This document shows positions 1 through 64,000 of a DNA stretch of 64,000 bases, one piece after another. Source of the stretch: Phycisphaerae bacterium (GTDB lineage: Bacteria; Planctomycetota; Phycisphaerae; UBA1845); assembly GCA_963666835.2 (NCBI GenBank), contig CAXXGO010000003.1:681980-745979 (forward strand), read 5' to 3'. The position numbers and the translations under genes were made by a program. The stretch's first letter is position 1, and each line of letters opens with the position of its first letter. The notes under the pieces are model-generated. The model ran no database searches and was not told the origin of the DNA. It saw nothing but the letters and a program-made list of their open reading frames with translations.

Positions 1-1219
1 TGAAGCCGTGGATCTGCACCACCTCGGCGCGCACCTCATACGTCCTATGGAACAGGGTGATTTCCTTGACCCCGTCCGCCAGCCTTCGTCCGAGAGTATG
101 AGCCGCCTGATATCCGGCGATTAGAATCGTGTTCTTCGGATCCTCTACGTTGTTCTTGATGTGGTGACGAATCCGGCCGGCCTCGCACATCCCGCTAGCC
201 GAGAGAATCGCGCACGGCTCCTTCTTGCGGTGGAGAGCCTTGCTGTCCTCCACATCGCGGACAAATGTGCAGCAACTCGGCCCCAGAAGATCGCCGGTCA
301 TCCTCTGCAACTGCCGAGCGTCAGCATCGTAGCACTCCGGGTGCATCAGAAAGACCTCCGTAGCGTTCACTGCCAAGGGGCTGTCAACATAAACCGGATG
401 ACGCGGGATCCGCCCCGCCTCTATTTCCTCCTGGAGGTAATAGGCAATCGTCTGGGTCCGCCCGACGGAGAACGCCGGGATGATCACCTTCCCGCCCCGA
501 TCGTAAGTCCGTTGCACCACGCGGATCAGCTCTTCTCGGGCCTCCTCCGCCGACTCGTTGAGCCGGCTGCCGTAGGTGCTCTCGCAGATAATCGTCTTAC
601 ACGGCGGAAACGGCTGCGGATCACGAATGATCGGTTTGTCCGGACGCCCTACGTCCCCGGTAAAGAAGACGGACGGGGTCTGTCCGTTTCGTTTCGCGAA
701 ATCCAACCGCACACCTGCCGACCCGAGCATGTGCCCGGCATCCTGCAGGCACCCCAGCATACCCGGCACAACCTGGAACATCCGACCGTACGAGACCCCC
801 TGCATTTGCGAAACTGCCGCAACGGCATCGGTGTGATCGTAGAGCGGCTCCACTGCCTCAAGCCCCTGGCGGCGGCGCTTCTTGTTGACGTAGTACACGT
901 CTTCCTGCTGAATGAAAGCGGAATCCGGCAACATGATCGCGCACAAATCACGCGTGGCCGGGGTGCAGTAAATCGGACCGGTAAAACCGTCACGTACCAG
1001 CCTCGGCAACCGCCCCGAATGATCAATGTGTGCGTGCGAGAGGATCACGGCGGATATCTCCGACGGATCCACCGGCCACTCCCGGTTCTTTGCTTCGGTC
1101 TCACTGCGGCGACCGTGATAAAGACCGCAGTCCAGTGCAACCCATCGACCGTCCGCCCGAACCATGTGCATCGATCCGGTTACCTCTTCCGCCGCTCCGT
1201 GAAACAGCAATTCCGCCAT
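1..1219 (-). CDS. MBL-fold metallo-hydrolase, beta-CASP RNA-processing family (runs off left edge)
   Basis: Manual translation of the minus strand starts MAELLFHGAAEEVTGSMH (ATG at 1219) and ends ...YEVRAEVVQIHGF at the edge. These are typical N- and C-terminal motifs of beta-CASP nucleases. Absent from the ORF track because the stop lies outside the window. Confidence 0.85.
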   Translation of the reverse strand, partial: MAELLFHGAAEEVTGSMHMVRADGRWVALDCGLYHGRRSETEAKNREWPVDPSEISAVILSHAHIDHSGRLPRLVRDGFTGPIYCTPATRDLCAIMLPDSAFIQQEDVYYVNKKRRRQGLEAVEPLYDHTDAVAAVSQMQGVSYGRMFQVVPGMLGCLQDAGHMLGSAGVRLDFAKRNGQTPSVFFTGDVGRPDKPIIRDPQPFPPCKTIICESTYGSRLNESAEEAREELIRVVQRTYDRGGKVIIPAFSVGRTQTIAYYLQEEIEAGRIPRHPVYVDSPLAVNATEVFLMHPECYDADARQLQRMTGDLLGPSCCTFVRDVEDSKALHRKKEPCAILSASGMCEAGRIRHHIKNNVEDPKNTILIAGYQAAHTLGRRLADGVKEITLFHRTYEVRAEVVQIHGF

Positions 1220-1591
1220 AATGCCGCTCTCCTTCTGACTCGGCAGCCTCTCTCAACCACCGGCCACTATACCAACACGCGGCCGGCACGCGAACCGCGG
1301 CAACATCCGCGGGCCCACCAAACGCCGGACAGGTCGGACCGCTCGGGCGATTCACCGCAACCACCGCCGCATCCGATCGTGGTTTGACATCACTCCTGAA
1401 CCGACCCATGTCCAGCTACGGTGCCATTGCTGGACCTGCGAAAGAACCTATGCTACGTTGAGCCAAGGTTCTGGGGGGTGCCACTGCTCTTGACCAGTGC
1501 CGGGATGAAGCACGATGCAGATTGAACCGGAACCTCCACGGGCGACAAAGCCCTGGTCGGCTTCACGGTCTTCTCGGGCTGAACGGAGAGT

Positions 1592-2569
1592 ATGATGGAG
1601 TCTCCCAGAGAACGCTCATCTGCAACAGACGAGCCCACGCGAATCGCGATTAGTGGATCATCGGGGCTTGTCGGGAGAGCGGCTTCTGCCGTTCTTGGCG
1701 AGCGTGAATATCAGATTGACCGGATCGTGCGCACGACCACCGACCCACGCAGCGGGCGGATCTTCTGGGATCCGGCTCGCGAAGTCGTTGACCGCGAAGC
1801 CCTCGAAGGAGTCGACGCGGTCGTACACCTGGCCGGCGAGAACATCGCCAAAGGACGGTGGACCCCCGCCCGCAAGGAGGCAATCCGCAGCAGTCGCGTC
1901 CGCGGAACGGGTCTTCTCTGCAGGACGCTCGGCGAGCTCCGTACGCCGCCGCGGGTAATCGTAGTGGCATCGGCAGTCGGCTACTACGGCGACCGCGGTA
2001 ACGAGCTGGTGACGGAAGACAGCCCGCCGGGCAGTGGGTTCCTGGCCCAGGTCTGCCGGGAATGGGAAGACGCCGCGCAGCCTGCGCGCGACGCCGGAAT
2101 CAGAGTTGTCCATCTGCGGATCGGCGTAGTGCTGTCATCCAACGGGGGTGTGTTGGCGAGAATGCTGCCAGTGTTCAAACTGGGATTGGGCGGGCGATTG
2201 GGGAACGGTCGCCAATACATGAGCTGGATAGCTCTACCCGACTTGGTCGAAGTCATCCATCACGTTCTGGCTTCGGACAACCTCAACGGTCCGATCAACG
2301 CCGTTTCGCCGAACCCCGTAACGAATAAGGAGTTCACGGCGACGCTCGGACGTATCCTGCGGCGCCCCACGGTGCTTGCGGTCCCGGCTTCGATTCTACG
2401 GATGGGCTTGGGACAGATGGGCGACGACTTACTGCTTGCCGGCACCCGCGCGGACCCGACACGGCTTGGCGAAGCGGGCTTCCGTTTCGAGTATCCACTG
2501 CTCGCCGACGCTCTTCGCCACGAATTGGGTCTCGGAGTCTCCGCCTGCACGGGCAGTGCCAGAGCGTAG
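1592..2569 (+). CDS. TIGR01777/YfcH-family NAD-dependent epimerase-like oxidoreductase
   Basis: GSSGLVG Rossmann motif, VHLAGENI, SAVGYYG, FLAQVCREWE, GLGGRLGNGRQYMSWI. Confidence 0.9.
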   Translation: MMESPRERSSATDEPTRIAISGSSGLVGRAASAVLGEREYQIDRIVRTTTDPRSGRIFWDPAREVVDREALEGVDAVVHLAGENIAKGRWTPARKEAIRSSRVRGTGLLCRTLGELRTPPRVIVVASAVGYYGDRGNELVTEDSPPGSGFLAQVCREWEDAAQPARDAGIRVVHLRIGVVLSSNGGVLARMLPVFKLGLGGRLGNGRQYMSWIALPDLVEVIHHVLASDNLNGPINAVSPNPVTNKEFTATLGRILRRPTVLAVPASILRMGLGQMGDDLLLAGTRADPTRLGEAGFRFEYPLLADALRHELGLGVSACTGSARA

Positions 2570-2792
2570 GCACATCAGTCGCAACGATCCCACCTTCAGT
2601 TGCGGTCCGTACGCGCAGGCCGATGGTCCGAGAACCGCGCCGGTGCCCTGCCCGTTAAACGTCTGCACCGCTGAGATACGCACGGTCCCAGAACCTCGAT
2701 TGCCCTCGGCGTCAGCACGATTCACTATTATGGGATCCTGGTCCAGGCTCCGGCGTGTCTCCGACATATTTCGAGTTGCGGCCAATCCCGTT

Positions 2793-2819
2793 TCAGTCTG
2801 CGGCAACGCCCACCGATAC
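2793..2819 (+). promoter_or_regulatory. Possible sigma-28 (FliA)-type promoter upstream of cheX
   Basis: TCAG-N15-ACCGATAC resembles the TAAA-N15-GCCGATAA consensus, ~90 nt upstream of a chemotaxis gene. Confidence 0.3.
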
Positions 2820-2910
2820 AAACCTGGAGACAACTCCAGACCGCTAATCGTGCACCGGCAGGTAGGGGCCGGCTCGCGACCGAAAGGCACTGTCAAGGGG
2901 AGGTTGGTTA

Positions 2911-3420
2911 ATGGACGTCCGCTACGTCAACCCATTTATTAAGTCGATCTGCAACACTCTCGAGATGATGTGCAGCCAAAAGACTACGGTTGGACGACCG
3001 GCGCTGAAGACCCCAGAGTGCATGTCCGGTAGTGACGTGTCGAGCATCATCGGGTTCTCGGGCGACGCGGCCGGCAGCGTAGTCCTCCACTTTTCTTTCG
3101 ACACGGCATCGAAGCTTGCGTCGTCATTCGCAGGTATCGATATCACACCTGACCACGCGGACTTTGCCGATGCTCTCGGCGAACTCGCCAACATGGTAGC
3201 AGGGGGAGCAAAGGCTCAGTTCGAAGGCCTGGACGTCTCGATCTCCCTCCCCAACGTCGTCGTTGGTAAGAACCACAACGTTTCAGCATCCAAGACGAGC
3301 CCCCGGATCATAATCCCTTGCAGTTGCGAATCGGGGAATTTCGAAGTCGAAGTGGGCATGGAAATCAAAAAGCCGACAGGCGTTGCCGCTGCCGGCGCAG
3401 CCTCAGGAGCAAACGCGTGA
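2911..3420 (+). CDS. cheX: Chemotaxis phosphatase CheX
   Basis: YVNPFI N-terminus, SSIIGFSGD, DALGELANMVAG (ExxN motif), ISLPNVVVG. Confidence 0.9.
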   Translation: MDVRYVNPFIKSICNTLEMMCSQKTTVGRPALKTPECMSGSDVSSIIGFSGDAAGSVVLHFSFDTASKLASSFAGIDITPDHADFADALGELANMVAGGAKAQFEGLDVSISLPNVVVGKNHNVSASKTSPRIIIPCSCESGNFEVEVGMEIKKPTGVAAAGAASGANA

Positions 3421-3791
3421 AAATCCTACTCGTCGACGACTCGCGTACCATCCGCAATATTCAGAAGAACGTCCTCAAGCAGCTCGGCCACACAGACATC
3501 CTGGAAGCCGAAGATGGAGTCAAGGCGCTGGAAATCTGGGGCCAACAAACCCCTGACCTCGCCCTAGTCGATTGGAACATGCCGAACATGGACGGCATCA
3601 CCTTCGTCCGCAAGATCCGCGAACAGAACACAACCGTTCCACTGATTATGTGCACCACCGAGGCAGAAAAGACCCGGGTAATCGAGGCCATCAAAGCCGG
3701 AGTGAACAACTACATTGTGAAGCCGTTCACCGTGGAATCGCTCGGCGAGAAGATCTCAGAGACCATGGCGAAGGCCGGCGCCCCCGCGTAG
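3417..3791 (+). CDS. cheY: CheY-like single-domain response regulator
   Basis: GTG start overlaps the cheX stop (GTGA). Motifs KILLVDDS, DWNMPNMDG, MCTTE, YIVKPF. Confidence 0.9.
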   Translation: MKILLVDDSRTIRNIQKNVLKQLGHTDILEAEDGVKALEIWGQQTPDLALVDWNMPNMDGITFVRKIREQNTTVPLIMCTTEAEKTRVIEAIKAGVNNYIVKPFTVESLGEKISETMAKAGAPA

Positions 3792-3815
3792 CGGATAGTC
3801 GAACCGAACCGCCCG

Positions 3816-4172
3816 TCAGCCCCCTTTCGAAACAAGCGAGGCCGATGCGTCCACGGCAAGCCCGGTGGCCGCGTCGACCACCGTCGGGGTCTCATGCAGC
3901 CGCTCCTTCATCACCCGTCCGACTTTAAACTTGACTGTGCGCTTTGAGGGCACTTGGACTTTCTTCATGGTCTTGGGGTTCTGCGCTTGTCGCGCTGCCC
4001 GTACCTTGCTCTCGAACACACCGAAGTCCCGAAATTCCAGGCGATTGCCTTCGCCCAGCTCCTCGACGATAGAGTCAAGGAACGCTTGGATGATCCGTTT
4101 AACGAGGACCCGCTTACAGCCTTCGCGCTCCGAGATCCGATCGATAAGTTCCTTCTTGGTGACTGTCGCCAT
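3816..4172 (-). CDS. HU/IHF-family DNA-binding protein
   Basis: TKKELI, RLEFRDFGVF, ARQAQNPKT, TVKFKVG. Confidence 0.92.
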   Translation of the reverse strand: MATVTKKELIDRISEREGCKRVLVKRIIQAFLDSIVEELGEGNRLEFRDFGVFESKVRAARQAQNPKTMKKVQVPSKRTVKFKVGRVMKERLHETPTVVDAATGLAVDASASLVSKGG

Positions 4173-4427
4173 GTCGCTATCCCAATGCGCCCACTACGAG
4201 AGGATGACGGCGATACTCTGCGTCAATCCCCGCCGCTAGTAAAGGAGAACCTCCACCGAATCGCTCATAGAAACAAGCGGACTACTGACAATGTCCGATT
4301 ACCCAAGTGTTCGCAAGTCATACTACTGAAACAGGTTCCCGCGATCAAGGCCCCGGGGCGCAGGTTCTGACGGGCCTGTCCAACACAATGTGACGAGACG
4401 AAACCGCGGCGTCTTGCGCGCAGAAAG

Positions 4428-4739
4428 TCAGCGCGTGATGCGGCCGGTACGTACCCCGTCGAACCTGCGATAATAGAAGTCTCGCTGCCTGGGAAACCAA
4501 CCCTGGCGATCGATGATTGTCTCGCGAAACTCGATTACCTCGCCCAGCGATGTCGCGGCCGTCGTCGAGGGCCAATCGGAACGCTGGACGTCGAATGTGG
4601 GTGCGTGTGTCCAATTCGCGCTGAACAGAAGGTCGGTGGCGGGCGGGCGGTTCTGCGTCATTCGGCGATCTGGCGCGGAGCATCCGCCCAAGACTACGCA
4701 GACCAGTAGACAACAAGTGATTAACGTCGCACGTCCCAT
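4428..4739 (-). CDS. Small hypothetical lipoprotein
   Basis: Hydrophobic N-terminus with lipobox LGGC; GGAGAGG ribosome-binding site upstream. Confidence 0.55.
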   Translation of the reverse strand: MGRATLITCCLLVCVVLGGCSAPDRRMTQNRPPATDLLFSANWTHAPTFDVQRSDWPSTTAATSLGEVIEFRETIIDRQGWFPRQRDFYYRRFDGVRTGRITR

Positions 4740-5073
4740 ATTGACCCCTCTCCGGGGGCGAATGCGCCAAAGCCCCTTATAGCCGGCAGACCACTATCCG
4801 TGCCGTCCTCGCGCGCTGCGGCGTATGTCCGAAATTACCCGTTACGTGGAGCGAATCACCCAAAAACGTGTCCGGCTGAAACGTCTCCGTCAAGCAGGCG
4901 GAATTTGCCGGTTCTAACGGTTCGTAGCCTCGGAAGGCCCAAACCCGTCGGAGGAACAACATTCAACCCGACGGGCGAGACACTCGAATTGCGATGGACG
5001 GCAACCAGGCATAGCATGCGCCCCGTCAAACGGCGTCTCTATCGGCGGCAGGCTAGAAACGGAGAGCTCTCGG

Positions 5074-6507
5074 GTGCTTAGAATCAAAATCAGTGATGGC
5101 GCACAAGATAAATTGGAAGTTCTGTTAACCTTCGCGTACGCGCCGCGCGAGCCGATCGCGGGTAGCGTCAGCGCCAATGTTGGCGAGATCACCATTACCA
5201 ACCGAGGAAAGACCGGCAGGAAGACTGCTCGCTTGACTGCAGAGGTCTCCCTGGGAGCCCAGCAGGAATGCACCGCGGAGACCATCCGCAGGGCCGCCGG
5301 AGCCGTCGCCGATTGGATCGGGAAACACCACATTCGGCGGGCCGGCGTCACACTTCCCGAATCTGAGGGTCTGAACGCGGACGATTCCGTAATAGCCGTT
5401 TGCGAGGGGCTGGCTCTGGGTTCGTTCACGTTCGATCGCCATCAGTCTCCCCAACGGCCTTCTCCCGCGCCTGTCGTTCATCTGCTCAAACCCACCGACC
5501 CGGCGCAAACGCGACGCCTCGTGCGTGAGAGCAACGCCCTGTCTGAAGCGGTGAACCTCGCCCGAGAATGGGGGCACGAGCCGCCCAACGTGCTGAATCC
5601 GGTCTCACTGGCGACCCGGGTACGCAAGATGGCCCGCGCGGCGTCCTTACGCTGCACCGTCTACGATCAGAAGAAACTGGCGGCGATGAAAGCCGGGGCC
5701 ATCCTGGCGGTGGGATCGGGAAGCAAGACGCCTTCGCGGCTGATTGTCCTCGAATACCCAGGCGCAGGCCGCGCGAAACCACCGCGCCCGATCGTCTTGG
5801 TGGGCAAGGCTATTACCTTCGACACCGGGGGCTACTCGCTGAAGGACAAGAACAACATCGTAGGAATGAAATACGACAAGTGCGGCGGGATGGCCGTGAT
5901 TGGGGTGATGAAGGCCGCTGCGGCTCTCAAGCTGCGAACTCCGCTCGTTGGAATCGTAGCGGCGGCAGAGAACATGATCTCCGGGCGAGCGTACCGTCCC
6001 AACGACATCATCAAGACGATGAGCGGCAAGACCGTCGAGATCATCAGCACCGACGCGGAAGGTCGCCTGGTTCTCGCCGATGCCTTGACCTTCGCTCAGC
6101 AACGGTACAAACCTAAGACGATCATCGACCTGGCGACCTTGACCGGTGGCGTCGTAGTGTCATTGGGCTCGGTGCGGGCCGGTTTGTTCGCCAACGACGA
6201 CAAGCTGGCCGAACAGCTTCTCTCGGCGGGGGACCGGGTATACGAGCGTCTCTGGCGTCTCCCGCTCGACGAAGAATACGGTGAGTCAATCAAGGGCGAT
6301 GACAGCGACTTGAAGAACTCTGCGGGGCGCGCGGGGCACGCCCCCATCGCCGCCAACTTCCTTATGCAGTTCATTCAGAAGAACATCGCCTGGGCCCATC
6401 TCGACATTGCCGGCACGGCCGATTGCGAGAAGGCGCTGCCGTATTGCCCCAAGGGGGCCACCGGCTTCGGTGTGCGGTTGTTGATCGAGTACCTTCGCAA
6501 TCTGTAG
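5074..6507 (+). CDS. pepA: Leucyl aminopeptidase (M17)
   Basis: GKAITFDTGG, MKYDKCG, STDAEGRL, DLATLTG, WAHLDIAG. Confidence 0.95.
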   Translation: MLRIKISDGAQDKLEVLLTFAYAPREPIAGSVSANVGEITITNRGKTGRKTARLTAEVSLGAQQECTAETIRRAAGAVADWIGKHHIRRAGVTLPESEGLNADDSVIAVCEGLALGSFTFDRHQSPQRPSPAPVVHLLKPTDPAQTRRLVRESNALSEAVNLAREWGHEPPNVLNPVSLATRVRKMARAASLRCTVYDQKKLAAMKAGAILAVGSGSKTPSRLIVLEYPGAGRAKPPRPIVLVGKAITFDTGGYSLKDKNNIVGMKYDKCGGMAVIGVMKAAAALKLRTPLVGIVAAAENMISGRAYRPNDIIKTMSGKTVEIISTDAEGRLVLADALTFAQQRYKPKTIIDLATLTGGVVVSLGSVRAGLFANDDKLAEQLLSAGDRVYERLWRLPLDEEYGESIKGDDSDLKNSAGRAGHAPIAANFLMQFIQKNIAWAHLDIAGTADCEKALPYCPKGATGFGVRLLIEYLRNL

Positions 6508-7055
6508 GCTGGACCGGACACCGCGCGAACGCCCGGACCCGCAAACTGGGAGACGTCCGGGCGGCGCTTAATCTTTGCCGCGGCAGAAGACCCAGCGGCG
6601 TCCTCACCCCCTCAGACAGGCACGTCACCAAGACGCCGTGACGGCTCCGGCCGTTGCCGTTCGAACGGTCGGATAACCCCGAAGCTCAAAGCTTGCCGCC
6701 GCCGCAGTCCCATAATTCGAGCCGACGGCAACGTCCGATATTAGTGACAGTGGATGGCACTATCACAACGTCCGGTAAGCCTCGCATAGGCGTATGGCAT
6801 CTGCCGACATTTCCGGCCATTGACAGGAGTGCCGTTATGGCGTCGTTCGTTAAGCTTGGATTATCACGCTCAGCGCACAGACCGCGACATCCTTGCCAAA
6901 GGGGCGGCACTTGCGGTATGATAAGGCGTCGCCCACCCCAGGTGGAGCGCGAATAGTACAACCGGCAAAGGACGTTGCCGTCGCGACCCCGGGCCGCACA
7001 CTGTGCGTGCCAACGCGATGTCAGCACCTTTGAATAGAGTGAGGGGATTGGGAAG

Positions 7056-7673
7056 ATGGCACAGAAGATGACTTGTCGAGTTGCGGGGCTGGTAGGCGTG
7101 TGGCTTCTGGTAATGACAATTGCCAACCCGGCGATGGCCGTACTTCAGGTTGATGATTTCGAGGTCGGCGAGGTCGGCGGGTTCGACAATCCGGTATTCG
7201 TCCACAACATCGGCCCCGACGAGTTGTATCAATACGCACCGGTCTTCAACGGTTTCTATGTCGGATCGCCGATATCTCCCAATCATGCCCTCTTTCTCAG
7301 TCCGGGCACCGACTACATCACGTTCAATCTCAATGCCGGCGAGTTTGTCGACTACGCCTCCGTCTGGGCGCTCAGGGTCGTTCCTTACGACGAAGGCGTG
7401 ACCATGCTCCACGCCATTGGAGTGGACAGCACCGGGCGGCCATTGGAATACACCGTCGCCGCCCCCGCCCCAACCGGGTCGGCGGAGTGGGTGTTTTTGG
7501 ATACTACCGGAGCCGGTTTCGCGGAGATTACCGAAGTCCGGCTGACCGGGCTCTCTAAGAGCCATTTTGACGACCTCGCCATCAACGTCGTACCCGAGCC
7601 GGCTACCCTGGGGATGCTCGCTCTGGGCGCGGGCGCATTGGCCTGGATGAAACGCCGCCGGCTGCAGCGCTAG
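7056..7673 (+). CDS. Secreted PEP-CTERM protein
   Basis: Signal peptide; C-terminal VPEPAT, then a transmembrane segment and basic tail KRRR. Confidence 0.9.
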   Translation: MAQKMTCRVAGLVGVWLLVMTIANPAMAVLQVDDFEVGEVGGFDNPVFVHNIGPDELYQYAPVFNGFYVGSPISPNHALFLSPGTDYITFNLNAGEFVDYASVWALRVVPYDEGVTMLHAIGVDSTGRPLEYTVAAPAPTGSAEWVFLDTTGAGFAEITEVRLTGLSKSHFDDLAINVVPEPATLGMLALGAGALAWMKRRRLQR

Positions 7674-8055
7674 CTGCTTGGCACACGTGAGGGGCCGGGT
7701 TCGGTCCACAGCGTACCGCGTCCCCGGACTGCTCAAGAGCGGTAGCACACCCGCTGTCGTAGTGGGAGCAGGCGGCGCCGCGCCGGACTATTCCAAACGC
7801 AATCGGCCGGCAACACGGCAGGCTCAACTATCGGACGGGGCCACCCCGGCAGTTTGTATGTTCTTGTCAACACGCCTGAATTGCTCCACATCCAGCGCCC
7901 ATTCGAGGGCAAAACAGGCTATCATATTGTTGCAGGGGACGCGGTTTCTGCCGTCACGGCAGAAACGCGGAGGTTGAACCGGACCCGCTGGGTCCGGGAT
8001 GGCGGGTCTGCCATCACTGTTTGCAGGGTGCTCGCGCAGAGCGCTCGGGGGTAAT

Positions 8056-8967
8056 ATGACTGCTCGACATCCGGTGCTTCCGGTCTTGTTTGCGCTGGCT
8101 TCGGTCTCAGTGCTTGTTCTGTGCGCCCAGGGTAATGCGGCGCCCGAGGGAGCGAATCCGGGGCCGTCTGATCTCGTAATCCCAACGGCAGCCTCAGTTA
8201 CCTTGCCAAACCCGACGCCGGCGGTGTTTGATGGGAGATACCTCTACTTCGTCTCGAACGAAGGAGTTGACCTCCGAGATGCCTCAGCCTGTCGCTACGA
8301 TACTACAGGGAGCATTGACGACCCCTCGTCGTGGGCGACGTTTCCCCTGACCAACAGTGCGGCGATGAACCTCTCGGCCGCGGTCTTCGATGGTCGGTTC
8401 GCGTATTTCAAAGGCGTAAGCCGCCGGCTTCCACCGGCGGACGTGGTCGCTCGCTTCGATACCACAAGGTCCTTTGCCAGCACCGAAGCTTGGGAGACAT
8501 TCAGAGCGGGGGAACACTCTGACAGCAGCGTATCAACAGCACCTTTTGCCGGCTTCCTCACCGACGATTACGTGTGCTTCCCCCAGGCTAACAAGAACGA
8601 CTCTCCCGGAAACGAAGTACTCCGATTCGACACAAAAGGCGCGTTTTCGGACCCCGCTTCCTGGGACCGCCACGTGGTCGCTTCCATCGATGAACATCGC
8701 CCGGGCGGAGCGCACGGGCTCCGGTACATTCAGCTCGATCCGCAGCGGTGGCGACCACTGACCGAAATAGCCCCGCTGGGCGTCTCGACGCGCGAAACCT
8801 CGCCCCTCACTCCCGTGCAATGGAGTCTGGTCGGTCTGTCCTTGGTCATCCTGACAGCCATGATGTCACGTGCCCGCTACCGCAGAGACGAATGTCAGGG
8901 CTTCGACGAGAATAGAATGACGTCCTTCCGAAGCTGCACTTCCTCTCGGTGCTCATTCCGGAGATAG
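8056..8967 (+). CDS. Secreted repeat protein (FDGRY/RYDT..W repeats) with C-terminal membrane anchor
   Basis: Signal peptide from ATG 8056; three repeats of (F/Y)DT..F.D..SW; C-terminal TM segment plus basic residues. Confidence 0.65.
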   Translation: MTARHPVLPVLFALASVSVLVLCAQGNAAPEGANPGPSDLVIPTAASVTLPNPTPAVFDGRYLYFVSNEGVDLRDASACRYDTTGSIDDPSSWATFPLTNSAAMNLSAAVFDGRFAYFKGVSRRLPPADVVARFDTTRSFASTEAWETFRAGEHSDSSVSTAPFAGFLTDDYVCFPQANKNDSPGNEVLRFDTKGAFSDPASWDRHVVASIDEHRPGGAHGLRYIQLDPQRWRPLTEIAPLGVSTRETSPLTPVQWSLVGLSLVILTAMMSRARYRRDECQGFDENRMTSFRSCTSSRCSFRR

Positions 8968-9035
8968 TACTCGCATCTGCGCGGCCTCGGCGGCAACTCG
9001 CAGAATACGGGTCTAACTGGAGTTGAGTCGACCTG

Positions 9036-9803
9036 ATGGCCGCTATCGTGCTCTTGCTCATCGCACTCGGCGTCGCCTGCGGCGCGTACGGATATTTTCG
9101 CGGCGGGATGCGGCTCGGCGTGAGCTTACTTCCGCCGATCGTCGTTGCGGCCGCCTTCTGGCTCTTCGGAGCAACCTGCTTCGGGATGGCGTCCGTTCGC
9201 AACTACGGCTTGGTCTGGCCGGCCCTCCTCATCCTCGTACCGAGCCTGACGGCGGGCCTGGGCATTCGGTATCTAATTCAGCGACGACTGCCCAAACGCG
9301 TACACATGGTCGACCGAGCAGCGGGAGCCCTGGCCGGGCTGGTTGGCTCACTGCTGCTGGCGTGGTTGGGATGCGTGCAATTCGCGATTCTGGCAGCAGC
9401 TCGCGACCCCGGCCGAGAGGATGGACCGGCCATACTCTTCGCCCGAGCCGTCAACGGAGCGTTCATTCAGCGAATCCCGATAGTGGGCTCCGGTGGCCGG
9501 ACTATGATGAACCTACTCGAGATCGCTACCGCGGAGGAAAGCGTGCGCCGGGCTGCTGTCGTGGAGCTGGGGCTCGACCGACTGCGCGAGCTGCCGGAAA
9601 TGCAAGCGATTCTCTCCGATACGGCCACCCAGGCTGACATCGAGGCCGCAGCCAAGGGCAACCTCTCGGCCCTGTGGCGCTTGCAACGCAACGCGCAGAT
9701 TCTGCGGCTTTTCGACAATGAAGAGATGGCTGCGGCGGTAAGCCGGCGTACGCTTGACGAGCTCGCTGACGGGGTTCGCAGAGCGAAGGGCGCCGGAGAC
9801 TAA
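9036..9803 (+). CDS. CvpA-like membrane protein
   Basis: GYFRGG after TM1 and DRAAGALAGLVG motif; four TM segments followed by a soluble domain. Confidence 0.6.
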   Translation: MAAIVLLLIALGVACGAYGYFRGGMRLGVSLLPPIVVAAAFWLFGATCFGMASVRNYGLVWPALLILVPSLTAGLGIRYLIQRRLPKRVHMVDRAAGALAGLVGSLLLAWLGCVQFAILAAARDPGREDGPAILFARAVNGAFIQRIPIVGSGGRTMMNLLEIATAEESVRRAAVVELGLDRLRELPEMQAILSDTATQADIEAAAKGNLSALWRLQRNAQILRLFDNEEMAAAVSRRTLDELADGVRRAKGAGD

Positions 9804-10100
9804 TCGCGTTCAGCCGAGTCGCAGCGTTCAGAGCCGACATTCAATCCCACGGGAGGAAGCCCCGCCCTGCCCGGCTCCGCTCTTCTTCTTCAAACGGACC
9901 GCTGGGCCTTTAACGGGACGACCGGCCCGGCCTGCTGAGTCCGCAGCGGGCGTAACACCAACGTAACGGTATGGCCGATGGGCGATCGGTGGACTTCGAA
10001 GGGGACCCAACTATAGTACGTCTGGCGGTTACGTACCGGTCACGGCATTTTCCGACCGTCGGGGAACCGCCGCCCCGGAAACCCGGTTGCGACTAGTCGT

Positions 10101-11942
10101 TTGAGCCTTGGCGGCAATTGCCGACCACCGACCGATGGAGGATCTGCCAAATTGACAGGTAGCGAGATACCAAACACAACGGCCGGCGGGCCGAGCCCGG
10201 CTCTGGCCCTGCTTCGAGCCGTCGGGTCTCTTTGGTACGCGGCGGTCCTGCTCATGCTGTTGCTCGTCGGCATGGCGTACGCCACGGTTTTTGAGTCGCT
10301 GCACGGCACGGAGCGAGCCCTCGAAGAGTTCTATTATTCGCGGTGGTTCACTACGTTGATGGCTCTGCTGGCGGTGAATGTCGCGGCGGCAATGCTAATC
10401 CGGTTTCCGTTCAAGCGGCGCCAAACCGGATTCGTGGTCACGCATGTCTGCATTCTCGTTACCCTTGCCGGAGCGCTAATCACCTCGGAACTCGGCACCA
10501 ACGGACGCATTTTCGTCGGCGAAGACCAGACCGTCGATGAGTTCACCGTCCGCGGGAAGAGCACTCTCTCGGTCTCCAGGGCGGGAGGCGGTGAAGCGCA
10601 GTCGATTGAACTGCGGGGGCGTAAGTTCCGGGGTTACGTGCCCGTGGATCATCCCTCGGCACCAACTCTGTCTCTGGGGGAGTTGCAGATCGAGATCGAA
10701 CAGTATCTTCCGGACAGCGACAACCGGACAAGCGTGACCAACACCGGTGATGCTTTTCGCCATGCCGTCGAGGTGTCACTTTCAGAATCGGGAACGGAAA
10801 GACCTACATGGGTGTTCGCCGGTCGTCCCGACCGAATCGAAGGGCTCACGATCGAGTATCGCCTGGTCGACGATTCCGACGAGGCTAAACGCGTGCTGGC
10901 TCGGCCGGTACACGGGGTCTCCGCCGGTGGATTGTTGGCAATAGAACATCAGGGCATTACTCATCGGATTCCGCTCGCTGACGCGCTCCGTGCGGCGGTC
11001 CCTGTTTCAGACACCGGGTACACCGCCGAAGTTCTGCACTACTACCCGCACGCGACCGTCGGGGCAGACAAGAAGCTCGTCAACGCTTCCGACCGACCGG
11101 AGAACCCGGCGGTGCAGGTTGAATTGGTGTCCGGCGACCAGCGCGAGACCCACATCGCATTCGCCAACTACCCCCAATTCAAATCTCTTCACGGTCATTC
11201 CGCGCCCGGCACCTTCAACGTGACGTTTACCGCACCGAGTTCCGCAACCGCTGACATGCCAATCGAGGTCGTCGGCACTCCCACCGGGGAGTTGTTCGTG
11301 CGCTTCTGCGCGGACGGAGCTCAGTTGTTTACCGAGCAGTTGGCCGTGGGAACTGCCGTGGACTCACCATGGCCCGGTTTGCAGTTTTCCGTGTTGCGGC
11401 ACTTTGACCACGCTACGGTCGACTCGATCGTAGTTCCTCGGGAGTTGCGTAGCGAAGCTCGCATCCCAGCACTAATGTTGCGAGTGAGCACGGCCGACGA
11501 GGAAGTCCGGACCGGAGTGCAGAAGTACGACGAGCGCAAGCGGGTCACGATCGGCGGCGTAAGTTACGGGCTCAGCTACACGGATCAGGAGCTCCCGTTG
11601 GGCTACTCCCTGAAACTGGACAGGTTCCACCTCGGCACCTACCCGGGCAGCTCGAAACCACGGTCTTTTGAAAGCCACGTTACGTTGACGGATCCGTCCT
11701 CCGGCGGACTCGAGAGTCGGATAGTCAGCATGAACCACCCGGTCACGTTCGGCGGGTACGATCTGTTTCAATCAAGCTATCAGTTTTCGGGGGGGCAGGC
11801 GTACAGCCTCTTGAGCGTCTCGCATGATCCCGGCCGGCCGATCGTGTTTGCCGGATACATCGGAACGCTGATTGGAATGGTCATCGTGTTGGGAACCCGC
11901 ATGGCCGAGCACCGCCGGAAACAACGGTACGCCGGCTCCTAG
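10101..11942 (+). CDS. resB: Cytochrome c biogenesis system II protein ResB/CcsB (start codon uncertain)
   Basis: N-terminal TMs with conserved GFVVTH, large periplasmic domain, SMNHP..GY.LFQSS and SVSHDPG before the final TM. Confidence 0.85.
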   Translation: MSLGGNCRPPTDGGSAKLTGSEIPNTTAGGPSPALALLRAVGSLWYAAVLLMLLLVGMAYATVFESLHGTERALEEFYYSRWFTTLMALLAVNVAAAMLIRFPFKRRQTGFVVTHVCILVTLAGALITSELGTNGRIFVGEDQTVDEFTVRGKSTLSVSRAGGGEAQSIELRGRKFRGYVPVDHPSAPTLSLGELQIEIEQYLPDSDNRTSVTNTGDAFRHAVEVSLSESGTERPTWVFAGRPDRIEGLTIEYRLVDDSDEAKRVLARPVHGVSAGGLLAIEHQGITHRIPLADALRAAVPVSDTGYTAEVLHYYPHATVGADKKLVNASDRPENPAVQVELVSGDQRETHIAFANYPQFKSLHGHSAPGTFNVTFTAPSSATADMPIEVVGTPTGELFVRFCADGAQLFTEQLAVGTAVDSPWPGLQFSVLRHFDHATVDSIVVPRELRSEARIPALMLRVSTADEEVRTGVQKYDERKRVTIGGVSYGLSYTDQELPLGYSLKLDRFHLGTYPGSSKPRSFESHVTLTDPSSGGLESRIVSMNHPVTFGGYDLFQSSYQFSGGQAYSLLSVSHDPGRPIVFAGYIGTLIGMVIVLGTRMAEHRRKQRYAGS

Positions 11943-11964
11943 CTCCAGAATCGTACGAGGGTAA

Positions 11965-13764
11965 GTGATGACGCACTCCGCAATAGTGTTCTTCCTGATC
12001 GCGGCCGCGGCGCCGGCGCAGAACCCCGGTGAATTCGGCACTCTCGACCTGAGCGGCATCCGGGGACTAACGGTCCAGCATGACGGGCGATGGATGCCGC
12101 TCGACACCGTTGCGCGGGACATCGTCTCCAAGATCTCCGAATCAGAGTTCTTCGATGGGAAGGATCCCGTACACTGGCTGCTCGAATGGACCTTCGACCC
12201 GCAGGCTGGAATGGCCCAGCCGGTCATCACGCTCGCCAACGCCGAGTTGCGGCGCGAGCTTCGGCTTTCCCCAACTCAGACGGTCTTTTCGTTCAACGAA
12301 CTTGCGAACCACGAGCCTCTGCGAGAGCTGATCGACGCCCTCGCCCACCGAAGTCGGCAAGGCAAACTGGATCCACTGGAGTCCAAAGTAGTGGAGATCA
12401 GAGGTCGATTGCTGACTCTACGGGACGTCTTCGCCGGTGACGTCATCAACATGATCCCCGACCCGGACGACGCTTTCGGCGCGTGGATGCCCGTACCGCA
12501 CGCCGGCCATCCGACCGGGAGCCAACCACTGGCGAGCGCCTGGAAGGCGCTGGGGGACGCGTTTCTGGCCAACGACTCAGCAGCCTTCAACGAAGCGTCA
12601 GCTCGGGTATCGGCAGAGGCCGCCGCTCTCCCGGCAGCACACCGCCCTGATCCAGCCAGAATCGCGACGGAGCTTCGCTACAACATCCTCAACCCGTTCC
12701 GCAAGTCCTGGATGATCATGAGCGGCGGCGCTCTTTTGGCCCTGATCGCCATGCTGGCTAAACGGAAGTGGATCGACGGCCTAGCCATCCTGGCGCTGAT
12801 TGCCGGATTCGCAACGATCAGCTACGGATTGTCCTTACGTTGGGTCATCGCCGGGCGCATCCCCGCGGCGAACATGTACGAATCCCTGCTGTTTCTGGGT
12901 TGGGGGATGGGCGCTTTTGCGATCATAGCGATGCTGGCCCTGCACCATCGAAGCGTCCCGTTGACCGCATCGGTCATGGGTGCATTGTCGCTGTTTTTGG
13001 CTGACATACTCCCGCTCGACCCCATGGTGCGTACCATCGTTCCGGTACTGAGAGACACGGTGTGGATGTCGATCCACGTACCGATCATCATGGTGTCATA
13101 CTCCGTGTTGGCTCTGGCCGCCCTGTTGGCGCACGTTCAACTGGTGGTCATGGCGCTCATCCCCCACCGGAAGGACTATGCCAGGTCCATCGACTCGCTG
13201 CACTATTGGCACATCCACGTAGGTTCGCTTCTCCTGCTGGCCGGGATCATGACGGGGAGTATGTGGGGGGCATCATCATGGGGACGGTATTGGGGGTGGG
13301 ATCCGAAAGAGGTCTGGTCGCTGATCGCCTTCGTCGGTTACCTGGCAATCCTCCACGTCCGGGTGGATCATTCCAGGGTGCCTCGTGGGGGCTTTGTCAT
13401 CGCAAGCGTAGTGGTCGCGGCCGTGTTCGTGATTATCGCCAATAAGATGAGTCCTTTGACACCCTGGCGGCTCGCGGCCTGTGGGGGAACGTGTGCCGCT
13501 GTGATGTTCTTCGTGCTAGCCCGCGGCCCCCTTGCGACAGCAATCAAGAGCATCGCCTGCTTCTGGCTGATCATCATGACGTACCTCGGGGTCAACTACG
13601 TTCTCGGCACCGGATTGCACAGCTACGGGTTCGGCACCGGGGCTATGACCAAATGGCTGTTTCTGATCGGGGAGATTGATTTGGGACTGATCGCCCTACT
13701 TGCGATAATCTACCTGGCCGGGCGTCGCGCGAAGCCCCTTGAGAGTGTCGCCGCAACACCGTGA
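11965..13764 (+). CDS. ccsA: Cytochrome c biogenesis system II protein CcsA/ResC
   Basis: QHDGRWMPLDT, WMSIHV, WWD motif WGASSWGRYWGWDPKEVW, GLHSYG. Confidence 0.93.
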   Translation: MMTHSAIVFFLIAAAAPAQNPGEFGTLDLSGIRGLTVQHDGRWMPLDTVARDIVSKISESEFFDGKDPVHWLLEWTFDPQAGMAQPVITLANAELRRELRLSPTQTVFSFNELANHEPLRELIDALAHRSRQGKLDPLESKVVEIRGRLLTLRDVFAGDVINMIPDPDDAFGAWMPVPHAGHPTGSQPLASAWKALGDAFLANDSAAFNEASARVSAEAAALPAAHRPDPARIATELRYNILNPFRKSWMIMSGGALLALIAMLAKRKWIDGLAILALIAGFATISYGLSLRWVIAGRIPAANMYESLLFLGWGMGAFAIIAMLALHHRSVPLTASVMGALSLFLADILPLDPMVRTIVPVLRDTVWMSIHVPIIMVSYSVLALAALLAHVQLVVMALIPHRKDYARSIDSLHYWHIHVGSLLLLAGIMTGSMWGASSWGRYWGWDPKEVWSLIAFVGYLAILHVRVDHSRVPRGGFVIASVVVAAVFVIIANKMSPLTPWRLAACGGTCAAVMFFVLARGPLATAIKSIACFWLIIMTYLGVNYVLGTGLHSYGFGTGAMTKWLFLIGEIDLGLIALLAIIYLAGRRAKPLESVAATP

Positions 13765-13820
13765 CCCTCGCCTGCTCCGGTCGAAGGGTCTGAGAAAACG
13801 CGATTGCTTCTGAAGACGGG

Positions 13821-14258
13821 CTACGAGTGCTGTACGAGGACGACGTTGTCGGGCAGAAACGCAATCGCCGCGGCAACTTCTTCCCAGGGAGGATCGCTGG
13901 GGCCAACGTCGAATCGAGGCAGGAGAGTCCTTGCATCTCCCACCAGCCTGCCCAACTCCCGGCCGCTCCGAGCGACGATATCGAGATTGACCCCGGACCA
14001 CTGGTACTGCTTGATGGGAAACGAAAGCACACCCGGGCGGACTTCGTGTACGTGGTTGCCCCTTGAGGTAAGCAATCGCCCAAGATCGCCCTCGATGTTG
14101 TGATACTGTTGAGCAGCCTCCAGGGCCAACCCTGAGTCCATAATCGCCATGCCGTCGTCGGTTGTCGCCCCGGTCGTCGGAATGCACCGCCACTCGGCAG
14201 GCTCAATCCAGAGATTGCATGCTTTCTCAATCATGTCCTCATCCGTATCGACGACCAC
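13821..14258 (-). CDS. Hypothetical protein
   Basis: Globular-protein-like composition in an otherwise empty gap; no recognised motif. Confidence 0.45.
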   Translation of the reverse strand: MVVDTDEDMIEKACNLWIEPAEWRCIPTTGATTDDGMAIMDSGLALEAAQQYHNIEGDLGRLLTSRGNHVHEVRPGVLSFPIKQYQWSGVNLDIVARSGRELGRLVGDARTLLPRFDVGPSDPPWEEVAAAIAFLPDNVVLVQHS

Positions 14259-15073
14259 GGCCCCACGCGGGTAACTACGCGTTAGTTATCGGCAATGACA
14301 TGCCCACGGCTTTGCTAACCCGGACACATCCCCGGAAGCCCGCTCTGCGGCACCCGCCCAGATGTGCGGGCTAACTGAGAACACCCGTATTATCAGCCCT
14401 TTGGCAGCGGGTCAAACCACCCCGGCGTTCATCGCGAGCACGGAATCCGCAAGTGAGACCAACGTCGCAAGCCGAGAACGTGCAGAAACCGTGGAAATCC
14501 AATCCGGGAGTTCTTCCGGCGTAGTACTTCCGCAACCCACTCCTCCATACCCCCCTATTCTCACGACACCGGGAAAACCAGTAAACCTGCGGAGCAATCC
14601 CGGCCCGCCTTCTGTCTGGCGTGCCGCCACACGGCCCGCAAACGTAGCCCGCAGAGTCCAACCGCGCGCCACGGATATCCGAGATTATCTTCTTTGGTGA
14701 GACGCGAAAACTCGCGGGACCGTTTGCACCTCAACCGGCCGACGCGATAAGCCGAAGAGATGCCAAGTGTCGACAGGGTTCGCCCTCGTCAATACTGGTG
14801 TCGGGGCCTTCGAGACGAATCGGGGTGGAGAAGATGTGCGAGCGGTGATGCCCGCGACCGTACATCAGGGGATAACCCAGTTCCGAGTCCGGTCCGCGAG
14901 ATGTGGGTCCAGACGCCGTATTCGCTTCGAACAGCTCCCGGTCCCACTACGCGTCGGCTAAAGTCAGCGCGGGCAGAACGTCCCTTGGAATCGACACGAT
15001 TAGTCAATCGGTCCTGTGCGTCGACCAGGCTTCGTCGGCGCGCGAGTACAACACAGAACGCTGGGGATCCCCG

Positions 15074-17611
15074 ATGACCAAAGAAGATGGTAACCCTCGA
15101 ACACTTGAGGATCTGCTCGCTGAGCTACGGCGTCGCCTCCGAACCGTAGCTGCCGACGATTTGAGCGGACTGGCCAAGATGCACGGCATTTGCGAAACCG
15201 TCATCGAGAAGAACTCCCTTGCGGATGACGATGCAAGTTCGCGGATCTGCGATCTTGCCCGAACGATAGGAACGACCCTGGAGGCCCTAATCCTCGGAGA
15301 GTCCGAAGACGCCGCAGCGAGCTTAGCCTCGATAGGTGTGAACTTGGAGGCATTGACGGAGGTAGCAGCCACCAAGGCACCGGCGGCAACCGGTGATGAG
15401 GAACACCCAGAACCCTCCGCGGCGGCGCCAGTTGAACTAACCGACCAAGAGGTTGGCGCCAGACTGGACGCCGTGCTCGACACGACAGAGGATTCGGAGT
15501 CGACTGCGGCCGCAGGCGAAAGTACGGCTTCCGATCACCAGGCGGAGGAGTCCGCCGGCGTTCAGGAAGGGGCATTAACCGCGAGCACCGAAGGAGCATT
15601 CCCGGAGGAGCCCGAGCCGTACCAAGCCGAACCTCTAGTAATCCAGGCCGGGGAAAGTGAATTCGTAAACGGGTTTCTTGAAGAAGCCCGCGAACATCTC
15701 GAAGCCATCGAAACGGCTCTGCTCGAAGTAGAGAACGCCCCAGACGACCCGGAGAAGATAGACTCTCTGTTTCGTCCGTTCCACACCATCAAGGGCATGG
15801 CCGGTTTCCTTAATCTCCGGGACATTAACTGCCTCACTCACGAGGTTGAGACGCTCCTCGACCAGGGACGCAAGGGGAAACGTCCGGTGACTCCGGGCTT
15901 GATCGACATCGTCTTTGACGTGGTGGACATTCTCAAGGTCCAAATCGCGGCAATTGCCAATTGGATTGCCAACCCCGAAGGCGACACCATCCCGCAGCCA
16001 CCGGTGGCGGAGATGATCGGCCGCCTGCGGAACGTAGTCTCCGGCCGAACTGAACTGGAAGGGCGCGAGCCAACCAGCGGAGCAGCCGACCAGAAGGTGG
16101 GCGAGAACCTCGTCGATCAAGGAGCCGTACCCAAAGAGGTGGTCGATTTCGCCGTCCAGAGCCAGCAAGCCGGCGAAGACGACAAGAAAGTCGGCGAGAT
16201 TCTCGTCGGTATGGGCGCAACCTCTGCCAAACAGGTCAGTCAGGCCTTGCGGCCACAGCAAAAAACACCGGCTGCACCGTCGGGCATAATCAAAGAGCAA
16301 GCAGCCCTAGCCGATCAGTCGATTCGCATTGACACTGCCAAGCTGGATGGACTAGTCGACATGGTCGGAGAGTTGGTGATTGCTCAGACCCTGGTCGGCG
16401 CGAGCCCCCACATCAGTACCGATGCGAAGCTCAGCAAGAACGTCGCTCACGCCGGGAAGATCGTGCGTGATGTACAGGAAATGGCCATGTCGATGCGGAT
16501 GATCCCCATCGGCTCGACATTTCAGAAGATGGCTCGCCTGGTACGCGACGTCTCCCGTAAGGCGGGCAAGCAAGTTCAACTGAGCATCTCCGGCGAGGAT
16601 ACCGAGTTGGATAAGACGGTAATCCAGCAGATCGGTGATCCGCTGGTGCACATGGTGCGCAATGCCGTGGATCACGGGATCGAGTCGGCAGATGGGCGAC
16701 GGGCCGCGGGCAAACCCGAAACGGGCCAGGTCCATCTTGGCGCGTTCCATCAAGGTGGGAACATCGTAATTGAGATCCGTGATGATGGACAAGGTCTCGA
16801 CCCGGAACTGTTGAAAGCCAAGGCAATAGACAAGGGAGTCATCAGCCCACACGACGATCTGACCGACCAACAGGCCTACGGATTGATCTTCGCACCGGGC
16901 TTCTCCACCGCCGCGCAGGTAACGGACATCTCCGGTCGCGGCGTGGGCATGGACGTCGTCAAACGGAACATCGAACAGCTTCGCGGCAAGGTAGAAATAA
17001 CCTCGACAAAGGGTAAGGGGACGACTTTCTGGATCCGCTTACCATTGACCTTGGCGATCATCGACGGAATGATCGTACGCGTTGGTTCAGAGCGTTTCAT
17101 ACTGCAAACCATCGGCGTCGAGCAGTCACTGCGGCCCAGGCCCGAGCAGATCACCAAGGTCCAGGACAAAGGCGAGATTCTCAATGTGCGCGGGCGCCTC
17201 ATTCCACTGCTACAACTGGGGGCCATGTTCGGATACTCCAAGCGAGTCGACCCGTGCAAGGCGATGATCATAATCGCCAACAGTGATGATCAGCAGATCG
17301 GCCTGGTGGTGGACGAACTGATCGGACAGCAGCAGGTAGTCATAAAACCGCTCGGCCGGCAGTTTGAGAGTCTCCGCGGAATCTCCGGGTCTGCCATCCT
17401 GGGGGACGGTCGGGTCGGTCTTATTCTGGAAATGACGGGGCTTTTGGCCCTGCACAATGAATGGCAAGTGCCGCCCATAGAAGCCGAAGTGCCCGATCCG
17501 ACGCCGGCTGCAGAGTCCTTTGACACGGAGATTTCGGATCACGAGGAAATGGACAATACGACGGACGTAGAGGGCGAAGCGTTTCCGGAAGAAGCTGCGG
17601 CCCTTACATAG
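15074..17611 (+). CDS. cheA: Chemotaxis histidine kinase CheA (probable start MTKEDG at 15074; ORF open from 14903)
   Basis: Hpt FRPFHTIKG, LVDMVGELVI, HMVRNAVDHG, DDGQG, GFSTA..VTDISGRGVGMDVV, C-terminal CheW domain. Confidence 0.96.
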   Translation: MTKEDGNPRTLEDLLAELRRRLRTVAADDLSGLAKMHGICETVIEKNSLADDDASSRICDLARTIGTTLEALILGESEDAAASLASIGVNLEALTEVAATKAPAATGDEEHPEPSAAAPVELTDQEVGARLDAVLDTTEDSESTAAAGESTASDHQAEESAGVQEGALTASTEGAFPEEPEPYQAEPLVIQAGESEFVNGFLEEAREHLEAIETALLEVENAPDDPEKIDSLFRPFHTIKGMAGFLNLRDINCLTHEVETLLDQGRKGKRPVTPGLIDIVFDVVDILKVQIAAIANWIANPEGDTIPQPPVAEMIGRLRNVVSGRTELEGREPTSGAADQKVGENLVDQGAVPKEVVDFAVQSQQAGEDDKKVGEILVGMGATSAKQVSQALRPQQKTPAAPSGIIKEQAALADQSIRIDTAKLDGLVDMVGELVIAQTLVGASPHISTDAKLSKNVAHAGKIVRDVQEMAMSMRMIPIGSTFQKMARLVRDVSRKAGKQVQLSISGEDTELDKTVIQQIGDPLVHMVRNAVDHGIESADGRRAAGKPETGQVHLGAFHQGGNIVIEIRDDGQGLDPELLKAKAIDKGVISPHDDLTDQQAYGLIFAPGFSTAAQVTDISGRGVGMDVVKRNIEQLRGKVEITSTKGKGTTFWIRLPLTLAIIDGMIVRVGSERFILQTIGVEQSLRPRPEQITKVQDKGEILNVRGRLIPLLQLGAMFGYSKRVDPCKAMIIIANSDDQQIGLVVDELIGQQQVVIKPLGRQFESLRGISGSAILGDGRVGLILEMTGLLALHNEWQVPPIEAEVPDPTPAAESFDTEISDHEEMDNTTDVEGEAFPEEAAALT

Positions 17612-17624
17612 GAGATAACCTCCG

Positions 17625-18137
17625 ATGGAAACCACCGTGGAAGCTCCGGCAGCGACCCCGGCCGACAATGTCGCTGCCGACCTGAGCGGAAAGTACCTGA
17701 CCTTCCGCTTGGCCGACGAGGAATACGGACTTGAAATCCTAAGAGTCCGCGAAATCATCGGCGTGATGGATATCACCCGAGTCCCGCAGACCCGCCCGTT
17801 CGTAGAAGGGGTCATCAACCTGCGCGGTAAAGTCATCCCAGTGGTCAATCTCCGGGTCAAGTTTGGCTTGCCCCGAGCAGAGTACACCGAAGAAACTTGC
17901 ACAATTGTTGTCGATGTCGGAGAGTTGATGGGTATCATTGTGGATACCGTCGAAGAGGTCCATGACATTTCTGCGCAGGACATTGAACCGCCGCCGCGAA
18001 TGAATGGGACTGTCGAAACAGGGTTCATCCTCGGTATGGGTAAGGTCGACGATGACGTGAAGATGCTGCTGGACATCGCCGAAGTTCTGACTTCCGAGGA
18101 GTTGGTGGTAGCCGAGCCGGCCGCCGCGTTATGCTGA
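17625..18137 (+). CDS. cheW: Chemotaxis coupling protein CheW
   Basis: YLTFRL..EEYG, GVINLRGKVIPVV, GIIVD.V.EV. Confidence 0.96.
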   Translation: METTVEAPAATPADNVAADLSGKYLTFRLADEEYGLEILRVREIIGVMDITRVPQTRPFVEGVINLRGKVIPVVNLRVKFGLPRAEYTEETCTIVVDVGELMGIIVDTVEEVHDISAQDIEPPPRMNGTVETGFILGMGKVDDDVKMLLDIAEVLTSEELVVAEPAAALC

Positions 18138-18183
18138 TCCGCGTGCGTTTCGTCTTTTGAAACCCAAGCGAGCCGGGTACGTC

Positions 18184-18660
18184 ATGCAGCAGGTTGTCGA
18201 CATCGCGGACATCCAGGTTTCAAGCGATCCCCGGGTCACCCTGATCACCTACTCTCTGGGTAGCTGTATCGGCGTGACTATTTGGGATCCCCAAGTCCGG
18301 GTGGGCGGCATGATCCATTACATGCTCCCGGAAGCGTCTCTTTCGCCGGAGAAAGCGGAAGCGATCCCCGGAATGTTTGCTGACAGCGGAATCCCGCGGC
18401 TCTTTCGCGCCGCTTACGGACTCGGCGCAACGAAGAAGAACTTGATCGTCAAGGTCGCCGGCGGATCGCAGTTGTTGGATGACAAGGGCACCTTCAACAT
18501 CGGTAAACGCAATTATGTTATGCTCCGTAAGATCTTCTGGAAGAACGGGATTCTTATTGACTCCGAGGACGTCGGTGGTTCCGTGAGTCGCACGCTGACG
18601 TTGGACATCGGCACCGGCGCAGTCGTCGTGCGAATCCGGCGAGAGGAGGTGCGATTATGA
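18184..18660 (+). CDS. cheD: Chemoreceptor glutamine deamidase CheD
   Basis: TYSLGSCIGV, GGMIHYMLP, KVAGG, FNIGKRN, EDVGG..SRT. Confidence 0.95.
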   Translation: MQQVVDIADIQVSSDPRVTLITYSLGSCIGVTIWDPQVRVGGMIHYMLPEASLSPEKAEAIPGMFADSGIPRLFRAAYGLGATKKNLIVKVAGGSQLLDDKGTFNIGKRNYVMLRKIFWKNGILIDSEDVGGSVSRTLTLDIGTGAVVVRIRREEVRL

Positions 18661-19547
18661 ACAGCACAGAAACCGCTCGGGGAATCGCGGACCGAGTCAG
18701 GACTCTGCCGGCGCTTCCCGATACTGCGTTGCGGCTTATGGAGGTCATTAACAATCCACGCAGCACCGTTGACCAAATAGTCGACGTGATCAAGTACGAT
18801 CAAGCCGTGACCGGTGAAGTGCTTAGACTCTGCAACTCCGCGTTCTTCGGGTTAGCCCGTAAGGTGGAATCGCTGAACGACGCCATGAAGTGCCTGGGCA
18901 CGGTGAAAGTGCTTCAGCTTGTTATGTCGGTACACACCAACGCGATTCTCTCGCAGAAGCAGACGGGCTACGGACTCGAGCCGGGCGTCCTCTGGCGGCA
19001 TTCCGTAGCCGTCGCCCTGGGGTCGTCCATGTTTGCCGGCCACCTGAAGCTTCCAAATATCAGTCTTGCCTTCACCGCCGGACTTCTTCACGATGTGGGA
19101 AAGACGATCCTAAACGAGTATGTTGCTGAGGAGTACGGCGAGATTATCCGCCTGGTTACTGAAGAACGTCGCTCGTTCACGGAGGCGGAACATCAGGTGC
19201 TGGGATGCTCCCACGAGGAAGTCGGAGCGTTAGTAGGAGAGCGGTGGGATCTGCCGGACGCCATTGTCAAGTGTATTCGCTATCACCATGAGCCCGCGGC
19301 CTTGGATCCGCCGGATTCGCTGGTAGATGCCGTCTACCTGGCAAACAGCGTCTGCCTGCTTCTGGGCATAGGATTGGGGGAGGACGGATTATCGTATCGT
19401 GCCGACGATGCGGTTATGGAGCGTCACGGTCTCAAAGAGAGCGACCTTCAGGCTTTCGGAGCGCAGACGGTCGTCGAATTGAAGCGGGTTGAAAAGAGCT
19501 TTTCTGATGTCGGAACGGCCAATCACTGCCAGACCCCGGCAAGCTAG
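18657..19547 (+). CDS. HDOD domain protein
   Basis: LPALP, LRLCNSAFFG, LWRHS, AGLLHDVGK, HEEVG..W.LP..I.YHH. Confidence 0.92.
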   Translation: MNSTETARGIADRVRTLPALPDTALRLMEVINNPRSTVDQIVDVIKYDQAVTGEVLRLCNSAFFGLARKVESLNDAMKCLGTVKVLQLVMSVHTNAILSQKQTGYGLEPGVLWRHSVAVALGSSMFAGHLKLPNISLAFTAGLLHDVGKTILNEYVAEEYGEIIRLVTEERRSFTEAEHQVLGCSHEEVGALVGERWDLPDAIVKCIRYHHEPAALDPPDSLVDAVYLANSVCLLLGIGLGEDGLSYRADDAVMERHGLKESDLQAFGAQTVVELKRVEKSFSDVGTANHCQTPAS

Positions 19548-19561
19548 TAGGAGTTGCGACG

Positions 19562-19987
19562 ATGGCCCGGGACATTCTGCTTGTAGATGACTCGGCAACG
19601 ATCCGTTCGATGGTCAAACGGACCATCCAAATGATCGGCCTGGACGTGGGAGATATTCACGAGGCCCGCAATGGCATCGAGGCCCTGGCCTGCCTGGAGG
19701 ACTACGATATCGCAGTTCTGCTTGTCGACATCAATATGCCAACGATGAATGGGATCCAGTTACTCACGCGCATGAAAGACAACGCTCGACTCAAGGACAT
19801 CCCTATCGTTATTGCCTCCACCGAAGGCAGCGAACAGAGAATTCAACAACTTTCGGATCTCGGAGTGTCCGGCTACGTTCGCAAGCCGTTCCAGCCCGAA
19901 CAGCTACGCGACGTCCTGACGCCCATACTCGGAGTATTAGAAAATGCCGGAACAGAGAACAGCTACACTGACGACGATCTTTTCTGA
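19562..19987 (+). CDS. cheY: CheY-like response regulator
   Basis: ILLVDDS, DINMPTMNG, IASTEG, YVRKPF. Confidence 0.88.
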   Translation: MARDILLVDDSATIRSMVKRTIQMIGLDVGDIHEARNGIEALACLEDYDIAVLLVDINMPTMNGIQLLTRMKDNARLKDIPIVIASTEGSEQRIQQLSDLGVSGYVRKPFQPEQLRDVLTPILGVLENAGTENSYTDDDLF

Positions 19988-20414
19988 CGTCCTGGCCGAC
20001 CTTGCCTTCATGTTCAATGATGACAGCGACGAGGTTCAGTACTCGTCGGATGAACTATGGCTCGAGAGCTCCGTCAGCTACCGGGGGGTCGCCGCCGGGA
20101 CCTTACGCCTTCGTTGCACACGGACCTTCTCTGTGACCCTTGCCGCCAATCTTCTGGGAGTCGACCCGACCGATATTGACTCCGACGCCAAGGCGGACGA
20201 TGCGGTCAAGGAATTCATGAACATCGTCTGCGGTCAGCTCATTACCGCGTTGCACGGAACGGAGCACGTGTTCGACCTGACAATCCCCGAAATCCACGTA
20301 CTACCCGAAATGCCCGACATGGAAGACGAAGGAACGGGGGAGACCGTGGCCATCACGGTCGAGGGACAGCAACTTCAGTTGGCCTACCTGGCGGGAGACG
20401 CCCCTCGGGAGTAA
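19944..20414 (+). CDS. CheX/CheC-like phosphatase
   Basis: LAANLLG, DAVKEFMNIVCGQ (ExxN), FDLTIP. Confidence 0.8.
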   Translation: MPEQRTATLTTIFSDVLADLAFMFNDDSDEVQYSSDELWLESSVSYRGVAAGTLRLRCTRTFSVTLAANLLGVDPTDIDSDAKADDAVKEFMNIVCGQLITALHGTEHVFDLTIPEIHVLPEMPDMEDEGTGETVAITVEGQQLQLAYLAGDAPRE

Positions 20415-20437
20415 TCCGCGGGCAGAGGAGTTCGGGG

Positions 20438-21280
20438 ATGATCACCGAGGTCAGAGACCTAACCAGGCAGGATTACGAACTATTCCGCAAACTGGTCTAC
20501 GAGAAAAGCGGGATCAACCTCGGCGATCAGAAGATGCAGCTCGTTCGGGCCCGCCTCGGGAAGCGTGTGCGCCAGGACGGGTTCCCCTCTTTTCGCGCCT
20601 ACTATGAGCACGTCGCCAACGACCCTACCGGGGTGGAGCTGAGCGAGCTGCTGGATGCCATCTCCACCAACACCACTCATCTGTTTCGAGAGCCGAAGCA
20701 CTTCGAGTTTCTTCACGCTCAACTCACCCAATGGGCCTCCGACAGCAAATGGCGACATCAACATCGCACGGTGAGAATCTGGAGTGCCGCGTGCTCAAGC
20801 GGAGAAGAACCTCACTCCATCGCGATGACTGCATTCGATGCCCTCGGCAAATACCCCAATCTCGAACTCAGAATTCTGGCAACTGACATCTCGTCTCCGA
20901 TGCTCACCCGTGCCCAACGCGCCGTTTATGACATGCATCGTGTCGGAACCGTACCGCGTGAGTACCAACTCCGTTTTCTCAAGAAAGTCGTGGTGGACGG
21001 TCAACAGTGTCTGCAACTCGCTCCCGAATTGCGCCGGCTTATCAAGGTCACCCGGTTCAACTTGATGAACAAGACCTTCCCATTCCGGAATCGGTTCGAT
21101 ATAATATTTTGCCGAAACGTAATGATCTATTTTGACCGCCCCACTCAAGAGACCCTGGTTAGGAAGCTGACTGCAAACCTGCACGAGGACGGCGTTCTGC
21201 TGATCGGCCACTCCGAAAGCCTGACCAACCTCAAACATGAACTGGGCTACGTCCAACCGACGATATATCGCAAACAGTAG
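20438..21280 (+). CDS. cheR: Chemotaxis methyltransferase CheR
   Basis: STNTTHLFRE..HF, RIWSAACSSGEEP, ILATDIS, IFCRNVMIYF, GHSESL. Confidence 0.96.
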   Translation: MITEVRDLTRQDYELFRKLVYEKSGINLGDQKMQLVRARLGKRVRQDGFPSFRAYYEHVANDPTGVELSELLDAISTNTTHLFREPKHFEFLHAQLTQWASDSKWRHQHRTVRIWSAACSSGEEPHSIAMTAFDALGKYPNLELRILATDISSPMLTRAQRAVYDMHRVGTVPREYQLRFLKKVVVDGQQCLQLAPELRRLIKVTRFNLMNKTFPFRNRFDIIFCRNVMIYFDRPTQETLVRKLTANLHEDGVLLIGHSESLTNLKHELGYVQPTIYRKQ

Positions 21281-21342
21281 ACCGCAGTGCGCCAGACGAA
21301 CGCAACACGGTGATCATTCGTGTATGACTACTGAGGTTCAGA

Positions 21343-22428
21343 GTGAAGGCCCGCAATCCCATCAAGGTTCTGATTGTCGACGACTCGCTCGTGGTGCGGA
21401 AAATTCTCACCAAGGTCCTCAATAACGAAGCCGATATCGAAGTCGTCGGGGGCGCCCCAGACCCCTTCTTTGCCCGTGAGCTGATCATCTGCCATCGTCC
21501 GGACGTGATTATCCTCGACATCATCATGCCGCGGATGGACGGAATCACCTTCCTCAAAAAGTTGAAAGCCCACTATCCCGTTCCGGTCATCATCTGCAGC
21601 GGAGTGGCGCCGGCCAACAGTGCCCGAGCGTTGGAGGCTCTCGAAGCCGGGGCGATAGACGTGGTAGCCAAACCCAGTTGCGGCGGACCGGACGCCCTCC
21701 AGCAACTCGGCGAGGATCTCGCCGAGAAGATCCGGGCGGCCCACATAGCCCTGCCCGCCGCCCGCGCACCTGCTCCGCGACTGGTGACGCCACCGCGGCG
21801 GTTTCGTGACACGGGATTGGATCCGAACCACACGCTCGTTGTTATCGGCGCTTCGACCGGCGGCACCGAGGCGATAAACGAGTTACTCTCAAACGTACCC
21901 GATGACTTTCCCCCCGTCGCCATGGTTCAGCACATGCCCGCCGGGTTCACCAAGTCGTTCGCCGAACGCCTCGACCGCTTCAGCAGGCTGCAGGTCACCG
22001 AGGCGGTGGACGGTGACCATCTTATATCCGGGCGAGCGTTTCTGGCGCGCGGCGGAATTCAAATGAGCGTCACGCCCGTGGGCCAGCGTTGGCGAATCTG
22101 CTATGGTGATAGCGAGCTTGTGAACCGACACTGCCCCAGTGTTGGCGTCCTCTTCAACTCCGTCGCCCATTACGCCCGCAGCCGCGCCGTCGGCGTTCTG
22201 CTCACCGGCATGGGCGCCGACGGAGCGGACGGCCTGCTCGCCATGCGCCAAGCCGGAGCAATCACCATCGCCCAGAATCCAGAAAGTTGCGTGGTCTACG
22301 GCATGCCCAAGGCCGCAGTTGACAACGGTGCGGCACAACACCTCGCCCCGCCCGCGGCAATCCCCAACCTCATCCTGCGTGAACTCCGTAAGCGCAAAGC
22401 CGCCCGACCCTCGGCCTGCTCTTCTTGA
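21343..22428 (+). CDS. cheB: Chemotaxis methylesterase CheB
   Basis: Receiver domain plus GASTGG, VQHMP, HCPSV, LTGMGADGA, VVYGMP. Confidence 0.96.
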   Translation: MKARNPIKVLIVDDSLVVRKILTKVLNNEADIEVVGGAPDPFFARELIICHRPDVIILDIIMPRMDGITFLKKLKAHYPVPVIICSGVAPANSARALEALEAGAIDVVAKPSCGGPDALQQLGEDLAEKIRAAHIALPAARAPAPRLVTPPRRFRDTGLDPNHTLVVIGASTGGTEAINELLSNVPDDFPPVAMVQHMPAGFTKSFAERLDRFSRLQVTEAVDGDHLISGRAFLARGGIQMSVTPVGQRWRICYGDSELVNRHCPSVGVLFNSVAHYARSRAVGVLLTGMGADGADGLLAMRQAGAITIAQNPESCVVYGMPKAAVDNGAAQHLAPPAAIPNLILRELRKRKAARPSACSS

Positions 22429-22545
22429 TCGACCCTCCGCGCAACATCGTCCTCGAAGACCTTTGACAGACGTGTCGGATCCGCATCCACAGCCCGCCAT
22501 ATTGGTAACAGCGAAAGTGCTGTGACCCAGCGTGGGGGGATGATT

Positions 22546-23700
22546 CTACGACTTCTGCGCAACCGGCTGGTGCGGCAGACCAACGGCAAAAAGACCGATC
22601 CGCTTCTCGCCCACGGTATTGCTCACAAACACGAAGTAGTCTGCCTTGAACCCGGGTGGAACCAAGGCGACCAGCCGCGCCGGAAGCTCCCGCGCCACCG
22701 CCACACCGGTCGGCAAAGGCGTCCCCCCCAGATCATTGCCCGGCCCGCCGAACAACATGAGCAACCGCCCATTGCGGTCAAAGAGGTGGACATATCCGAA
22801 TGAGCAATCCGCAACGAAAACAACTCCATCCGGACCAACGTCCAGATGCTTGGGTGCACCCAAGTCGCCATAGCGATTACCCGGCCGCCCGACGGCTCTG
22901 ACGAATCCGTGATCGCGGCCTAGCACCTGGATTCGCCCGTTCAACATATCCGACACGAACAGATTCCCATCATCATCCCCGGCCAAGCCGATCGGAAAGT
23001 AGAACCGCCCCGGCTCACTCCCCACTCCGCCGATGGCCTCCAGATAGGTGCCGTCCGCCATAGAAAACGCCCCGATCTGATGGGCGGCAACGTCGGCAAC
23101 GAACAGCTTCCCCGCAACAACCGCGACGGCTACCGGCTGATATTCACCCTCTTCCGAGCGCCGGAATCGAAGCCGGGCCTGCCCCGCAGAGTCAAAAGAC
23201 ACGACTTCCGCTCGCCCGGTATCGGCTACATAGATGGTCCCGCCTTCGTCGACGGCAACCGCCACCGGCTTTGCCAACACAACGTCACCGCGCCCCCCAA
23301 TTCGGGAACCCTTACCCGCCGCCAGATCCCAATCGTGAACAACGTTGAGCCCCGTATCACAGATGTAGAGGTGCCCGTCGGCATAGGCGACACCTGCAGG
23401 CGTAGCGACATACGGACCGGCGGATCGGCCACGGAAGAGCTCCGTCCAACTACCGCGGCGCGGAGCAATGTCCGCGAGACTATTAAACGACTTCAAGTGA
23501 ACGACATGCGGAACCGCCGGCGGGGGCGGAAAATAGACGGGATCCGCCTTGGGCGCAGTAGAGGCACACCCCAACGGAAGCGCCCCCACCAGCAACAGGA
23601 CGGCCAACAGCGCGCAGCCGCATCTCGCGGTCGTAACCGCATCGCCGCAGGCCCTGATACCAAGTGCGCGGCGAATCACTTCTTGTGGCAGACCAGACAC
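22546..23700 (-). CDS. NHL-repeat beta-propeller lipoprotein (true start probably slightly downstream)
   Basis: Lipobox PLGC; six NHL-like repeats (P.GVA..LYICDT, GRFYFPIGLA, DLGAPKHLDV). Confidence 0.88.
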   Translation of the reverse strand: MSGLPQEVIRRALGIRACGDAVTTARCGCALLAVLLLVGALPLGCASTAPKADPVYFPPPPAVPHVVHLKSFNSLADIAPRRGSWTELFRGRSAGPYVATPAGVAYADGHLYICDTGLNVVHDWDLAAGKGSRIGGRGDVVLAKPVAVAVDEGGTIYVADTGRAEVVSFDSAGQARLRFRRSEEGEYQPVAVAVVAGKLFVADVAAHQIGAFSMADGTYLEAIGGVGSEPGRFYFPIGLAGDDDGNLFVSDMLNGRIQVLGRDHGFVRAVGRPGNRYGDLGAPKHLDVGPDGVVFVADCSFGYVHLFDRNGRLLMLFGGPGNDLGGTPLPTGVAVARELPARLVALVPPGFKADYFVFVSNTVGEKRIGLFAVGLPHQPVAQKS

Positions 23701-24260
23701 AGCGCGCTACGCCCGTTGCTGGTAACGAGCATGTGCTCTTCACCCGACATGTCGTGCGGATCATGACACGAACTACACTCGACCCGGTTCTCCGGAAGCG
23801 TTACGGTACCTGTGGCGACAACACTCGTAATCGGCCGGTACCCCTTATCGAACTGGGGGTACTCAACGCCGACGGGATGATCGCTGCGCTGATGGCCGCC
23901 GGCAAACACCCCCGAGTGCTGCCGATTGGCAAATCTCTCTTTGGTCTGATCACTTACGCTATCCTTGGCGATCGTCCCGTCGTGACACCGTAGGCAGACA
24001 CTGGTCCCTTCACCCGCGCGCCGCGTTCCGTTCAGCGGCGACCCAAAAACGCGGTTGAGGTCGGCCTTGGCATCCCACAGCGGAGCAGCCTCCGGCGGCT
24101 CGGAGCGCTGCGGCCCGTGGCACGCACTACACCCGTCTCCGCCCGCCCATTCGGCGTTGCTGAAATCGTGCTTAGATCCCTTGACGTCACCCCAAGCCCA
24201 TCCGCCGAGGATTGCCAGAACCAAAACAACCGCAACGCTAGTGACTCTCGTTCTTGTCAT
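23676..24260 (-). CDS. Tetraheme cytochrome c, OmcE-like
   Basis: Signal peptide; CSACH, CLRCH, CSSCH, CLVCH; motif order SKHD..PLW..CHDG..SDHPV..VEC..CHDPH..SALCLVCHKK. Confidence 0.9.
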   Translation of the reverse strand: MTRTRVTSVAVVLVLAILGGWAWGDVKGSKHDFSNAEWAGGDGCSACHGPQRSEPPEAAPLWDAKADLNRVFGSPLNGTRRAGEGTSVCLRCHDGTIAKDSVSDQTKERFANRQHSGVFAGGHQRSDHPVGVEYPQFDKGYRPITSVVATGTVTLPENRVECSSCHDPHDMSGEEHMLVTSNGRSALCLVCHKK

Positions 24261-26044
24261 CGGCTTACTCCCCGCGATCGGGATCTACTCGCTCCGGCGG
24301 CCGTCGCATTGGCGTACGGGAAATTGACGTGCGGGAATCCGTGACACGTCATCGTACACGTACCCGAGAACCGCCCGGTGTCTACATACTCCACTCGTCG
24401 CCCCGTCGAAGTATCCGCAGGGGTCACGACCGCCAAATCGAAATTGAGCAGGTGGCTGTGATTCGTGGCGTTGCCTTGCCCTCGGTACACGCCGTGAGGA
24501 TCGTGACAAACGACGCACGGGGTACGAATATCCACAATATGCCGCCGGTGCCGCGAGAAACTCTCGTCATTCAGAATACTCTGGCGATCATGGCATCCAT
24601 AGCATAGTGCATAGGAGTCGGCGCTCTCCGACGTGAAATCAGCCGTATCGAGATTACGCACAAGCAAGCCATCATTCAACGAGCCGTGGGGACCGTTTGC
24701 CCCGGAGCCTCCCGCCGAACGAGCATTGTCACTGTTGTGGCAATCCGTACACGTAATCACGCTGCCCGCATTCAACGGCGAGAGCAAACTGGGCACCTCG
24801 GAATTGCGCCGCGGACCGGCTACAGGATGGAACGACGGATTTGACGTTTGAAACTCGAATCGCACGTTTGTTTGACTTACCTGCCGGGAAGTTCCCAGCC
24901 GCGGCCGCAACGCGCTGTCCCCGTGGCACTTGAGGCAAATCTCGTAGAGATAATCGGCACGCTCCGTCTCGCGGCCGGAGATAGTCACTCCGGATACGTG
25001 CAGATTCGGTCCCTTGACCGTCTGCCCGAGAGTCCCGCGGACTACCCCCACCCGATTCGCCTGGGCCGCGTGCGGATTGTGGCAATCTACGCACTCCACG
25101 TGACGCCTCATGGTAAAAGGCGTCTCCGCAGCATCATGCACGCCCGTGCGCCAGCGCGGGTCGTGCCCCGAGCGTTTCCGGATGTCTGCCGCGATATTGA
25201 ACGAAGCTACCGCCCCGCTGTGGCAATTCAGGCAGTTATCTTCCTCGGCAGTATGCCGCAGCAACCGCTCCGCCTCGGGAGCCGAATGAATCTTATGGCA
25301 AACCATGCAGCCGTTATCGCGAACAGTGCCGTATTTCAGACGTTCCCGGGCATCCACTGCCCGCCCGGTCGTGCGTTTGCGGCTGGTGGTATGTGAGGCG
25401 CGGTACCATCCGTCAAGATCATGGCAGGTCACGCAAATCGCCGACATCTGGTCGGACACCCGCAGAAAATCGCCCAGCGCGTTGTTGTGCGGATCGTGGC
25501 ACGTGGTGCAATGCACTTCCCCGTGCGGCCCCATGGGCATATCCCGCGACACCACCTCCGGTGGACGCACCTGACGATCCGAGTTGCTCAACGCCCGATC
25601 GTAATGGAACCCGATCGGGTGATCGTCAGACAGATCGCCGGTCAGATCGGCGCTGCCGGGTGGAATCGTCCGCGCGGTCATCACCATCGGCTCCGTCACC
25701 GAAAGCGAGAGCAGACTGCCCAGGGCCATGGAACCGTCGTGGCAGCTCAGACACATCTTCGACGGCCCGGAGGGCTGATCGATCCGGGCATCCGTCGTCG
25801 AACTATCGTAGATCCGATAGTGAGTACGCGGATTCTCCCGGTTCCACAACGGAGTCTGCGGAGCGGCGTTGTGCGGCGTGTGGCAAAAGATACAAACTTC
25901 GTCTTCCCCGATCGCTCGAATCGGTCCCGGTCCGCGGACCGAGAGATCATGTTTCGAGTTGACGATCGATTCATCGCCGAACGCGACCACCGAAACGGTC
26001 GCAAGCACAACACTGCCGGCAAGCTGAACGCGTCGCATCCTCAT
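24257..26044 (-). CDS. Dodecaheme cytochrome c with an N-terminal OmcE-like module
   Basis: Signal peptide; 11 CxxCH (CIFCH, CLSCH, CTTCH, CVTCH, CMVCH, CLNCH, CVDCH, CLKCH, CTDCH, CYGCH, CVVCH) plus one CxxxCH (CTMTCH). Confidence 0.93.
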   Translation of the reverse strand: MRMRRVQLAGSVVLATVSVVAFGDESIVNSKHDLSVRGPGPIRAIGEDEVCIFCHTPHNAAPQTPLWNRENPRTHYRIYDSSTTDARIDQPSGPSKMCLSCHDGSMALGSLLSLSVTEPMVMTARTIPPGSADLTGDLSDDHPIGFHYDRALSNSDRQVRPPEVVSRDMPMGPHGEVHCTTCHDPHNNALGDFLRVSDQMSAICVTCHDLDGWYRASHTTSRKRTTGRAVDARERLKYGTVRDNGCMVCHKIHSAPEAERLLRHTAEEDNCLNCHSGAVASFNIAADIRKRSGHDPRWRTGVHDAAETPFTMRRHVECVDCHNPHAAQANRVGVVRGTLGQTVKGPNLHVSGVTISGRETERADYLYEICLKCHGDSALRPRLGTSRQVSQTNVRFEFQTSNPSFHPVAGPRRNSEVPSLLSPLNAGSVITCTDCHNSDNARSAGGSGANGPHGSLNDGLLVRNLDTADFTSESADSYALCYGCHDRQSILNDESFSRHRRHIVDIRTPCVVCHDPHGVYRGQGNATNHSHLLNFDLAVVTPADTSTGRRVEYVDTGRFSGTCTMTCHGFPHVNFPYANATAAGASRSRSRGVSR

Positions 26045-27066
26045 AGCGCGGCCCTCACATACTCGAATACCTGAATGCGGCGATTGCCCCCGTCCGCCAC
26101 CCAGATTCGGTCATCCTTGCCAACTGCGATACCGGTCGGTAGCCAGAACTCGCCCGGATCTTGGCCTTCTTCACCAAATGCCATCAACAAACGCCCCTCG
26201 CCGTCAAACACCTGAACATTCTCGAACTGCGCGTCGACCACGTAGAGGTGACCGTCACCGTCGACGGCCACACCCTTGGGCAAAGCGAAATCGCCCGCTC
26301 CGTCCCCCTTCTGCCCGATACTACGAACAAAGGAGCCGTCCGGGCCCAACAGTTGCACGCGGCAATTCCCACTGTCCGTAACCAGCAACCGACCATCGTG
26401 CCAACACACGTGCGTGGGATAGTTGAACTGTCCGGGACCCGTGCCTCGGCTCCCGAAACTATCCACCAGCTTCCCGTCCGGCGTAAACACCGCCAGGCAG
26501 TGCGTGCCCCCGCTTACGACATAAAGCAAGTCGCGCTCCGCTACGTACGCGATGCCGACCGGGCGGCGCAGAACATCGCCGCCGAATCTTCGCCGGAAAC
26601 TCCCCTGCCGATCAAACTCAATCACTTCGCCCCGTTGAGCATCCGTTACGAAAAGACGATCCTGCGCCCAAGTCACACCGAAAGGACTCCCCAACCGCTC
26701 ATCGCCGAACCCGGCAATACGCACATGCGTCCGGGCGTCGAGATCCAGCACGTGCACCGTCGCCTGCCCCCCGTCCGCAACCGCCAAGAGTGCCGGATCA
26801 CGGAAGGCAACTCCCTGCGGCCGCGAGAAAGACAGCGGAGGCCGCGGACCGCGCAAGGCCGCCCGTAGCGCCTCGCCCCCGGATCGCCCCGCCTTGAGGT
26901 CTGCGCTGCCCGACAGGGTTCCGACCAACCTTACTCGGGCAACGTCCGGCGGTGCCGGCCAAACCTTCGCCGGCACAATCGGCTCGAACAGCACCCCCTG
27001 AGGGCGAGCACACGCCCCGAGAAGCGCCGCCCCCAACAACGAAGCGAGCCCTGCTATCGCCCGCAC
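26041..27066 (-). CDS. NHL-repeat beta-propeller lipoprotein
   Basis: Probable GTG start at 27066, lipobox LGAC; GQFNYPTHV, GDFALPKGVAVD, GEFWLPTGIAV, NRRIQVF. Confidence 0.92.
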   Translation of the reverse strand: MRAIAGLASLLGAALLGACARPQGVLFEPIVPAKVWPAPPDVARVRLVGTLSGSADLKAGRSGGEALRAALRGPRPPLSFSRPQGVAFRDPALLAVADGGQATVHVLDLDARTHVRIAGFGDERLGSPFGVTWAQDRLFVTDAQRGEVIEFDRQGSFRRRFGGDVLRRPVGIAYVAERDLLYVVSGGTHCLAVFTPDGKLVDSFGSRGTGPGQFNYPTHVCWHDGRLLVTDSGNCRVQLLGPDGSFVRSIGQKGDGAGDFALPKGVAVDGDGHLYVVDAQFENVQVFDGEGRLLMAFGEEGQDPGEFWLPTGIAVGKDDRIWVADGGNRRIQVFEYVRAAL

Positions 27067-27070
27067 GTCG

Positions 27071-29131
27071 TTACCACTTGGCCAGCACATTCGGAATGTC
27101 CCTGCGCACGCGGAAATAAACGCCGAAATCCTCTTCTTCGGACTCCGGCAACCCCAAACGATCGTACTCTACGGTCAACTCGCCCGAGAAATCGCCAACG
27201 ATGTACTCCAGACCGGCGGTCACATCCCAGGAATTCGTGTCCCCGGCAACAGAATCATCCTCAAACCGGTACGCGATCCGCTCAACGGTTGACAGCGATT
27301 CCGTCAGACGCCAACGATGATCCAACTCCACATCCACCATCGTTACGTCACGACCGAAGGAATCGTCCTCGAAGCACATCCGCGAAAACCGGCTCGACAG
27401 ATCCAAGTTATGGTCCGGGCTGCGTACAACATGGAGCAAGCCGTTGACGTGTACCGCATCGTACGGATCCACCGTATCGTCAAAGATCTCGAATTCTGCC
27501 CCGAGACTGAACCGCTCCTGCTCGTAGTTAACCCCCAGCCGGTGATGATTCGTTCGATCCACCCACCGGGCAAAGCCGGTCGAACCCTCGTTCTCCTGGT
27601 TGCGATAGGACCACCGGTAGTAGGGTGTCAAGCCGAAGGTGAACCGCTGCTCGACGTTAAAATCGACGCGCATCGTGTCGATCTTCCCGTCGGCCGGGGT
27701 GCGATACTCATAGTCGATCAGCACCGTGTCTCCGTCGGCAATCTGCCCGGTACGAAGCCGCAACAGGCGCGTGACATTACCTTGCCGGCTGACCACGTAA
27801 TCCACGCCGGGGCGCAGGTAGCGCCGATTGGTGGCATCGGTGACCAGAATGGTCGCCTGTACCACATTGCGATTTCGCAGAATGATGGACAACGGATCAC
27901 GGAACGTGCCCGACTCGTCGAGCACAATCCGGCGGCCGTTGTCCCCGCTGATATCTTCGGTGTCGTACGCCAGAGCCAGATTGGCATTGAGATGGCCAAA
28001 CCGGTTCCGGCGGTTGTACTGCCAATCGACCGCCGCTCCGTACTGAACGGTCTCTACGTCGTCTTCGATGTCCTCATAAAGCCCGAAGACATCCACTGTC
28101 GTCGTGAGATTGCTGTACATCTGATGCACAAGCTGGAAGTCCGCCCGGTGGGTGTCGATGTCCAGTTCTTCGTAGCGCTCCCGGTTGTGCTGGTACGTGT
28201 ACATCGTCTGCAGGGAATCGCTGTGGTGCAGAGTCAGTTGCTGGCTCGACTCGTACAGATCGCGTGCGAAGTCGCCGCTCTCCTCCTGCCAACGGACGAA
28301 GCTGCGCAGACTGTGCTGAGACTCCGAGCCGAACTCCCAATCGTGCGTCAACTTGACGAGATCGCGCGTCGTCTCGAACGCGTCATCCAGCCCTTGATAC
28401 TCCTGCTTCGTCTCCCCGTGCTCGTACGAAAGTGAAAACTTCCGGTGCTCCGATACCAGCCAATCCGCAGCCCAATGGAACGTGCTTTCCGTGTAGTGCT
28501 CGTCGTCCCCGTCGTACCAGTTTCCGGTTCGATCCGTCTCGAGGTAATCGTAAGACAACTCCATCGGAATCTTGTCGTGGGCGAAAACCCAGTTGGTTCC
28601 GAAGCCCGTCCGTTCCTCGTCGAGCGTCGGCTGGAACCGGCGATTGATGCGGTCATCCCGGCGGAGTGCGTACAACGACCCCGACAGAATCTTGCCCTGC
28701 AGGAAGTTGACCCGCGCGTCGTAATGCACCAGATAACCGTTGTCGTCATCCGTGCGCGTGCCGTACCCGCTGATCTTCTCTTCGTAACGATCTTGCGTCA
28801 GAGCAAAGCTGAAATCACCGGCAAAAGTGATGAACCCCGGATCCAGCACCGTACCTCCCAGCTTCAAACCGACCCGCTCTTCGAAGCCGTAATCGGTGTT
28901 CTTCTGGGTGCGCTTCTGCCGGGCGCCCGTAAGGTCCCGCGAGGTTACCATCGTTCGCGTATACTCGCCTTTGAACTCAAGATAGGCATCGAGGTGATCG
29001 AGGCTAAGATAATCCTGCCGCGCGGCCGACGAGTCCTCGTCATCCGCAACCGCAGCGTTTCCGAGAGCCGCGACCCCAACGAACGCCACCCCGATACATC
29101 CAAGGCGAAAGGTGCTCACCGCGCCAACCAT
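27071..29131 (-). CDS. Large outer-membrane beta-barrel (porin) protein
   Basis: Signal peptide; 686 aa with alternating aromatic/polar strands rich in Y, D and R; no Cys motifs; near-terminal strand FGVYFRVRRD; first gene of a multiheme operon. Confidence 0.75.
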   Translation of the reverse strand: MVGAVSTFRLGCIGVAFVGVAALGNAAVADDEDSSAARQDYLSLDHLDAYLEFKGEYTRTMVTSRDLTGARQKRTQKNTDYGFEERVGLKLGGTVLDPGFITFAGDFSFALTQDRYEEKISGYGTRTDDDNGYLVHYDARVNFLQGKILSGSLYALRRDDRINRRFQPTLDEERTGFGTNWVFAHDKIPMELSYDYLETDRTGNWYDGDDEHYTESTFHWAADWLVSEHRKFSLSYEHGETKQEYQGLDDAFETTRDLVKLTHDWEFGSESQHSLRSFVRWQEESGDFARDLYESSQQLTLHHSDSLQTMYTYQHNRERYEELDIDTHRADFQLVHQMYSNLTTTVDVFGLYEDIEDDVETVQYGAAVDWQYNRRNRFGHLNANLALAYDTEDISGDNGRRIVLDESGTFRDPLSIILRNRNVVQATILVTDATNRRYLRPGVDYVVSRQGNVTRLLRLRTGQIADGDTVLIDYEYRTPADGKIDTMRVDFNVEQRFTFGLTPYYRWSYRNQENEGSTGFARWVDRTNHHRLGVNYEQERFSLGAEFEIFDDTVDPYDAVHVNGLLHVVRSPDHNLDLSSRFSRMCFEDDSFGRDVTMVDVELDHRWRLTESLSTVERIAYRFEDDSVAGDTNSWDVTAGLEYIVGDFSGELTVEYDRLGLPESEEEDFGVYFRVRRDIPNVLAKW

Positions 29132-29680
29132 GTTACACCCGCCCTCTGGTTTGTTTCGACCGTCAGGTCTCTTGCCATGTACTCAGCGTCGCTCGCCTCC
29201 CGTACGGCGAGGCCAGTCCAATAGTCACGCGACGATATTAACGATGCCGCTACGCATGGCAACCGCCGGAACCAGGTTCATTGCCGTTGCTCCAGGTCGG
29301 ACCGTTCGCGCTATCAACCCGTTATATCGATAAGACTGCAGTCCGCCGGCCAGCCAACTTGACCGCCGCTGCAGAGCGGTGTGTCCAGCCGACTGCCGGT
29401 CCGATCTGCGTAGATCGGCCTACCGCATCCGAGATTCCACGCCCCGTCATGCCGACGCAACCTATTATCTGACAAGGGCCTTCGCGACATTTCACACCCC
29501 ACGCGGATGCTGCTGGGCTGAACTTGCCGAACCCAAGCCGGGCAACCACGCCCGGCCGCGCCGAGTCTACCGCCTGCGCGAACTTGGACCGGCGGCATTG
29601 AACTTCTGCCGTTGGAGTGTATTGTACCGCGGATAGTGTGGACCTTGGAGTAAGAAGCTGCTCTCAGCAGAGGCGCGGTC

Positions 29681-30253
29681 ATGCGGAAGCTCGGATTGGC
29701 TGTATCAATCGTGTTAATCGTAAGTCTCGGCTGCTCCCAGGCGGCCCGCGACAGTTTCAAACACTGGTTCTTCGAAATCCCCGAACAATCGGAGGTAACT
29801 TCCGAGGCACCTGCCGCCGAACCGGAGAGTTCTTCGGCAAAGGCGGAGACGGCGCCCCATCAGGTCGAATCGAAGTACCTTTCGGTCCACGCCCCTTACG
29901 CGGATCGACAGTGCAATCGCTGCCATGACCCCGAGCAGCGCATGGCCGTGCGCGATGACCTTGAGGGTTGCTGCCTTTCGTGCCACCGGCAGTACTTCGA
30001 CGAGGATACTATCGAGCATTCCCCGGTCGCCGACCGAGAGTGCCTGACATGCCACGACTTGCATCGGAGCACGCAACTCAGCCTGCTCAAGGGCTCCGTC
30101 CTTGAATTGTGCGCTCCGTGCCATGACGAGCCGAGTGAGTTGAGTGAGGACGCGCACGGCGGCGAAGGCGTGGAGAACTGTGTTCGTTGTCATGATCCCC
30201 ATTTCGGGGAAGCACCGTATTTAAAGCCCGGAGTAGAGGGTTCAGAGGACTAA
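29681..30253 (+). CDS. Pentaheme cytochrome c lipoprotein
   Basis: Lipobox SLGC; CNRCH, CLSCH, CLTCH, CAPCH, CVRCH with H.P distal-ligand motifs. Confidence 0.92.
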   Translation: MRKLGLAVSIVLIVSLGCSQAARDSFKHWFFEIPEQSEVTSEAPAAEPESSSAKAETAPHQVESKYLSVHAPYADRQCNRCHDPEQRMAVRDDLEGCCLSCHRQYFDEDTIEHSPVADRECLTCHDLHRSTQLSLLKGSVLELCAPCHDEPSELSEDAHGGEGVENCVRCHDPHFGEAPYLKPGVEGSED

Positions 30254-30442
30254 CGACGCGCAAGGGATCGAGGCCGATTGGGTCGGCCTGTGGCGTACCC
30301 GTGGCGGGTCGCGCCGGAGACGGTGAGTAAGAGCAGGGCGCTTGCCGTTTCGCCGAGGACATTCTCGCGAAGGATTACGACCGCTCTTGGGCATGGCTAG
30401 ACCCCAAGCCAAGCGGTCGAGCAGAAGATCTAAGGAGTCATC

Positions 30443-30922
30443 ATGTATAAGGTAGCCAAGTGGTCGACGACGTTCATCGCGGTGATCCTGTTCCTGGGAG
30501 TATCCGGTTGCGGCACTAACGTCCAAGATATTCTGTACCAAACCGGCTCGTCCGTGGGCCGATCCTTCTACGACATGCTCTTGACCGAGATGGTTAACGA
30601 CATCGCAGACGCATTCGACACCACCGCCGATGATGCCGCGGACGACGAGGACGCCGACGATGACGGGGAAGACCCCGCGGATGACGGCGCGGATGATGAT
30701 GCCGACGACGATGGGGATGACGGGGCCGCTCCCGACGGAGCGACGCTGTACGCGGACAATTGCGCGGCATGCCACGGCGACGACGGCGCCTCCGGATTCG
30801 GACCCGATGTCACTGGGTTGTCAGCAGACGATATGGCCGCCGGCCTGGAATCCGGAACCCACGCGGGAATCAGCCTGACCGACGACGAGGTCGCGGCAAT
30901 CGCGGAGCTGATGGGCGGCTAG
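30443..30922 (+). CDS. Monoheme cytochrome c lipoprotein with Asp-rich linker
   Basis: AAGGAG RBS; lipobox VSGC; ~40-aa D/A/G-rich tract; DGATLYADNCAACHG. Confidence 0.88.
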   Translation: MYKVAKWSTTFIAVILFLGVSGCGTNVQDILYQTGSSVGRSFYDMLLTEMVNDIADAFDTTADDAADDEDADDDGEDPADDGADDDADDDGDDGAAPDGATLYADNCAACHGDDGASGFGPDVTGLSADDMAAGLESGTHAGISLTDDEVAAIAELMGG

Positions 30923-30964
30923 CCCGGGTTATTCACGACATTCGCATAAACACCCGCAACCCAC

Positions 30965-31040
30965 TGTAGTGCCGTCCCTTGTGGGAGGCGTCATGGTAAG
31001 ACAGCGCGCCTCCGCGCCGGGGACAAGCCCCGGCGCTACA
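30965..31040. repeat. Inverted pair of GTAG-type REP-like palindromes
   Basis: TGTAGTGCCGTCCCTTGTGGGAGGCG (30965-30990) faces the reverse complement of TGTAGCGCCGGGGCTTGTCCCCGGCG (31015-31040), between convergent genes. Confidence 0.6.
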
Positions 31041-31072
31041 TGGATTCACAGTCTGTGTTTCGATCGGCTGAA

Positions 31073-31873
31073 TCAGGGCAGCATCTCGTCGCCGATGTCG
31101 CGCCGCTTGTTCCCGACAATCGCCGTGTACTGAATGGGCTGCTGGCTGGTTCCGACCCTATGCTGATAGTGCTGCGTCTTGCGAACCTCAAATGTCTTGT
31201 CGGCCATGATTGACTGGATGAAGCGCGCGAAGCCGCTGGTATCGTCCTGATCAAGGAAACTCGACTTGATATTGAAAGCGATCCAACCGTCCGGCTCGAT
31301 CAGGTTGAAGGCGTTGGCAAACGCCTCGGTGGGAATATCCCCGAAACCAAGAGCTGCAACACACGTTAGGCAATTGAACTCATACCCTTCAAACCCCTTC
31401 CGATCGCTCTGATTCAGTCGCGTCATGTCGACAACGCGGTAGTCGGCATAGACACCCGGGCGATCCCGCTCCGTGGCCTCGGCGGCCGCCTCGATGATGT
31501 CCGCGCCGACTATGAACTTGACGCCCATGTCAGCAAGTTCCTCGCCAACCATGCCGTTTCCAGCACCAAGGTCCAGCGCTCGCAGTGCGGTTGCCGGTGT
31601 GCCGGCGGCAGCCAGTTCGGCCTCAAAGAGCTTCCGGATCCTGGCCGGAGAGTCGCACTTAAGGATGTCGTAGATCAGGTGTTCGTACAGACCGGGCACA
31701 GCAAACAGCTCATCGTAGTCATGAAGCCTGATCTCACGCCACTCGTCGTTCACGCGAACCACGCACCACTCCTCATCCTGCGTAAACGAGAAGTTTGCCG
31801 GAGGTAGCGCGATCCGGAGGTCGTTGCGTAGTGTGCTTCGATGTGCAATACGTGTGCTCGTCGCCACAGTCAT
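31073..31873 (-). CDS. Class I SAM-dependent methyltransferase
   Basis: ALDLGAGNG motif I; VGADI acidic motif II. Confidence 0.85.
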   Translation of the reverse strand: MTVATSTRIAHRSTLRNDLRIALPPANFSFTQDEEWCVVRVNDEWREIRLHDYDELFAVPGLYEHLIYDILKCDSPARIRKLFEAELAAAGTPATALRALDLGAGNGMVGEELADMGVKFIVGADIIEAAAEATERDRPGVYADYRVVDMTRLNQSDRKGFEGYEFNCLTCVAALGFGDIPTEAFANAFNLIEPDGWIAFNIKSSFLDQDDTSGFARFIQSIMADKTFEVRKTQHYQHRVGTSQQPIQYTAIVGNKRRDIGDEMLP

Positions 31874-31896
31874 TCAAGAAGCTCCTTGCGGGTCCG

Positions 31897-32475
31897 TCAG
31901 GGTATTGTTCGCGCTTTCGCGGGAATCGCATCTGCGTCGGTGGACTCGGCAGCAGGCTCGACGAGCAACACCACCGGCACGGCCGCTTGAGTGGCCGCAT
32001 CCAACGGGCCGGGCACCAGCAGCGGTGAAGCATCGAGGGACTCCGCGTCCATCATCGCCGCGATGCGTTGCAGAGTGGCCAGGATCGTGGTCTGCTCCCA
32101 GTCCTCCAACCTCATCAGCTCCTGGCGAAACCGGTCTTGCAGAAGCGACGGAGCTGCCGCCAAAACGTCTTCCCCGTCTCGAGTGAGGCGGACGGTAACA
32201 CTTCGCCGGTCGTGCCCGTTCCGGGTTCGATCTACCAACCCTCTCTTCGTGAGCCGATCCAGGATCCCCGTAACCGTTGGCCCGCTGAGGTGGACCGCTC
32301 GGGCTAAGGTGCCGGTAGACGATTCGCCCAGGTTGGCCGCAGCTTGCAGGGTCGCCAACTGCGGTCCGGTAAGACCATGCTCCTCAGCAAGCCTGCGAGA
32401 ATGGAGATCGACGGCGCGCATGATCCGGCGAATCGCCGCGACGATCTGATTCTCCATGCTGAGCGTGTTTCCCAC
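31897..32475 (-). CDS. MarR-family transcriptional regulator (EctR-like)
   Basis: IRRIMRAVDLHSRRL, GLTGPQL, TVTGILDRL..RGLV.R...DRR.V.V.LT. Confidence 0.9.
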   Translation of the reverse strand: MGNTLSMENQIVAAIRRIMRAVDLHSRRLAEEHGLTGPQLATLQAAANLGESSTGTLARAVHLSGPTVTGILDRLTKRGLVDRTRNGHDRRSVTVRLTRDGEDVLAAAPSLLQDRFRQELMRLEDWEQTTILATLQRIAAMMDAESLDASPLLVPGPLDAATQAAVPVVLLVEPAAESTDADAIPAKARTIP

Positions 32476-33177
32476 GTCGGCTCTTCCGCAAAAAGCACCG
32501 CGTTCGATTAGTTACGATCCGATATGCTAGGACACTAGCGATTTTCCGTCAAGCCAGACAGGCCTCACACACAGCGAATCTTATAACCTATTCTGGCCGT
32601 GGCACTTACGCTACCCCTCGCACATATCCCCCAGCGATCTCCCCTCCTTTCTTGTTTCTGTACGAAGTACATTTCGCGGTTGTAACGCCCGTCTGGCGTC
32701 CGAATCGTTCGATGCTTATGATCGTAAACTGCGGCCTGTGGCAGGAACTGGACGCAGCAATCGGTAACGCGGCGTTATCGCATGCCCCGGGCCCACTGGA
32801 ATTCTCGCCGGAGACGGATGTCCTCGCGGCACCGCGGTGCCGGGCTTCTGCTGATCCCATGATTCGACAGACCTAACCAAGACGTTCAACAAGAGGTATC
32901 AATCCGTGGGACACCATCCCCCGACCCCGCGTCATCCGCACCAACTTAACCATCCGGCAGTTAGGCCGGTCCGGTCGGCCCGACGCGCCCTCAAAATCGA
33001 ACTACGCAGCTTCGATGTTTGCGACGACGTGGCCTCAATCTGTCCGCAACCAACGCTTCCATCCAGCTCATGTCGCCGGGGCCATTCCGGCGTCGCTGCG
33101 GACCGCGGGAACCCCGACTACCTGGGGCCCCCGCGGCCACACAAAATCACACGCTCAGGCAGAGCTTCCCAGAAACG

Positions 33178-36100
33178 CTAGGGGCAATCCGCGGGGGCAC
33201 TAAACGGATACGGCTCGCCCTTGAAGGCGCTAACGCAACGCTGAACATCCGTCATGTTCACGATCTTGTTCGGCACCTCGGCGTCCAGGTCGACCCAGGT
33301 CAGATGCGGCGCGGTCTCCAGACCCGAGAAGGCCTGCAGGATTGCCTGGATGTCACTCATGTTAACAACGCCGTTGGGCGGCTCCCACGTCCCGTTGAAT
33401 CCGCCAACCACGTCACCCCAATACTTAACACCCGGCTTCGCGATCGTGTTCACAGTCAGCGACTCAGAGAAACCAATTCCATCGGTCGTCGAAGTGATCG
33501 CGTACTCGGCCACTGGAGTGATCATACAATCGCCCACATGCACGACCGCTGGCCAAGCGTCGCTGTAGTGCGCGGCGCGGACCACACGAGATATGTTGTT
33601 CCCATCCGGCTCGCCAACCCATCCGTACACACCCACCGAACCGGGGAAATACTCACTGCCCGCCAACTCCACCAGGAAGGCGACGTTCGTCCCGGCGTTG
33701 TTCGGATCGAAGGAGATGTAGCGGTTCTTGCCCACATCATGTGGCGGCGGTGCGTCATCAGGAGGCTCTCCGACCCCGCCGGGGGCGATTCTCAACGTCA
33801 CGCCACCGAAGTTGTCTCCGCACGCGAGATCGCTAATCCAGAAGTAAACCGTATCTGCCGCCGGGAGAGTGATAGTCATCGACATCCCCAGGCTGGCGGC
33901 CAATGCTTCTTGTGCCGTAGGATACTCCAGCCCCGTCGGGTTCCATGCGATGTCCAAGACGCCGGGAACGGTTATATTCACCTCCCACCGCCAGTCGAAC
34001 TCGCTTCCGCGTTTGTAGGCATCGAAGTGGTCGTCTGGATTATCCACAACAGTAAGCGTATACGTCCCGGCTTCCAGCCAGACAGGTTCTCCCGAGGTGG
34101 CACTCGTCCCGCAGTCCTCCATGCTGTCGACTTCTACGAGAACACCCGCGCCTCCCGAGCCAAACATGTACACCGACCCGGAATCAGCGCCGTCATCATC
34201 GTTCTCGGCGGCCCCAACAACGACAGTCTCTCCAGAAACGGCCACACAACGCCCAAAACCGTCGCCTGCAGCAGCGTCGGAAGCCGTCAAGTTCTGCTCT
34301 TCCACCCAGGCGGAGCCATTGTAGTGGAAAACATAGGCCGAGCCGGAGTTGACACCGTCGTCATCGTTGCCACTAGCCCCGATTATCGCGGTACCCCCGG
34401 ACAGATCCACCGGCGAGCCGAAGCCATCGCCGTCCGCGGCGTCCGAAGCCAGTAACTTCTGAACCTGTATCCAAGTCGATCCGTTGAATTCGAACACGTA
34501 CACCGCGCCTGCATTGTTGCCCGCACCGTCATGGCCATGTGCCCCAGCCATGGCGATGTCACCGGAGATAGCCACCGCATCGTAAACGCCGAGTTCGTCC
34601 TCCGCCGCACCGTCAGAGGCCATCAACTTCGCTTCCTCGACCCAGCTGGAACCGTTGTAGCGAAACACATACGCGGCACCCGTATTGTTACCGACACCGT
34701 CACCCCAATCTCCCCATGCACCAACAATCGCCGTCTCACCGGAGATGTCCACCGACAGGCCGAACTCGTCCCAGGCTTCGCCGTCGGACGCCGTCAGTTT
34801 CTGTTCTTCAACCCATGTCGAACCGTTATAGCGGAAGATGTACGCTGCCCCCGTTCGACTTCCGTTGTCGGCGTCGTACGGAGCACCAACAATGATGGTG
34901 TCTCCGCTTGTCGCTACAGCCAAGCCGAACTGATCTGAAGTGGCGCCATCAGAAGCCAGTAGTTCCTGTTCCTCCATCCAGGTCAAACCGTTGAAACGGA
35001 ACACGTAAGCCGATCCGGCATCGCTCCCGTACCCTCGGCCAATCACCGCAACATCACCACAGATACCCGACGAGAAACCGAACTCGTTCCCAGCTACGCC
35101 GTTCGAAGCCGTCAGCTTCTGCTCCTCGATCCAGGTTGGCCCGCTGCTGCGGAACATGTACACCGACCCGGAATCAGCGCCGTCATCATCGTTCTCGGCG
35201 GCCCCAACAACGACAGTCTCTCCAGAAACGGCCACACAACGCCCAAAACCGTCGCCTGCAGCAGCGTCGGAAGCCGTCAAGTTCTGCTCTTCCACCCAGG
35301 CGGAGCCATTGTAGTGGAAAACATAGGCCGAGCCGGAGTTGACACCGTCGTCATCGTTGCCACTAGCCCCGATTATCGCGGTACCCCCGGACAGATCCAC
35401 CGGCGAGCCGAAGCCATCGCCGTCCGCGGCGTCCGAAGCCAGTAACTTCTGAACCTGTATCCAAGTCGATCCGTTGAATTCGAACACGTACACCGCGCCT
35501 GCATTGTTGCCCGCACCGTCATGGCCATGTGCCCCAGCCATGGCGATGTCACCGGAGATAGCCACCGCATCGTAAACGCCGAGTTCGTCCTCCGCCGCAC
35601 CGTCAGAGGCCATCAACTTCGCTTCCTCGACCCAGCTGGAACCGTTGTAGCGAAACACATACGCGGCACCCGTATTGTTACCGACACCGTCACCCCAATC
35701 TCCCCATGCACCAACAATCGCCGTCTCACCGGAGATGTCCACCGACAGGCCGAACTCGTCCCAGGCTTCGCCGTCGGACGCCGTCAGTTTCTGTTCTTCA
35801 ACCCATGTCGAACCGTTATAGCGGAAGATGTACGCTGCCCCCGTTCGACTTCCGTTGTCGGCGTCGTACGGAGCACCAACAATGATGGTGTCTCCGCTTG
35901 TCGCTACAGCCAAGCCGAACTGATCTGAAGTGGCGCCATCAGAAGCCAGTAGTTCCTGTTCCTCCATCCAGGTCAAACCGTTGAAACGGAACACGTAAGC
36001 CGATCCGGCATCGCTCCCGTACCCTCGGCCAATCACCGCAACATCACCACAGATACCCGACGAGAAACCGAACTCGTTCCCAGCTACGCCGTTCGAAGCC

Positions 36101-36696
36101 GTCAGCTTCTGCTCCTCGATCCAGTCCGATCCGCCATAACGGAGAATATACGCCGCTCCGGCGTCACTGCCGTTGTCATCGTCGCCCGTAGCACCGACCA
36201 CGGCCGCATTGCCGGATATTTCCACGGATTGCCCATAACGGTCCCCCGCAGCAGCGTCCGAGGCGGTCAGCTTCTGCTCCTCGCTCCAGTCCGATCCGCC
36301 ATAACGGAGAATATAGGCCGCCCCGGCGTCACTGCCGTTGTCATCGTCGCCCGTAGCGCCGAGCACGGCCGCATTGCCGGATATTTCCACGGATTGCCCA
36401 TAACGGTCCTCCGCAGCAGCGTCCGAGGCGGTCAGCTTCTGCTCCTCGCTCCAGTCCGATCCGCCATAACGGAGGACGTACGCCGCCCCGGAATCACTGC
36501 CGTTGTCATCGTCGCCCGTGGCGCCAACTACGGATGCATTGCCGGAGATTCCCACAGACTGCCCGTACCGGTCCCCCGCAGCAGCATCGGGGGCGGTAAA
36601 CTTGGCTTGTTCGCCCCACTGGGCCAAACTCACCCCCGATACCGCGCTCAAAATCAACATGACCGCTAGCATTGACCTGCCTATCTGACCTGACAT
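33178..36696 (-). CDS. Secreted FG-GAP repeat protein with C-terminal dockerin/EF-hand-like domain
   Basis: Signal peptide; 15 repeats of KL.ASD...D.FG.SV.ISG...VGA...G.AYVF; C-terminal WGDVVG..PNGVVNMSDI / PNKIVNMTDV. Confidence 0.92.
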   Translation of the reverse strand: MSGQIGRSMLAVMLILSAVSGVSLAQWGEQAKFTAPDAAAGDRYGQSVGISGNASVVGATGDDDNGSDSGAAYVLRYGGSDWSEEQKLTASDAAAEDRYGQSVEISGNAAVLGATGDDDNGSDAGAAYILRYGGSDWSEEQKLTASDAAAGDRYGQSVEISGNAAVVGATGDDDNGSDAGAAYILRYGGSDWIEEQKLTASNGVAGNEFGFSSGICGDVAVIGRGYGSDAGSAYVFRFNGLTWMEEQELLASDGATSDQFGLAVATSGDTIIVGAPYDADNGSRTGAAYIFRYNGSTWVEEQKLTASDGEAWDEFGLSVDISGETAIVGAWGDWGDGVGNNTGAAYVFRYNGSSWVEEAKLMASDGAAEDELGVYDAVAISGDIAMAGAHGHDGAGNNAGAVYVFEFNGSTWIQVQKLLASDAADGDGFGSPVDLSGGTAIIGASGNDDDGVNSGSAYVFHYNGSAWVEEQNLTASDAAAGDGFGRCVAVSGETVVVGAAENDDDGADSGSVYMFRSSGPTWIEEQKLTASNGVAGNEFGFSSGICGDVAVIGRGYGSDAGSAYVFRFNGLTWMEEQELLASDGATSDQFGLAVATSGDTIIVGAPYDADNGSRTGAAYIFRYNGSTWVEEQKLTASDGEAWDEFGLSVDISGETAIVGAWGDWGDGVGNNTGAAYVFRYNGSSWVEEAKLMASDGAAEDELGVYDAVAISGDIAMAGAHGHDGAGNNAGAVYVFEFNGSTWIQVQKLLASDAADGDGFGSPVDLSGGTAIIGASGNDDDGVNSGSAYVFHYNGSAWVEEQNLTASDAAAGDGFGRCVAVSGETVVVGAAENDDDGADSGSVYMFGSGGAGVLVEVDSMEDCGTSATSGEPVWLEAGTYTLTVVDNPDDHFDAYKRGSEFDWRWEVNITVPGVLDIAWNPTGLEYPTAQEALAASLGMSMTITLPAADTVYFWISDLACGDNFGGVTLRIAPGGVGEPPDDAPPPHDVGKNRYISFDPNNAGTNVAFLVELAGSEYFPGSVGVYGWVGEPDGNNISRVVRAAHYSDAWPAVVHVGDCMITPVAEYAITSTTDGIGFSESLTVNTIAKPGVKYWGDVVGGFNGTWEPPNGVVNMSDIQAILQAFSGLETAPHLTWVDLDAEVPNKIVNMTDVQRCVSAFKGEPYPFSAPADCP
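34163..36124. repeat. Exact 972-bp direct repeat with 990-bp period (34163-35134 and 35153-36124)
   Basis: Sequence lines match at an offset of 990; the 330-aa block appears twice in the protein, and ORF-track peptides recur at +990. Confidence 0.93.
36125..36600. repeat. Three near-identical 168-bp tandem units (one FG-GAP blade each)
   Basis: TCCGATCCGCCATAACGGAG recurs with a period of 168. Confidence 0.85.
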
Positions 36697-37249
36697 GTAG
36701 ACACGCTCCTTCTCTTGGGTTCGGTTAGGCGTAACGGCTTGGCATAACGGCCTTGACGTTCAACCGACCGCATCATGCTGGCGGTTGATTCAGCCTGCCG
36801 GGGCCACCGCAGCAGTGCCGTACCTCAGACATGCCATTACGTTCCCTCCCGGAACATGAAACCTGCGCGGCCGGCAGGACACGATGCCCCTCCGAGGCTG
36901 CGCAACAGATGAACTGCCTAGATTATCAGACCAAGGGGCAGGTTTCAACCCCCGATCCAGTGCCACTGAACCATGAACGAAAATAGTCGGAGATTCGACG
37001 CTGCAGACGCAAGGAAAGTGGCTGACTCAAGCGTCTTGCGCCAGCCAGCCACAAGGTCACCAGGACAATGGAACGGTGTCTCTAACCGGCATGAGATGAC
37101 GAAGGGCCCGTTGGCGCGATACTCGCGGCTGGCGCCCCCCACCAGGCTGCCTGTGAGGCCGTTTCGAAAACCGTTTAAGATAGACCCGGACACCGCCCGA
37201 GAAGCACGATTCGGGGGTGTGCGGGTGTTGCTTGCGCTGTTGGGCGGGC

Positions 37250-37365
37250 GTAGGACCTTCACACTCAGCGCAGAACCTCGATGCTCCTTAGAGTAGTCTT
37301 GACCGTCGATCCGAACGACGGCTTGACCGGTGGGCCTGTGCAAGCGGTAGTCTGGAGTCCTGGCA
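37250..37365 (-). pseudogene. Remnant of a planctomycete-type tyrosine integrase N-terminus
   Basis: Translates as TPDYRLHRPTGQAVVRIDGQDY, matching the P.YRLHK.SGQAVV...G.D.YLG start of such integrases; no catalytic part follows. Confidence 0.55.
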
Positions 37366-37382
37366 AGTTATTGATGAAGCGC

Positions 37383-38224
37383 TCAGCCGGGGATGTCAGC
37401 GGCGGTCGGGCCGCCACGGATGTCGCCGTCGATCCTAATCGAATGCCCGAAGAACAGATCCCCATCATTGTGCCAGAACTCAAATGAGCCGTCCGGATAG
37501 ACCGTGACCGCTTCAAGCGTCATCCTGTCCTTGAATCGCTCAGGGGTGACTTCCGCTTCGAGGTCCTCGAGCCATGTGTCGTTTTTCAACGGAAGCAGCT
37601 CTTGCACAGCGAACTGACGGATACGTCCGTCCCATTCATCCTGTGACTGCCAGAGGGAATGCGCCGTCGCCAGGGCATTCTGCACATCTTCTGGCTCTTC
37701 TGCCGCTAGTTGAATGTCTACAGGCTTTCCTCTCCATGTTGTGTCGGCCTCGTGTCGTTCATCACGCGCCGGTCAAGTGTGAAGACACCGAAAACATGAT
37801 CATCGAACGTGACCGGCTTCTGCAAACGGATCACCCACTCGTTCAGTTCTACATCGGACTCTTCGTTACCGACGATTCCAACAAGCAGCGACTCAGGATT
37901 GCCAGACTCGGTCTTCTCGGCAAGATGGGCTCGAATGTGCAGGACCGCGTATGGCTTGATCTGGTCTATGTACTGCCTCAGTGCTTCCCGCGTTACTTGG
38001 CGTTGGACCCTGAGCTCGTCGGTCCTCACATGTGCGCCCTCGGCGCGCCACGCCGCGAATGCGAACCTCAGGGCCCATTGTTCTTCACCGAACGCCTGCC
38101 CCCCACCAGCACCACTGGCGTTAACAACACCGATTAGATTGACCACTGGAGATGCCGCGAGCTGCTGCTCCAGGCACCTCTGCCTCGACTCCATTTCGGC
38201 GAAAAAGTCCGGTTCGTCTGACAT
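37383..38224 (-). pseudogene. DUF2262-like protein split by one frameshift near 37755
   Basis: ...FGVFTLDRRV continues in another frame as EADTTWRGKPV...LKNDTWLE...FEFWHNDGDLFFGHSI; GGAGA RBS before MSDEPD. Confidence 0.7.
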
Positions 38225-38637
38225 CTCTCCCGCGAGCCTCACCGCAATCTGAACTGCAACAATGGTCAATGCTCTCCCGAGAATCTCACGAATGCTCTGC
38301 TCACGTTAGCCGGTCATCCTGCCCGGAAGAAGCGCGGCTTCAGCGGGGATGCCCACATCCCACTCCCTCTTGCCCCAACCCAAGGCTGTCGATCCGTCTG
38401 CCAGCCTGGGGAGTCGAGATTAGGCGCCAAACCGGCTCTGGGGGAAGCGGATCGGGGCATTAGGCAAGAGAAGAAGCATGGTACGCCGTTATCTCACAGG
38501 GCTCTTGAGCCTGGGCGATGAAGGGCTCGAAAGGCCTCGCCACCTCATAATCTATTTCTCTGTCATGACTTACAGACGGACGCGGCATCGATCTTGTCGC
38601 GCAATGTCCATCCTTAGTTCTCGACCCAGAAACGCAC

Positions 38638-38663
38638 TGGGCGATACAGGACTCGAACCTGTG
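38638..38663 (-). mobile_element. tRNA-Val 3'-end fragment (att-site duplication)
   Basis: Minus strand reads CACAGGTTCGAGTCCTGTATCGCCCA: perfect T-arm, acceptor 3' strand and discriminator, with no anticodon or D arm. Direct repeat CTTTAGGTCA x2 at 38705-38727. Confidence 0.75.
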
Positions 38664-38889
38664 CGTACCCCCATTAGAGAGCTCTAAACGCGGTTTTTGG
38701 GGAGCTTTAGGTCATCCCTTTAGGTCACCCAGCCTCGACGTTCGGGCGGGCGTAATCAACCCTGTGCTCCCTCTCATGTTTGGGTCAGATCGCGACCTGA
38801 AACGACAGTGAAAATGGACTCTCTCATGTCACCCTGATGTTGTCATCTCTAGTCAGATCGCTCAACTTATTCCCGCGTGCTCTGGGACT

Positions 38890-38914
38890 TGGAACGGATG
38901 GCAATCGAACCCAC
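38890..38914 (-). mobile_element. Degenerate tRNA (Ala-like) 3'-end fragment (att scar)
   Basis: Minus strand reads GTGGGTTCGATTGCCATCCGTTCCA; direct repeat AATTCTATACC x2 at 38977-38999. Confidence 0.5.
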
Positions 38915-39340
38915 TCGAATTTCGTCACTCAGCGTTTTTCGCCGCTTTCTAGCTGCAATTATAGGTCCCAAAGACGAATTCTATACCTAATTCTATACCC
39001 CCACCTCGGTCCTCTGTACGGTTAATATTGTGGTCATCATACTGGGGAGAACGGAAGCGCATCGAGAGTCGGCGGAGCTCGTAATCCTCACACTTGTGAG
39101 CGGCGGATGTTCCCGAAACCGCTGATTGGGCGATGCCTGTCTACACCACGGCTCCGCCTAGCCTCACCACCAAGCTGTCCTGTCTGCCGTCTTGCGTTGC
39201 GTCCGTTGGCTCAGTTCCATCGAGACGCGAGCGATCGGCGGACCGGTGCTCGCATCGGCACACCGAGGTTGTCGCTGGCACTATGATGTGTTGGAGAAGC
39301 TGCGATGGTCTGGAATGTCTCGCCTATCCTGATCCGTATC

Positions 39341-39397
39341 CTCGTCGGACCTCGCACCACACTCCGGAGGTGCCAGGTTCGAGTGCTGCCCCCACTA
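39341..39397 (+). mobile_element. Degenerate tRNA-Met-like 3' half (att scar)
   Basis: CTCGTCGGA...TCCGGAGGTGCCAGGTTCGAGTGCTGCCCCCACTA resembles the initiator tRNA 3' half, with a corrupted anticodon loop. Confidence 0.35.
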
Positions 39398-39618
39398 TTA
39401 TAAGCACTTGTCAGATTAGAACTTATGTTCATCCCGAGCTTCTCTTAGGTCAAAGCAACAGCCCCCCACTTGGAGGTGCGGTTTTCTCGCCAATCCTCAG
39501 CCTCACAGACAGTCAATCCCCACTGATTTCTGCGTTGATCGGCTGGTGGCGTTTGATGTAGGATTGGACTGCCGTATCTTGCTTCAACTGCGCGAGCCTT
39601 GTCTTGGAGGGCAAACAG

Positions 39619-40275
39619 ATGTCACGTTCAATCGGTATCACAGTCGTGGGGTCGCTTCTATTCTCGGCGGGGGTCTCGCCTGCGGAAGTTCGTGAATACA
39701 CGCTGGGGCAGGATGATAACTTCGCCGACGGGGTAGACAATGTCTATGTCGATCCCGATTGGCTGGCTGACATTGTCGACGCCAATCCCACTTGGACAGT
39801 TGTACCGTTCGACGATCCGCTGGGAGCCGGAGGAGAGATGGTTCCCTTCACTTTTGTTTTTGATCTTACCGGCACTGAACAGATCACCGCGGCGTCGTTG
39901 AGTTTTCATTTTAAGCGCAACGGAGGCAACCCCTGGAATTCTGATAGTATCTGGGTCGACGACGTGACTCACGGAAGGCTTCTCACAGGTCTTGGCTGGG
40001 ACGGAAGTAGTGAAACTGTACTATCAATCGACCTCGCCAGTATCCCGGGCACGGGGGAGAACCTACTCCCTCTCTTAGAGGACGGCGTGTTGAATTGTAT
40101 GGTGGCGGATGATTCCGTCATCGATGATGCCACTCTGGTGCTGGAAGTGGAGCCAAGGTCTATCCCGACCGTCTCTTCTTGGGGCATGATTACCCTGACA
40201 TTGCTGACTCTGACTGCTGGAACTCTTGTCCTTGCGAAACGACAGCGACAGGCAGCCGCGTGGCAGGCAAACTAG
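39619..40275 (+). CDS. Secreted IPTL-CTERM protein
   Basis: GGAGG RBS; signal peptide; C-terminal IPTVSSWGMITLTLLTLTAG..AKRQR. Confidence 0.88.
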   Translation: MSRSIGITVVGSLLFSAGVSPAEVREYTLGQDDNFADGVDNVYVDPDWLADIVDANPTWTVVPFDDPLGAGGEMVPFTFVFDLTGTEQITAASLSFHFKRNGGNPWNSDSIWVDDVTHGRLLTGLGWDGSSETVLSIDLASIPGTGENLLPLLEDGVLNCMVADDSVIDDATLVLEVEPRSIPTVSSWGMITLTLLTLTAGTLVLAKRQRQAAAWQAN

Positions 40276-40450
40276 CAGGAACCAAGCGGTCCCAAACAGG
40301 GGGCAACGTCCTTTGCGTCCGGGCGGTTCGATAATGTAGCCACGCGACCAAGACCAAGCCGGATCCTCGATAAGTCGATGGTCTTCAACAACTCTGATGG
40401 TACTCCGGTCATCCCTGGTCTAGCCGGATACCGAATCCGCCTCAAGGGCA

Positions 40451-40897
40451 CTACGCCAGGTTGGATGACATTTCCCACAGGGTATGTTCGAACGTGTACG
40501 GACCGTCGATGCCCATCTTCCTTGCTGCGATCACTTGCCCCTGCTCCTCCGCCGTCCTTCTGAGAGCCTCCGCCAAACCGTCAAGCGGCACGGCTTCCCG
40601 TCCCAGCATGACCGGGACATCCCATACCCCGGGCGAATCGGAGTCGCATTCGGCGGCGGCACACTTGATATCGAGTACACGGGTCCAGTCGCCCCGGAGG
40701 GTCACGGCGGTCATGATGCTGATGGTAACCCGTTTGAACGGACGCTCCGGAGCCCCAGCACACACGCAAATGACGCGATCGCCCTGGTCATGCCTGAGGT
40801 GCATTCTCGCCGACAGGACCGCCAGTCCAGCCTCTCGGCAGGCTGCTACGATTCGCCGTTTGGCATCTTCGGCTGGTTCTCGACCCGCTCGCGTCAT
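40451..40897 (-). CDS. Hypothetical protein
   Basis: Plausible protein composition; no recognised motif. Confidence 0.45.
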   Translation of the reverse strand: MTRAGREPAEDAKRRIVAACREAGLAVLSARMHLRHDQGDRVICVCAGAPERPFKRVTISIMTAVTLRGDWTRVLDIKCAAAECDSDSPGVWDVPVMLGREAVPLDGLAEALRRTAEEQGQVIAARKMGIDGPYTFEHTLWEMSSNLA

Positions 40898-41294
40898 GGG
40901 CACGATCCTACCGCCTCGCCCGTCGCCGTTGAAGCCTCTAGCGCAGCCCGCAACATCGCTTGGTCGTGTCGGTTTGTTGAGCTGCTTGTATGCCCTGGCG
41001 CACCGCGGAATCGGCGTGGAATAAAGTGGATTGTCCTCGTCTGAGCCGAGGTATCGACTCGGCAGGATGGGGATGCGGCTGGCGTTATATGGTGGCCGCT
41101 GGAGACCACGGGGTCCTCGACTCTCACGCTAACAAACCGATCGGTTACGAATGTCCGAACCAGACCACGCTACGGTACGCCACATAGCTGCATTCTGGCG
41201 ACAAACGTACAATGCTAGCGCCGCAGCTACGTCGTGTGTCGGTGAGAATGCCAGACCGCGTGTTTAACTATTTAGAGCCGGGAACGATTCACCC

Positions 41295-41657
41295 TCATTC
41301 GCCAGGATAGGTGATCCGACTCCAATCAGGCGCCGTCAACACGTCCTTATACGAGTCCATACCCTCCAGTCCTCGAACTCTGAGGACTCGACCAGCAAGC
41401 TTGGGCTGGTCGAGGATCAACTGACGAAAGGCGTCGCGCCAGAACCCGAAATCACGAGCCCGCTCGTTGCCTGTCACGACGCCCGTCCGCCAAGCCATGA
41501 ACCGTACGACGGCTTCCGCTGGGTCGGTCCCGAAAGTCCTGGTCGGCTTGGCTGCGGCATAGAACCGCCCATCAGGTCGCTGCTTCAACCCTTCAATGAC
41601 GTGCCCCTGATAGACGAAGCTCGATACATTCCGGTATTTGTTGGGGCGACTTCCCAT
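41295..41657 (-). CDS. Small protein resembling the N-terminal region of the nearby integrase
   Basis: IEGLKQRPDGRFY and FRQLILDQPKLAGRVLRVRGL parallel VAGLRHHKSSGRYY and FRDQLSDPATRAEFADMVGVPEL in the integrase. Confidence 0.6.
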   Translation of the reverse strand: MGSRPNKYRNVSSFVYQGHVIEGLKQRPDGRFYAAAKPTRTFGTDPAEAVVRFMAWRTGVVTGNERARDFGFWRDAFRQLILDQPKLAGRVLRVRGLEGMDSYKDVLTAPDWSRITYPGE

Positions 41658-41663
41658 TCTCCC

Positions 41664-41764
41664 ATGAGAACTACCCGCCCTTTTTTTGTCAAGAGTTTGT
41701 CATTTTCGAGTTTTTTCGCCGTATCTTGGTCGTTTTTCGTGCACTTTTTGTCAAGGTTTTGTCA
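41664..41764 (-). promoter_or_regulatory. Sigma-70-like promoter and duplicated 20-mer in divergent intergenic region
   Basis: Minus strand TTGACA-N17-TCTCAT lies 6 nt before the ATG at 41657. TTTTTGTCAAGnnTTTGTCA occurs at 41683-41702 and 41745-41764. Confidence 0.45.
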
Positions 41765-42020
41765 CTCCGGAGACAGAACCGGCTCTCCAGGTGCTCCCAG
41801 TGCTGCAAGCTGAACATCAGCCTCTCTCCGAAATAAGTGCCAGTGTCACTTGACATTCTGAGTAGGTGAGGTACACTCTCTTTGGTCACGTTGGGAGCAG
41901 GCATACGCTCCTGCGATTCGACCAGCGGCTTTCTCGAAAGCCGGATTCGGATACCCGGTTCGCAAAGCTGGTGAGTGCCAGCTCGGGAAGAACGTACGTC
42001 TAGTCAGAAAGGAAAACAGA

Positions 42021-42680
42021 ATGGCAATCGAACTCACAACCTATCAGATTCCAGATGAAGGGCAGGACATCGAGATCTACCTAGAGGCGTTGCTCGGATT
42101 CAAGGACATCGCGACCGGTTTTTCGCGGTCGCTCGGTCGCGTCTCGTGGATTCAGGGACAGATCCTCCTGCGGGCTGGAGAGCAGTGCAAGAATAAGGGT
42201 GATTGGACAGCATTCCTTGCCTCTGTGGGCATGAAGAAGGAAACCGCGTACCTACTTCGTCGAATCGCGACCGACATCGTCCCGGAGAAGCAGGACCTTG
42301 AGTACAGCGAAATGCTGGCGATCGTGTTTCCGAATTCCTACGGGAAGCACCTGCGCGACAAGGCGGGCAGCGAGACCTTCGGCACGCCGAACACGGCAAG
42401 CCCAAGGCCGTCCACCGCGTCGAGGACGGGACAGACGGTAGACAAGGTCTACTCCCGCCTCGCGTCGGTCAAGAACTCGATTCAGAAGATCGCGGATCGA
42501 GAGTTCATTGACAGCAAGCTCAGCCCGGATCAGGTCTTACTCAAGTACGCCCAAGCCCTTGAAGTCATCGACGTTTGCCAAGAGGAGCTGGGAAAACTCG
42601 CCGCGACTCTGAAGACCCGCAAGCAGGCGTTCTCCGTCGTGTCGGAATCTGTCAGCGAGCCGAGAAAGGCGGCCGCGTGA
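42021..42680 (+). CDS. DUF3102-like mobile-element protein
   Basis: G..LL.A...C...GDW..FL...GM...TAY.L.RIA pattern; AGGA RBS; TGATG coupling to the next gene. Confidence 0.55.
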   Translation: MAIELTTYQIPDEGQDIEIYLEALLGFKDIATGFSRSLGRVSWIQGQILLRAGEQCKNKGDWTAFLASVGMKKETAYLLRRIATDIVPEKQDLEYSEMLAIVFPNSYGKHLRDKAGSETFGTPNTASPRPSTASRTGQTVDKVYSRLASVKNSIQKIADREFIDSKLSPDQVLLKYAQALEVIDVCQEELGKLAATLKTRKQAFSVVSESVSEPRKAAA

Positions 42681-43471
42681 TGCTACTCCGGTACTTCGGC
42701 GCCAAAAAGAAGACGGGGCGGGATATCATGACCTACGCCCCGTCTTCCTTCGGCCACTATGTCGAGCCGTTCTGTGGGTCCGCAAGCATGCTCTGGCATG
42801 TACCAACGTCCGTCGATCGCTGGATTAACGACGCCAATCCTGACGTCGTCCGTTTTCATCTTGCGTTGCGGGACGATGCTGATTTCCTCGATAACCTCTT
42901 CGAGTACGCCAGATTGCGGACCGCCACGGACCTTCGTAACGCCTTCTATCGAGCCAAGTGGACGTGGCACGAGACCGGGTGTCCGGTCTCGTACTGGCTG
43001 CTGAACAGGTATGGTCATGGTCGCTTGGTTCGCCGTAGCCGTAGCGATTTGGCGAGCTTCGACGCCCTGTACTTGGTTCCGGGCATGAGATTCCCATATT
43101 CTCGCGAGGAAGCGGAACGGGCTCGCGAGATCATGCAGGGAGTCAAGATCACTCATCTCGACTTCCGTGAAGTCCTGCGGCAGGCCCCGGATGACTCGTT
43201 CTCCTTCATCGATCCTCCGTACCATATCGACGAGAATCTCTACGATTGCCAAATGACGCTCGACGACCATCACGACTTGCGGGATAGCCTCCAGGCACTT
43301 CCCAGCCCGTTCTTCATGACAATCGGTCTTAATGAGCTTTCCTATCGACTGTACTTGCGGGAGAGCCACGGCTTCGACATACGAGAGCACCGGTACTCAA
43401 CCATGAACCTGCTCAAGGGCGGCTCGCTTCCTTCCGTCGAGTTGTATATTCGGAACTATCTAAATTCTTAG
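42680..43471 (+). CDS. Dam-like (D12 class) N6-adenine DNA methyltransferase
   Basis: LRYFGAK, YVEPFCGSAS (motif I), INDAN, FIDPPY (motif IV). Confidence 0.92.
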   Translation: MLLRYFGAKKKTGRDIMTYAPSSFGHYVEPFCGSASMLWHVPTSVDRWINDANPDVVRFHLALRDDADFLDNLFEYARLRTATDLRNAFYRAKWTWHETGCPVSYWLLNRYGHGRLVRRSRSDLASFDALYLVPGMRFPYSREEAERAREIMQGVKITHLDFREVLRQAPDDSFSFIDPPYHIDENLYDCQMTLDDHHDLRDSLQALPSPFFMTIGLNELSYRLYLRESHGFDIREHRYSTMNLLKGGSLPSVELYIRNYLNS

Positions 43472-43487
43472 ATGGAAAGGACCCACG

Positions 43488-44288
43488 ATGATTGATACGA
43501 CCCAAATCCGTCAGAAGCTGGACCGTCGAGAGTTCTTTCTCCGCAAGTTCCGGGACGCAGACCGCCAATCGGCGGACCCGAAAATCAAGGCGATGTTGTC
43601 GATTGACGAAAAAGTCGGCTCCAAGGAGCTTGTACGGGCATGGAATCTCCCCCTCGACAGAACATGTTGTGCCAAGCCGGACACGATCGCCAGCTCGACC
43701 TGTCGAGCCATCTGCTATTGCCATAATCAAATCAAGGACCGGAAGCATATCTATCCCGCTCAGTTGCGTGGTTTGGCTATCGCAGAGCGTGCCGACTTCG
43801 CGGACATCATGATCGGAGCCATCCATGCCTCCGCTGTTCCAAACTTCCGGGTTCATTCCTTCGGCGACTTCTTCTCGCTGTCCTACATTGAGGCATGGAC
43901 TAACATCGTCGAGGAATGTGATGGCGTCGCTTTTCTCGTGTACACCCGGGGGTGGCGGGTTCCTGATTGGATTCCTGCGTTGACCCGCTTGGCAATGCTG
44001 CCAAACATGCACCTGCTACTCTCGTTTGATCGAGATACGGGCATCCCACCCGTGATTCCTGGCACCGCGATTGCGTGGCTCGCTGCCACCGACAACGACC
44101 TTCCGCCAGTCAAAGCCCATGTCGTCTTCCGTGGAACAGCGGAAAGAACACCTGACCGACCACCGAACAGACGCTACTACCCTCTCACCCGCATCGGTAG
44201 CTCGTTGGTCTGTCCGCACGACAACGGGCAGCCGCGAACTGCCGACTGCGTTGGCTGCCGTCACTGCTTCTTCAAAGGCCACACCTAG
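43488..44288 (+). CDS. GP88-family Cys-rich (radical-SAM-like) protein
   Basis: NLP...TCC...STCRAICY, FRVHSFGDFFS..Y..AW, F.VYTR, N..L..S.DRD, CP..N...C..CR.C, as in mycobacteriophage gp88-like proteins. Confidence 0.75.
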   Translation: MIDTTQIRQKLDRREFFLRKFRDADRQSADPKIKAMLSIDEKVGSKELVRAWNLPLDRTCCAKPDTIASSTCRAICYCHNQIKDRKHIYPAQLRGLAIAERADFADIMIGAIHASAVPNFRVHSFGDFFSLSYIEAWTNIVEECDGVAFLVYTRGWRVPDWIPALTRLAMLPNMHLLLSFDRDTGIPPVIPGTAIAWLAATDNDLPPVKAHVVFRGTAERTPDRPPNRRYYPLTRIGSSLVCPHDNGQPRTADCVGCRHCFFKGHT

Positions 44289-44407
44289 TCCATCTCCTCT
44301 CCGAGTTCCTCCGAAGTACGGTTTGCGCCTCTGCAACGGATATCGCATGCTCTATTAGGGGTATGGAGAGACGGTTCTCCATCCATCTTTGTGCGAAAGG
44401 AGACGCT

Positions 44408-44731
44408 ATGTCACAAAGACAATCACGCCGTCGTGGACGCAAGCGCCAGGAAGCCCAACACGCCTCGATTAGCCAACTGAAGAGAGAGACGGTCTGCTGC
44501 CCGGCTTGTTCTGCTCAGATGCGGCTTACCTTTGGCCCATTCGGCCCGTTCTTCGGCTGCTCGACCTATCCATTATGCAAAGGCACTCGTTCTGTCCCCA
44601 ACGGACGCGATCTACTACGTTTTGAAAAGGCGGCTCTACCTCAGATACTCCAACAGCCGCTCGTTCCAGAGGAGCTCCTCTTCAATCCACACGCGCCATC
44701 GTGGGTGTGGTATGAGATACATGACATCTGA
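44408..44731 (+). CDS. Topoisomerase-type C4 zinc-ribbon protein
   Basis: AAGGAG RBS; CPACSAQMRL..GPFGPFFGCSTYPLCKGTR. Confidence 0.8.
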   Translation: MSQRQSRRRGRKRQEAQHASISQLKRETVCCPACSAQMRLTFGPFGPFFGCSTYPLCKGTRSVPNGRDLLRFEKAALPQILQQPLVPEELLFNPHAPSWVWYEIHDI

Positions 44732-45060
44732 CCCGCGCCCGTAGCCACGACTATTCGGCTCCTCCACAATACCACCCAACGTCCGCCGCGGCTGTCCCAC
44801 CACACCTGCTTCGCCTGAGCCGCATATGCTCTCACTCCCCAAAGACGTGCATGGCCCCAGAGTAGCATGTCAGCGGCCGCCACGACGCCTTCATTAGCCA
44901 TAATACTCACGGCTCGCATTTTTGTGGAGGCGCCCGCATATGAATAGTGTAACACTATATATAGAGGCATCGGCCCGCAGATACGCCGCACGCTCAAGTG
45001 CGGTCTGGCACCCTGCGAAACCATGCCCGTACTGATTCTCTTTACCGAAGGAGACTATCG

Positions 45061-45228
45061 ATGGAAACACTGAATGAATTTCGCGAAAGACTGCGCATGA
45101 TACATGCCGTCTACCTCGACCAGATTGCCCTGGCGATGACAGTAGCTACAAACGTCCTCAACGACGACGAATTCTGGGAGTTGGAGGACTGGATGATCCA
45201 GGAAGGTGTATGTACGTTACCAACGTAA
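45061..45228 (+). CDS. Small acidic hypothetical protein (55 aa)
   Basis: Strong AAGGAG RBS; helical composition. Confidence 0.5.
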   Translation: METLNEFRERLRMIHAVYLDQIALAMTVATNVLNDDEFWELEDWMIQEGVCTLPT

Positions 45229-45959
45229 CCTCGTTTTCGGTTAATTGCGTTGCTCGATCCTGCTTCAGAAAGGCACCGCAACGGCATTTTGAAACAGGCT
45301 GGCATCGCGATGTGGACCCGCTGCGCGTTCCCCGGAATTCTGTGTCCATGCAGAGTTTTCGATGTCGACCTTCCGCATCAGAACCACGCATCTGCCCATG
45401 GGTTATTGGCGTTTAACGTCGCGTATGCGGGTTCAGGCGGCAAATGGTGCCGTTGGTTAGAGAATCACATGCGGAGAATACGGAGAATTTTGCATTAGTC
45501 GCAGAATGTCCAAGGAGTTACGTCAGAAGCATTGTATAATATATTGCAGGAAACGCGGATCGTGTGACCGATTAGCTTGAACAACCCAAACACATAGATA
45601 CCTGCATCCGGCGCTCCACGTTGGATTATTAAACCGCGGCACACGATCCCCCTGGGTTTTATATATGGATTGTGACCAAACATACTACCAGTCATTTCTG
45701 AGGCCCGCAGATCCTCACCGTTTCGCGACCGAGATCGTCGCCTTGCCACGCCAAAAAGAAACGATCTACAGGGCGAACACGAATGACGAGATAGATACTG
45801 GCTACAAACTCGGCTGGATGGGGCAGCGGATGTCGCTCAAGCGACTGGACTCGCATGGATGGAGCAACGGCAGGCAAACCGGGACCCCCTACAACGCCTT
45901 CAGAAACTCGATTCAGCGCAGCGACCATTCCAGGATCGCCAAGAAGTGGTTCTTCTCGC

Positions 45960-47217
45960 CCACTTGATGGCAACGATGTTCTCCGCTCCTGCCGATGTTC
46001 GGAACAAGTCACGAATCCCATCGAAGACGACGCTGCCGTCCAGTCCGGCAGCTTTCCGCAAACGCCTGATCTTGTCTGTGATCTTGCCAATCTTCAACGG
46101 ACGGTTGAGCCTGCCCTTCTGGTCCGTCTTGGTCGTCGTGAACAGCAGTGGAGACTGGTTGGTCTTGAAATGCGGCGTCGCCATGTACGCCTTGATGGCA
46201 TCAGCTGTCCGCTGCCAGACGGCTGCAACTCGCGTAACGCCGGTTTTGGTTCGATGGCTCTGAAAGACCAAGTCCTGTAGATCAAACTCCGACGTCTCCA
46301 GGGCTGCCATCTCGGACGGGTGCAGGGCGAGATTCAGGCTCACAATCAGGATTGCTTTCCACATCAGGTCCTCGTTGGCTTCGCATTGCTCCAGCAGTCT
46401 CAGATAGGCTGCCTTCTTCATCGGCCTGGGCGACGGCTGCTTCTGCGTCTCCCAGGAGCAGATACGTCTGATCTCCGATCGCAGGTCCTCGATCAGCACC
46501 CGATGGTGCCTGAAGATGTCTGCCCCGTACTTGAGGATCGACTGCGTCGTGAGAATGACGTTCTTCTGGGTACGCGGCTCCCCTGCCTCTCGGACAGCCT
46601 TGTTGAATCGCTGAAGGTGCGTTGAATCGATGTCGTCGATGACGTTGACGCCAACGGCTTCTGCAAAACAGCTTCCAACACCACTCGGCATCCAGATACT
46701 GACGGTTGTGCTTGAAGGTTTTTCCCCGGATGTAGTTCTCGATGACATCGGTCAATGGTAGCGGCTTGGCGACGGGCGGAAGGCCCGTCAGGTTCTTCAA
46801 CTCCGGCACGCCAACCATATCCGCAAACTCGGCTCGCGTTGCCGGGTCGCTGAGCTGGTCTCGAAAGTAGGCTGCCATGTCCTCCTTGCCGACCTGGTAG
46901 ACATTCACCGCTCGCCCATCCTTGTCGAACGTCCCGATCACCGGAATCTCCTGACCGAATTCATCGTGGGCGGGGTGACGGGCAATCACCTCTACGTGAT
47001 CCTCAGGCTCCAGACCCCGCCATGCAGCATTCGTGCTCGTAGATAACCGCTCGTCTGAGGTAGGCGATCCCCTTCTTGCCATCCCGCCTGTAGTAGACTC
47101 GGTCCTTCTTGTTCTCGATGCGGTAGTAACGACCCGGATGACTTGTGGTGACGAAGCCCAGCAACCGGGCTGATCGGTGTCCGGATGGCGGACGAATTCG
47201 GACAGGTCTCCGTCCAC
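45960..47217 (-). pseudogene. Tyrosine recombinase/integrase, frameshifted and apparently C-terminally truncated
   Basis: Stitched across ~4 frameshifts: ..WKAILIVSLNLALHPSEMAAL, HRTKTGVTRVAAVW, FDGIRDLFRT. No (L/M)GH..Y segment follows AIKWA. Confidence 0.75.
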
Positions 47218-47719
47218 CCCCCACGCTTGCCGGTTCTGAGTAACACCCAGGTCCTGCGCAGATTGCGCTTGCTCGTAACCCTAGCAGACAGCCGGGGTTA
47301 CGGCAAAAAACCGGCCAAAGTCAAACCTGCGCGGCGCAAGTCGAAACGGGGGGTGAGTCAAGGTTCTGCGCTGGTTGCGTTTGCGCGTAAGTCGTTGTGG
47401 ATCCGTGGGGTTACGGCGCGAGCGCAGAACCTGGAGAAAGCGCAATGCGCAAGGGCAAACGCAAAGTTCGGGGACTCCGGTTATGCTTGCCGACACAGAC
47501 GCGGCTGGGTACTCTGGGCGAGCCATGAAAGGAGGTGATGCTCTTGAAAAGCATATTGAGCATCGCCGAAAAACAACCCCATCGCGGGGATAACCACGAC
47601 CCTCCGGCGGAAGCGCGGGCGAGTAAGCGCAAGAGGGAACTAAGACGTGGTATCGCAGCATGGCAAGGCAAGGGCCCTGGCCACCTCGTCGTAGCCAGGG
47701 CAGTTCTTTGCGCCAGACT

Positions 47720-49020
47720 TCACCGGTACCGGTCTTCCGGGTATGGGGAGAGTGGGCAAGTCAGCGGATCGTGCGGGGCGTCATCGGGGACGGGGGAGGC
47801 GGGTCCAGGCAAGGACTGAAGATGGGCGTCTCTCAGGCTATACCACTTCTTGTAGTCCGGCTCGTCGACGGCACCGTGATCCAGAGCCCATTGCACGAAT
47901 TCCTCGTTGCTCCTGAGGCGATGGACGTTTGCCGACGCGACCGTTCTGGGGAATCGACTCACGCCGGTGAGGTTCGCCCGGCCGAGGTTCGCCCAGGCGA
48001 GGTCCGCCCAGGCGAGGTCCGCCCCGGTGAGGTCCACGTCGAAGAGTTCCGCCCCGGTGAGGTTCGCCCCGGTGAGGTTCGCCCCGGTGAGGTTCGCCGA
48101 GAAGAGTACCGCCACCCGTGAGGTTCGCCTCCACGAGTTTCGCATTCATGAGTCCTCGCACCGATGAGGTTCGCCCCGGTGAGGTTCGCCCCGGCCGAGG
48201 GTTCGCCCCGGTGAGTTTCGCCGTGAAGAGTTTCGCCCCGGTGAGTTTCGCCCTGGTGAGTTTCGCCGTGACGAGTTTCGCCTGGGTGAGGTTCGCCTCG
48301 GTGAGGTTCGCCTCGGTGAGGTTCGCGCTGGCGAGGTTGGCATTGGTCAATGCCGCGCCGTCTAGTCGGGCTTCGCTGAAGTCAACGTTGCTGAAGTCCT
48401 CGTCCGCAATCGCGACATCGGTGAGCCAAGCTCTGCGGAGGTCGATCTTGCCGTCGACAAGAAGTGGCTGCACTTCGCACTCGCCATCCGCACAATCCTC
48501 GATGGCCTCGCGTTCGCCTCTGAGGTGCTCCCGGACTGCTTGGGAGCGGATTGGAACCACGTGCTTTGGGATTGTCTCACCGTTCTCATCCGTCGTGGAT
48601 TCGTAGAGGATCTGCAGGAGTTCGGTGCGGCGTTCGCGTTGGAGGCGGCCCGTCTTGGCGGTTGAATTGGTCGCGGGCCAGGGCGAGATGGTCCCGAGAG
48701 AGTCTGGCTTGCTCGGCAAACTGCGTTTGCGTCTCGGTGAACTCCATGCGAGCCTGTTTGAGCTGCTCTTGGGTTTGCCAGCCTTGCACAAGCAGCACCA
48801 CGGTGCCCACGACCACGCAGGTGATTTCGATGGTGTGGCGGGATGGCGGCCAGCGCCACCAAGATATGGGGGCAACGACGGGCGGGGCTGACTGCGAGCC
48901 GTCGCCCTGCTTGCCGGAAGCGAGGGCATTAGGGTCTTGAGGCGGGATGGAGTCCGACTGCCTCTTGGCCCCCTTGCCCTGCTTAGGTTCCTTACGCGGC
49001 TTGGGGCATTTGTTCCCCAT
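47720..49020 (-). pseudogene. Membrane-anchored pentapeptide-repeat protein (several frameshifts)
   Basis: One TM segment, coiled coil, RRTELLQILY, then A(N/D/K)LXX repeats spread across ORFs 48586-49086, 47838-48929 and 47720-48145. Confidence 0.7.
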
Positions 49021-49141
49021 GGCTATCTCCGTTGGTGACTTGGGGGGGCTGTTCCGGGGTCGCCACTTATAGGGCAACTCCAACATCCACAGTGTAGCAG
49101 AGGAACCGGGAGGGGGCGATTATACGTTTGGGGGAGGATTG

Positions 49142-50448
49142 TCATCGGGGGAGGCGCTCCGGGATGGAGAGTTTGCGGAGGCCGTTGCGGCGGTTGTTGC
49201 GGAGTTCGTGGAGGAGCATTTGGGTCTTGCGGGTGTTGGCCTGTTGGGGGGTCGCGCGGGGGTGGTCTTTGAGCCAGGCGTCAACCTTGAAGTCGATGTT
49301 GTGGCGGGTCGTTTCGGGCATGGCGGACCACCAGACGGGGAAGGTGGCGACGGCGCGGGTGCGGGCGCCACGATCGCGGCGGGCGTCGAGGAGCATTGAC
49401 CGGTAACCCTCCGGGAGCGTGGCGAGGGGACTCGGCGAGGGTCTGGGGCTCTTGGTTGCACGCCAGGGCGGGCGGGTCGGAAAGGGTCGACAGGGCCTGG
49501 GCGTCGGCGAGGAAGGCGGGGGACGTGGCGCGGGGCCCCTTGCGGGGTTTGCTTGGGCAGGCTGGAAGCCTGCGCTACGGGGGCCGGGTCGGCCGGCGGG
49601 GCGAGGGAGCGGAGGGCGGCGAGGTTGGCGCGGTTGCGGGTCTGGCTCCGGCGGGCTTTTGGGGCAGCGGGGACGGCCGCGGAACCGGGATATGAGCGTA
49701 CGGCGCGAAGGTGGTCGGCGTCGTTGCACGCCCGGATCAACCAGCGTTCGAAGTCGTATCGAACCCACCTCGAGAAGGCTTTGAACGGCATTCGAGAGCG
49801 GTCGCAAGGCCACGCGAAATAGCAGTCGATGGCGCCGATGACGTTGGCGCGATCGTGGGTCGCCAGGAGCTTCAGAGCGGTCGACATCATGCGGGTGTCG
49901 ACCTTGGGGCAGTTGGCGATACGGAAGCACCACCAGGCGCAGACTAAGGCGGCGTCGGATGCGGCAGCGGCGGTGCAAGAGAGCGTGCCGCGCGGGGGGT
50001 TTGGTGTAGTGGTCGCGCAGGGCGGCGGTGCCGCCCAGGTCTTGGTTGTTGGCCCATACCCGCACCGAGCTGGGCGATACGCTGAACTCGGCGGCGACGG
50101 TGGCTAGGTGGGTCCGCTGGGGCCGCGGACGGGTCGGCGGCGGTGAGCTGGCGGAGACGTTCTACCGCCGCTTGGCGGCGCTCTTGTCGAGTGAGGGTTG
50201 CGGGGTCGGGCGTGGGGGATGGTGCGTCCGCCCCCCTTGAAAGGGGGGGCTCGGGCACGGGGGGGAGTTGTTGGCGGAGCGCCGTCGAAAGGTGGAGCGG
50301 GGTCGGTGCGGAGGTAGTTGAGGGGGACGGGGTCGCGATTGTACGCGGCCGGGAACTCGATGCGGCCGGTGACGCGCGGACCCCTACGGGTCGCGTGGAT
50401 GGTGACGCCGGCGTGTTCGAGGGCACGGGTTGGGGTGGATGAAGACAT
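49142..50448 (-). pseudogene. Proline-rich HTH-containing protein (frameshifted)
   Basis: ATG overlaps the upstream stop (TGATG at 50450-50446); HTH-like ATVAAEFSVSPSSVRVW; continues in ORFs 49120-49890 and 49142-50065. Confidence 0.45.
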
Positions 50449-51473
50449 CAGCTTCGCCGGGCGACCTTGTTTGCGAGGATCGAAATGAGAAGACCTAGGT
50501 TTACATAACCGAGGATTACCTCCAGAGTAACCCAGAATTCGCCCCAACCTGTCGCGGGGGTGACATCCCCGAAGCCCAGCGTCGTAAAGGTAACAATGGA
50601 GTAGTAGAAGGGCGTGTACGGCGTGTTGGCACTTCCCGACATATTGAGGAGATCAGGGGTTGTATTGGAAGATGATCCCGAAGATCGACGCGAGAACGAA
50701 ACCCGCGAAACCAACTCGGAAGAGGCTCCGGCCGCAGTCGGTGAGTAAGTGCCATAGACCATACAACACGTGCCGGTGCCACCAGGACTGGTCACGGAAT
50801 GCTTGGATCCAGTCCTGGTCCTGAGCGTCGCGTTTGAAGAGCGGATTGCCCCCGGCAGGCGTCAAGACGGATACCGAGGCAATGCATGGTCCGGGCCTTG
50901 TATCTGACACGAAACACGTTCGCGTCTGTCAGATCCGCCCCCCTGGAGGACTGCACTGGTCAGGTTGGCGAATCCCAGATCAGCCGCCTTGAGGTTTGCC
51001 CATGCGAGTTTTGCCTGCCCCAAGTGCGAGAACCTCAGATCGGCCCCCTGCAGGTTGGCGTACCTCAGGTCGGCCCGGAGAAGGCCAGCTCCGAGCAGAT
51101 GGGCTCCCGATAGATCGGCTTTCCACAGTGTGGCGTCGTCCAGGCGGATCCCTGCTATCGAGATCTTCTTCGCATAGGGACCCGGATCCTCTGCCTCCGA
51201 CAGGGTCCCCAGCAAGACAGCACCCCTAAGGTCGGCACAACTGAGATCAGCCTTGCTGAGGTTGGTCCCCGCCAAGTTGGCCTCCTTCAATTGGGCGTGT
51301 GATAGGTTAGCCTCGCTCAGGTCGAGTCCCCGTAGGTCGGCGCCAACGAGATCCAGAATAACGTCAGGCTTGAGTGTTGCGTGGACACTCCCGTTTGCGT
51401 GGTTCTTCACCCTCCAGGCGGCGATGGCTTCGGTTCCTTGTTTGACGAGTGCAACGTGCTCTACATTGGCCAT
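50448..51473 (-). CDS. Pentapeptide-repeat protein fused to a 2-TM potassium-channel pore (frameshifted in this assembly)
   Basis: GGAGG RBS; MANVEHVALVKQG; pentapeptide repeats; TM1 RVGFAGFVLASIFGIIF; pore YYSIVTFTTLGFGDVTP; TM2 EVILGYVNLGLLISILANK. Confidence 0.82.
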
Positions 51474-51505
51474 GGGGACCTCCGTATCGGGATGGGGTGA
51501 GGGTG

Positions 51506-52571
51506 TCACGCATCGGGGGACTCGGGTTCGTCATCGCGGTTAAGGTCGCGCAACAGGTCGGCGAAAGCCCTATCGAAGCCTCCCGGCTGTCTCCAGTTGG
51601 AGAAGTCGGGGATGTGGAACTCGCGGACCTTCTCGGCGAGATCCACGCCGGTGTCGGCGTCCAAACAGGTCCAGGTTCTGATCTCTTCAAACGGGACCAG
51701 ACGGATGGGAAAGAGGACGATTCGGCCGGATTTGCGTTGCTTGGCGAGGGCGAGTTTTGATCTCGCGAACCACCCAATTGCTAGCCATGCTCTCTTTGGA
51801 GAGGACCAAGAGAAGGCGGTCGCGGCGGCTGATGGCCTCTTGGAGCTGGGAGTCGACCTTAACGGCCGCCGCGCATATCTTCCGGGGCAAACCAGACAGG
51901 GAGCTTTGCGGCAGTGAGGCACGCATGGAGGCGGCGGGCGAAGTCATCGTTGAAGCTGCTGTAGCTGATGAAACAGGAAGAGAACTGACTCGGCGACATG
52001 GACTGGATGATGGCGGGGGAGATGGGTGATGAGCTCTTCGGGGACGCCGCAACCACGTAGAAAGGAATCGGGGATGGTGCCTTGTGATCTGAATATGGTG
52101 TCCACGCCGATTGTTGAGGGGCCGACGTGGGACACCGAGTCAAGGCCCGAAGCCCAGAGAAGGTCGACATCGGCAAAGACAGTATAGCCAATCGTCGCGT
52201 CTTCGAACAGGCTCCCGCGCAAGTTCGCCGTGTTCAGGTCGGCCGCTACCCAGGAAGGCCTGCTCCAAGTTGGCCTCCCCCGAGGGTTGGAGTCCGCCAG
52301 GTTGGCGCCCACGAGGTTGGCCAACACGAGGTCGGATTCCCTCAGGTTGGCCGACATAAGGTTGGCCTCCGGTAACCTGGCCCGCGTCAGGATGGCCCCC
52401 GTCAAGTTGGCGCCCTCTAGGTCGGCGGGGGCTAGTTGCGCCCCCGGCAGCTCAACACGATTCAGCGGGGCACCTGTCAGATCTAGGACTATGTCGGGGT
52501 TCTGCTCTCGCCACTTGTTGAAAGCTCCCGGTGCCTTGTTTGACGAGTTTGACGTGATCTTCATTGGCCAT
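51506..52571 (-). CDS. Pentapeptide-repeat protein fused to a TIR domain (frameshifted in this assembly)
   Basis: GGAGG RBS; MANEDHVKLVKQG; pentapeptide repeats; SCFISYSS..DDFARRL, VWFAPEDMRGG, LLLVLSKESMASNWVVREI, LFPIRL. Confidence 0.85.
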
Positions 52572-52672
52572 GGGGACCTCCGTAGGGATAGCCGGGGAAA
52601 CGGGGAACCAGATGGAGGGGGATGATACCACACGTTAGGAAGGTTACAAAACTCGGGGGGAATGCGCGCACG

Positions 52673-53560
52673 TTATGACCCTGTGGCGGCTTTGACGAGG
52701 GCCAGGAAGTGCTTGGGGCCGGTTGGCGTTCGGGTGAATTCCGGCCAGAGCATTACGGCGGGGGTCTTGGCCGAGGGGAGGTATAGCTCCGGGAACCGGT
52801 CGTAATACGCGCGGTAAAGGTGGGCGCCGAGCCAGCGGGAGGTGTGCAGGGAATAGTCGTAGGTGACCTGGCGGACGCCGGCGTCGTCGTAATACCAAGG
52901 ACCAACCCAGCGAGATGAACGGGACGACCTGGCAATTGTGCTTGATGGCCTCGGCGACGGTGCGCTGGATGATGAGCTGATTGAGTGTGGTACCGAGCGC
53001 CGGGTAGTACGCCGAGCAGCTCATCAGGCCGTCGTGTTTGACGGCGACCGGGGTCCAGGGGGAGGTGCGCCAGCCGCCCTTGCAAGGGTGCGGCTCTTGG
53101 GCGCCTTGGTCATACCACATTACCCGGCAGTCCGGAGCGACCTTATGGGCGATGTTGTACAGCGCGTCCAGTTTGGCGATGACCAACCGCGCGGGTGACG
53201 GCGCCCCGCGACCATGATCTCGTGATCGAAGATGACGACGCGCAGGCAGGTGCCGTGCTCCTCAGCGATGGCCTGCACTTCGGTCAGACGCTCGGCCACC
53301 AGGTTGCATTCGTGGGCGTAAGACTCGCCCAGGTCAGGTCGCGAAAGCGTCACGGGCCGTCGGGTGGTAGACCGGGAGAGCTTTGTCCGGGGCCGGAGGC
53401 GGTGGGCCACGCTGGGAGTAGTAGTGTTGCTCACTGTATGGGGAGTACACGGCCGTCAGGTCGGCGTCATACTTCTGGCATAACTCGGCGCAGAGGTGCC
53501 AGTGCTCAAGCGGGCTCCATTGGGCGTCTCAATTCCTACCCGCACGCGGTCTACAACTTC
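52673..53560 (-). pseudogene. Fragmented hypothetical protein (possibly TIM-barrel/glycosidase-like)
   Basis: Protein-like segments in successive frames (VVIFDHE, KLDALYNIAHKVAPDCRVMWY, VVPFISLG, YDYSLHTSRWLG); start not identifiable. Confidence 0.4.
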
Positions 53561-53751
53561 CAGGACGGGCGTGGTTGCTGTCGCACGGGTTTCCCGCTCC
53601 CGAGGATCCCAATGCCTCGCATGAATGGGACGAGTCCGCGATGGAGCCCTTCTTCGCCACATGAAGGGTCGGCGTGCCTCCTTCCTGCATCGGTGTACCG
53701 GCACGGAAATGCGTTTCGTCCTGCCTAAGCAATTAACCTCTCGGTGTACCC

Positions 53752-55902
53752 ATGAATAAGACCTGGTCGACACGACAGTGTGTGCTGGTTCTTTCGATCC
53801 TCCTTGCGTCGGTGCCCTCGGCCTGTGCCCAAGACGCCGACGCTCCGCTGAGCTTTCTTGAATTCACCCGTCGTCAGGCAGCCGAAATGTGCCTCGGCTT
53901 CCAGCCGCCGTCGACTGTTGCTCAATTCAAGGAACTCCAACGCCTTGAGGCCGCCGGGATACGGACCGACTACCAGTCGCCCGTCGATCTCGCCCAATGG
54001 AACAAACGCCGTGCGAAAGTGCGAGAACGGCTTCAAGCGGCCTGGGGCGAATTCCCGGCCGAGAAGTGCCCGCTCGAGCCCCGCGTACTGGGAACACTCC
54101 AGCGGGACGGATATCGCGTGGAGAAGGTCGTCTTTCAGACGATGCGCGGCGTGTGGATGACGGCCAACGCGTATGTACCGCAAGGGGAGGGGAAGTTCCC
54201 GGCCGTCTTGTGCGTCCACGGCCATTGGCGCGCGGCGAAGCAGGATCCGGTCGTCCAGTCGCGATGCATCGGACTGGCGAAACTTGGCTTCTTCGTCCTC
54301 GTCGTCGATGCGTTCGGTGCCGGCGAACGCGGCCTCGGCAAGGCACTCGGCGAGTATCACGGCGAGATGGTCGGGGCGACGCTGTTTCCCGTCGGGCTGA
54401 CGCTGTGCGGCTTGCAGGTCTACGAGAACACACGGGCGGTCGACTATCTTCTGACGCGGCCGGAGGTGGACGGCAAGCGGCTGGGGATCACCGGGGCCAG
54501 CGGCGGCGGGAACCAGACGATGTACGCCGGGGCGTGGGACGAGCGGTTTTCGGCGGTGGTGCCGGTCTGCTCGGTCGGCAACTACCAGGCCTATCTCGGC
54601 GCGGCCTGCTGCATGTGCGAAGTCGTGCCCGGGGCACTGGCGTTCACCGAGGAATGGGGCGTGCTGGCACTGACGGCGCCGCGAGGCCTGCGCGTGATCA
54701 ACGCCACGCGAGACGCTCGGCAGTTCTCCGTGCAAGAGGCCGAAAAGTCGCTCATCGTGGCGGAGAAGGTCTTCGACCTTTACGGGGAAGAAGACAACCT
54801 CGATCACGCAGTATTCGAGTCGGGTCACGCTTATAACCAACCCATGCGCGAGTCGATGTACGGCTGGATGACGCGGTTCCTGAAGGGGACCGGTGACGGG
54901 TCGCCGATTTCGGAGCCGGAGATTCAGACGGAAGACCCGGAGGCGCTGCGGTGCTTTCCCGGCGATTCGCGACCGGACGATTTCATGACGATTCCGAAGT
55001 TTGCCGCGAGGGAGGCCCGGAAGGTTTTGGAGGGGCACGCGACGCCTGCGGATGCCGGCGCGTGGCGGAGTCAGAAGGGGGCGATGCTTCGCGGGCTGCA
55101 CCGGTGCCTCTTCGGCGGGAATCCGCCCCAGGCGAAGTCGAAGGCACTGCTTTCCACGAACGTCGACGGCGAGACGCAGACGATTACGTTCGCACCGGAA
55201 CCGGGGCTCGAGTTGGTCGCGCGGCGGACTTTCCGCGAGTCACCGCCGGAGCGGCTGGCGATCGTCCTCGACCTGGCCGGTGCGGAGAAGGCTGCGGCCG
55301 GTAGGCTTGCCGTTGCCTTACGTGAAAAGGGTTGGAGCGTCCTCACGCTCGACCTCCGCGCCACCGGCCAGTTGGCTCAGCCCAACGACAAGATCGGCCG
55401 GGCCGGCGATCACAACACGGCCGAATGGTCGCTCTGGCTGGGGCGTCCGCTATTGGGTCAGTGGGTTATCGACGTTCGCCGCTTGCTGGATGCGCTGACG
55501 GAACAGGACGGGCGGCTGCCGAAAGAAGTCCTCGTCGCCGGCACGGGTCCCGCCGGACTGGTGGCGATCAGTGCGGCCGCGCTCGATTCGCGGATTACGG
55601 ATGTGGCGGCGCTCGACACGCTGGCCGGTTACGTGACGGAAGAGCCGTTCGAAGGCCAACCGCTGGGAATTATGGTCCCGGGGATTCTGCGAGACGTCGG
55701 CGATGTTCCGCACCTCGCGTCGCTCGTCGCCCCGAGGCGGCTGGTGATTGCCGGGGGCGTGGCGGGGAATGGGAAGCCGCTGGATGCGGCCGAGTTGGAG
55801 GAGGCATTTTCGGCTACGAGGAGGGCGTATGAATTGGAGAAGGCGGCGGGGGCGTTGCGGGTGGAGGGAAGTTCGGACCCAGGTGGGGTCGTCGACGAGT
55901 AG
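53752..55902 (+). CDS. Secreted tandem alpha/beta-hydrolase (acetylxylan esterase-like)
   Basis: Signal peptide; YRVEKVVF, PAVLCVHGH, RAVDYL.TRPEVD, GITGASGGG nucleophile elbow, SGHAY; degenerate second domain. Confidence 0.88.
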   Translation: MNKTWSTRQCVLVLSILLASVPSACAQDADAPLSFLEFTRRQAAEMCLGFQPPSTVAQFKELQRLEAAGIRTDYQSPVDLAQWNKRRAKVRERLQAAWGEFPAEKCPLEPRVLGTLQRDGYRVEKVVFQTMRGVWMTANAYVPQGEGKFPAVLCVHGHWRAAKQDPVVQSRCIGLAKLGFFVLVVDAFGAGERGLGKALGEYHGEMVGATLFPVGLTLCGLQVYENTRAVDYLLTRPEVDGKRLGITGASGGGNQTMYAGAWDERFSAVVPVCSVGNYQAYLGAACCMCEVVPGALAFTEEWGVLALTAPRGLRVINATRDARQFSVQEAEKSLIVAEKVFDLYGEEDNLDHAVFESGHAYNQPMRESMYGWMTRFLKGTGDGSPISEPEIQTEDPEALRCFPGDSRPDDFMTIPKFAAREARKVLEGHATPADAGAWRSQKGAMLRGLHRCLFGGNPPQAKSKALLSTNVDGETQTITFAPEPGLELVARRTFRESPPERLAIVLDLAGAEKAAAGRLAVALREKGWSVLTLDLRATGQLAQPNDKIGRAGDHNTAEWSLWLGRPLLGQWVIDVRRLLDALTEQDGRLPKEVLVAGTGPAGLVAISAAALDSRITDVAALDTLAGYVTEEPFEGQPLGIMVPGILRDVGDVPHLASLVAPRRLVIAGGVAGNGKPLDAAELEEAFSATRRAYELEKAAGALRVEGSSDPGGVVDE

Positions 55903-55926
55903 GTCCCGGCTGCCGGACGGGACCTC
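55899..55926 (+). repeat. GTAG-type REP-like hairpin (second copy at 62871-62900)
   Basis: GTAGGTCCCGGCTGCCGGACGGGACCT versus GTAGGTCCCGCCTGCCGGGGCGAAACCT; both lie at gene 3' ends. Confidence 0.55.
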
Positions 55927-55973
55927 GAAAGGAGGAGGGGTTTCGGTATTTGGGACTGGGGATTGGGGTGAGA

Positions 55974-56546
55974 TCAGGTGCTGGACCCCAACCGCCCCCG
56001 CACCTCCATCAGCGCGAACCCCAGCAAATTCAACCCCCGCCACCGTGCCGGGTTTGCCGCATTTTCATTGTTCCGGCCCATGCCGATGCCCCAAATCCGA
56101 TCGCGGGGTGCCGCTTCCACCAGAACTGTTGACCCCGTCTCGACGAGGAACCGACCCATCTCGGCGTTCTGCGTGAACTTGGCCAGATTCCCGGCGACCA
56201 CGATCTCGAACCGGTTCTCGGCCCACTTCTCATTGATGAACCCTCGAACCTTCCGCCCCAGCGCCTTCGCCTCCTTCGGGGTCTCGGCCACGATGATCTT
56301 GTCGAAGAACTCGTCGTCCGAGAAGAGCCGCGACTTCGCTGCCATCATGTAGTGTTCGGTCGTCGCGTATCGCACTCCGTCGATCTCGAACGGGGCGGGG
56401 AACCAGTTACTCAAGCAGGACTGATCGACGCGGCCGTCCTCCTTGGGCGTGTGGCCCCAGAAGAAGAGGTAATCGGGGGTGGCGCCGCGATCGATGATCT
56501 CGACGAGGTCGGCGACGGATCGGGCTTGGGGTGGGGTGTGCGTCAT
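55974..56546 (-). CDS. NADAR-family (YbiA/DUF1768) N-glycosidase
   Basis: FFWGH, CLSNWF, TEHYMMA.K..LF.D, K.LGRKV, KFTQN, LVEAAPRDRIWGIG, WRGLNLLGFALMEVR. Confidence 0.93.
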   Translation of the reverse strand: MTHTPPQARSVADLVEIIDRGATPDYLFFWGHTPKEDGRVDQSCLSNWFPAPFEIDGVRYATTEHYMMAAKSRLFSDDEFFDKIIVAETPKEAKALGRKVRGFINEKWAENRFEIVVAGNLAKFTQNAEMGRFLVETGSTVLVEAAPRDRIWGIGMGRNNENAANPARWRGLNLLGFALMEVRGRLGSST

Positions 56547-56587
56547 TTTGGATGGTAGATGCATTGGGCAGGCTGACGGCTTGGACT

Positions 56588-57349
56588 TCAAGAGTCTCCG
56601 CGAGCGGCCCGGTGAGATTGTTCGTTCGTAATACGCTCAATTTCATCCGTCGATAGCTGCCGATAGTAGCCCTTTTTGATCATCTGCCTGACGAAGGTCG
56701 TCGATGAGCGAATGCAAAACTGCCTCGCGACTTCTTCGGTGATGGTCTGCACGTTTGAAACCGAATCAAGATTGCGGAGATGAGCGGATATGATGTCGCT
56801 GACCGAGGAATCCTCGGATACGCCGCGGTCTTCGTCGCCGCGCGCAGAAGTATCGGAAAGTTTGAAGGCGGTGTTCAGTGTGGGCTCCGTGTGGATGCCG
56901 GTTTCGTCGTTGTCGCGAAATGAATGGCACGACCAGTTGACCCTACTATCGCCGTCGAGGCTGTGGTAGACGGCAACCTGGATTCGGAGAAATGCGGATC
57001 TTGTTCCGTTGAGAAGGTAGAGCCAGTACACCTCCTTGCCGCCGACCGTATCCAATCGAGCGCCATAGGTTAGTGTGAATCCGTGGCTCTCGGCTTCGGC
57101 AAGAAGCGGAACCACCTTGTCAAGAATATCCCTGGGAATATCGTCGGGATTGCTAATCCATCCCGGCTCGGCGTCGGACTCACCCCATATCGCGGGCAAG
57201 TGCAGCCCGCATATTCGTCGTAGCACGAGATAGCAGAACCCCGGTATACGCAAGATGAGAGGCAGCGATGCAAGGTCACTCCAAAGCGCCGCATGCGGAT
57301 ACCGCGAGTCATCGGGCGTGTAATATCGTCGCATCAATGTCCGTCTCAC
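56588..57349 (-). CDS. Hypothetical protein
   Basis: 253-aa ORF with lower GC than its neighbours; no motif recognised. Confidence 0.55.
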   Translation of the reverse strand: MRRTLMRRYYTPDDSRYPHAALWSDLASLPLILRIPGFCYLVLRRICGLHLPAIWGESDAEPGWISNPDDIPRDILDKVVPLLAEAESHGFTLTYGARLDTVGGKEVYWLYLLNGTRSAFLRIQVAVYHSLDGDSRVNWSCHSFRDNDETGIHTEPTLNTAFKLSDTSARGDEDRGVSEDSSVSDIISAHLRNLDSVSNVQTITEEVARQFCIRSSTTFVRQMIKKGYYRQLSTDEIERITNEQSHRAARGDS

Positions 57350-57580
57350 TAATCAAACGAATACCCGCCGAAGAAGATCTCCGTCGGCTGATCGCCCTCG
57401 TACACGGCGAGGATCCCATCGTTTGCTCCTTGCGTTTTCCTGTTTGTGGCGAGGTCGTCTTCTTGTCGATATTGGCAGTTTACTGGATGAGGTTGAGGAG
57501 GTAAATGGGTTGCGGGAGGAAATGGGCGGAATCCCCTCCTGGCATTTCGCCCCGCCATCCCATGCGGTCCCCCAACTCAG

Positions 57581-58268
57581 CTACTCCACGCCCAACAGCC
57601 GATCCAAATACGACCCCTCGGGAATCGTCAGCTCGACATCGTCCCGCATGATGACGGGGCGTTGATCGTGGAACATCACTCGGCATCCGACCGGGAGGGA
57701 AAGGTAGGGCACGACATGGGGTATGGCCAGCATCGCCTCGTAGAGGGACATGACCCGCAATTGCTTCGGGTCGTTGTTGTCGACCTCTTCCGAGTCGCTC
57801 CCCAGGAGCCAGCCGGAATCGTTGGGTTTCGAGTCGTCGGGCTCCAACCGGTGGGCGAACATCGGCAGCGTATCGAACGCTCTGCCGACGAGGGCGATGT
57901 TGCCCAGCGACGGGGTTTCCGGCGTGAACCCGAAAGTCTCCGGGACGTACTTGTGTACGGCCGCAATTCCGAATACCGGTCCGAGATTCTCGACCCAGCG
58001 AATCGGCATCGTCTCGAAGTCGGGGGCGAGAAGCCGCAAGGTGCCGGATTCCACCCGGCACAGCAGGATCGCGTACCCGTATTGCAGCGTCTCCCCCGTC
58101 CGTGAACTCCGCGCCGTCGCGAATATAGTCCGAAAGCCAGTCGGCGAACGATTCGACGAAGAAATCAGCGGCCGACTCGTCGGTATTGAAAATGACTTCA
58201 CGAATCGATGGGGAATCGATATGTCGGCGAATTGTGTGCAATAGTAACCTCCGGATAGTTGTCACCAT
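57581..58268 (-). pseudogene. Imm33/DUF2185-like immunity protein (frameshift in a G-run near 58095)
   Basis: ..GAEFTDG|ETLQYG.., DSGW, SLYE, YLSLPVG motifs. Confidence 0.7.
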
Positions 58269-58287
58269 CGGCGAGCGTCAGCCGCTT

Positions 58288-58461
58288 CTAGCCCGCATCA
58301 TAATCGTTCACGGTCTCTGGGAGAAGGGAAGAGACTCCGCCGATGTAGGAATCGTATTCGTCATCCGTTCCGAAGTCGTGTACGCCGATCGGATCCCAGT
58401 CATTCCACAGGATGTCGTGAATCTGCCTAAATGTGTCGTGTTTGGAGTTCGGTGCGTTCAT
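58288..58461 (-). CDS. Short DUF1871/YugE-like protein (possibly truncated)
   Basis: ILWNDWDPIGV....DEYDSY motif. Confidence 0.55.
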   Translation of the reverse strand: MNAPNSKHDTFRQIHDILWNDWDPIGVHDFGTDDEYDSYIGGVSSLLPETVNDYDAG

Positions 58462-58732
58462 CGTTGGTTTGGCCGACGGTCCTCTTGGATCGAAAATCGC
58501 TGCGATTTTCCGCACGGGTTTTCGTGTCTATTCTCCGGCGCAGCCGGTATTAGACCTGCTCCTTCAGGACAGGTGACCCGGCGTCCCCCAACCCCGGCAT
58601 ATTCCTTTGACTCGCCCCTTCATGGGCCGCATGCTCACCGGTCCGCAGAAATGAAACATCCATAAATGGGCGTCTTGTATGGAAGACACAATGGGGTGGG
58701 GGGCCAACCGCGACTTATTCACTCGCGCTGAG

Positions 58733-59227
58733 TCATCGATGCGTTGCGTTCTCTGATCTCACAGACTCCAGGAAATCACGATAGCTGCCGGCATCCCCAT
58801 AGTCGTCGCCTTCCCGCGCAACCGCGTCGGCGATTTCGTCTCGAACGGGTTTCCATTTCTCGCGGTATTCGCGGCCGGACCGGCTCATCGCGGCATACCG
58901 GTCCCAGAGAATGTCAATTGTCTTGAAATCCGGACCGTGAGCGATCGCGTCATCCAGGAAGCGATCCAGATCCTGTAGTGAAGACACCGATGCATAGACT
59001 TGAGGAATCGCTTCGCAGTGCAGATTGTGCGTCCAATAAACATGAACGGCCCACTCGAGTTCCGAGATTCCCTCCGGGGGCTGAAGGACCAGACGATCGA
59101 CCTTCGTTCGTATTCTCGCGCCAAGTTGGCCACGCCTTGCCTGGTATGCAAGATAACTGGTTGCCGCGAGAACGGCCGCAACGGCAATCAAGGCCAGTAC
59201 GAGTGTGATTGATGACCGCAAATGCAT
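58733..59227 (-). CDS. Membrane-anchored hypothetical protein
   Basis: N-terminal TM helix followed by a soluble helical domain. Confidence 0.6.
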   Translation of the reverse strand: MHLRSSITLVLALIAVAAVLAATSYLAYQARRGQLGARIRTKVDRLVLQPPEGISELEWAVHVYWTHNLHCEAIPQVYASVSSLQDLDRFLDDAIAHGPDFKTIDILWDRYAAMSRSGREYREKWKPVRDEIADAVAREGDDYGDAGSYRDFLESVRSENATHR

Positions 59228-59554
59228 ACTGTTCTGGAGCCCGTACGAGGACTACTTGATAATTTCTCGGGTCGTGCTTCGCGACTCCCCTCATTCAAGC
59301 GAGTTGGATCAGCGAAGCTATTTGTTCACAAGTTCTCGGCGACCGAACGCGTTCATGACTCGTCCCCGTCTATCACCTGCAACCGCAAATCTGCTGCATG
59401 ATACGGACGCGGCCCACTGCGACACGTCACATTCTAGCAGGCGGCTGCGTTACTGTCCACTCCTTCCACCTGGAAAAGACTTGACTTGTCAGGGAAGAAC
59501 GTAGCATCACCCTGGGGCATCGGCGCAGAAACGAACCAAGCCCTGCAAGCCACG

Positions 59555-59998
59555 TCACACTTTCCCGCGAAGGCGGCCCTTCCACCCTCGCCAGTTCTTC
59601 TCCGGACGGAGCAGTCTCTCTGGGTGCTCTTCAAGATACGCTCGTTGCCAACACGGATCGCGGAAGTTCTTTCGTGCAAAGAGCGGGAAGAGCCGCTCGG
59701 CTTCACGCTGAGCCTCTTCGACGTTGTCGAATTCACACGTGACGAAGTCCATCGGCCCGATATTGTACCGCTCGGCGACTACGGACACGTTGTATCTGCC
59801 GAATTCTCGCGGAGTCTTCTGGTTGATTTGGATGAAGAATTTCAGGTCCGTCGTGGACCAGCAGGTGACCACGGTCCCGGCGGGAAGGCCGCCGGCGGTC
59901 TCCGGGGTCAGCACAATGTCAGTTCGTTCGATGCCGTGCCAACCGAGGGAAGCGGCGAAACGGCGGATTAACATTGACGGGTTCATAACGACCTTCAT
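59555..59998 (-). CDS. Hypothetical protein
   Basis: Only the C-terminal ~147 aa of ORF 59555-60415 look protein-like (from MKVVMNP). Confidence 0.5.
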   Translation of the reverse strand: MKVVMNPSMLIRRFAASLGWHGIERTDIVLTPETAGGLPAGTVVTCWSTTDLKFFIQINQKTPREFGRYNVSVVAERYNIGPMDFVTCEFDNVEEAQREAERLFPLFARKNFRDPCWQRAYLEEHPERLLRPEKNWRGWKGRLRGKV

Positions 59999-60350
59999 TG
60001 AGCACAGAGCCTGTTCATGAAGAGCTACCTTACCAATTCCCCTGACAAAACGCAACCGATGCGGAGTGGGATGTGGCAGCCTCCGCGGCAAATCTGGTTT
60101 CAAGTAGAGGAATCCGTCGGAGTGCCCCACGCCCATCGCCAGAGGCTCTGGGGCCACCAGTCGGTCATTCGTTTTGGGTTTGGGTGCAAGGATGGAAAAA
60201 TCACAAGGTGTCTTCAGCCTGGATGTGATGGAACGGGCAGAATGCGAGTCTGGGACAGACTCGCCAACTAGGGCGCTTGACACACGCTCCCCGCCCGTCC
60301 ACACTAACACAAGAGCCCCGCCCCGACCTCCCCTCCCCCAGGACCTCCCC

Positions 60351-62904
60351 ATGCGAACCTTCATCACGCCATCCTCACCACCGCCTTTCTTATTCAGATT
60401 TCCACGGCCGCCCACGCCGCGCCCCGGCTCACCCTCGCCCGCGACGGCAAGGCCCTCTGTCCGGTCGTTGTCGGTCCGGCGACGCCTCCGAACGCACCAA
60501 AGCCGCCGCCGAGACCCTCGCCGGGTTGCTCTCCCGCATCACCGGGGCCGATTTTGTCGTGAAGGAAGGCGACGGCAAGTCGGGCGTTGCCGTAGGTCGG
60601 CCGAGCGATTTCCCGAACAGCCCCTTCGCGGACCGCTGGGCCGAAGTTGCACCGAATCAGCGGGAAGACTACCTCCTTCGCACGCATCGCGACGGCGTCT
60701 GGCGTCATCGGGGCCGCCGACCTCGGCGTCGAACATGCGGTCTGGGATTTTCTGTATCGGCTCGGCTACCGGCAGTTCTTCCCCGGACGAGGCTGGTGGG
60801 AGGTCGTTCCGCAAATCCCCGAGCTGAAGGTGAGCCTCGACGTCGAGGAATCGCCGGATTACCAGCGCGCGGCGGATTTGGTATGGGTACGGCACGTGGG
60901 ATTATAATGCGGAACCGTATAAGGATTGGTGTGCGAAGAATCGGGCCACTTCCGGAATCCAGCTCAGCACGGGCCATTCCTACGGTGGGATCATTCGCGG
61001 GTGCAGGGAGGCGTTCGAGAGAGCACCCCGAGTATTACGCCCTGGTCGACGGGAAGCGGAATGTGCGCCCTCAGGCCAAGCTGTGTATCGGGAATCCCGA
61101 TCTGCGGAAGCTGGTTGTGGAGTATGCGGTGTCCCGGTTCGACAAGGATCCGGAGATGGACAGCATCTCCATGGATCCCAGTGACGGGGGCGGGTGGTGC
61201 GAGTGTGAAAAGTGCGCGGCGCTGGGGAGTGTGACGAATCGGGCGCTGCTACTGGCGAATGAAGTCGCGGCGGCCGTCAACGAGAAGTATCCCGGCAAGC
61301 TGGTCGGGATGTACGCGTACGCCTACCACTCCCCGCCGCCGAGTATCAAGCCGCATCCGCAAGTCGTTGTCAGCGTCGCCACGGCCTTCCTCAAGGGCGG
61401 TCTGACGCTCGATGAGATCCTCGACGGCTGGTCCAAGAAGGGCACAACGCTCGGCATTCGCGAGTACTACAGCGTCAACCCCTGGGACCGCGACATGCCG
61501 GGCGACCCGCGGGGCTCGAATATCGCCTATCTGAAGCGAACCATCCCCTCGTTCCACGCCCGCGGGGCGCGGTTCATGTCGGCCGAGTCGAGTGACAACT
61601 GGGGCCCCAACGGCCTGGGCTACTACCTGGCCGCGCGGATGCTCTGGGACGTCGACGAAGCCGGGCGGACCGATGAACTCGTCGACGACTTTCTGACGAA
61701 GGCCTTCGGCGCCGCCAAGGAACCGATGGCCGAGTTCTACCGGCAGATCGACGGTTCCAAGCCGCACCTCGTTTTTTCCGATCAACTCGGACGGATGTTT
61801 CGTGCCCTGGCCGACGCCCGGGAAGCGGCCGAGTCACCGGAAGTCGCCGCGCGGATCGACGATCTGATCCTCTACGCCCGATACGTCGACCTGTACCACC
61901 GCTACGCGAAGGCGAAGGACGCCGCCCGGCAGGAGGCGTTCGAGAACCTCATCCGCCATGCCTACCGGATGCGGAAGACGATGCTCGTCCATACCAAGGC
62001 CGTCTACCGCGACCTCGTCCACCGCGACAAGAGTGTCAGCATCCCGGAAGGGGCCGAGTGGAAGGTCCCGGAGGAAAAGAACCCGTGGAAGTCGAGCGGA
62101 CAATTTGAAAAGACCGAGTTGGCGGCGTTTGTGAAGGAGGGAATCGCACGGTATCCGCTGACGGAACTGGCGTTCGAACCGGTGGGGTTCGGCGACGATC
62201 TCGTCCCGGCGACGGGGCTGGATGCCGGTGACGCGCCGCGCGGCGAATTCGGCGCCGGCCGCGGAGAGCAGACGTTCTTCACCTACGTCAAGAAGGCCCC
62301 GGCGAAAATCGAACTGCGGATCACCGGCGGACTGATCGAGCATTACCGCGACCGGGGCAACGTGCGGGCGGAACTGTGGCAGATCGGCGGTGCCAGTGAA
62401 CAGGGCGAGAAGGAAACACTTGTCGCGACCGACCGGAGCGTCCCCCCGGACGGCGTCGAACGGACGATCAACCTCGCCGCCAAACAGCCGGGCCTGTACA
62501 AGATCGTGATCAACGACGGCAAGGATCGGACCTTGGTGGATTGGCCGGAGGGTCAGCCGATGACGGTCCTCTCCAGTGAGAAGACGCCCATGAACGGCGC
62601 CTACGGGTCCTGGATGGCCTATTTCTCTGTGCCGGAGGGCACCAAGGTCATCGGCCTCTACGGCGGCGGCCACGGCGAAATCCAAGACTCCGCCGGCCGC
62701 ACCGTCTTCTGGCTCAACGGCCGCGAGCCGAATTACTACAGCATAGAAGTCCCCGACGACCAAGACGGCACACTCTGGCGCATCCGGTTTGGCCGGGGAG
62801 CAATCCGCCTGCTGACCGTCCCGCCGTATTTTGCGCGGAGTGCGGAGGAGTTGCTGTTGCCACCGGGAGCAGTAGGTCCCGCCTGCCGGGGCGAAACCTT
62901 ATGA
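60351..62904 (+). CDS. Secreted DUF4838-domain protein (GH20/GH67-like N-terminal domain; 5' part frameshifted)
   Basis: MRTFIT..signal peptide; AAETLA..L.RITG, EDY.LRT, HAVWDFLYRLGYRQFFPG..WEVVP, HPEYYALVDG, KLC..NP, SMDPSDGGGWCEC, YAY..HS.PP. Confidence 0.8.
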
Positions 62905-62905
62905 G

Positions 62906-63092
62906 GTGGCACGACCCAGAGCCTCCGGCGATGGGCGTGGTTTCGTGGCCGTGCCGTTGGAGAGACGGAGCGAGAGCTCTACGTCACACCCGACGTTGCC
63001 ATTCGAACTCGTGGCACGCCCTGAGGCACGAACGGCGTGGTGAATCGGGCGGAAGCTCACCACGCCCATCGCTGCGCTCTGGGACGTGCCAC
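62906..63092. repeat. Cluster of three REP-like elements (two direct, one inverted)
   Basis: GTGGCACG.CCC..AG...CGA.GGGCGTGGT at 62906-62941 and 63011-63042; reverse complement at 63058-63092. Confidence 0.65.
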
Positions 63093-63269
63093 GAATGTGG
63101 AGCGGTTGGAATGCAAGCCTCTCCAGATACTCGCCGACGTGGGCACTCCAAAATCTCCAAAAAAACTCCAATATCCACACACCTACCGACGAACAACTGC
63201 GGGCTTTGTCCTTTCCGGCGGTCCCCCTTGGTGGTCGGACCGCGGATTCGGAATGATGGGAGGTGAGCT

Positions 63270-64000
63270 ATGAGGTTCCACTCACGGGGGGATGCGCCCG
63301 TCGCATCCGCCGTCGCGGGGGTGTTGTTTTCGTGCATCGGTCTGTGTTTGGTCGGATCGACCGTCTCGCTCGGTTCGGATGACCTTGCCGCGCGATTCAA
63401 AGGACGCAAGGAATTCAATTCGTTCGTCCAAGCGGGAGAATCCTCCCCCTTTGGGCTCGACTATGTGTTTATTCACAATCAGGCCGCTCGGAATCATGAG
63501 TTGGTCGAAGAGGTTTGCGGCGAGGTCGGTATTCGCTGGGTTAATTTGACTCGGCTCGAGTGGAAGGTCGTAGAGCCGAAGCCCCCGAGCGGCCGCCGGC
63601 ACGCCTACAACTGGTCGGACCTCGACGGGGCCGTCCGGGCCTGGCAGCGCAACGGGGTGCATATCATGGTGTCGCTCCGGTTCGAGTCTCCGTGGGCGAC
63701 CGCTCCGAAGACTGACAAGGAGTTCGTCTACCTTGTGGGGCCGGCAAAACTCGTGGCCCTCGCCGGGGCCGACTATCTGCCCAAGCCGGAACACCTGGCC
63801 GACCTCCGTGCCTACGTCCGTTCCCTGGTCGAACGCTACGACGGCGACGGCGTGAACGACATGCCGGGTCTGCTATTCCCCGTGCGGCATTTCCAGGTGG
63901 GGAATGAATACTACAACGAACTGTTCTGGGCCGGTTCCGCCGAGGAGTATGGCGTGCTTCTCCATGAAGTGGCCGTCGCCGCCCGGTCGGCCTCGCGCGA
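63270..64000 (+). CDS. Secreted clan GH-A glycoside hydrolase-like protein (runs off right edge)
   Basis: GGAGGT RBS; manual translation gives W..VEP, YNWSDLD..V, P.WA, LVERYDGDGVNDMPGL..PV..FQVGNE (acid/base NE). Confidence 0.75.
   Translation, partial: MRFHSRGDAPVASAVAGVLFSCIGLCLVGSTVSLGSDDLAARFKGRKEFNSFVQAGESSPFGLDYVFIHNQAARNHELVEEVCGEVGIRWVNLTRLEWKVVEPKPPSGRRHAYNWSDLDGAVRAWQRNGVHIMVSLRFESPWATAPKTDKEFVYLVGPAKLVALAGADYLPKPEHLADLRAYVRSLVERYDGDGVNDMPGLLFPVRHFQVGNEYYNELFWAGSAEEYGVLLHEVAVAARSASR

Follow-up and report, generated by a model that had tools for sequence, protein, structure and literature searches.

An OmcE-family cytochrome cluster with a predicted outer-membrane barrel in a Phycisphaerae bacterium: a candidate fixed-length electron conduit

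We found that a seven-gene cluster in a Phycisphaerae bacterium encodes two OmcE-family cytochromes alongside two NHL propeller proteins, two further cytochromes, and a protein modeled as a sizeable beta-barrel of the outer membrane. The cluster's function is likely that of an outer-membrane electron conduit, and this conduit likely exports electrons from an anaerobe; we infer its assembly, heme ligation, and direction. We lean toward a porin-cytochrome conduit of fixed length, built from OmcE modules, with a dodecaheme cytochrome as the anchor and a tetraheme cytochrome as the cap.

Gene cluster, host, and conservation

All seven open reading frames given in a preliminary description of the window (the whole 64,000-nucleotide stretch that was analyzed) were confirmed. 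Five are on the minus strand, and two are divergent on the plus strand. The features are as follows.

22546..23700, minus strand: NHL2, an NHL beta-propeller protein and probable lipoprotein (Cys45), whose actual start may lie later; PF01436, E 2.4e-18
23676..24260, minus strand: OmcE-family tetraheme c cytochrome; 9YUQ, E 4.3e-14; 7TFS, E 5.8e-5
24108..24110, minus strand: tetraheme Gln51 (codon CAG), at the position of OmcE's likely linking His; read from the sequence, with the same letters in contigs of three runs
24257..26044, minus strand: dodecaheme c cytochrome, an N-terminal OmcE domain plus 8 further hemes; 7TFS, E 9.5e-30; 9YUQ, E 5.1e-26
25871..25873, minus strand: dodecaheme His58 (CIFCHTPH), by analogy with OmcS His16 a likely donor ligand to a partner's heme
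26041..27090, minus strand: NHL1, an NHL beta-propeller lipoprotein (lipobox LGAC, Cys27); PF01436, E 5e-24
27071..29131, minus strand: outer-membrane beta-barrel of 686 aa; AlphaFold2 model with 28 predicted strands and one beta-sandwich insert after strand 17
29681..30253, plus strand: pentaheme c cytochrome, probable lipoprotein of the doubled-CxxCH type; PF09699, E 2e-19
30443..30922, plus strand: monoheme class I cytochrome c lipoprotein with an acidic linker, accessory; PF13442/PF00034

Adjacent minus-strand genes overlap by 20 bp (barrel/NHL1), 4 bp (NHL1/dodecaheme), 4 bp (dodecaheme/tetraheme), and 25 bp (tetraheme/NHL2). The heme motifs total 22, as first described: 11 CxxCH and 1 CxxxCH in the dodecaheme, 4 in the tetraheme, 5 in the pentaheme, and 1 in the monoheme protein. 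When the four cytochromes were shuffled 2000 times, CxxCH occurred with a mean of 0.12 and a maximum of 3, versus 21 observed. Both propeller assignments also held, as each protein passes Pfam PF01436. NHL1 and the monoheme protein carry canonical lipoprotein signals. Those of NHL2 (PLGC) and the pentaheme (SLGC) are non-canonical at -3; among 24 relatives of the pentaheme, 18 possess a canonical lipobox. The monoheme protein contains 39 acidic residues (D+E) versus 1 basic residue (K+R). The 549-bp gap between the divergent genes yielded no sigma-54 or FNR site, and of 28 related barrels, 1 had a sigma-54-like match upstream.

The proposed Phycisphaerae host is supported by the approximately 40 closest records, which are Phycisphaerae, Planctomycetota, or unclassified bacterium. 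These records, together with the agreement in GC between the 746-kb contig and the genome, ruled out an origin in Desulfobacterota. The tetraheme is present in 155 of the 201 genomes of the order, about three quarters of this widespread, uncultured group. Among 80 loci, all chosen for their dodecaheme and many truncated where a contig ends, we found matches to NHL1 in 77, the barrel in 69, the pentaheme in 48, and the monoheme protein in 17, and NHL2 was the best match in 60. NHL1 precedes the dodecaheme in the cassettes examined, and NHL2 follows the tetraheme; each propeller lipoprotein may hold or chaperone the OmcE domain encoded next to it. The barrel-NHL1-dodecaheme core also occurs in 6 Desulfobacterota loci.

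Mean identity over 19 loci was 72% for the dodecaheme, 60% for the barrel, 56% for the tetraheme, and 47% for the pentaheme. Outer-surface cytochromes evolve fastest (10.1101/2025.11.06.686851). Because they diverge fastest, the tetraheme, pentaheme, and monoheme proteins would face outwards.

OmcE-family cytochromes and the barrel

The tetraheme belongs to the OmcE family by full-length homology, with its four CxxCH motifs in register (profile E, 3.6e-27). The ordered OmcE-type motifs are found both in this protein and in the N-terminal 210 residues of the dodecaheme, and the E-values to the solved OmcE filaments 7TFS and 9YUQ bear out the membership of both. The claim that both carry the OmcE signature thus stands for motif order and homology, but the tetraheme lacks one element: OmcE has a His at the third residue past heme 1 (CxxCHxxH, here called the +3 His), and the tetraheme has Gln51 there. 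All four distal His are conserved in OmcE subunits (PMC13712944). The dodecaheme N-domain has all four, and the tetraheme keeps the other three. A sequencing error at Gln51 was ruled out: contigs of three public runs cover the gene and show 0 differences; the runs represent no more than two samples, of which one is possibly the source. We found no other OmcE paralogue in the genome, which is 92% complete.

OmcS polymerizes through His16, which binds heme V of the next monomer (PMC13319180), and in the 6EF8 sequence His16 occupies the +3 position after heme 1. The hemes and ligands of OmcE superpose on the first four of OmcS (10.1101/2022.07.17.500359). By this analogy, which is ours and not a cited result, the +3 His is likely the inter-subunit ligand of OmcE. 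In the conduit that we favor, the dodecaheme would lie in or under the open 28-strand barrel, its His58 would be the ligand for one tetraheme's free heme 3, and this tetraheme, because Gln replaces its linking His, would end the chain as a cap. The wire would then comprise about 16 hemes, with no filament.

The preliminary description had proposed an extracellular electron transfer or nanowire export module. An electron conduit is likely, but the polymeric nanowire is weakened by Gln51 and by the lack of an OmcE paralogue in this genome. We consider it unlikely that the cluster builds a polymeric OmcE-type filament. Gene content agrees with such a filament: the minimal omcE cluster comprises two propellers, a barrel, the OmcE subunit, and two multiheme cytochromes (PMC13712944), and the window, as had been noted, has a barrel, two propeller lipoproteins, and another two multiheme cytochromes next to the tetraheme. 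Dodecaheme His58 is invariant, the tetraheme retains its other three distal His, and relatives that retain the +3 His could polymerize. OmcZ polymerizes without an inter-subunit ligand, so loss of the His does not forbid a filament. Against this, the +3 His has been lost repeatedly, and the tetraheme falls in a Planctomycetota-only clade apart from canonical OmcE (SH-aLRT 99 in a quick tree of 105 rows). The dodecaheme is also the most conserved gene and carries four invariant His beyond those needed, as would suit a buried part. Finally, no kinship was detectable between the barrel and that of the Geobacter omcE cluster (hhalign probability, 0.9%, with a low-power template of only 3 sequences). 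A low-power search with the barrel profile likewise gave no match in loci L117, L119, and L120.

Like the omcE clusters of Geobacter sulfurreducens and Desulfuromonas soudanensis (7TFS and 9YUQ), the window has cytochrome c maturation genes nearby. It differs from them in the missing distal His of the tetraheme, in a second OmcE domain fused into the dodecaheme, and in partners with 12 and 5 hemes rather than 8 and 9/10.

We found that the dodecaheme has 28 invariant His for its 12 hemes among 76 relatives, four more than needed. It may consist of three OmcE-like blocks fused head to tail, and the four surplus His may close its own C-terminal end, as in an anchor. Its structure model was too poor to rely on (pLDDT, 48.8), with heme geometry absent; the top Foldseek match of this low-confidence model was 7tfs (E, 2.1e-3; TMt, 0.42). 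The cluster's cytochromes scored far under the TIGR03508 cut-off for the MtrA/DmsE decaheme family (53.2 bits versus 192.2).

The proposal that the 686-aa protein is a beta-barrel was upheld by its AlphaFold2 model (pLDDT, 90.1), which has 28 predicted strands, no plug, and 12 residues before strand 1; in addition, 7 of 63 relatives match PF13505. The best structural match is MtrB (6r2q_B; Z, 18.9; rmsd, 9.4; 443 aligned residues; about 10% identity). Large barrels all resemble each other, and non-redox barrels also score Z 14-16 against the model. The barrel itself has no Pfam match and no solved relative by sequence, and its Atlas neighbors are unnamed clusters. A weak NCBIfam tail-tube match (E, 0.0011) spans the beta-sandwich insert and was rejected. 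A crude alternating-hydrophobicity test, which 13 of 28 strands passed, was set aside. An unplugged barrel of at least 20 strands encoded with a long multiheme cytochrome is the mark of a porin-cytochrome system, and the model predicts this combination here. Since the modeled barrel is unplugged, something must fill it. A complex prediction for barrel residues 10-650 with the dodecaheme OmcE domain and 4 hemes scored 0.00 versus a mark of 0.32 and favors neither side.

The cluster shares with Shewanella MtrCAB (6R2Q) a large unplugged barrel, an adjoining gene for a long multiheme cytochrome, and lipoprotein cytochromes as likely outer partners. It differs in having 28 predicted strands and a beta-sandwich insert versus 26 strands in MtrB (PMC12133095). 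Its cytochromes are also OmcE-type, and two NHL propellers are present. ExtABCD of G. sulfurreducens has a barrel, a 12-heme cytochrome, and a 5-heme lipoprotein, and by its heme counts the window may resemble this conduit.

A Geobacter cluster (L112-L116 and L128) encodes an NHL protein, a tetraheme, an octaheme, and a small tetraheme; in G. sulfurreducens it is presumably GSU1788-1785. The tetraheme and octaheme correspond to the two halves of the window's dodecaheme: the C-halves are 32-38% identical, and the N-halves group with dodecahemes in the tree. In 6 of 6 loci the adjoining small tetraheme lacks the +3 His. This cluster differs from the window in its split genes and in that its 20-kb loci contain no barrel match. 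PMC11492766 lists GSU1786 as a periplasmic cytochrome, and we found no functional characterization of the cluster in the literature.

These Geobacter loci bear on another reading, that the cytochromes are a periplasmic or surface redox enzyme, or an electron store with open heme sites, and that the barrel moves something else. We regard this as improbable, the least favored of those considered. The NHL1 and split-dodecaheme orthologues do adjoin pilus/type II secretion-like genes (including pilB/pilC-like genes, all named by eye) with no barrel match, the CxxxCH heme and the surplus His of the dodecaheme would suit open heme sites, and the scores of non-redox barrels make the likeness to MtrB less specific. 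However, the barrel, NHL1, and dodecaheme are tightly coupled across several phyla, none of the cluster's cytochromes scores above the cut-off of a catalytic multiheme family, and the closest solved relatives are conductive filaments.

Direction of electron flow and earlier reports

We found no heme-copper oxidase or other PF00115 enzyme in this 92% complete genome, which encodes NiFe hydrogenases and HmcBC-like NrfD/13-heme complexes. On these grounds we favor export, in which electrons would pass from the quinone pool through the HmcBC-like complexes to solid or cellular acceptors. The same fixed conduit could instead run inwards, drawing electrons from Fe(II), Mn(II), conductive minerals, or partner cells and passing them to reductases of nitrate, nitric oxide, or oxygen. 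MtrB-like conduits are reversible. Across the order, 162 of 201 genomes have a PF00115 enzyme, so that outward flow does not follow for the order as a whole, and a high prevalence of manganese and iron oxidase genes has been reported for Phycisphaerae MAGs (PMC10732223). We nevertheless think inward flow quite unlikely here, given the gene content of this genome and the role of characterized OmcE in reduction of insoluble acceptors (PMC12307469).

The earlier claim that no such system had been characterized in this lineage may hold for the cassette but needs qualifying more broadly. Putative extracellular electron transfer cytochrome clusters in Phycisphaerae have been noted generically (10.1101/2022.03.26.485925), iron-reduction potential has been reported in Planctomycetota MAGs (PMC10732223), and anammox planctomycetes perform extracellular electron transfer. 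Our literature search found no published description of the cassette in Phycisphaerae; key OmcE papers beyond it may list Planctomycetota homologues. Planctomycetota are not among the five phyla listed in PMC13712944.

The +3 His and partner genes among relatives

The +3 His after heme 1 is present in all dodecaheme rows (76/76 to 77/77). It is found in 21 of 21 second-type tetrahemes, most of which sit in pentaheme cassettes, versus 24 of 42 window-type tetrahemes; the other 18 carry nine different residues. When 95 distinct tetrahemes were sorted by cassette, the His was present in 45 of 46 with an octaheme downstream, 12 of 25 with only a pentaheme, 0 of 1 with both, and 15 of 23 with neither seen. 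L192 is the sole octaheme-type tetraheme without it. L045 was placed in the pentaheme class because its 8-heme neighbor is a different protein. In the downstream octaheme only 14 His are conserved for its 8 hemes, and heme 1 is without a +3 His in 46 of 46 cases, a pattern that would fit an acceptor-only end piece.

On the dodecaheme tree, 6 changes at the +3 position are needed, of which at least 3 are forced by starred branches. On a 62-row tree, all 6 changes fall within the two pentaheme clades. This tree holds the window and 61 loci in which the dodecaheme is complete and the partner could be classified; it omits rows with neither partner seen and octaheme-type rows whose dodecaheme was out of view, L192 included. 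A Fisher test of partner versus His (p, 1e-6) was rejected because kin are not independent. The link comprises 2 phylogenetically independent pairs, and a sign test is not significant. The tetraheme has lost the +3 His repeatedly, almost only in cassettes without the His-poor octaheme partner, with only two of the contrasts independent.

Tentatively, and with some doubt, we suggest that OmcE-type His-to-heme links form a general assembly code for defined hetero-oligomeric wires, in which a dodecaheme anchor, closed on itself, sits in a barrel of a new 28-strand family and is followed by tetraheme links and a His-poor cap. If this is true, wire length would be predicted by how many linking His a cluster has, electroactivity would extend to most genomes of one uncultured Phycisphaerae order, and in lineages like that of the window the wire would have been cut down to a 16-heme stub. 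PMC13712944 treats the anchoring, start, and end of OmcE wires as an open question; it describes an ideal anchor and names no tip candidate in OmcE operons. The cassette offers a candidate anchor (the OmcE domain in the His-rich dodecaheme) and candidate tip subunits, and the assembly code, if true, would supply these parts, which the OmcE field reports not finding in OmcE operons. The cassette also cautions that an OmcE-like gene alone is no evidence of a nanowire, and tetrahemes that occur naturally both with the likely linking His and lacking it are available for comparison.

Where the dodecaheme is split, no +3 His follows the first heme of the octaheme half (7 of 7 cases), so the simple linking rule fails to carry over there. 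Seven dodecaheme rows read S or Q where 47 read His; these are apparently open reading frames cut at locus ends, with the first motif missing.

Gene content of the cassette and its barrel

The preliminary description placed seven open reading frames with 22 heme motifs in this cluster, and we found the same. The five minus-strand genes, encoding a 686-aa barrel, an NHL beta-propeller lipoprotein (NHL1), a dodecaheme cytochrome, a tetraheme cytochrome, and a second probable NHL lipoprotein (NHL2), overlap by 4 to 25 bp; pentaheme and monoheme genes run divergently. We counted 21 CxxCH motifs, against at most 3 in shuffled sequences, and both NHL1 and NHL2 passed PF01436. The tetraheme aligned over its full length with the solved OmcE filament proteins (9YUQ, E = 4.3e-14; 7TFS, E = 5.8e-5), and residues 1 to 210 of the dodecaheme gave a stronger OmcE match than the tetraheme did (7TFS, E = 9.5e-30). 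These matches uphold the OmcE-family part of the proposed nanowire system, but the tetraheme fails the four-histidine test for a nanowire subunit, since it carries Gln51.

Over 19 loci, mean identity was 72% for the dodecaheme, 60% for the barrel, 58% for NHL1, 56% for the tetraheme, 52% for NHL2, and 47% for the pentaheme; for the monoheme it was 37% (15 loci). This gradient is consistent with a buried dodecaheme and exposed small cytochromes (compare the available part of 10.1101/2025.11.06.686851). We concluded that the cassette is real and conserved.

The 686-aa protein had been proposed to be a beta-barrel, and its AlphaFold2 model, built from 63 relatives, agrees: it is almost all beta (pLDDT, 90.1), and we counted 28 barrel strands in its DSSP assignment. 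There is no plug in the model, as only 12 residues precede strand 1. A beta-sandwich insert follows strand 17; with a periplasmic start of strand 1, this insert would lie on the outer side. The best structural match among 48,161 chains was MtrB (Z, 18.9; rmsd, 9.4; 443 aligned residues; next rows, 16.1), which also had the highest query TM-score (0.44) among the Foldseek matches listed. Because large barrels look alike, this match shows fold and not function. The barrel belongs to a large family without a name, for which we counted 1,398 representatives at E ≤ 1e-30. A Pfam search of the window barrel gave no match, while 7 of 63 family members matched PF13505. We detected no homology to the barrel of the canonical omcE cluster in a comparison of low power.

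By gene content, the cassette belongs to the same kind as the omcE cluster, and judging from its genes and the barrel model, it probably works as porin-cytochrome conduits do. As such, it resembles clusters already described. Porin-cytochrome clusters of OmcE-like type are reported from Acidobacteriota and Verrucomicrobiota in the available part of a 2026 preprint (10.64898/2026.05.27.727921). Excerpts of PMC13712944 list five phyla, with 0 occurrences of Planctomycetota in the main text. Excerpts of other papers note uncharacterized extracellular electron transfer cytochrome clusters in Phycisphaerae (10.1101/2022.03.26.485925) and iron-reduction potential in four Planctomycetota MAGs (PMC10732223). 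The passages found of a class-wide genomic survey (PMC11266412) do not describe the cassette, and word starts "porin" and "heme" had 0 occurrences. Our literature search, which ran without some key OmcE and OmcS papers, returned no Planctomycetota description of the cassette and no cap lacking the histidine.

Distribution of the cassette

We found 560 related loci; of the best 80, most were titled Phycisphaerae or Planctomycetota, and the more distant ones included Pirellulales, Sedimentisphaerales, two Gammaproteobacteria, and one Desulfobacteraceae. The dodecaheme was present in 33 of 40 relatives. Five titled records (L028, L033, L045, L047, and L053) have it at 67 to 71% identity; they are MAGs that PMC10732223, in the part available, assigns to Phycisphaerae family UBA1845, so the window's host probably belongs there as well. 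Counting the window's genome, 155 of 201 genomes of the order have the tetraheme, and 10 of 301 genomes sampled phylum-wide have the barrel. The barrel-NHL1-dodecaheme core is fixed, and gene order around it varies. Two families of the order (loci L164 to L198) have a divergently split cassette, in which NHL2 and the His-poor octaheme often form one fused protein. A second cassette type (L066 to L094; titles Pirellulales, Sedimentisphaerales, and others) runs tetraheme, NHL2, pentaheme, barrel, NHL1, dodecaheme.

The system is not restricted to planctomycetes. In the phylum to which the Desulfobacteraceae record belongs, the dodecaheme profile matched 30 of 251 genomes. We fetched 18 regions from matching genomes: six (L121 to L126) shared the barrel, NHL1, and the dodecaheme in its fused form; three (L117, L119, and L120) were canonical omcE clusters; and in seven the dodecaheme was split into a tetraheme and an octaheme. 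A small tetraheme adjoins in 6/7 of the split regions, and pilB/pilC-like genes, named by eye, lie alongside in 5/7. Proteins P0121, P0127, P0129, and P0134, from L115, L117, L119, and L128, are named Geobacter cytochromes by their sources. Loci L112 to L116 and L128 carry a Geobacter-type cluster in which an NHL gene is followed by tetraheme, octaheme, and small tetraheme genes; most of these loci have pilB/pilC-like neighbors. By sequence, this cluster is orthologous to the NHL1-dodecaheme pair of the window, with the dodecaheme in two genes. The barrel had no match near it.

A histidine missing from the tetraheme

According to excerpts of PMC13712944, OmcE homologues conserve four CxxCH motifs and four further histidines, and one OmcE heme requires a histidine supplied by the next subunit. 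In OmcS, the intersubunit histidine is His16 (PMC13319180, in part), which by sequence sits three residues past the proximal histidine of heme 1 (+3 His). The hemes and ligands of OmcE superpose on the first four of OmcS (10.1101/2022.07.17.500359, in part). By analogy with His16, we infer that the +3 position joins OmcE subunits.

The window tetraheme has Gln51 at this position, as do contigs from three runs. We found the +3 His in 77/77 dodecahemes, in 21/21 tetrahemes of the second cassette type, and in each of the 19 listed tetrahemes from Desulfobacterota, but in 24/42 window-type tetrahemes. The second-type tetraheme, which keeps the histidine in all cases, is by sequence the better nanowire candidate. 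Window-type tetrahemes form their own clade, separate from canonical OmcE (support, 99 in a quick tree), and within it the histidine was lost repeatedly (6 changes, at least 3 forced). Another 90 loci of the order comprised the 30 with the highest scores, among them the window's own locus and some from genomes covered above, and 60 selected by hand from the 155 matching genomes; by group, the histidine was kept in 20/20, 14/20, 12/12, 7/8, and 14/30. No other OmcE-like gene was found in the window's genome, which is 92% complete.

Retention tracks the partner: the +3 His is kept in 45 of 46 tetrahemes with a downstream octaheme and in 12 of 25 whose sole partner is a pentaheme. The two pentaheme clades hold all six changes in a 62-row tree, but only two of the contrasts are independent, and the association was not significant. 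The octaheme partner has 14 conserved histidines for 8 hemes and lacks the +3 His at heme 1 in 46/46, as does the small Geobacter tetraheme in 6/6. The dodecaheme has 28 invariant histidines for 12 hemes, four above the bis-His requirement. Split octahemes also lack the +3 His at the first heme (7/7), which counts against the linking rule.

We propose that the genes encode parts of a fixed hetero-chain. The dodecaheme would be a self-closed anchor supplying His58, its +3 His, to the tetraheme's heme 3. In cassettes with an octaheme, the tetraheme would in turn donate its +3 His to that protein; in cassettes without one, this histidine would go unused and drift, and the tetraheme would be the cap. 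The barrel would keep the chain spanning the membrane, and each propeller would serve the adjacent OmcE domain. It is this anchor-and-cap pattern that merits testing.

Electron transfer in the host and neighboring genes

We searched the window's genome (G000) for other electron transfer genes. No PF00115 oxidase was found. The genome has a cytochrome b, NiFe hydrogenases, 17 ORFs bearing at least three CxxCH motifs, and two operons, each encoding an HmcB-like Fe-S protein, an NrfD-type protein, and a 13-heme cytochrome (all below NCBIfam cutoffs), which likely link to the quinone pool. A single gene in it matches the cytochrome c assembly family PF01578; this gene is about 9 kb away from the cluster and comes after a gene for a membrane protein that had no NCBIfam match and looks ResB-like by eye.

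Electron transfer features of the host genome
L129:5302-8770 and L130:6711-10150, HmcBC-like operons (Fe-S, NrfD-type, 13-heme), below cutoff
Window 10101-13764, plus strand, cytochrome c maturation unit: 613-aa membrane protein, then 599-aa CcsB-like protein (PF01578)
G000 C1:1836321-1841294 and C3:529526-533956, near-identical 16-heme proteins, and C1:127883-130222, 8-heme relative, with a small acidic N-terminal repeat domain
G000 C3:343405-344118, tetraheme ending, by eye, in a sorting-type tail and a membrane helix

Because of these genes and the lack of a PF00115 match, respiratory electron export is likelier than uptake in this host. PF00115 enzymes occur in 162 of 201 genomes of the order, however, so the argument for export does not extend order-wide. 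The 16-heme pair and its 8-heme relative, outside the families checked, are candidate extracellular cytochromes, and the C3 tetraheme is possibly surface anchored.

A chemotaxis operon (CheA, W, D, HDOD, Y, R, and B, named by eye; window 14903-22428, plus strand) stops about 120 bp short of the cluster; a CheB query showed no such adjacency in 80 related loci. Within the gene for a 1,172-aa secreted repeat protein at window 33178-36696 (minus strand), a stretch of about 990 bp appears to be duplicated exactly, with identical ORFs at 34531 and 35521; this is either a recent event or an assembly artifact. A lower-GC stretch at window 42575-46748, with ORFs that by eye resemble DNA methylases and integrases, is possibly a mobile element.

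Follow-up and report, generated by a model that had tools for sequence, protein, structure and literature searches.

Adjacent pentapeptide-TIR and pentapeptide-channel genes in a Phycisphaerae bacterium: a possible case of effector swapping in a large modular protein family

When a gene for a TIR domain protein and a gene for a membrane channel stand side by side and begin with the same stretch of DNA, do they form one dedicated defence system or are they two independent proteins with a common origin? The question is raised by a 64,000-nucleotide stretch of a Phycisphaerae genome (the window), for which a sequence-only reading had proposed a new TIR-signalling defence system. The coordinates confirm two neighbouring, co-oriented genes on the minus strand, 32 bp apart. 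The upstream gene (52571-51506) encodes a short N-terminal cap, pentapeptide repeats, a conserved linker and a TIR_2 domain, and by comparison with intact relatives would give a protein of about 352 residues if seven extra bases are assembly errors. The downstream gene (51473-50448) encodes a cap, pentapeptide repeats and a two-helix K+ channel pore, and relatives, together with the model of one of them, suggest a protein of about 340 residues if three extra bases are errors. Pfam detects pentapeptide repeats in both, and the paralogous N-terminus reported for the pair is a real shared 5' module; each gene has the order cap, repeats and C-terminal effector. The motifs are intact. The putative catalytic glutamate of the TIR domain (WVVREI; Glu codon 51764-51762, minus strand) is present, as it is in 23 of 24 aligned relatives, and the filter motif TTLGFGD lies at 50585-50565 on the same strand, with TFTTLGFGD found in 36 of 49 aligned relatives of the channel. 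Ion_trans_2 scores 42.6 bits in the channel gene against a cut-off of 22.5, and the elements of an Ion_trans_2 channel are all present: its TxGF/YGD filter and, in the model of a relative, a pore helix with two membrane helices. TIR_2 was matched by Pfam in two frame pieces of the TIR gene, under the cut-off because the gene is split by frameshifts. Upstream of the TIR gene a promoter-like TTGTAA-16-TATCAT (52622-52649, minus strand) is a weak candidate, being the sole match in 6.5 kb where 1.0 is expected by chance.

Both genes are interrupted by single-base shifts in the assembly, whereas open frames are long in the genes at 1-36 kb of this stretch. A single reading frame for the TIR gene needs the removal of seven net extra bases. 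One contig from run X3, at depth 2 and possibly from the source sample, spans 51464-52586 in 1116 nt with no substitutions and seven gaps; as it does not have the seven extra bases, the frameshifts of the TIR gene look like assembly errors. The channel gene has three breaks, of which only that at 50656 is corrected among the contig matches listed, and homologues suggest that the other two are errors as well. Both outputs, TIR and channel, look intact.

The structure models available for comparison are of relatives' proteins, not of the window's own. The modelled channel relative consists of a cap, a beta-helix, two membrane helices and a pore, and the sole listed structure to align with it over both beta-helix and pore is that of HalA (PDB 9NYI; NCBIfam model NF051894), reportedly the channel effector of Hailong in the work of Tan et al. 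in 2025. The two agree with a VIA-align Z of 12.0, although for a repeat fold such a value may partly reflect common parts (rmsd 5.1 over 245 aligned residues, model 46-324), and with a Foldseek E of 7.4e-5. The likeness, a beta-helix of pentapeptide repeats joined to a pore of two helices, is one of build: identity is only 9-10%, HalA was absent among the 60 matches listed in a PDB sequence search, and NF051894 gives 18 bits to an intact relative (P0029) and 12.5 to the window locus against a cut-off of 250. The window channel also has a canonical K+ filter, whereas HalA is reported to let Na+ flow in (PMC13434031). Hailong is described as a pentapeptide-channel protein together with a nucleotidyltransferase whose oligo(dA) holds the channel shut (PMC13586616, PMC13434031). 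HalB (NF051895) has zero matches in the window's own genome, which is 92% complete, and no NTase/HEPN family was found among the neighbours in the window (Pfam) or among 97 neighbours of channel relatives (E 1e-10). Membership of Hailong was rejected, as the channel fails the HalA model and HalB was not found. Judged from models and profile scores, the channel family is built like HalA yet is not a Hailong member, and HalA is an anti-phage precedent, one not named in the sequence-only reading, for the combination of pentapeptide repeats and a channel.

The modelled TIR relative comprises cap, beta-helix, linker and TIR domain, and its best TIR matches are 7uxu (E 2.9e-4), 4lzp, 8qlp and 8oz6, which are of the AbTir, BtpA and SPARTA types. 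TIR domains of these types are known NADases, and those of the AbTir type are switched on by clustering. With AbTir, BtpA and the SPARTA TIR-APAZ proteins the window protein shares a TIR_2 domain with its glutamate, that is, the TIR fold and catalytic residue of bacterial TIR NADases, as well as the best fold matches; it differs from them in the fusion, via the conserved linker, to a cap and pentapeptide repeats, and no solved structure or PADLOC model spans the whole fusion protein. The fold is nearest to the AbTir-type NADases, and destruction of NAD+ is the likely activity predicted from it.

A different activity would be required if the pair worked as a Thoeris-like relay, with a cyclic ADP-ribose-type signal made by the TIR opening the channel. 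Thoeris consists of a ThsB TIR and a ThsA effector (PMC11204291), and the window resembles it to the extent that a TIR gene with its catalytic glutamate retained adjoins a gene for a membrane protein that could be its effector. ThsB models also give weak matches in the TIRs of relatives, ThsB_TIR being under the Pfam cut-off in the window piece and over it at one related locus, L257. At L257, however, TIR_2 far outscores ThsB_TIR (85 against 33 bits), and in PADLOC the TIRs were matched only in part, with partial and weak ThsB models, and the channels had zero matches. No ThsA-type effector with a SLOG or Macro ligand-binding domain was found in the window locus by Pfam, by PADLOC or in the model of the channel relative, which has no nucleotide-binding domain, and the locus has no SIR2 effector. 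Moreover, 12 of the 13 channel loci found in other genomes of the order stand without a TIR neighbour; a conserved TIR-effector operon was not seen in the order, where one of 28 TIR loci and one of 13 channel loci are paired. The relay is very unlikely, and a conserved two-gene TIR-signalling system is not supported.

The cap and repeats that the two proteins share were taken in the sequence-only reading as a sensor module wired to two outputs. The shared module stands, but the cap is family-wide: matches to its profile come from 14,240 clusters (50% identity), and it carries varied C-terminal domains across the family. A cap specific to the window pair was rejected. Among the best 150 cap clusters, 78 under 170 aa were set aside; the 72 longer ones comprise 20 of TIR type, 14 whose C-terminal domain is Rossmann-like and unnamed, six channels and 32 others, CHAT, FRG and KAP included, shares that are biased toward TIR and channel because the profile was built from genes of these two kinds. 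The third frequent C-terminal domain, Rossmann-like and with no Pfam match, is found at L253:8524-9603, in P0150, P0191 and P0217 and in others, and at L253 it stands in tandem with a TIR fusion. Two accounts describe conflict systems that combine a constant module with TIR, caspase-like and NTPase domains that vary, pentapeptide repeats being among the variable parts (PMC7159879, PMC8195603). The present family is alike in joining one constant module to variable effectors and unlike in that the repeat module is itself the constant N-terminal part. No account of a cap-pentapeptide-TIR family or of a TIR-channel pair was found in the literature searched, which lay outside subscription papers and supplements. 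Among the TIR fusions of Acidobacteria a leader that is nearly identical and holds a -10-like hexamer recurs before genes with differing neighbours, in several copies per genome, some 40-80 nt ahead of position 6001 or of the gene start (L017, L019, L021, L023, L031, L032, L035, L048, L050, L057, L070, L081, L090); each of these fusions looks like a mobile one-gene unit that takes its promoter along. In related Acidobacteria TIR fusions, single or in tandem, also stand immediately after smpB (L026, L030, L043, L060, L077).

How the two window genes came to begin alike can be followed in their DNA. An identical 23-nt block covering ribosome-binding site and start lies at 52562-52584 and 51464-51486, as had been noted, and the 6.02-Mb genome holds no further copy when as many as four mismatches are allowed. 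It is part of a longer minus-strand repeat of 56 nt at 89% identity (52529-52584 at the TIR gene, with the ribosome-binding site and first codons; 51431-51486 at the channel gene), and DNA likeness between the genes is a matter of some 60 nt at their starts, not of the pentapeptide repeats. The start is locally copied: the two agree at 46 of 52 bases, where the best other start among 119 compared reaches 37 of 52. Outside the pair, the strict window-type start motif is confined to six TIR proteins, of which four belong to the clade of the window TIR, and the window channel therefore carries a TIR-type start. The pair at L257, in genome G460, has the reverse arrangement, in that its type of start is found elsewhere only on two channels and yet is present on the downstream TIR gene, whose likeness to the upstream gene spans about 225 bases, leader included. 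In both pairs, then, the downstream gene bears a copy of the start of the upstream gene, whereas a third pair, at L111, has no shared start. The copied starts of the window and G460 point to duplication and effector swapping, and we infer either that the upstream gene was duplicated with exchange of its 3' part or that gene conversion took place.

A dedicated system would be expected to keep its partners together. An order-wide survey of 279 genomes, the window's own and 278 others, by single-protein queries at E 1e-15 found the channel in 12 other genomes (13 loci) and the TIR in 20 others (28 loci), counts that miss some owing to the single-protein queries and incomplete genomes. Both fusions occur in three other genomes and are adjacent in one, G460. 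Beyond the order, no channel was found in 80 GTDB TIR loci (mostly Acidobacteria) or in seven viral TIR loci, and among 80 channel loci from metagenomes one, L111, has a TIR; many of these loci are short, with 1.3 kb on both sides in only 34 of 83. At L257 and L111 the order is channel then TIR, the reverse of the window. The three paired TIRs are polyphyletic, a one-clade topology being rejected (p-AU 3e-78) and the window TIR grouping with unpaired TIRs; the tree retains two long-branched rows, G485 and G504, that are probably slicing artefacts. In a quick channel tree the label 'paired' changes at least twice. Other tandems exist, TIR-TIR in six of 80 loci and channel-channel in one of 80, and mixed ones join a TIR to the unnamed domain (L253) or a capped membrane protein to a TIR (L267). 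The fusions themselves are common, with at least 574 confirmed matches for the TIR in GTDB genomes and at least 441 for the channel in metagenomes. The sequence-only reading had staked its proposal on a conserved pairing of individually uncommon fusions, and largely the opposite was found, although the pairing does recur at L111 and L257.

This recurrence gives some weight to a selected two-output module, in which the copied cap and repeats would let both proteins answer one phage cue, or assemble with each other, and NAD+ loss and ion flux would set in together. At least two and probably three independent TIR-channel adjacencies are known (window, L257, L111), two of the three with a shared start; the 32-bp spacing is compatible with one operon, and HalA offers a precedent. 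Adjacency in one of three other genomes holding both far exceeds what random placement would give, and there is a mild enrichment of co-occurrence (Fisher p about 0.045, with kin not independent). Set against this are the limitation of the DNA likeness to the start rather than the repeats, the differing gene order, the prevalence of single loci and the other mixed tandems, and we regard such a module as rather unlikely.

The surroundings of the pair speak less clearly. The TGA of the channel gene shares one base with the ATG of a frameshifted gene (49142-50448, minus strand), which had been called a helix-turn-helix (HTH) gene; the overlap is real but the HTH signal is weak, with no Pfam match in the window pieces and HTH_28 at E 2.6e-4, under the cut-off, in an intact homologue. 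In G005 a homologue has AAA_22 and GemA-like genes nearby but neither channel nor TIR, and the window gene was set aside as probably no part of the unit. An Atlas search for homologues returned viral leads only, at 0.76. REP-like short repeats lie within it at 49556-49582 and 50231-50265, with 61 and three genome matches at up to three mismatches. The third pentapeptide membrane protein said to follow is present (approximately 47720-49021, minus strand; a membrane helix, a coiled coil and C-terminal repeats), but it has another architecture and no cap and was likewise set aside. The supposed integrase-adjacent island needs qualification: a tyrosine integrase (45900-47217, minus strand, frameshifted in the assembly) does lie at the margin of a block that is lower in GC, at 56.6% against 63.6%, and carries Dam methylase and GP88 genes, but it is 3.2 kb away from the pair, in a variable region at 37-59 kb that also holds NADAR and Imm33; there is no tRNA within the window. 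Upstream of the integrase, a segment of about 240 bp (47235-47473) shows 74% identity to G000:C6:1577144-1577381 and is a possible element end. The NADAR gene (55974-56591, minus strand), 3.4 kb from the pair, matches PADLOC PDC-M42C at 147 bits. A frameshifted gene upstream of the TIR gene (52672-53560, minus strand) has no Pfam, PADLOC or NCBIfam match and a short DNA match in G035, and a multiheme cytochrome and NHL-repeat cluster (22549-30820, minus strand, and 14876-22425, plus strand) lies beside a chemotaxis operon.

The defence context of relatives is mixed: some lie in a defence or mobile setting, while housekeeping or signalling genes are frequent neighbours. For the TIR, 150 of 162 neighbours were scanned and 71 had a Pfam match, eight of them restriction, nuclease or toxin-like (with no background control); for the channel, 97 of 119 were scanned and 21 were two-component or sensor proteins. 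Channel fusions are coupled to response regulators or to large histidine kinases of the hybrid type at L118, L130, L153, L114, L115, L107 and others, and to an HDOD gene at L260 (G031). These signalling and HDOD neighbours, the housekeeping settings, the canonical K+ filter and the low HalA score would suit a pair with no defence role, comprising an ordinary regulated K+ channel and a stress or metabolic NADase brought together by near-neutral recombination among repeat genes. Such an origin sits poorly with the patchy, multi-copy distribution, with close relatives beside MmeI, STAND, Mrr or AbiJ genes (L011, L250, L251, L254) and with the conflict-type nature of the sister TIR, CHAT and KAP domains, and we think it unlikely. 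A role in defence is plausible, and likelier for the TIR than for the channel.

On balance we lean, with modest confidence, towards two stand-alone sensor-effector proteins, which local duplication with an exchange of 3' parts would have brought into tandem, rather than a dedicated two-gene defence system. The two would be members of one very large modular family built of a short helical cap, a pentapeptide beta-helix and a variable C-terminal domain. In the window the 5' segment of the upstream TIR gene would have been copied onto the 3' part of a channel gene, and in G460, conversely, a channel start onto a TIR gene. The beta-helix may be the sensing or gating part, and clustering would switch on the TIR NADase as in AbTir-type TIRs; once the repeat module is engaged, by a trigger that is possibly phage infection, the TIR would destroy NAD+ and the channel would pass K+, each acting alone. 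The size of the cap family, the prevalence of single loci, the other tandems, the rejection of one clade and the copied starts favour the stand-alone proteins; adjacency above random, enriched co-occurrence, the lack of a shared start at L111, the mixed defence context and the near absence from plasmids and phages (no channel on either, and one plasmid record for the TIR) count against them. As a tentative extension, cap and beta-helix might be an exchangeable immune sensor in a very large family whose effectors, among them TIR NADases, HalA-like K+ channels, the unnamed Rossmann domain and caspase-like domains, are swapped by recombination, mixed tandems wiring one trigger to two killing outputs without HalB or ThsA.

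A dedicated TIR-to-channel system does not hold up on present evidence. What the tandem would offer is a snapshot of effector swapping in a family of thousands of proteins, together with a second natural tandem in which the start of the downstream gene is that of the gene before it. Should the family prove defensive, the channel design of HalA would extend to HalB-free channels and TIR NADases would have a new type of sensor, and at this locus one could ask directly whether two outputs can be driven by a single repeat module.
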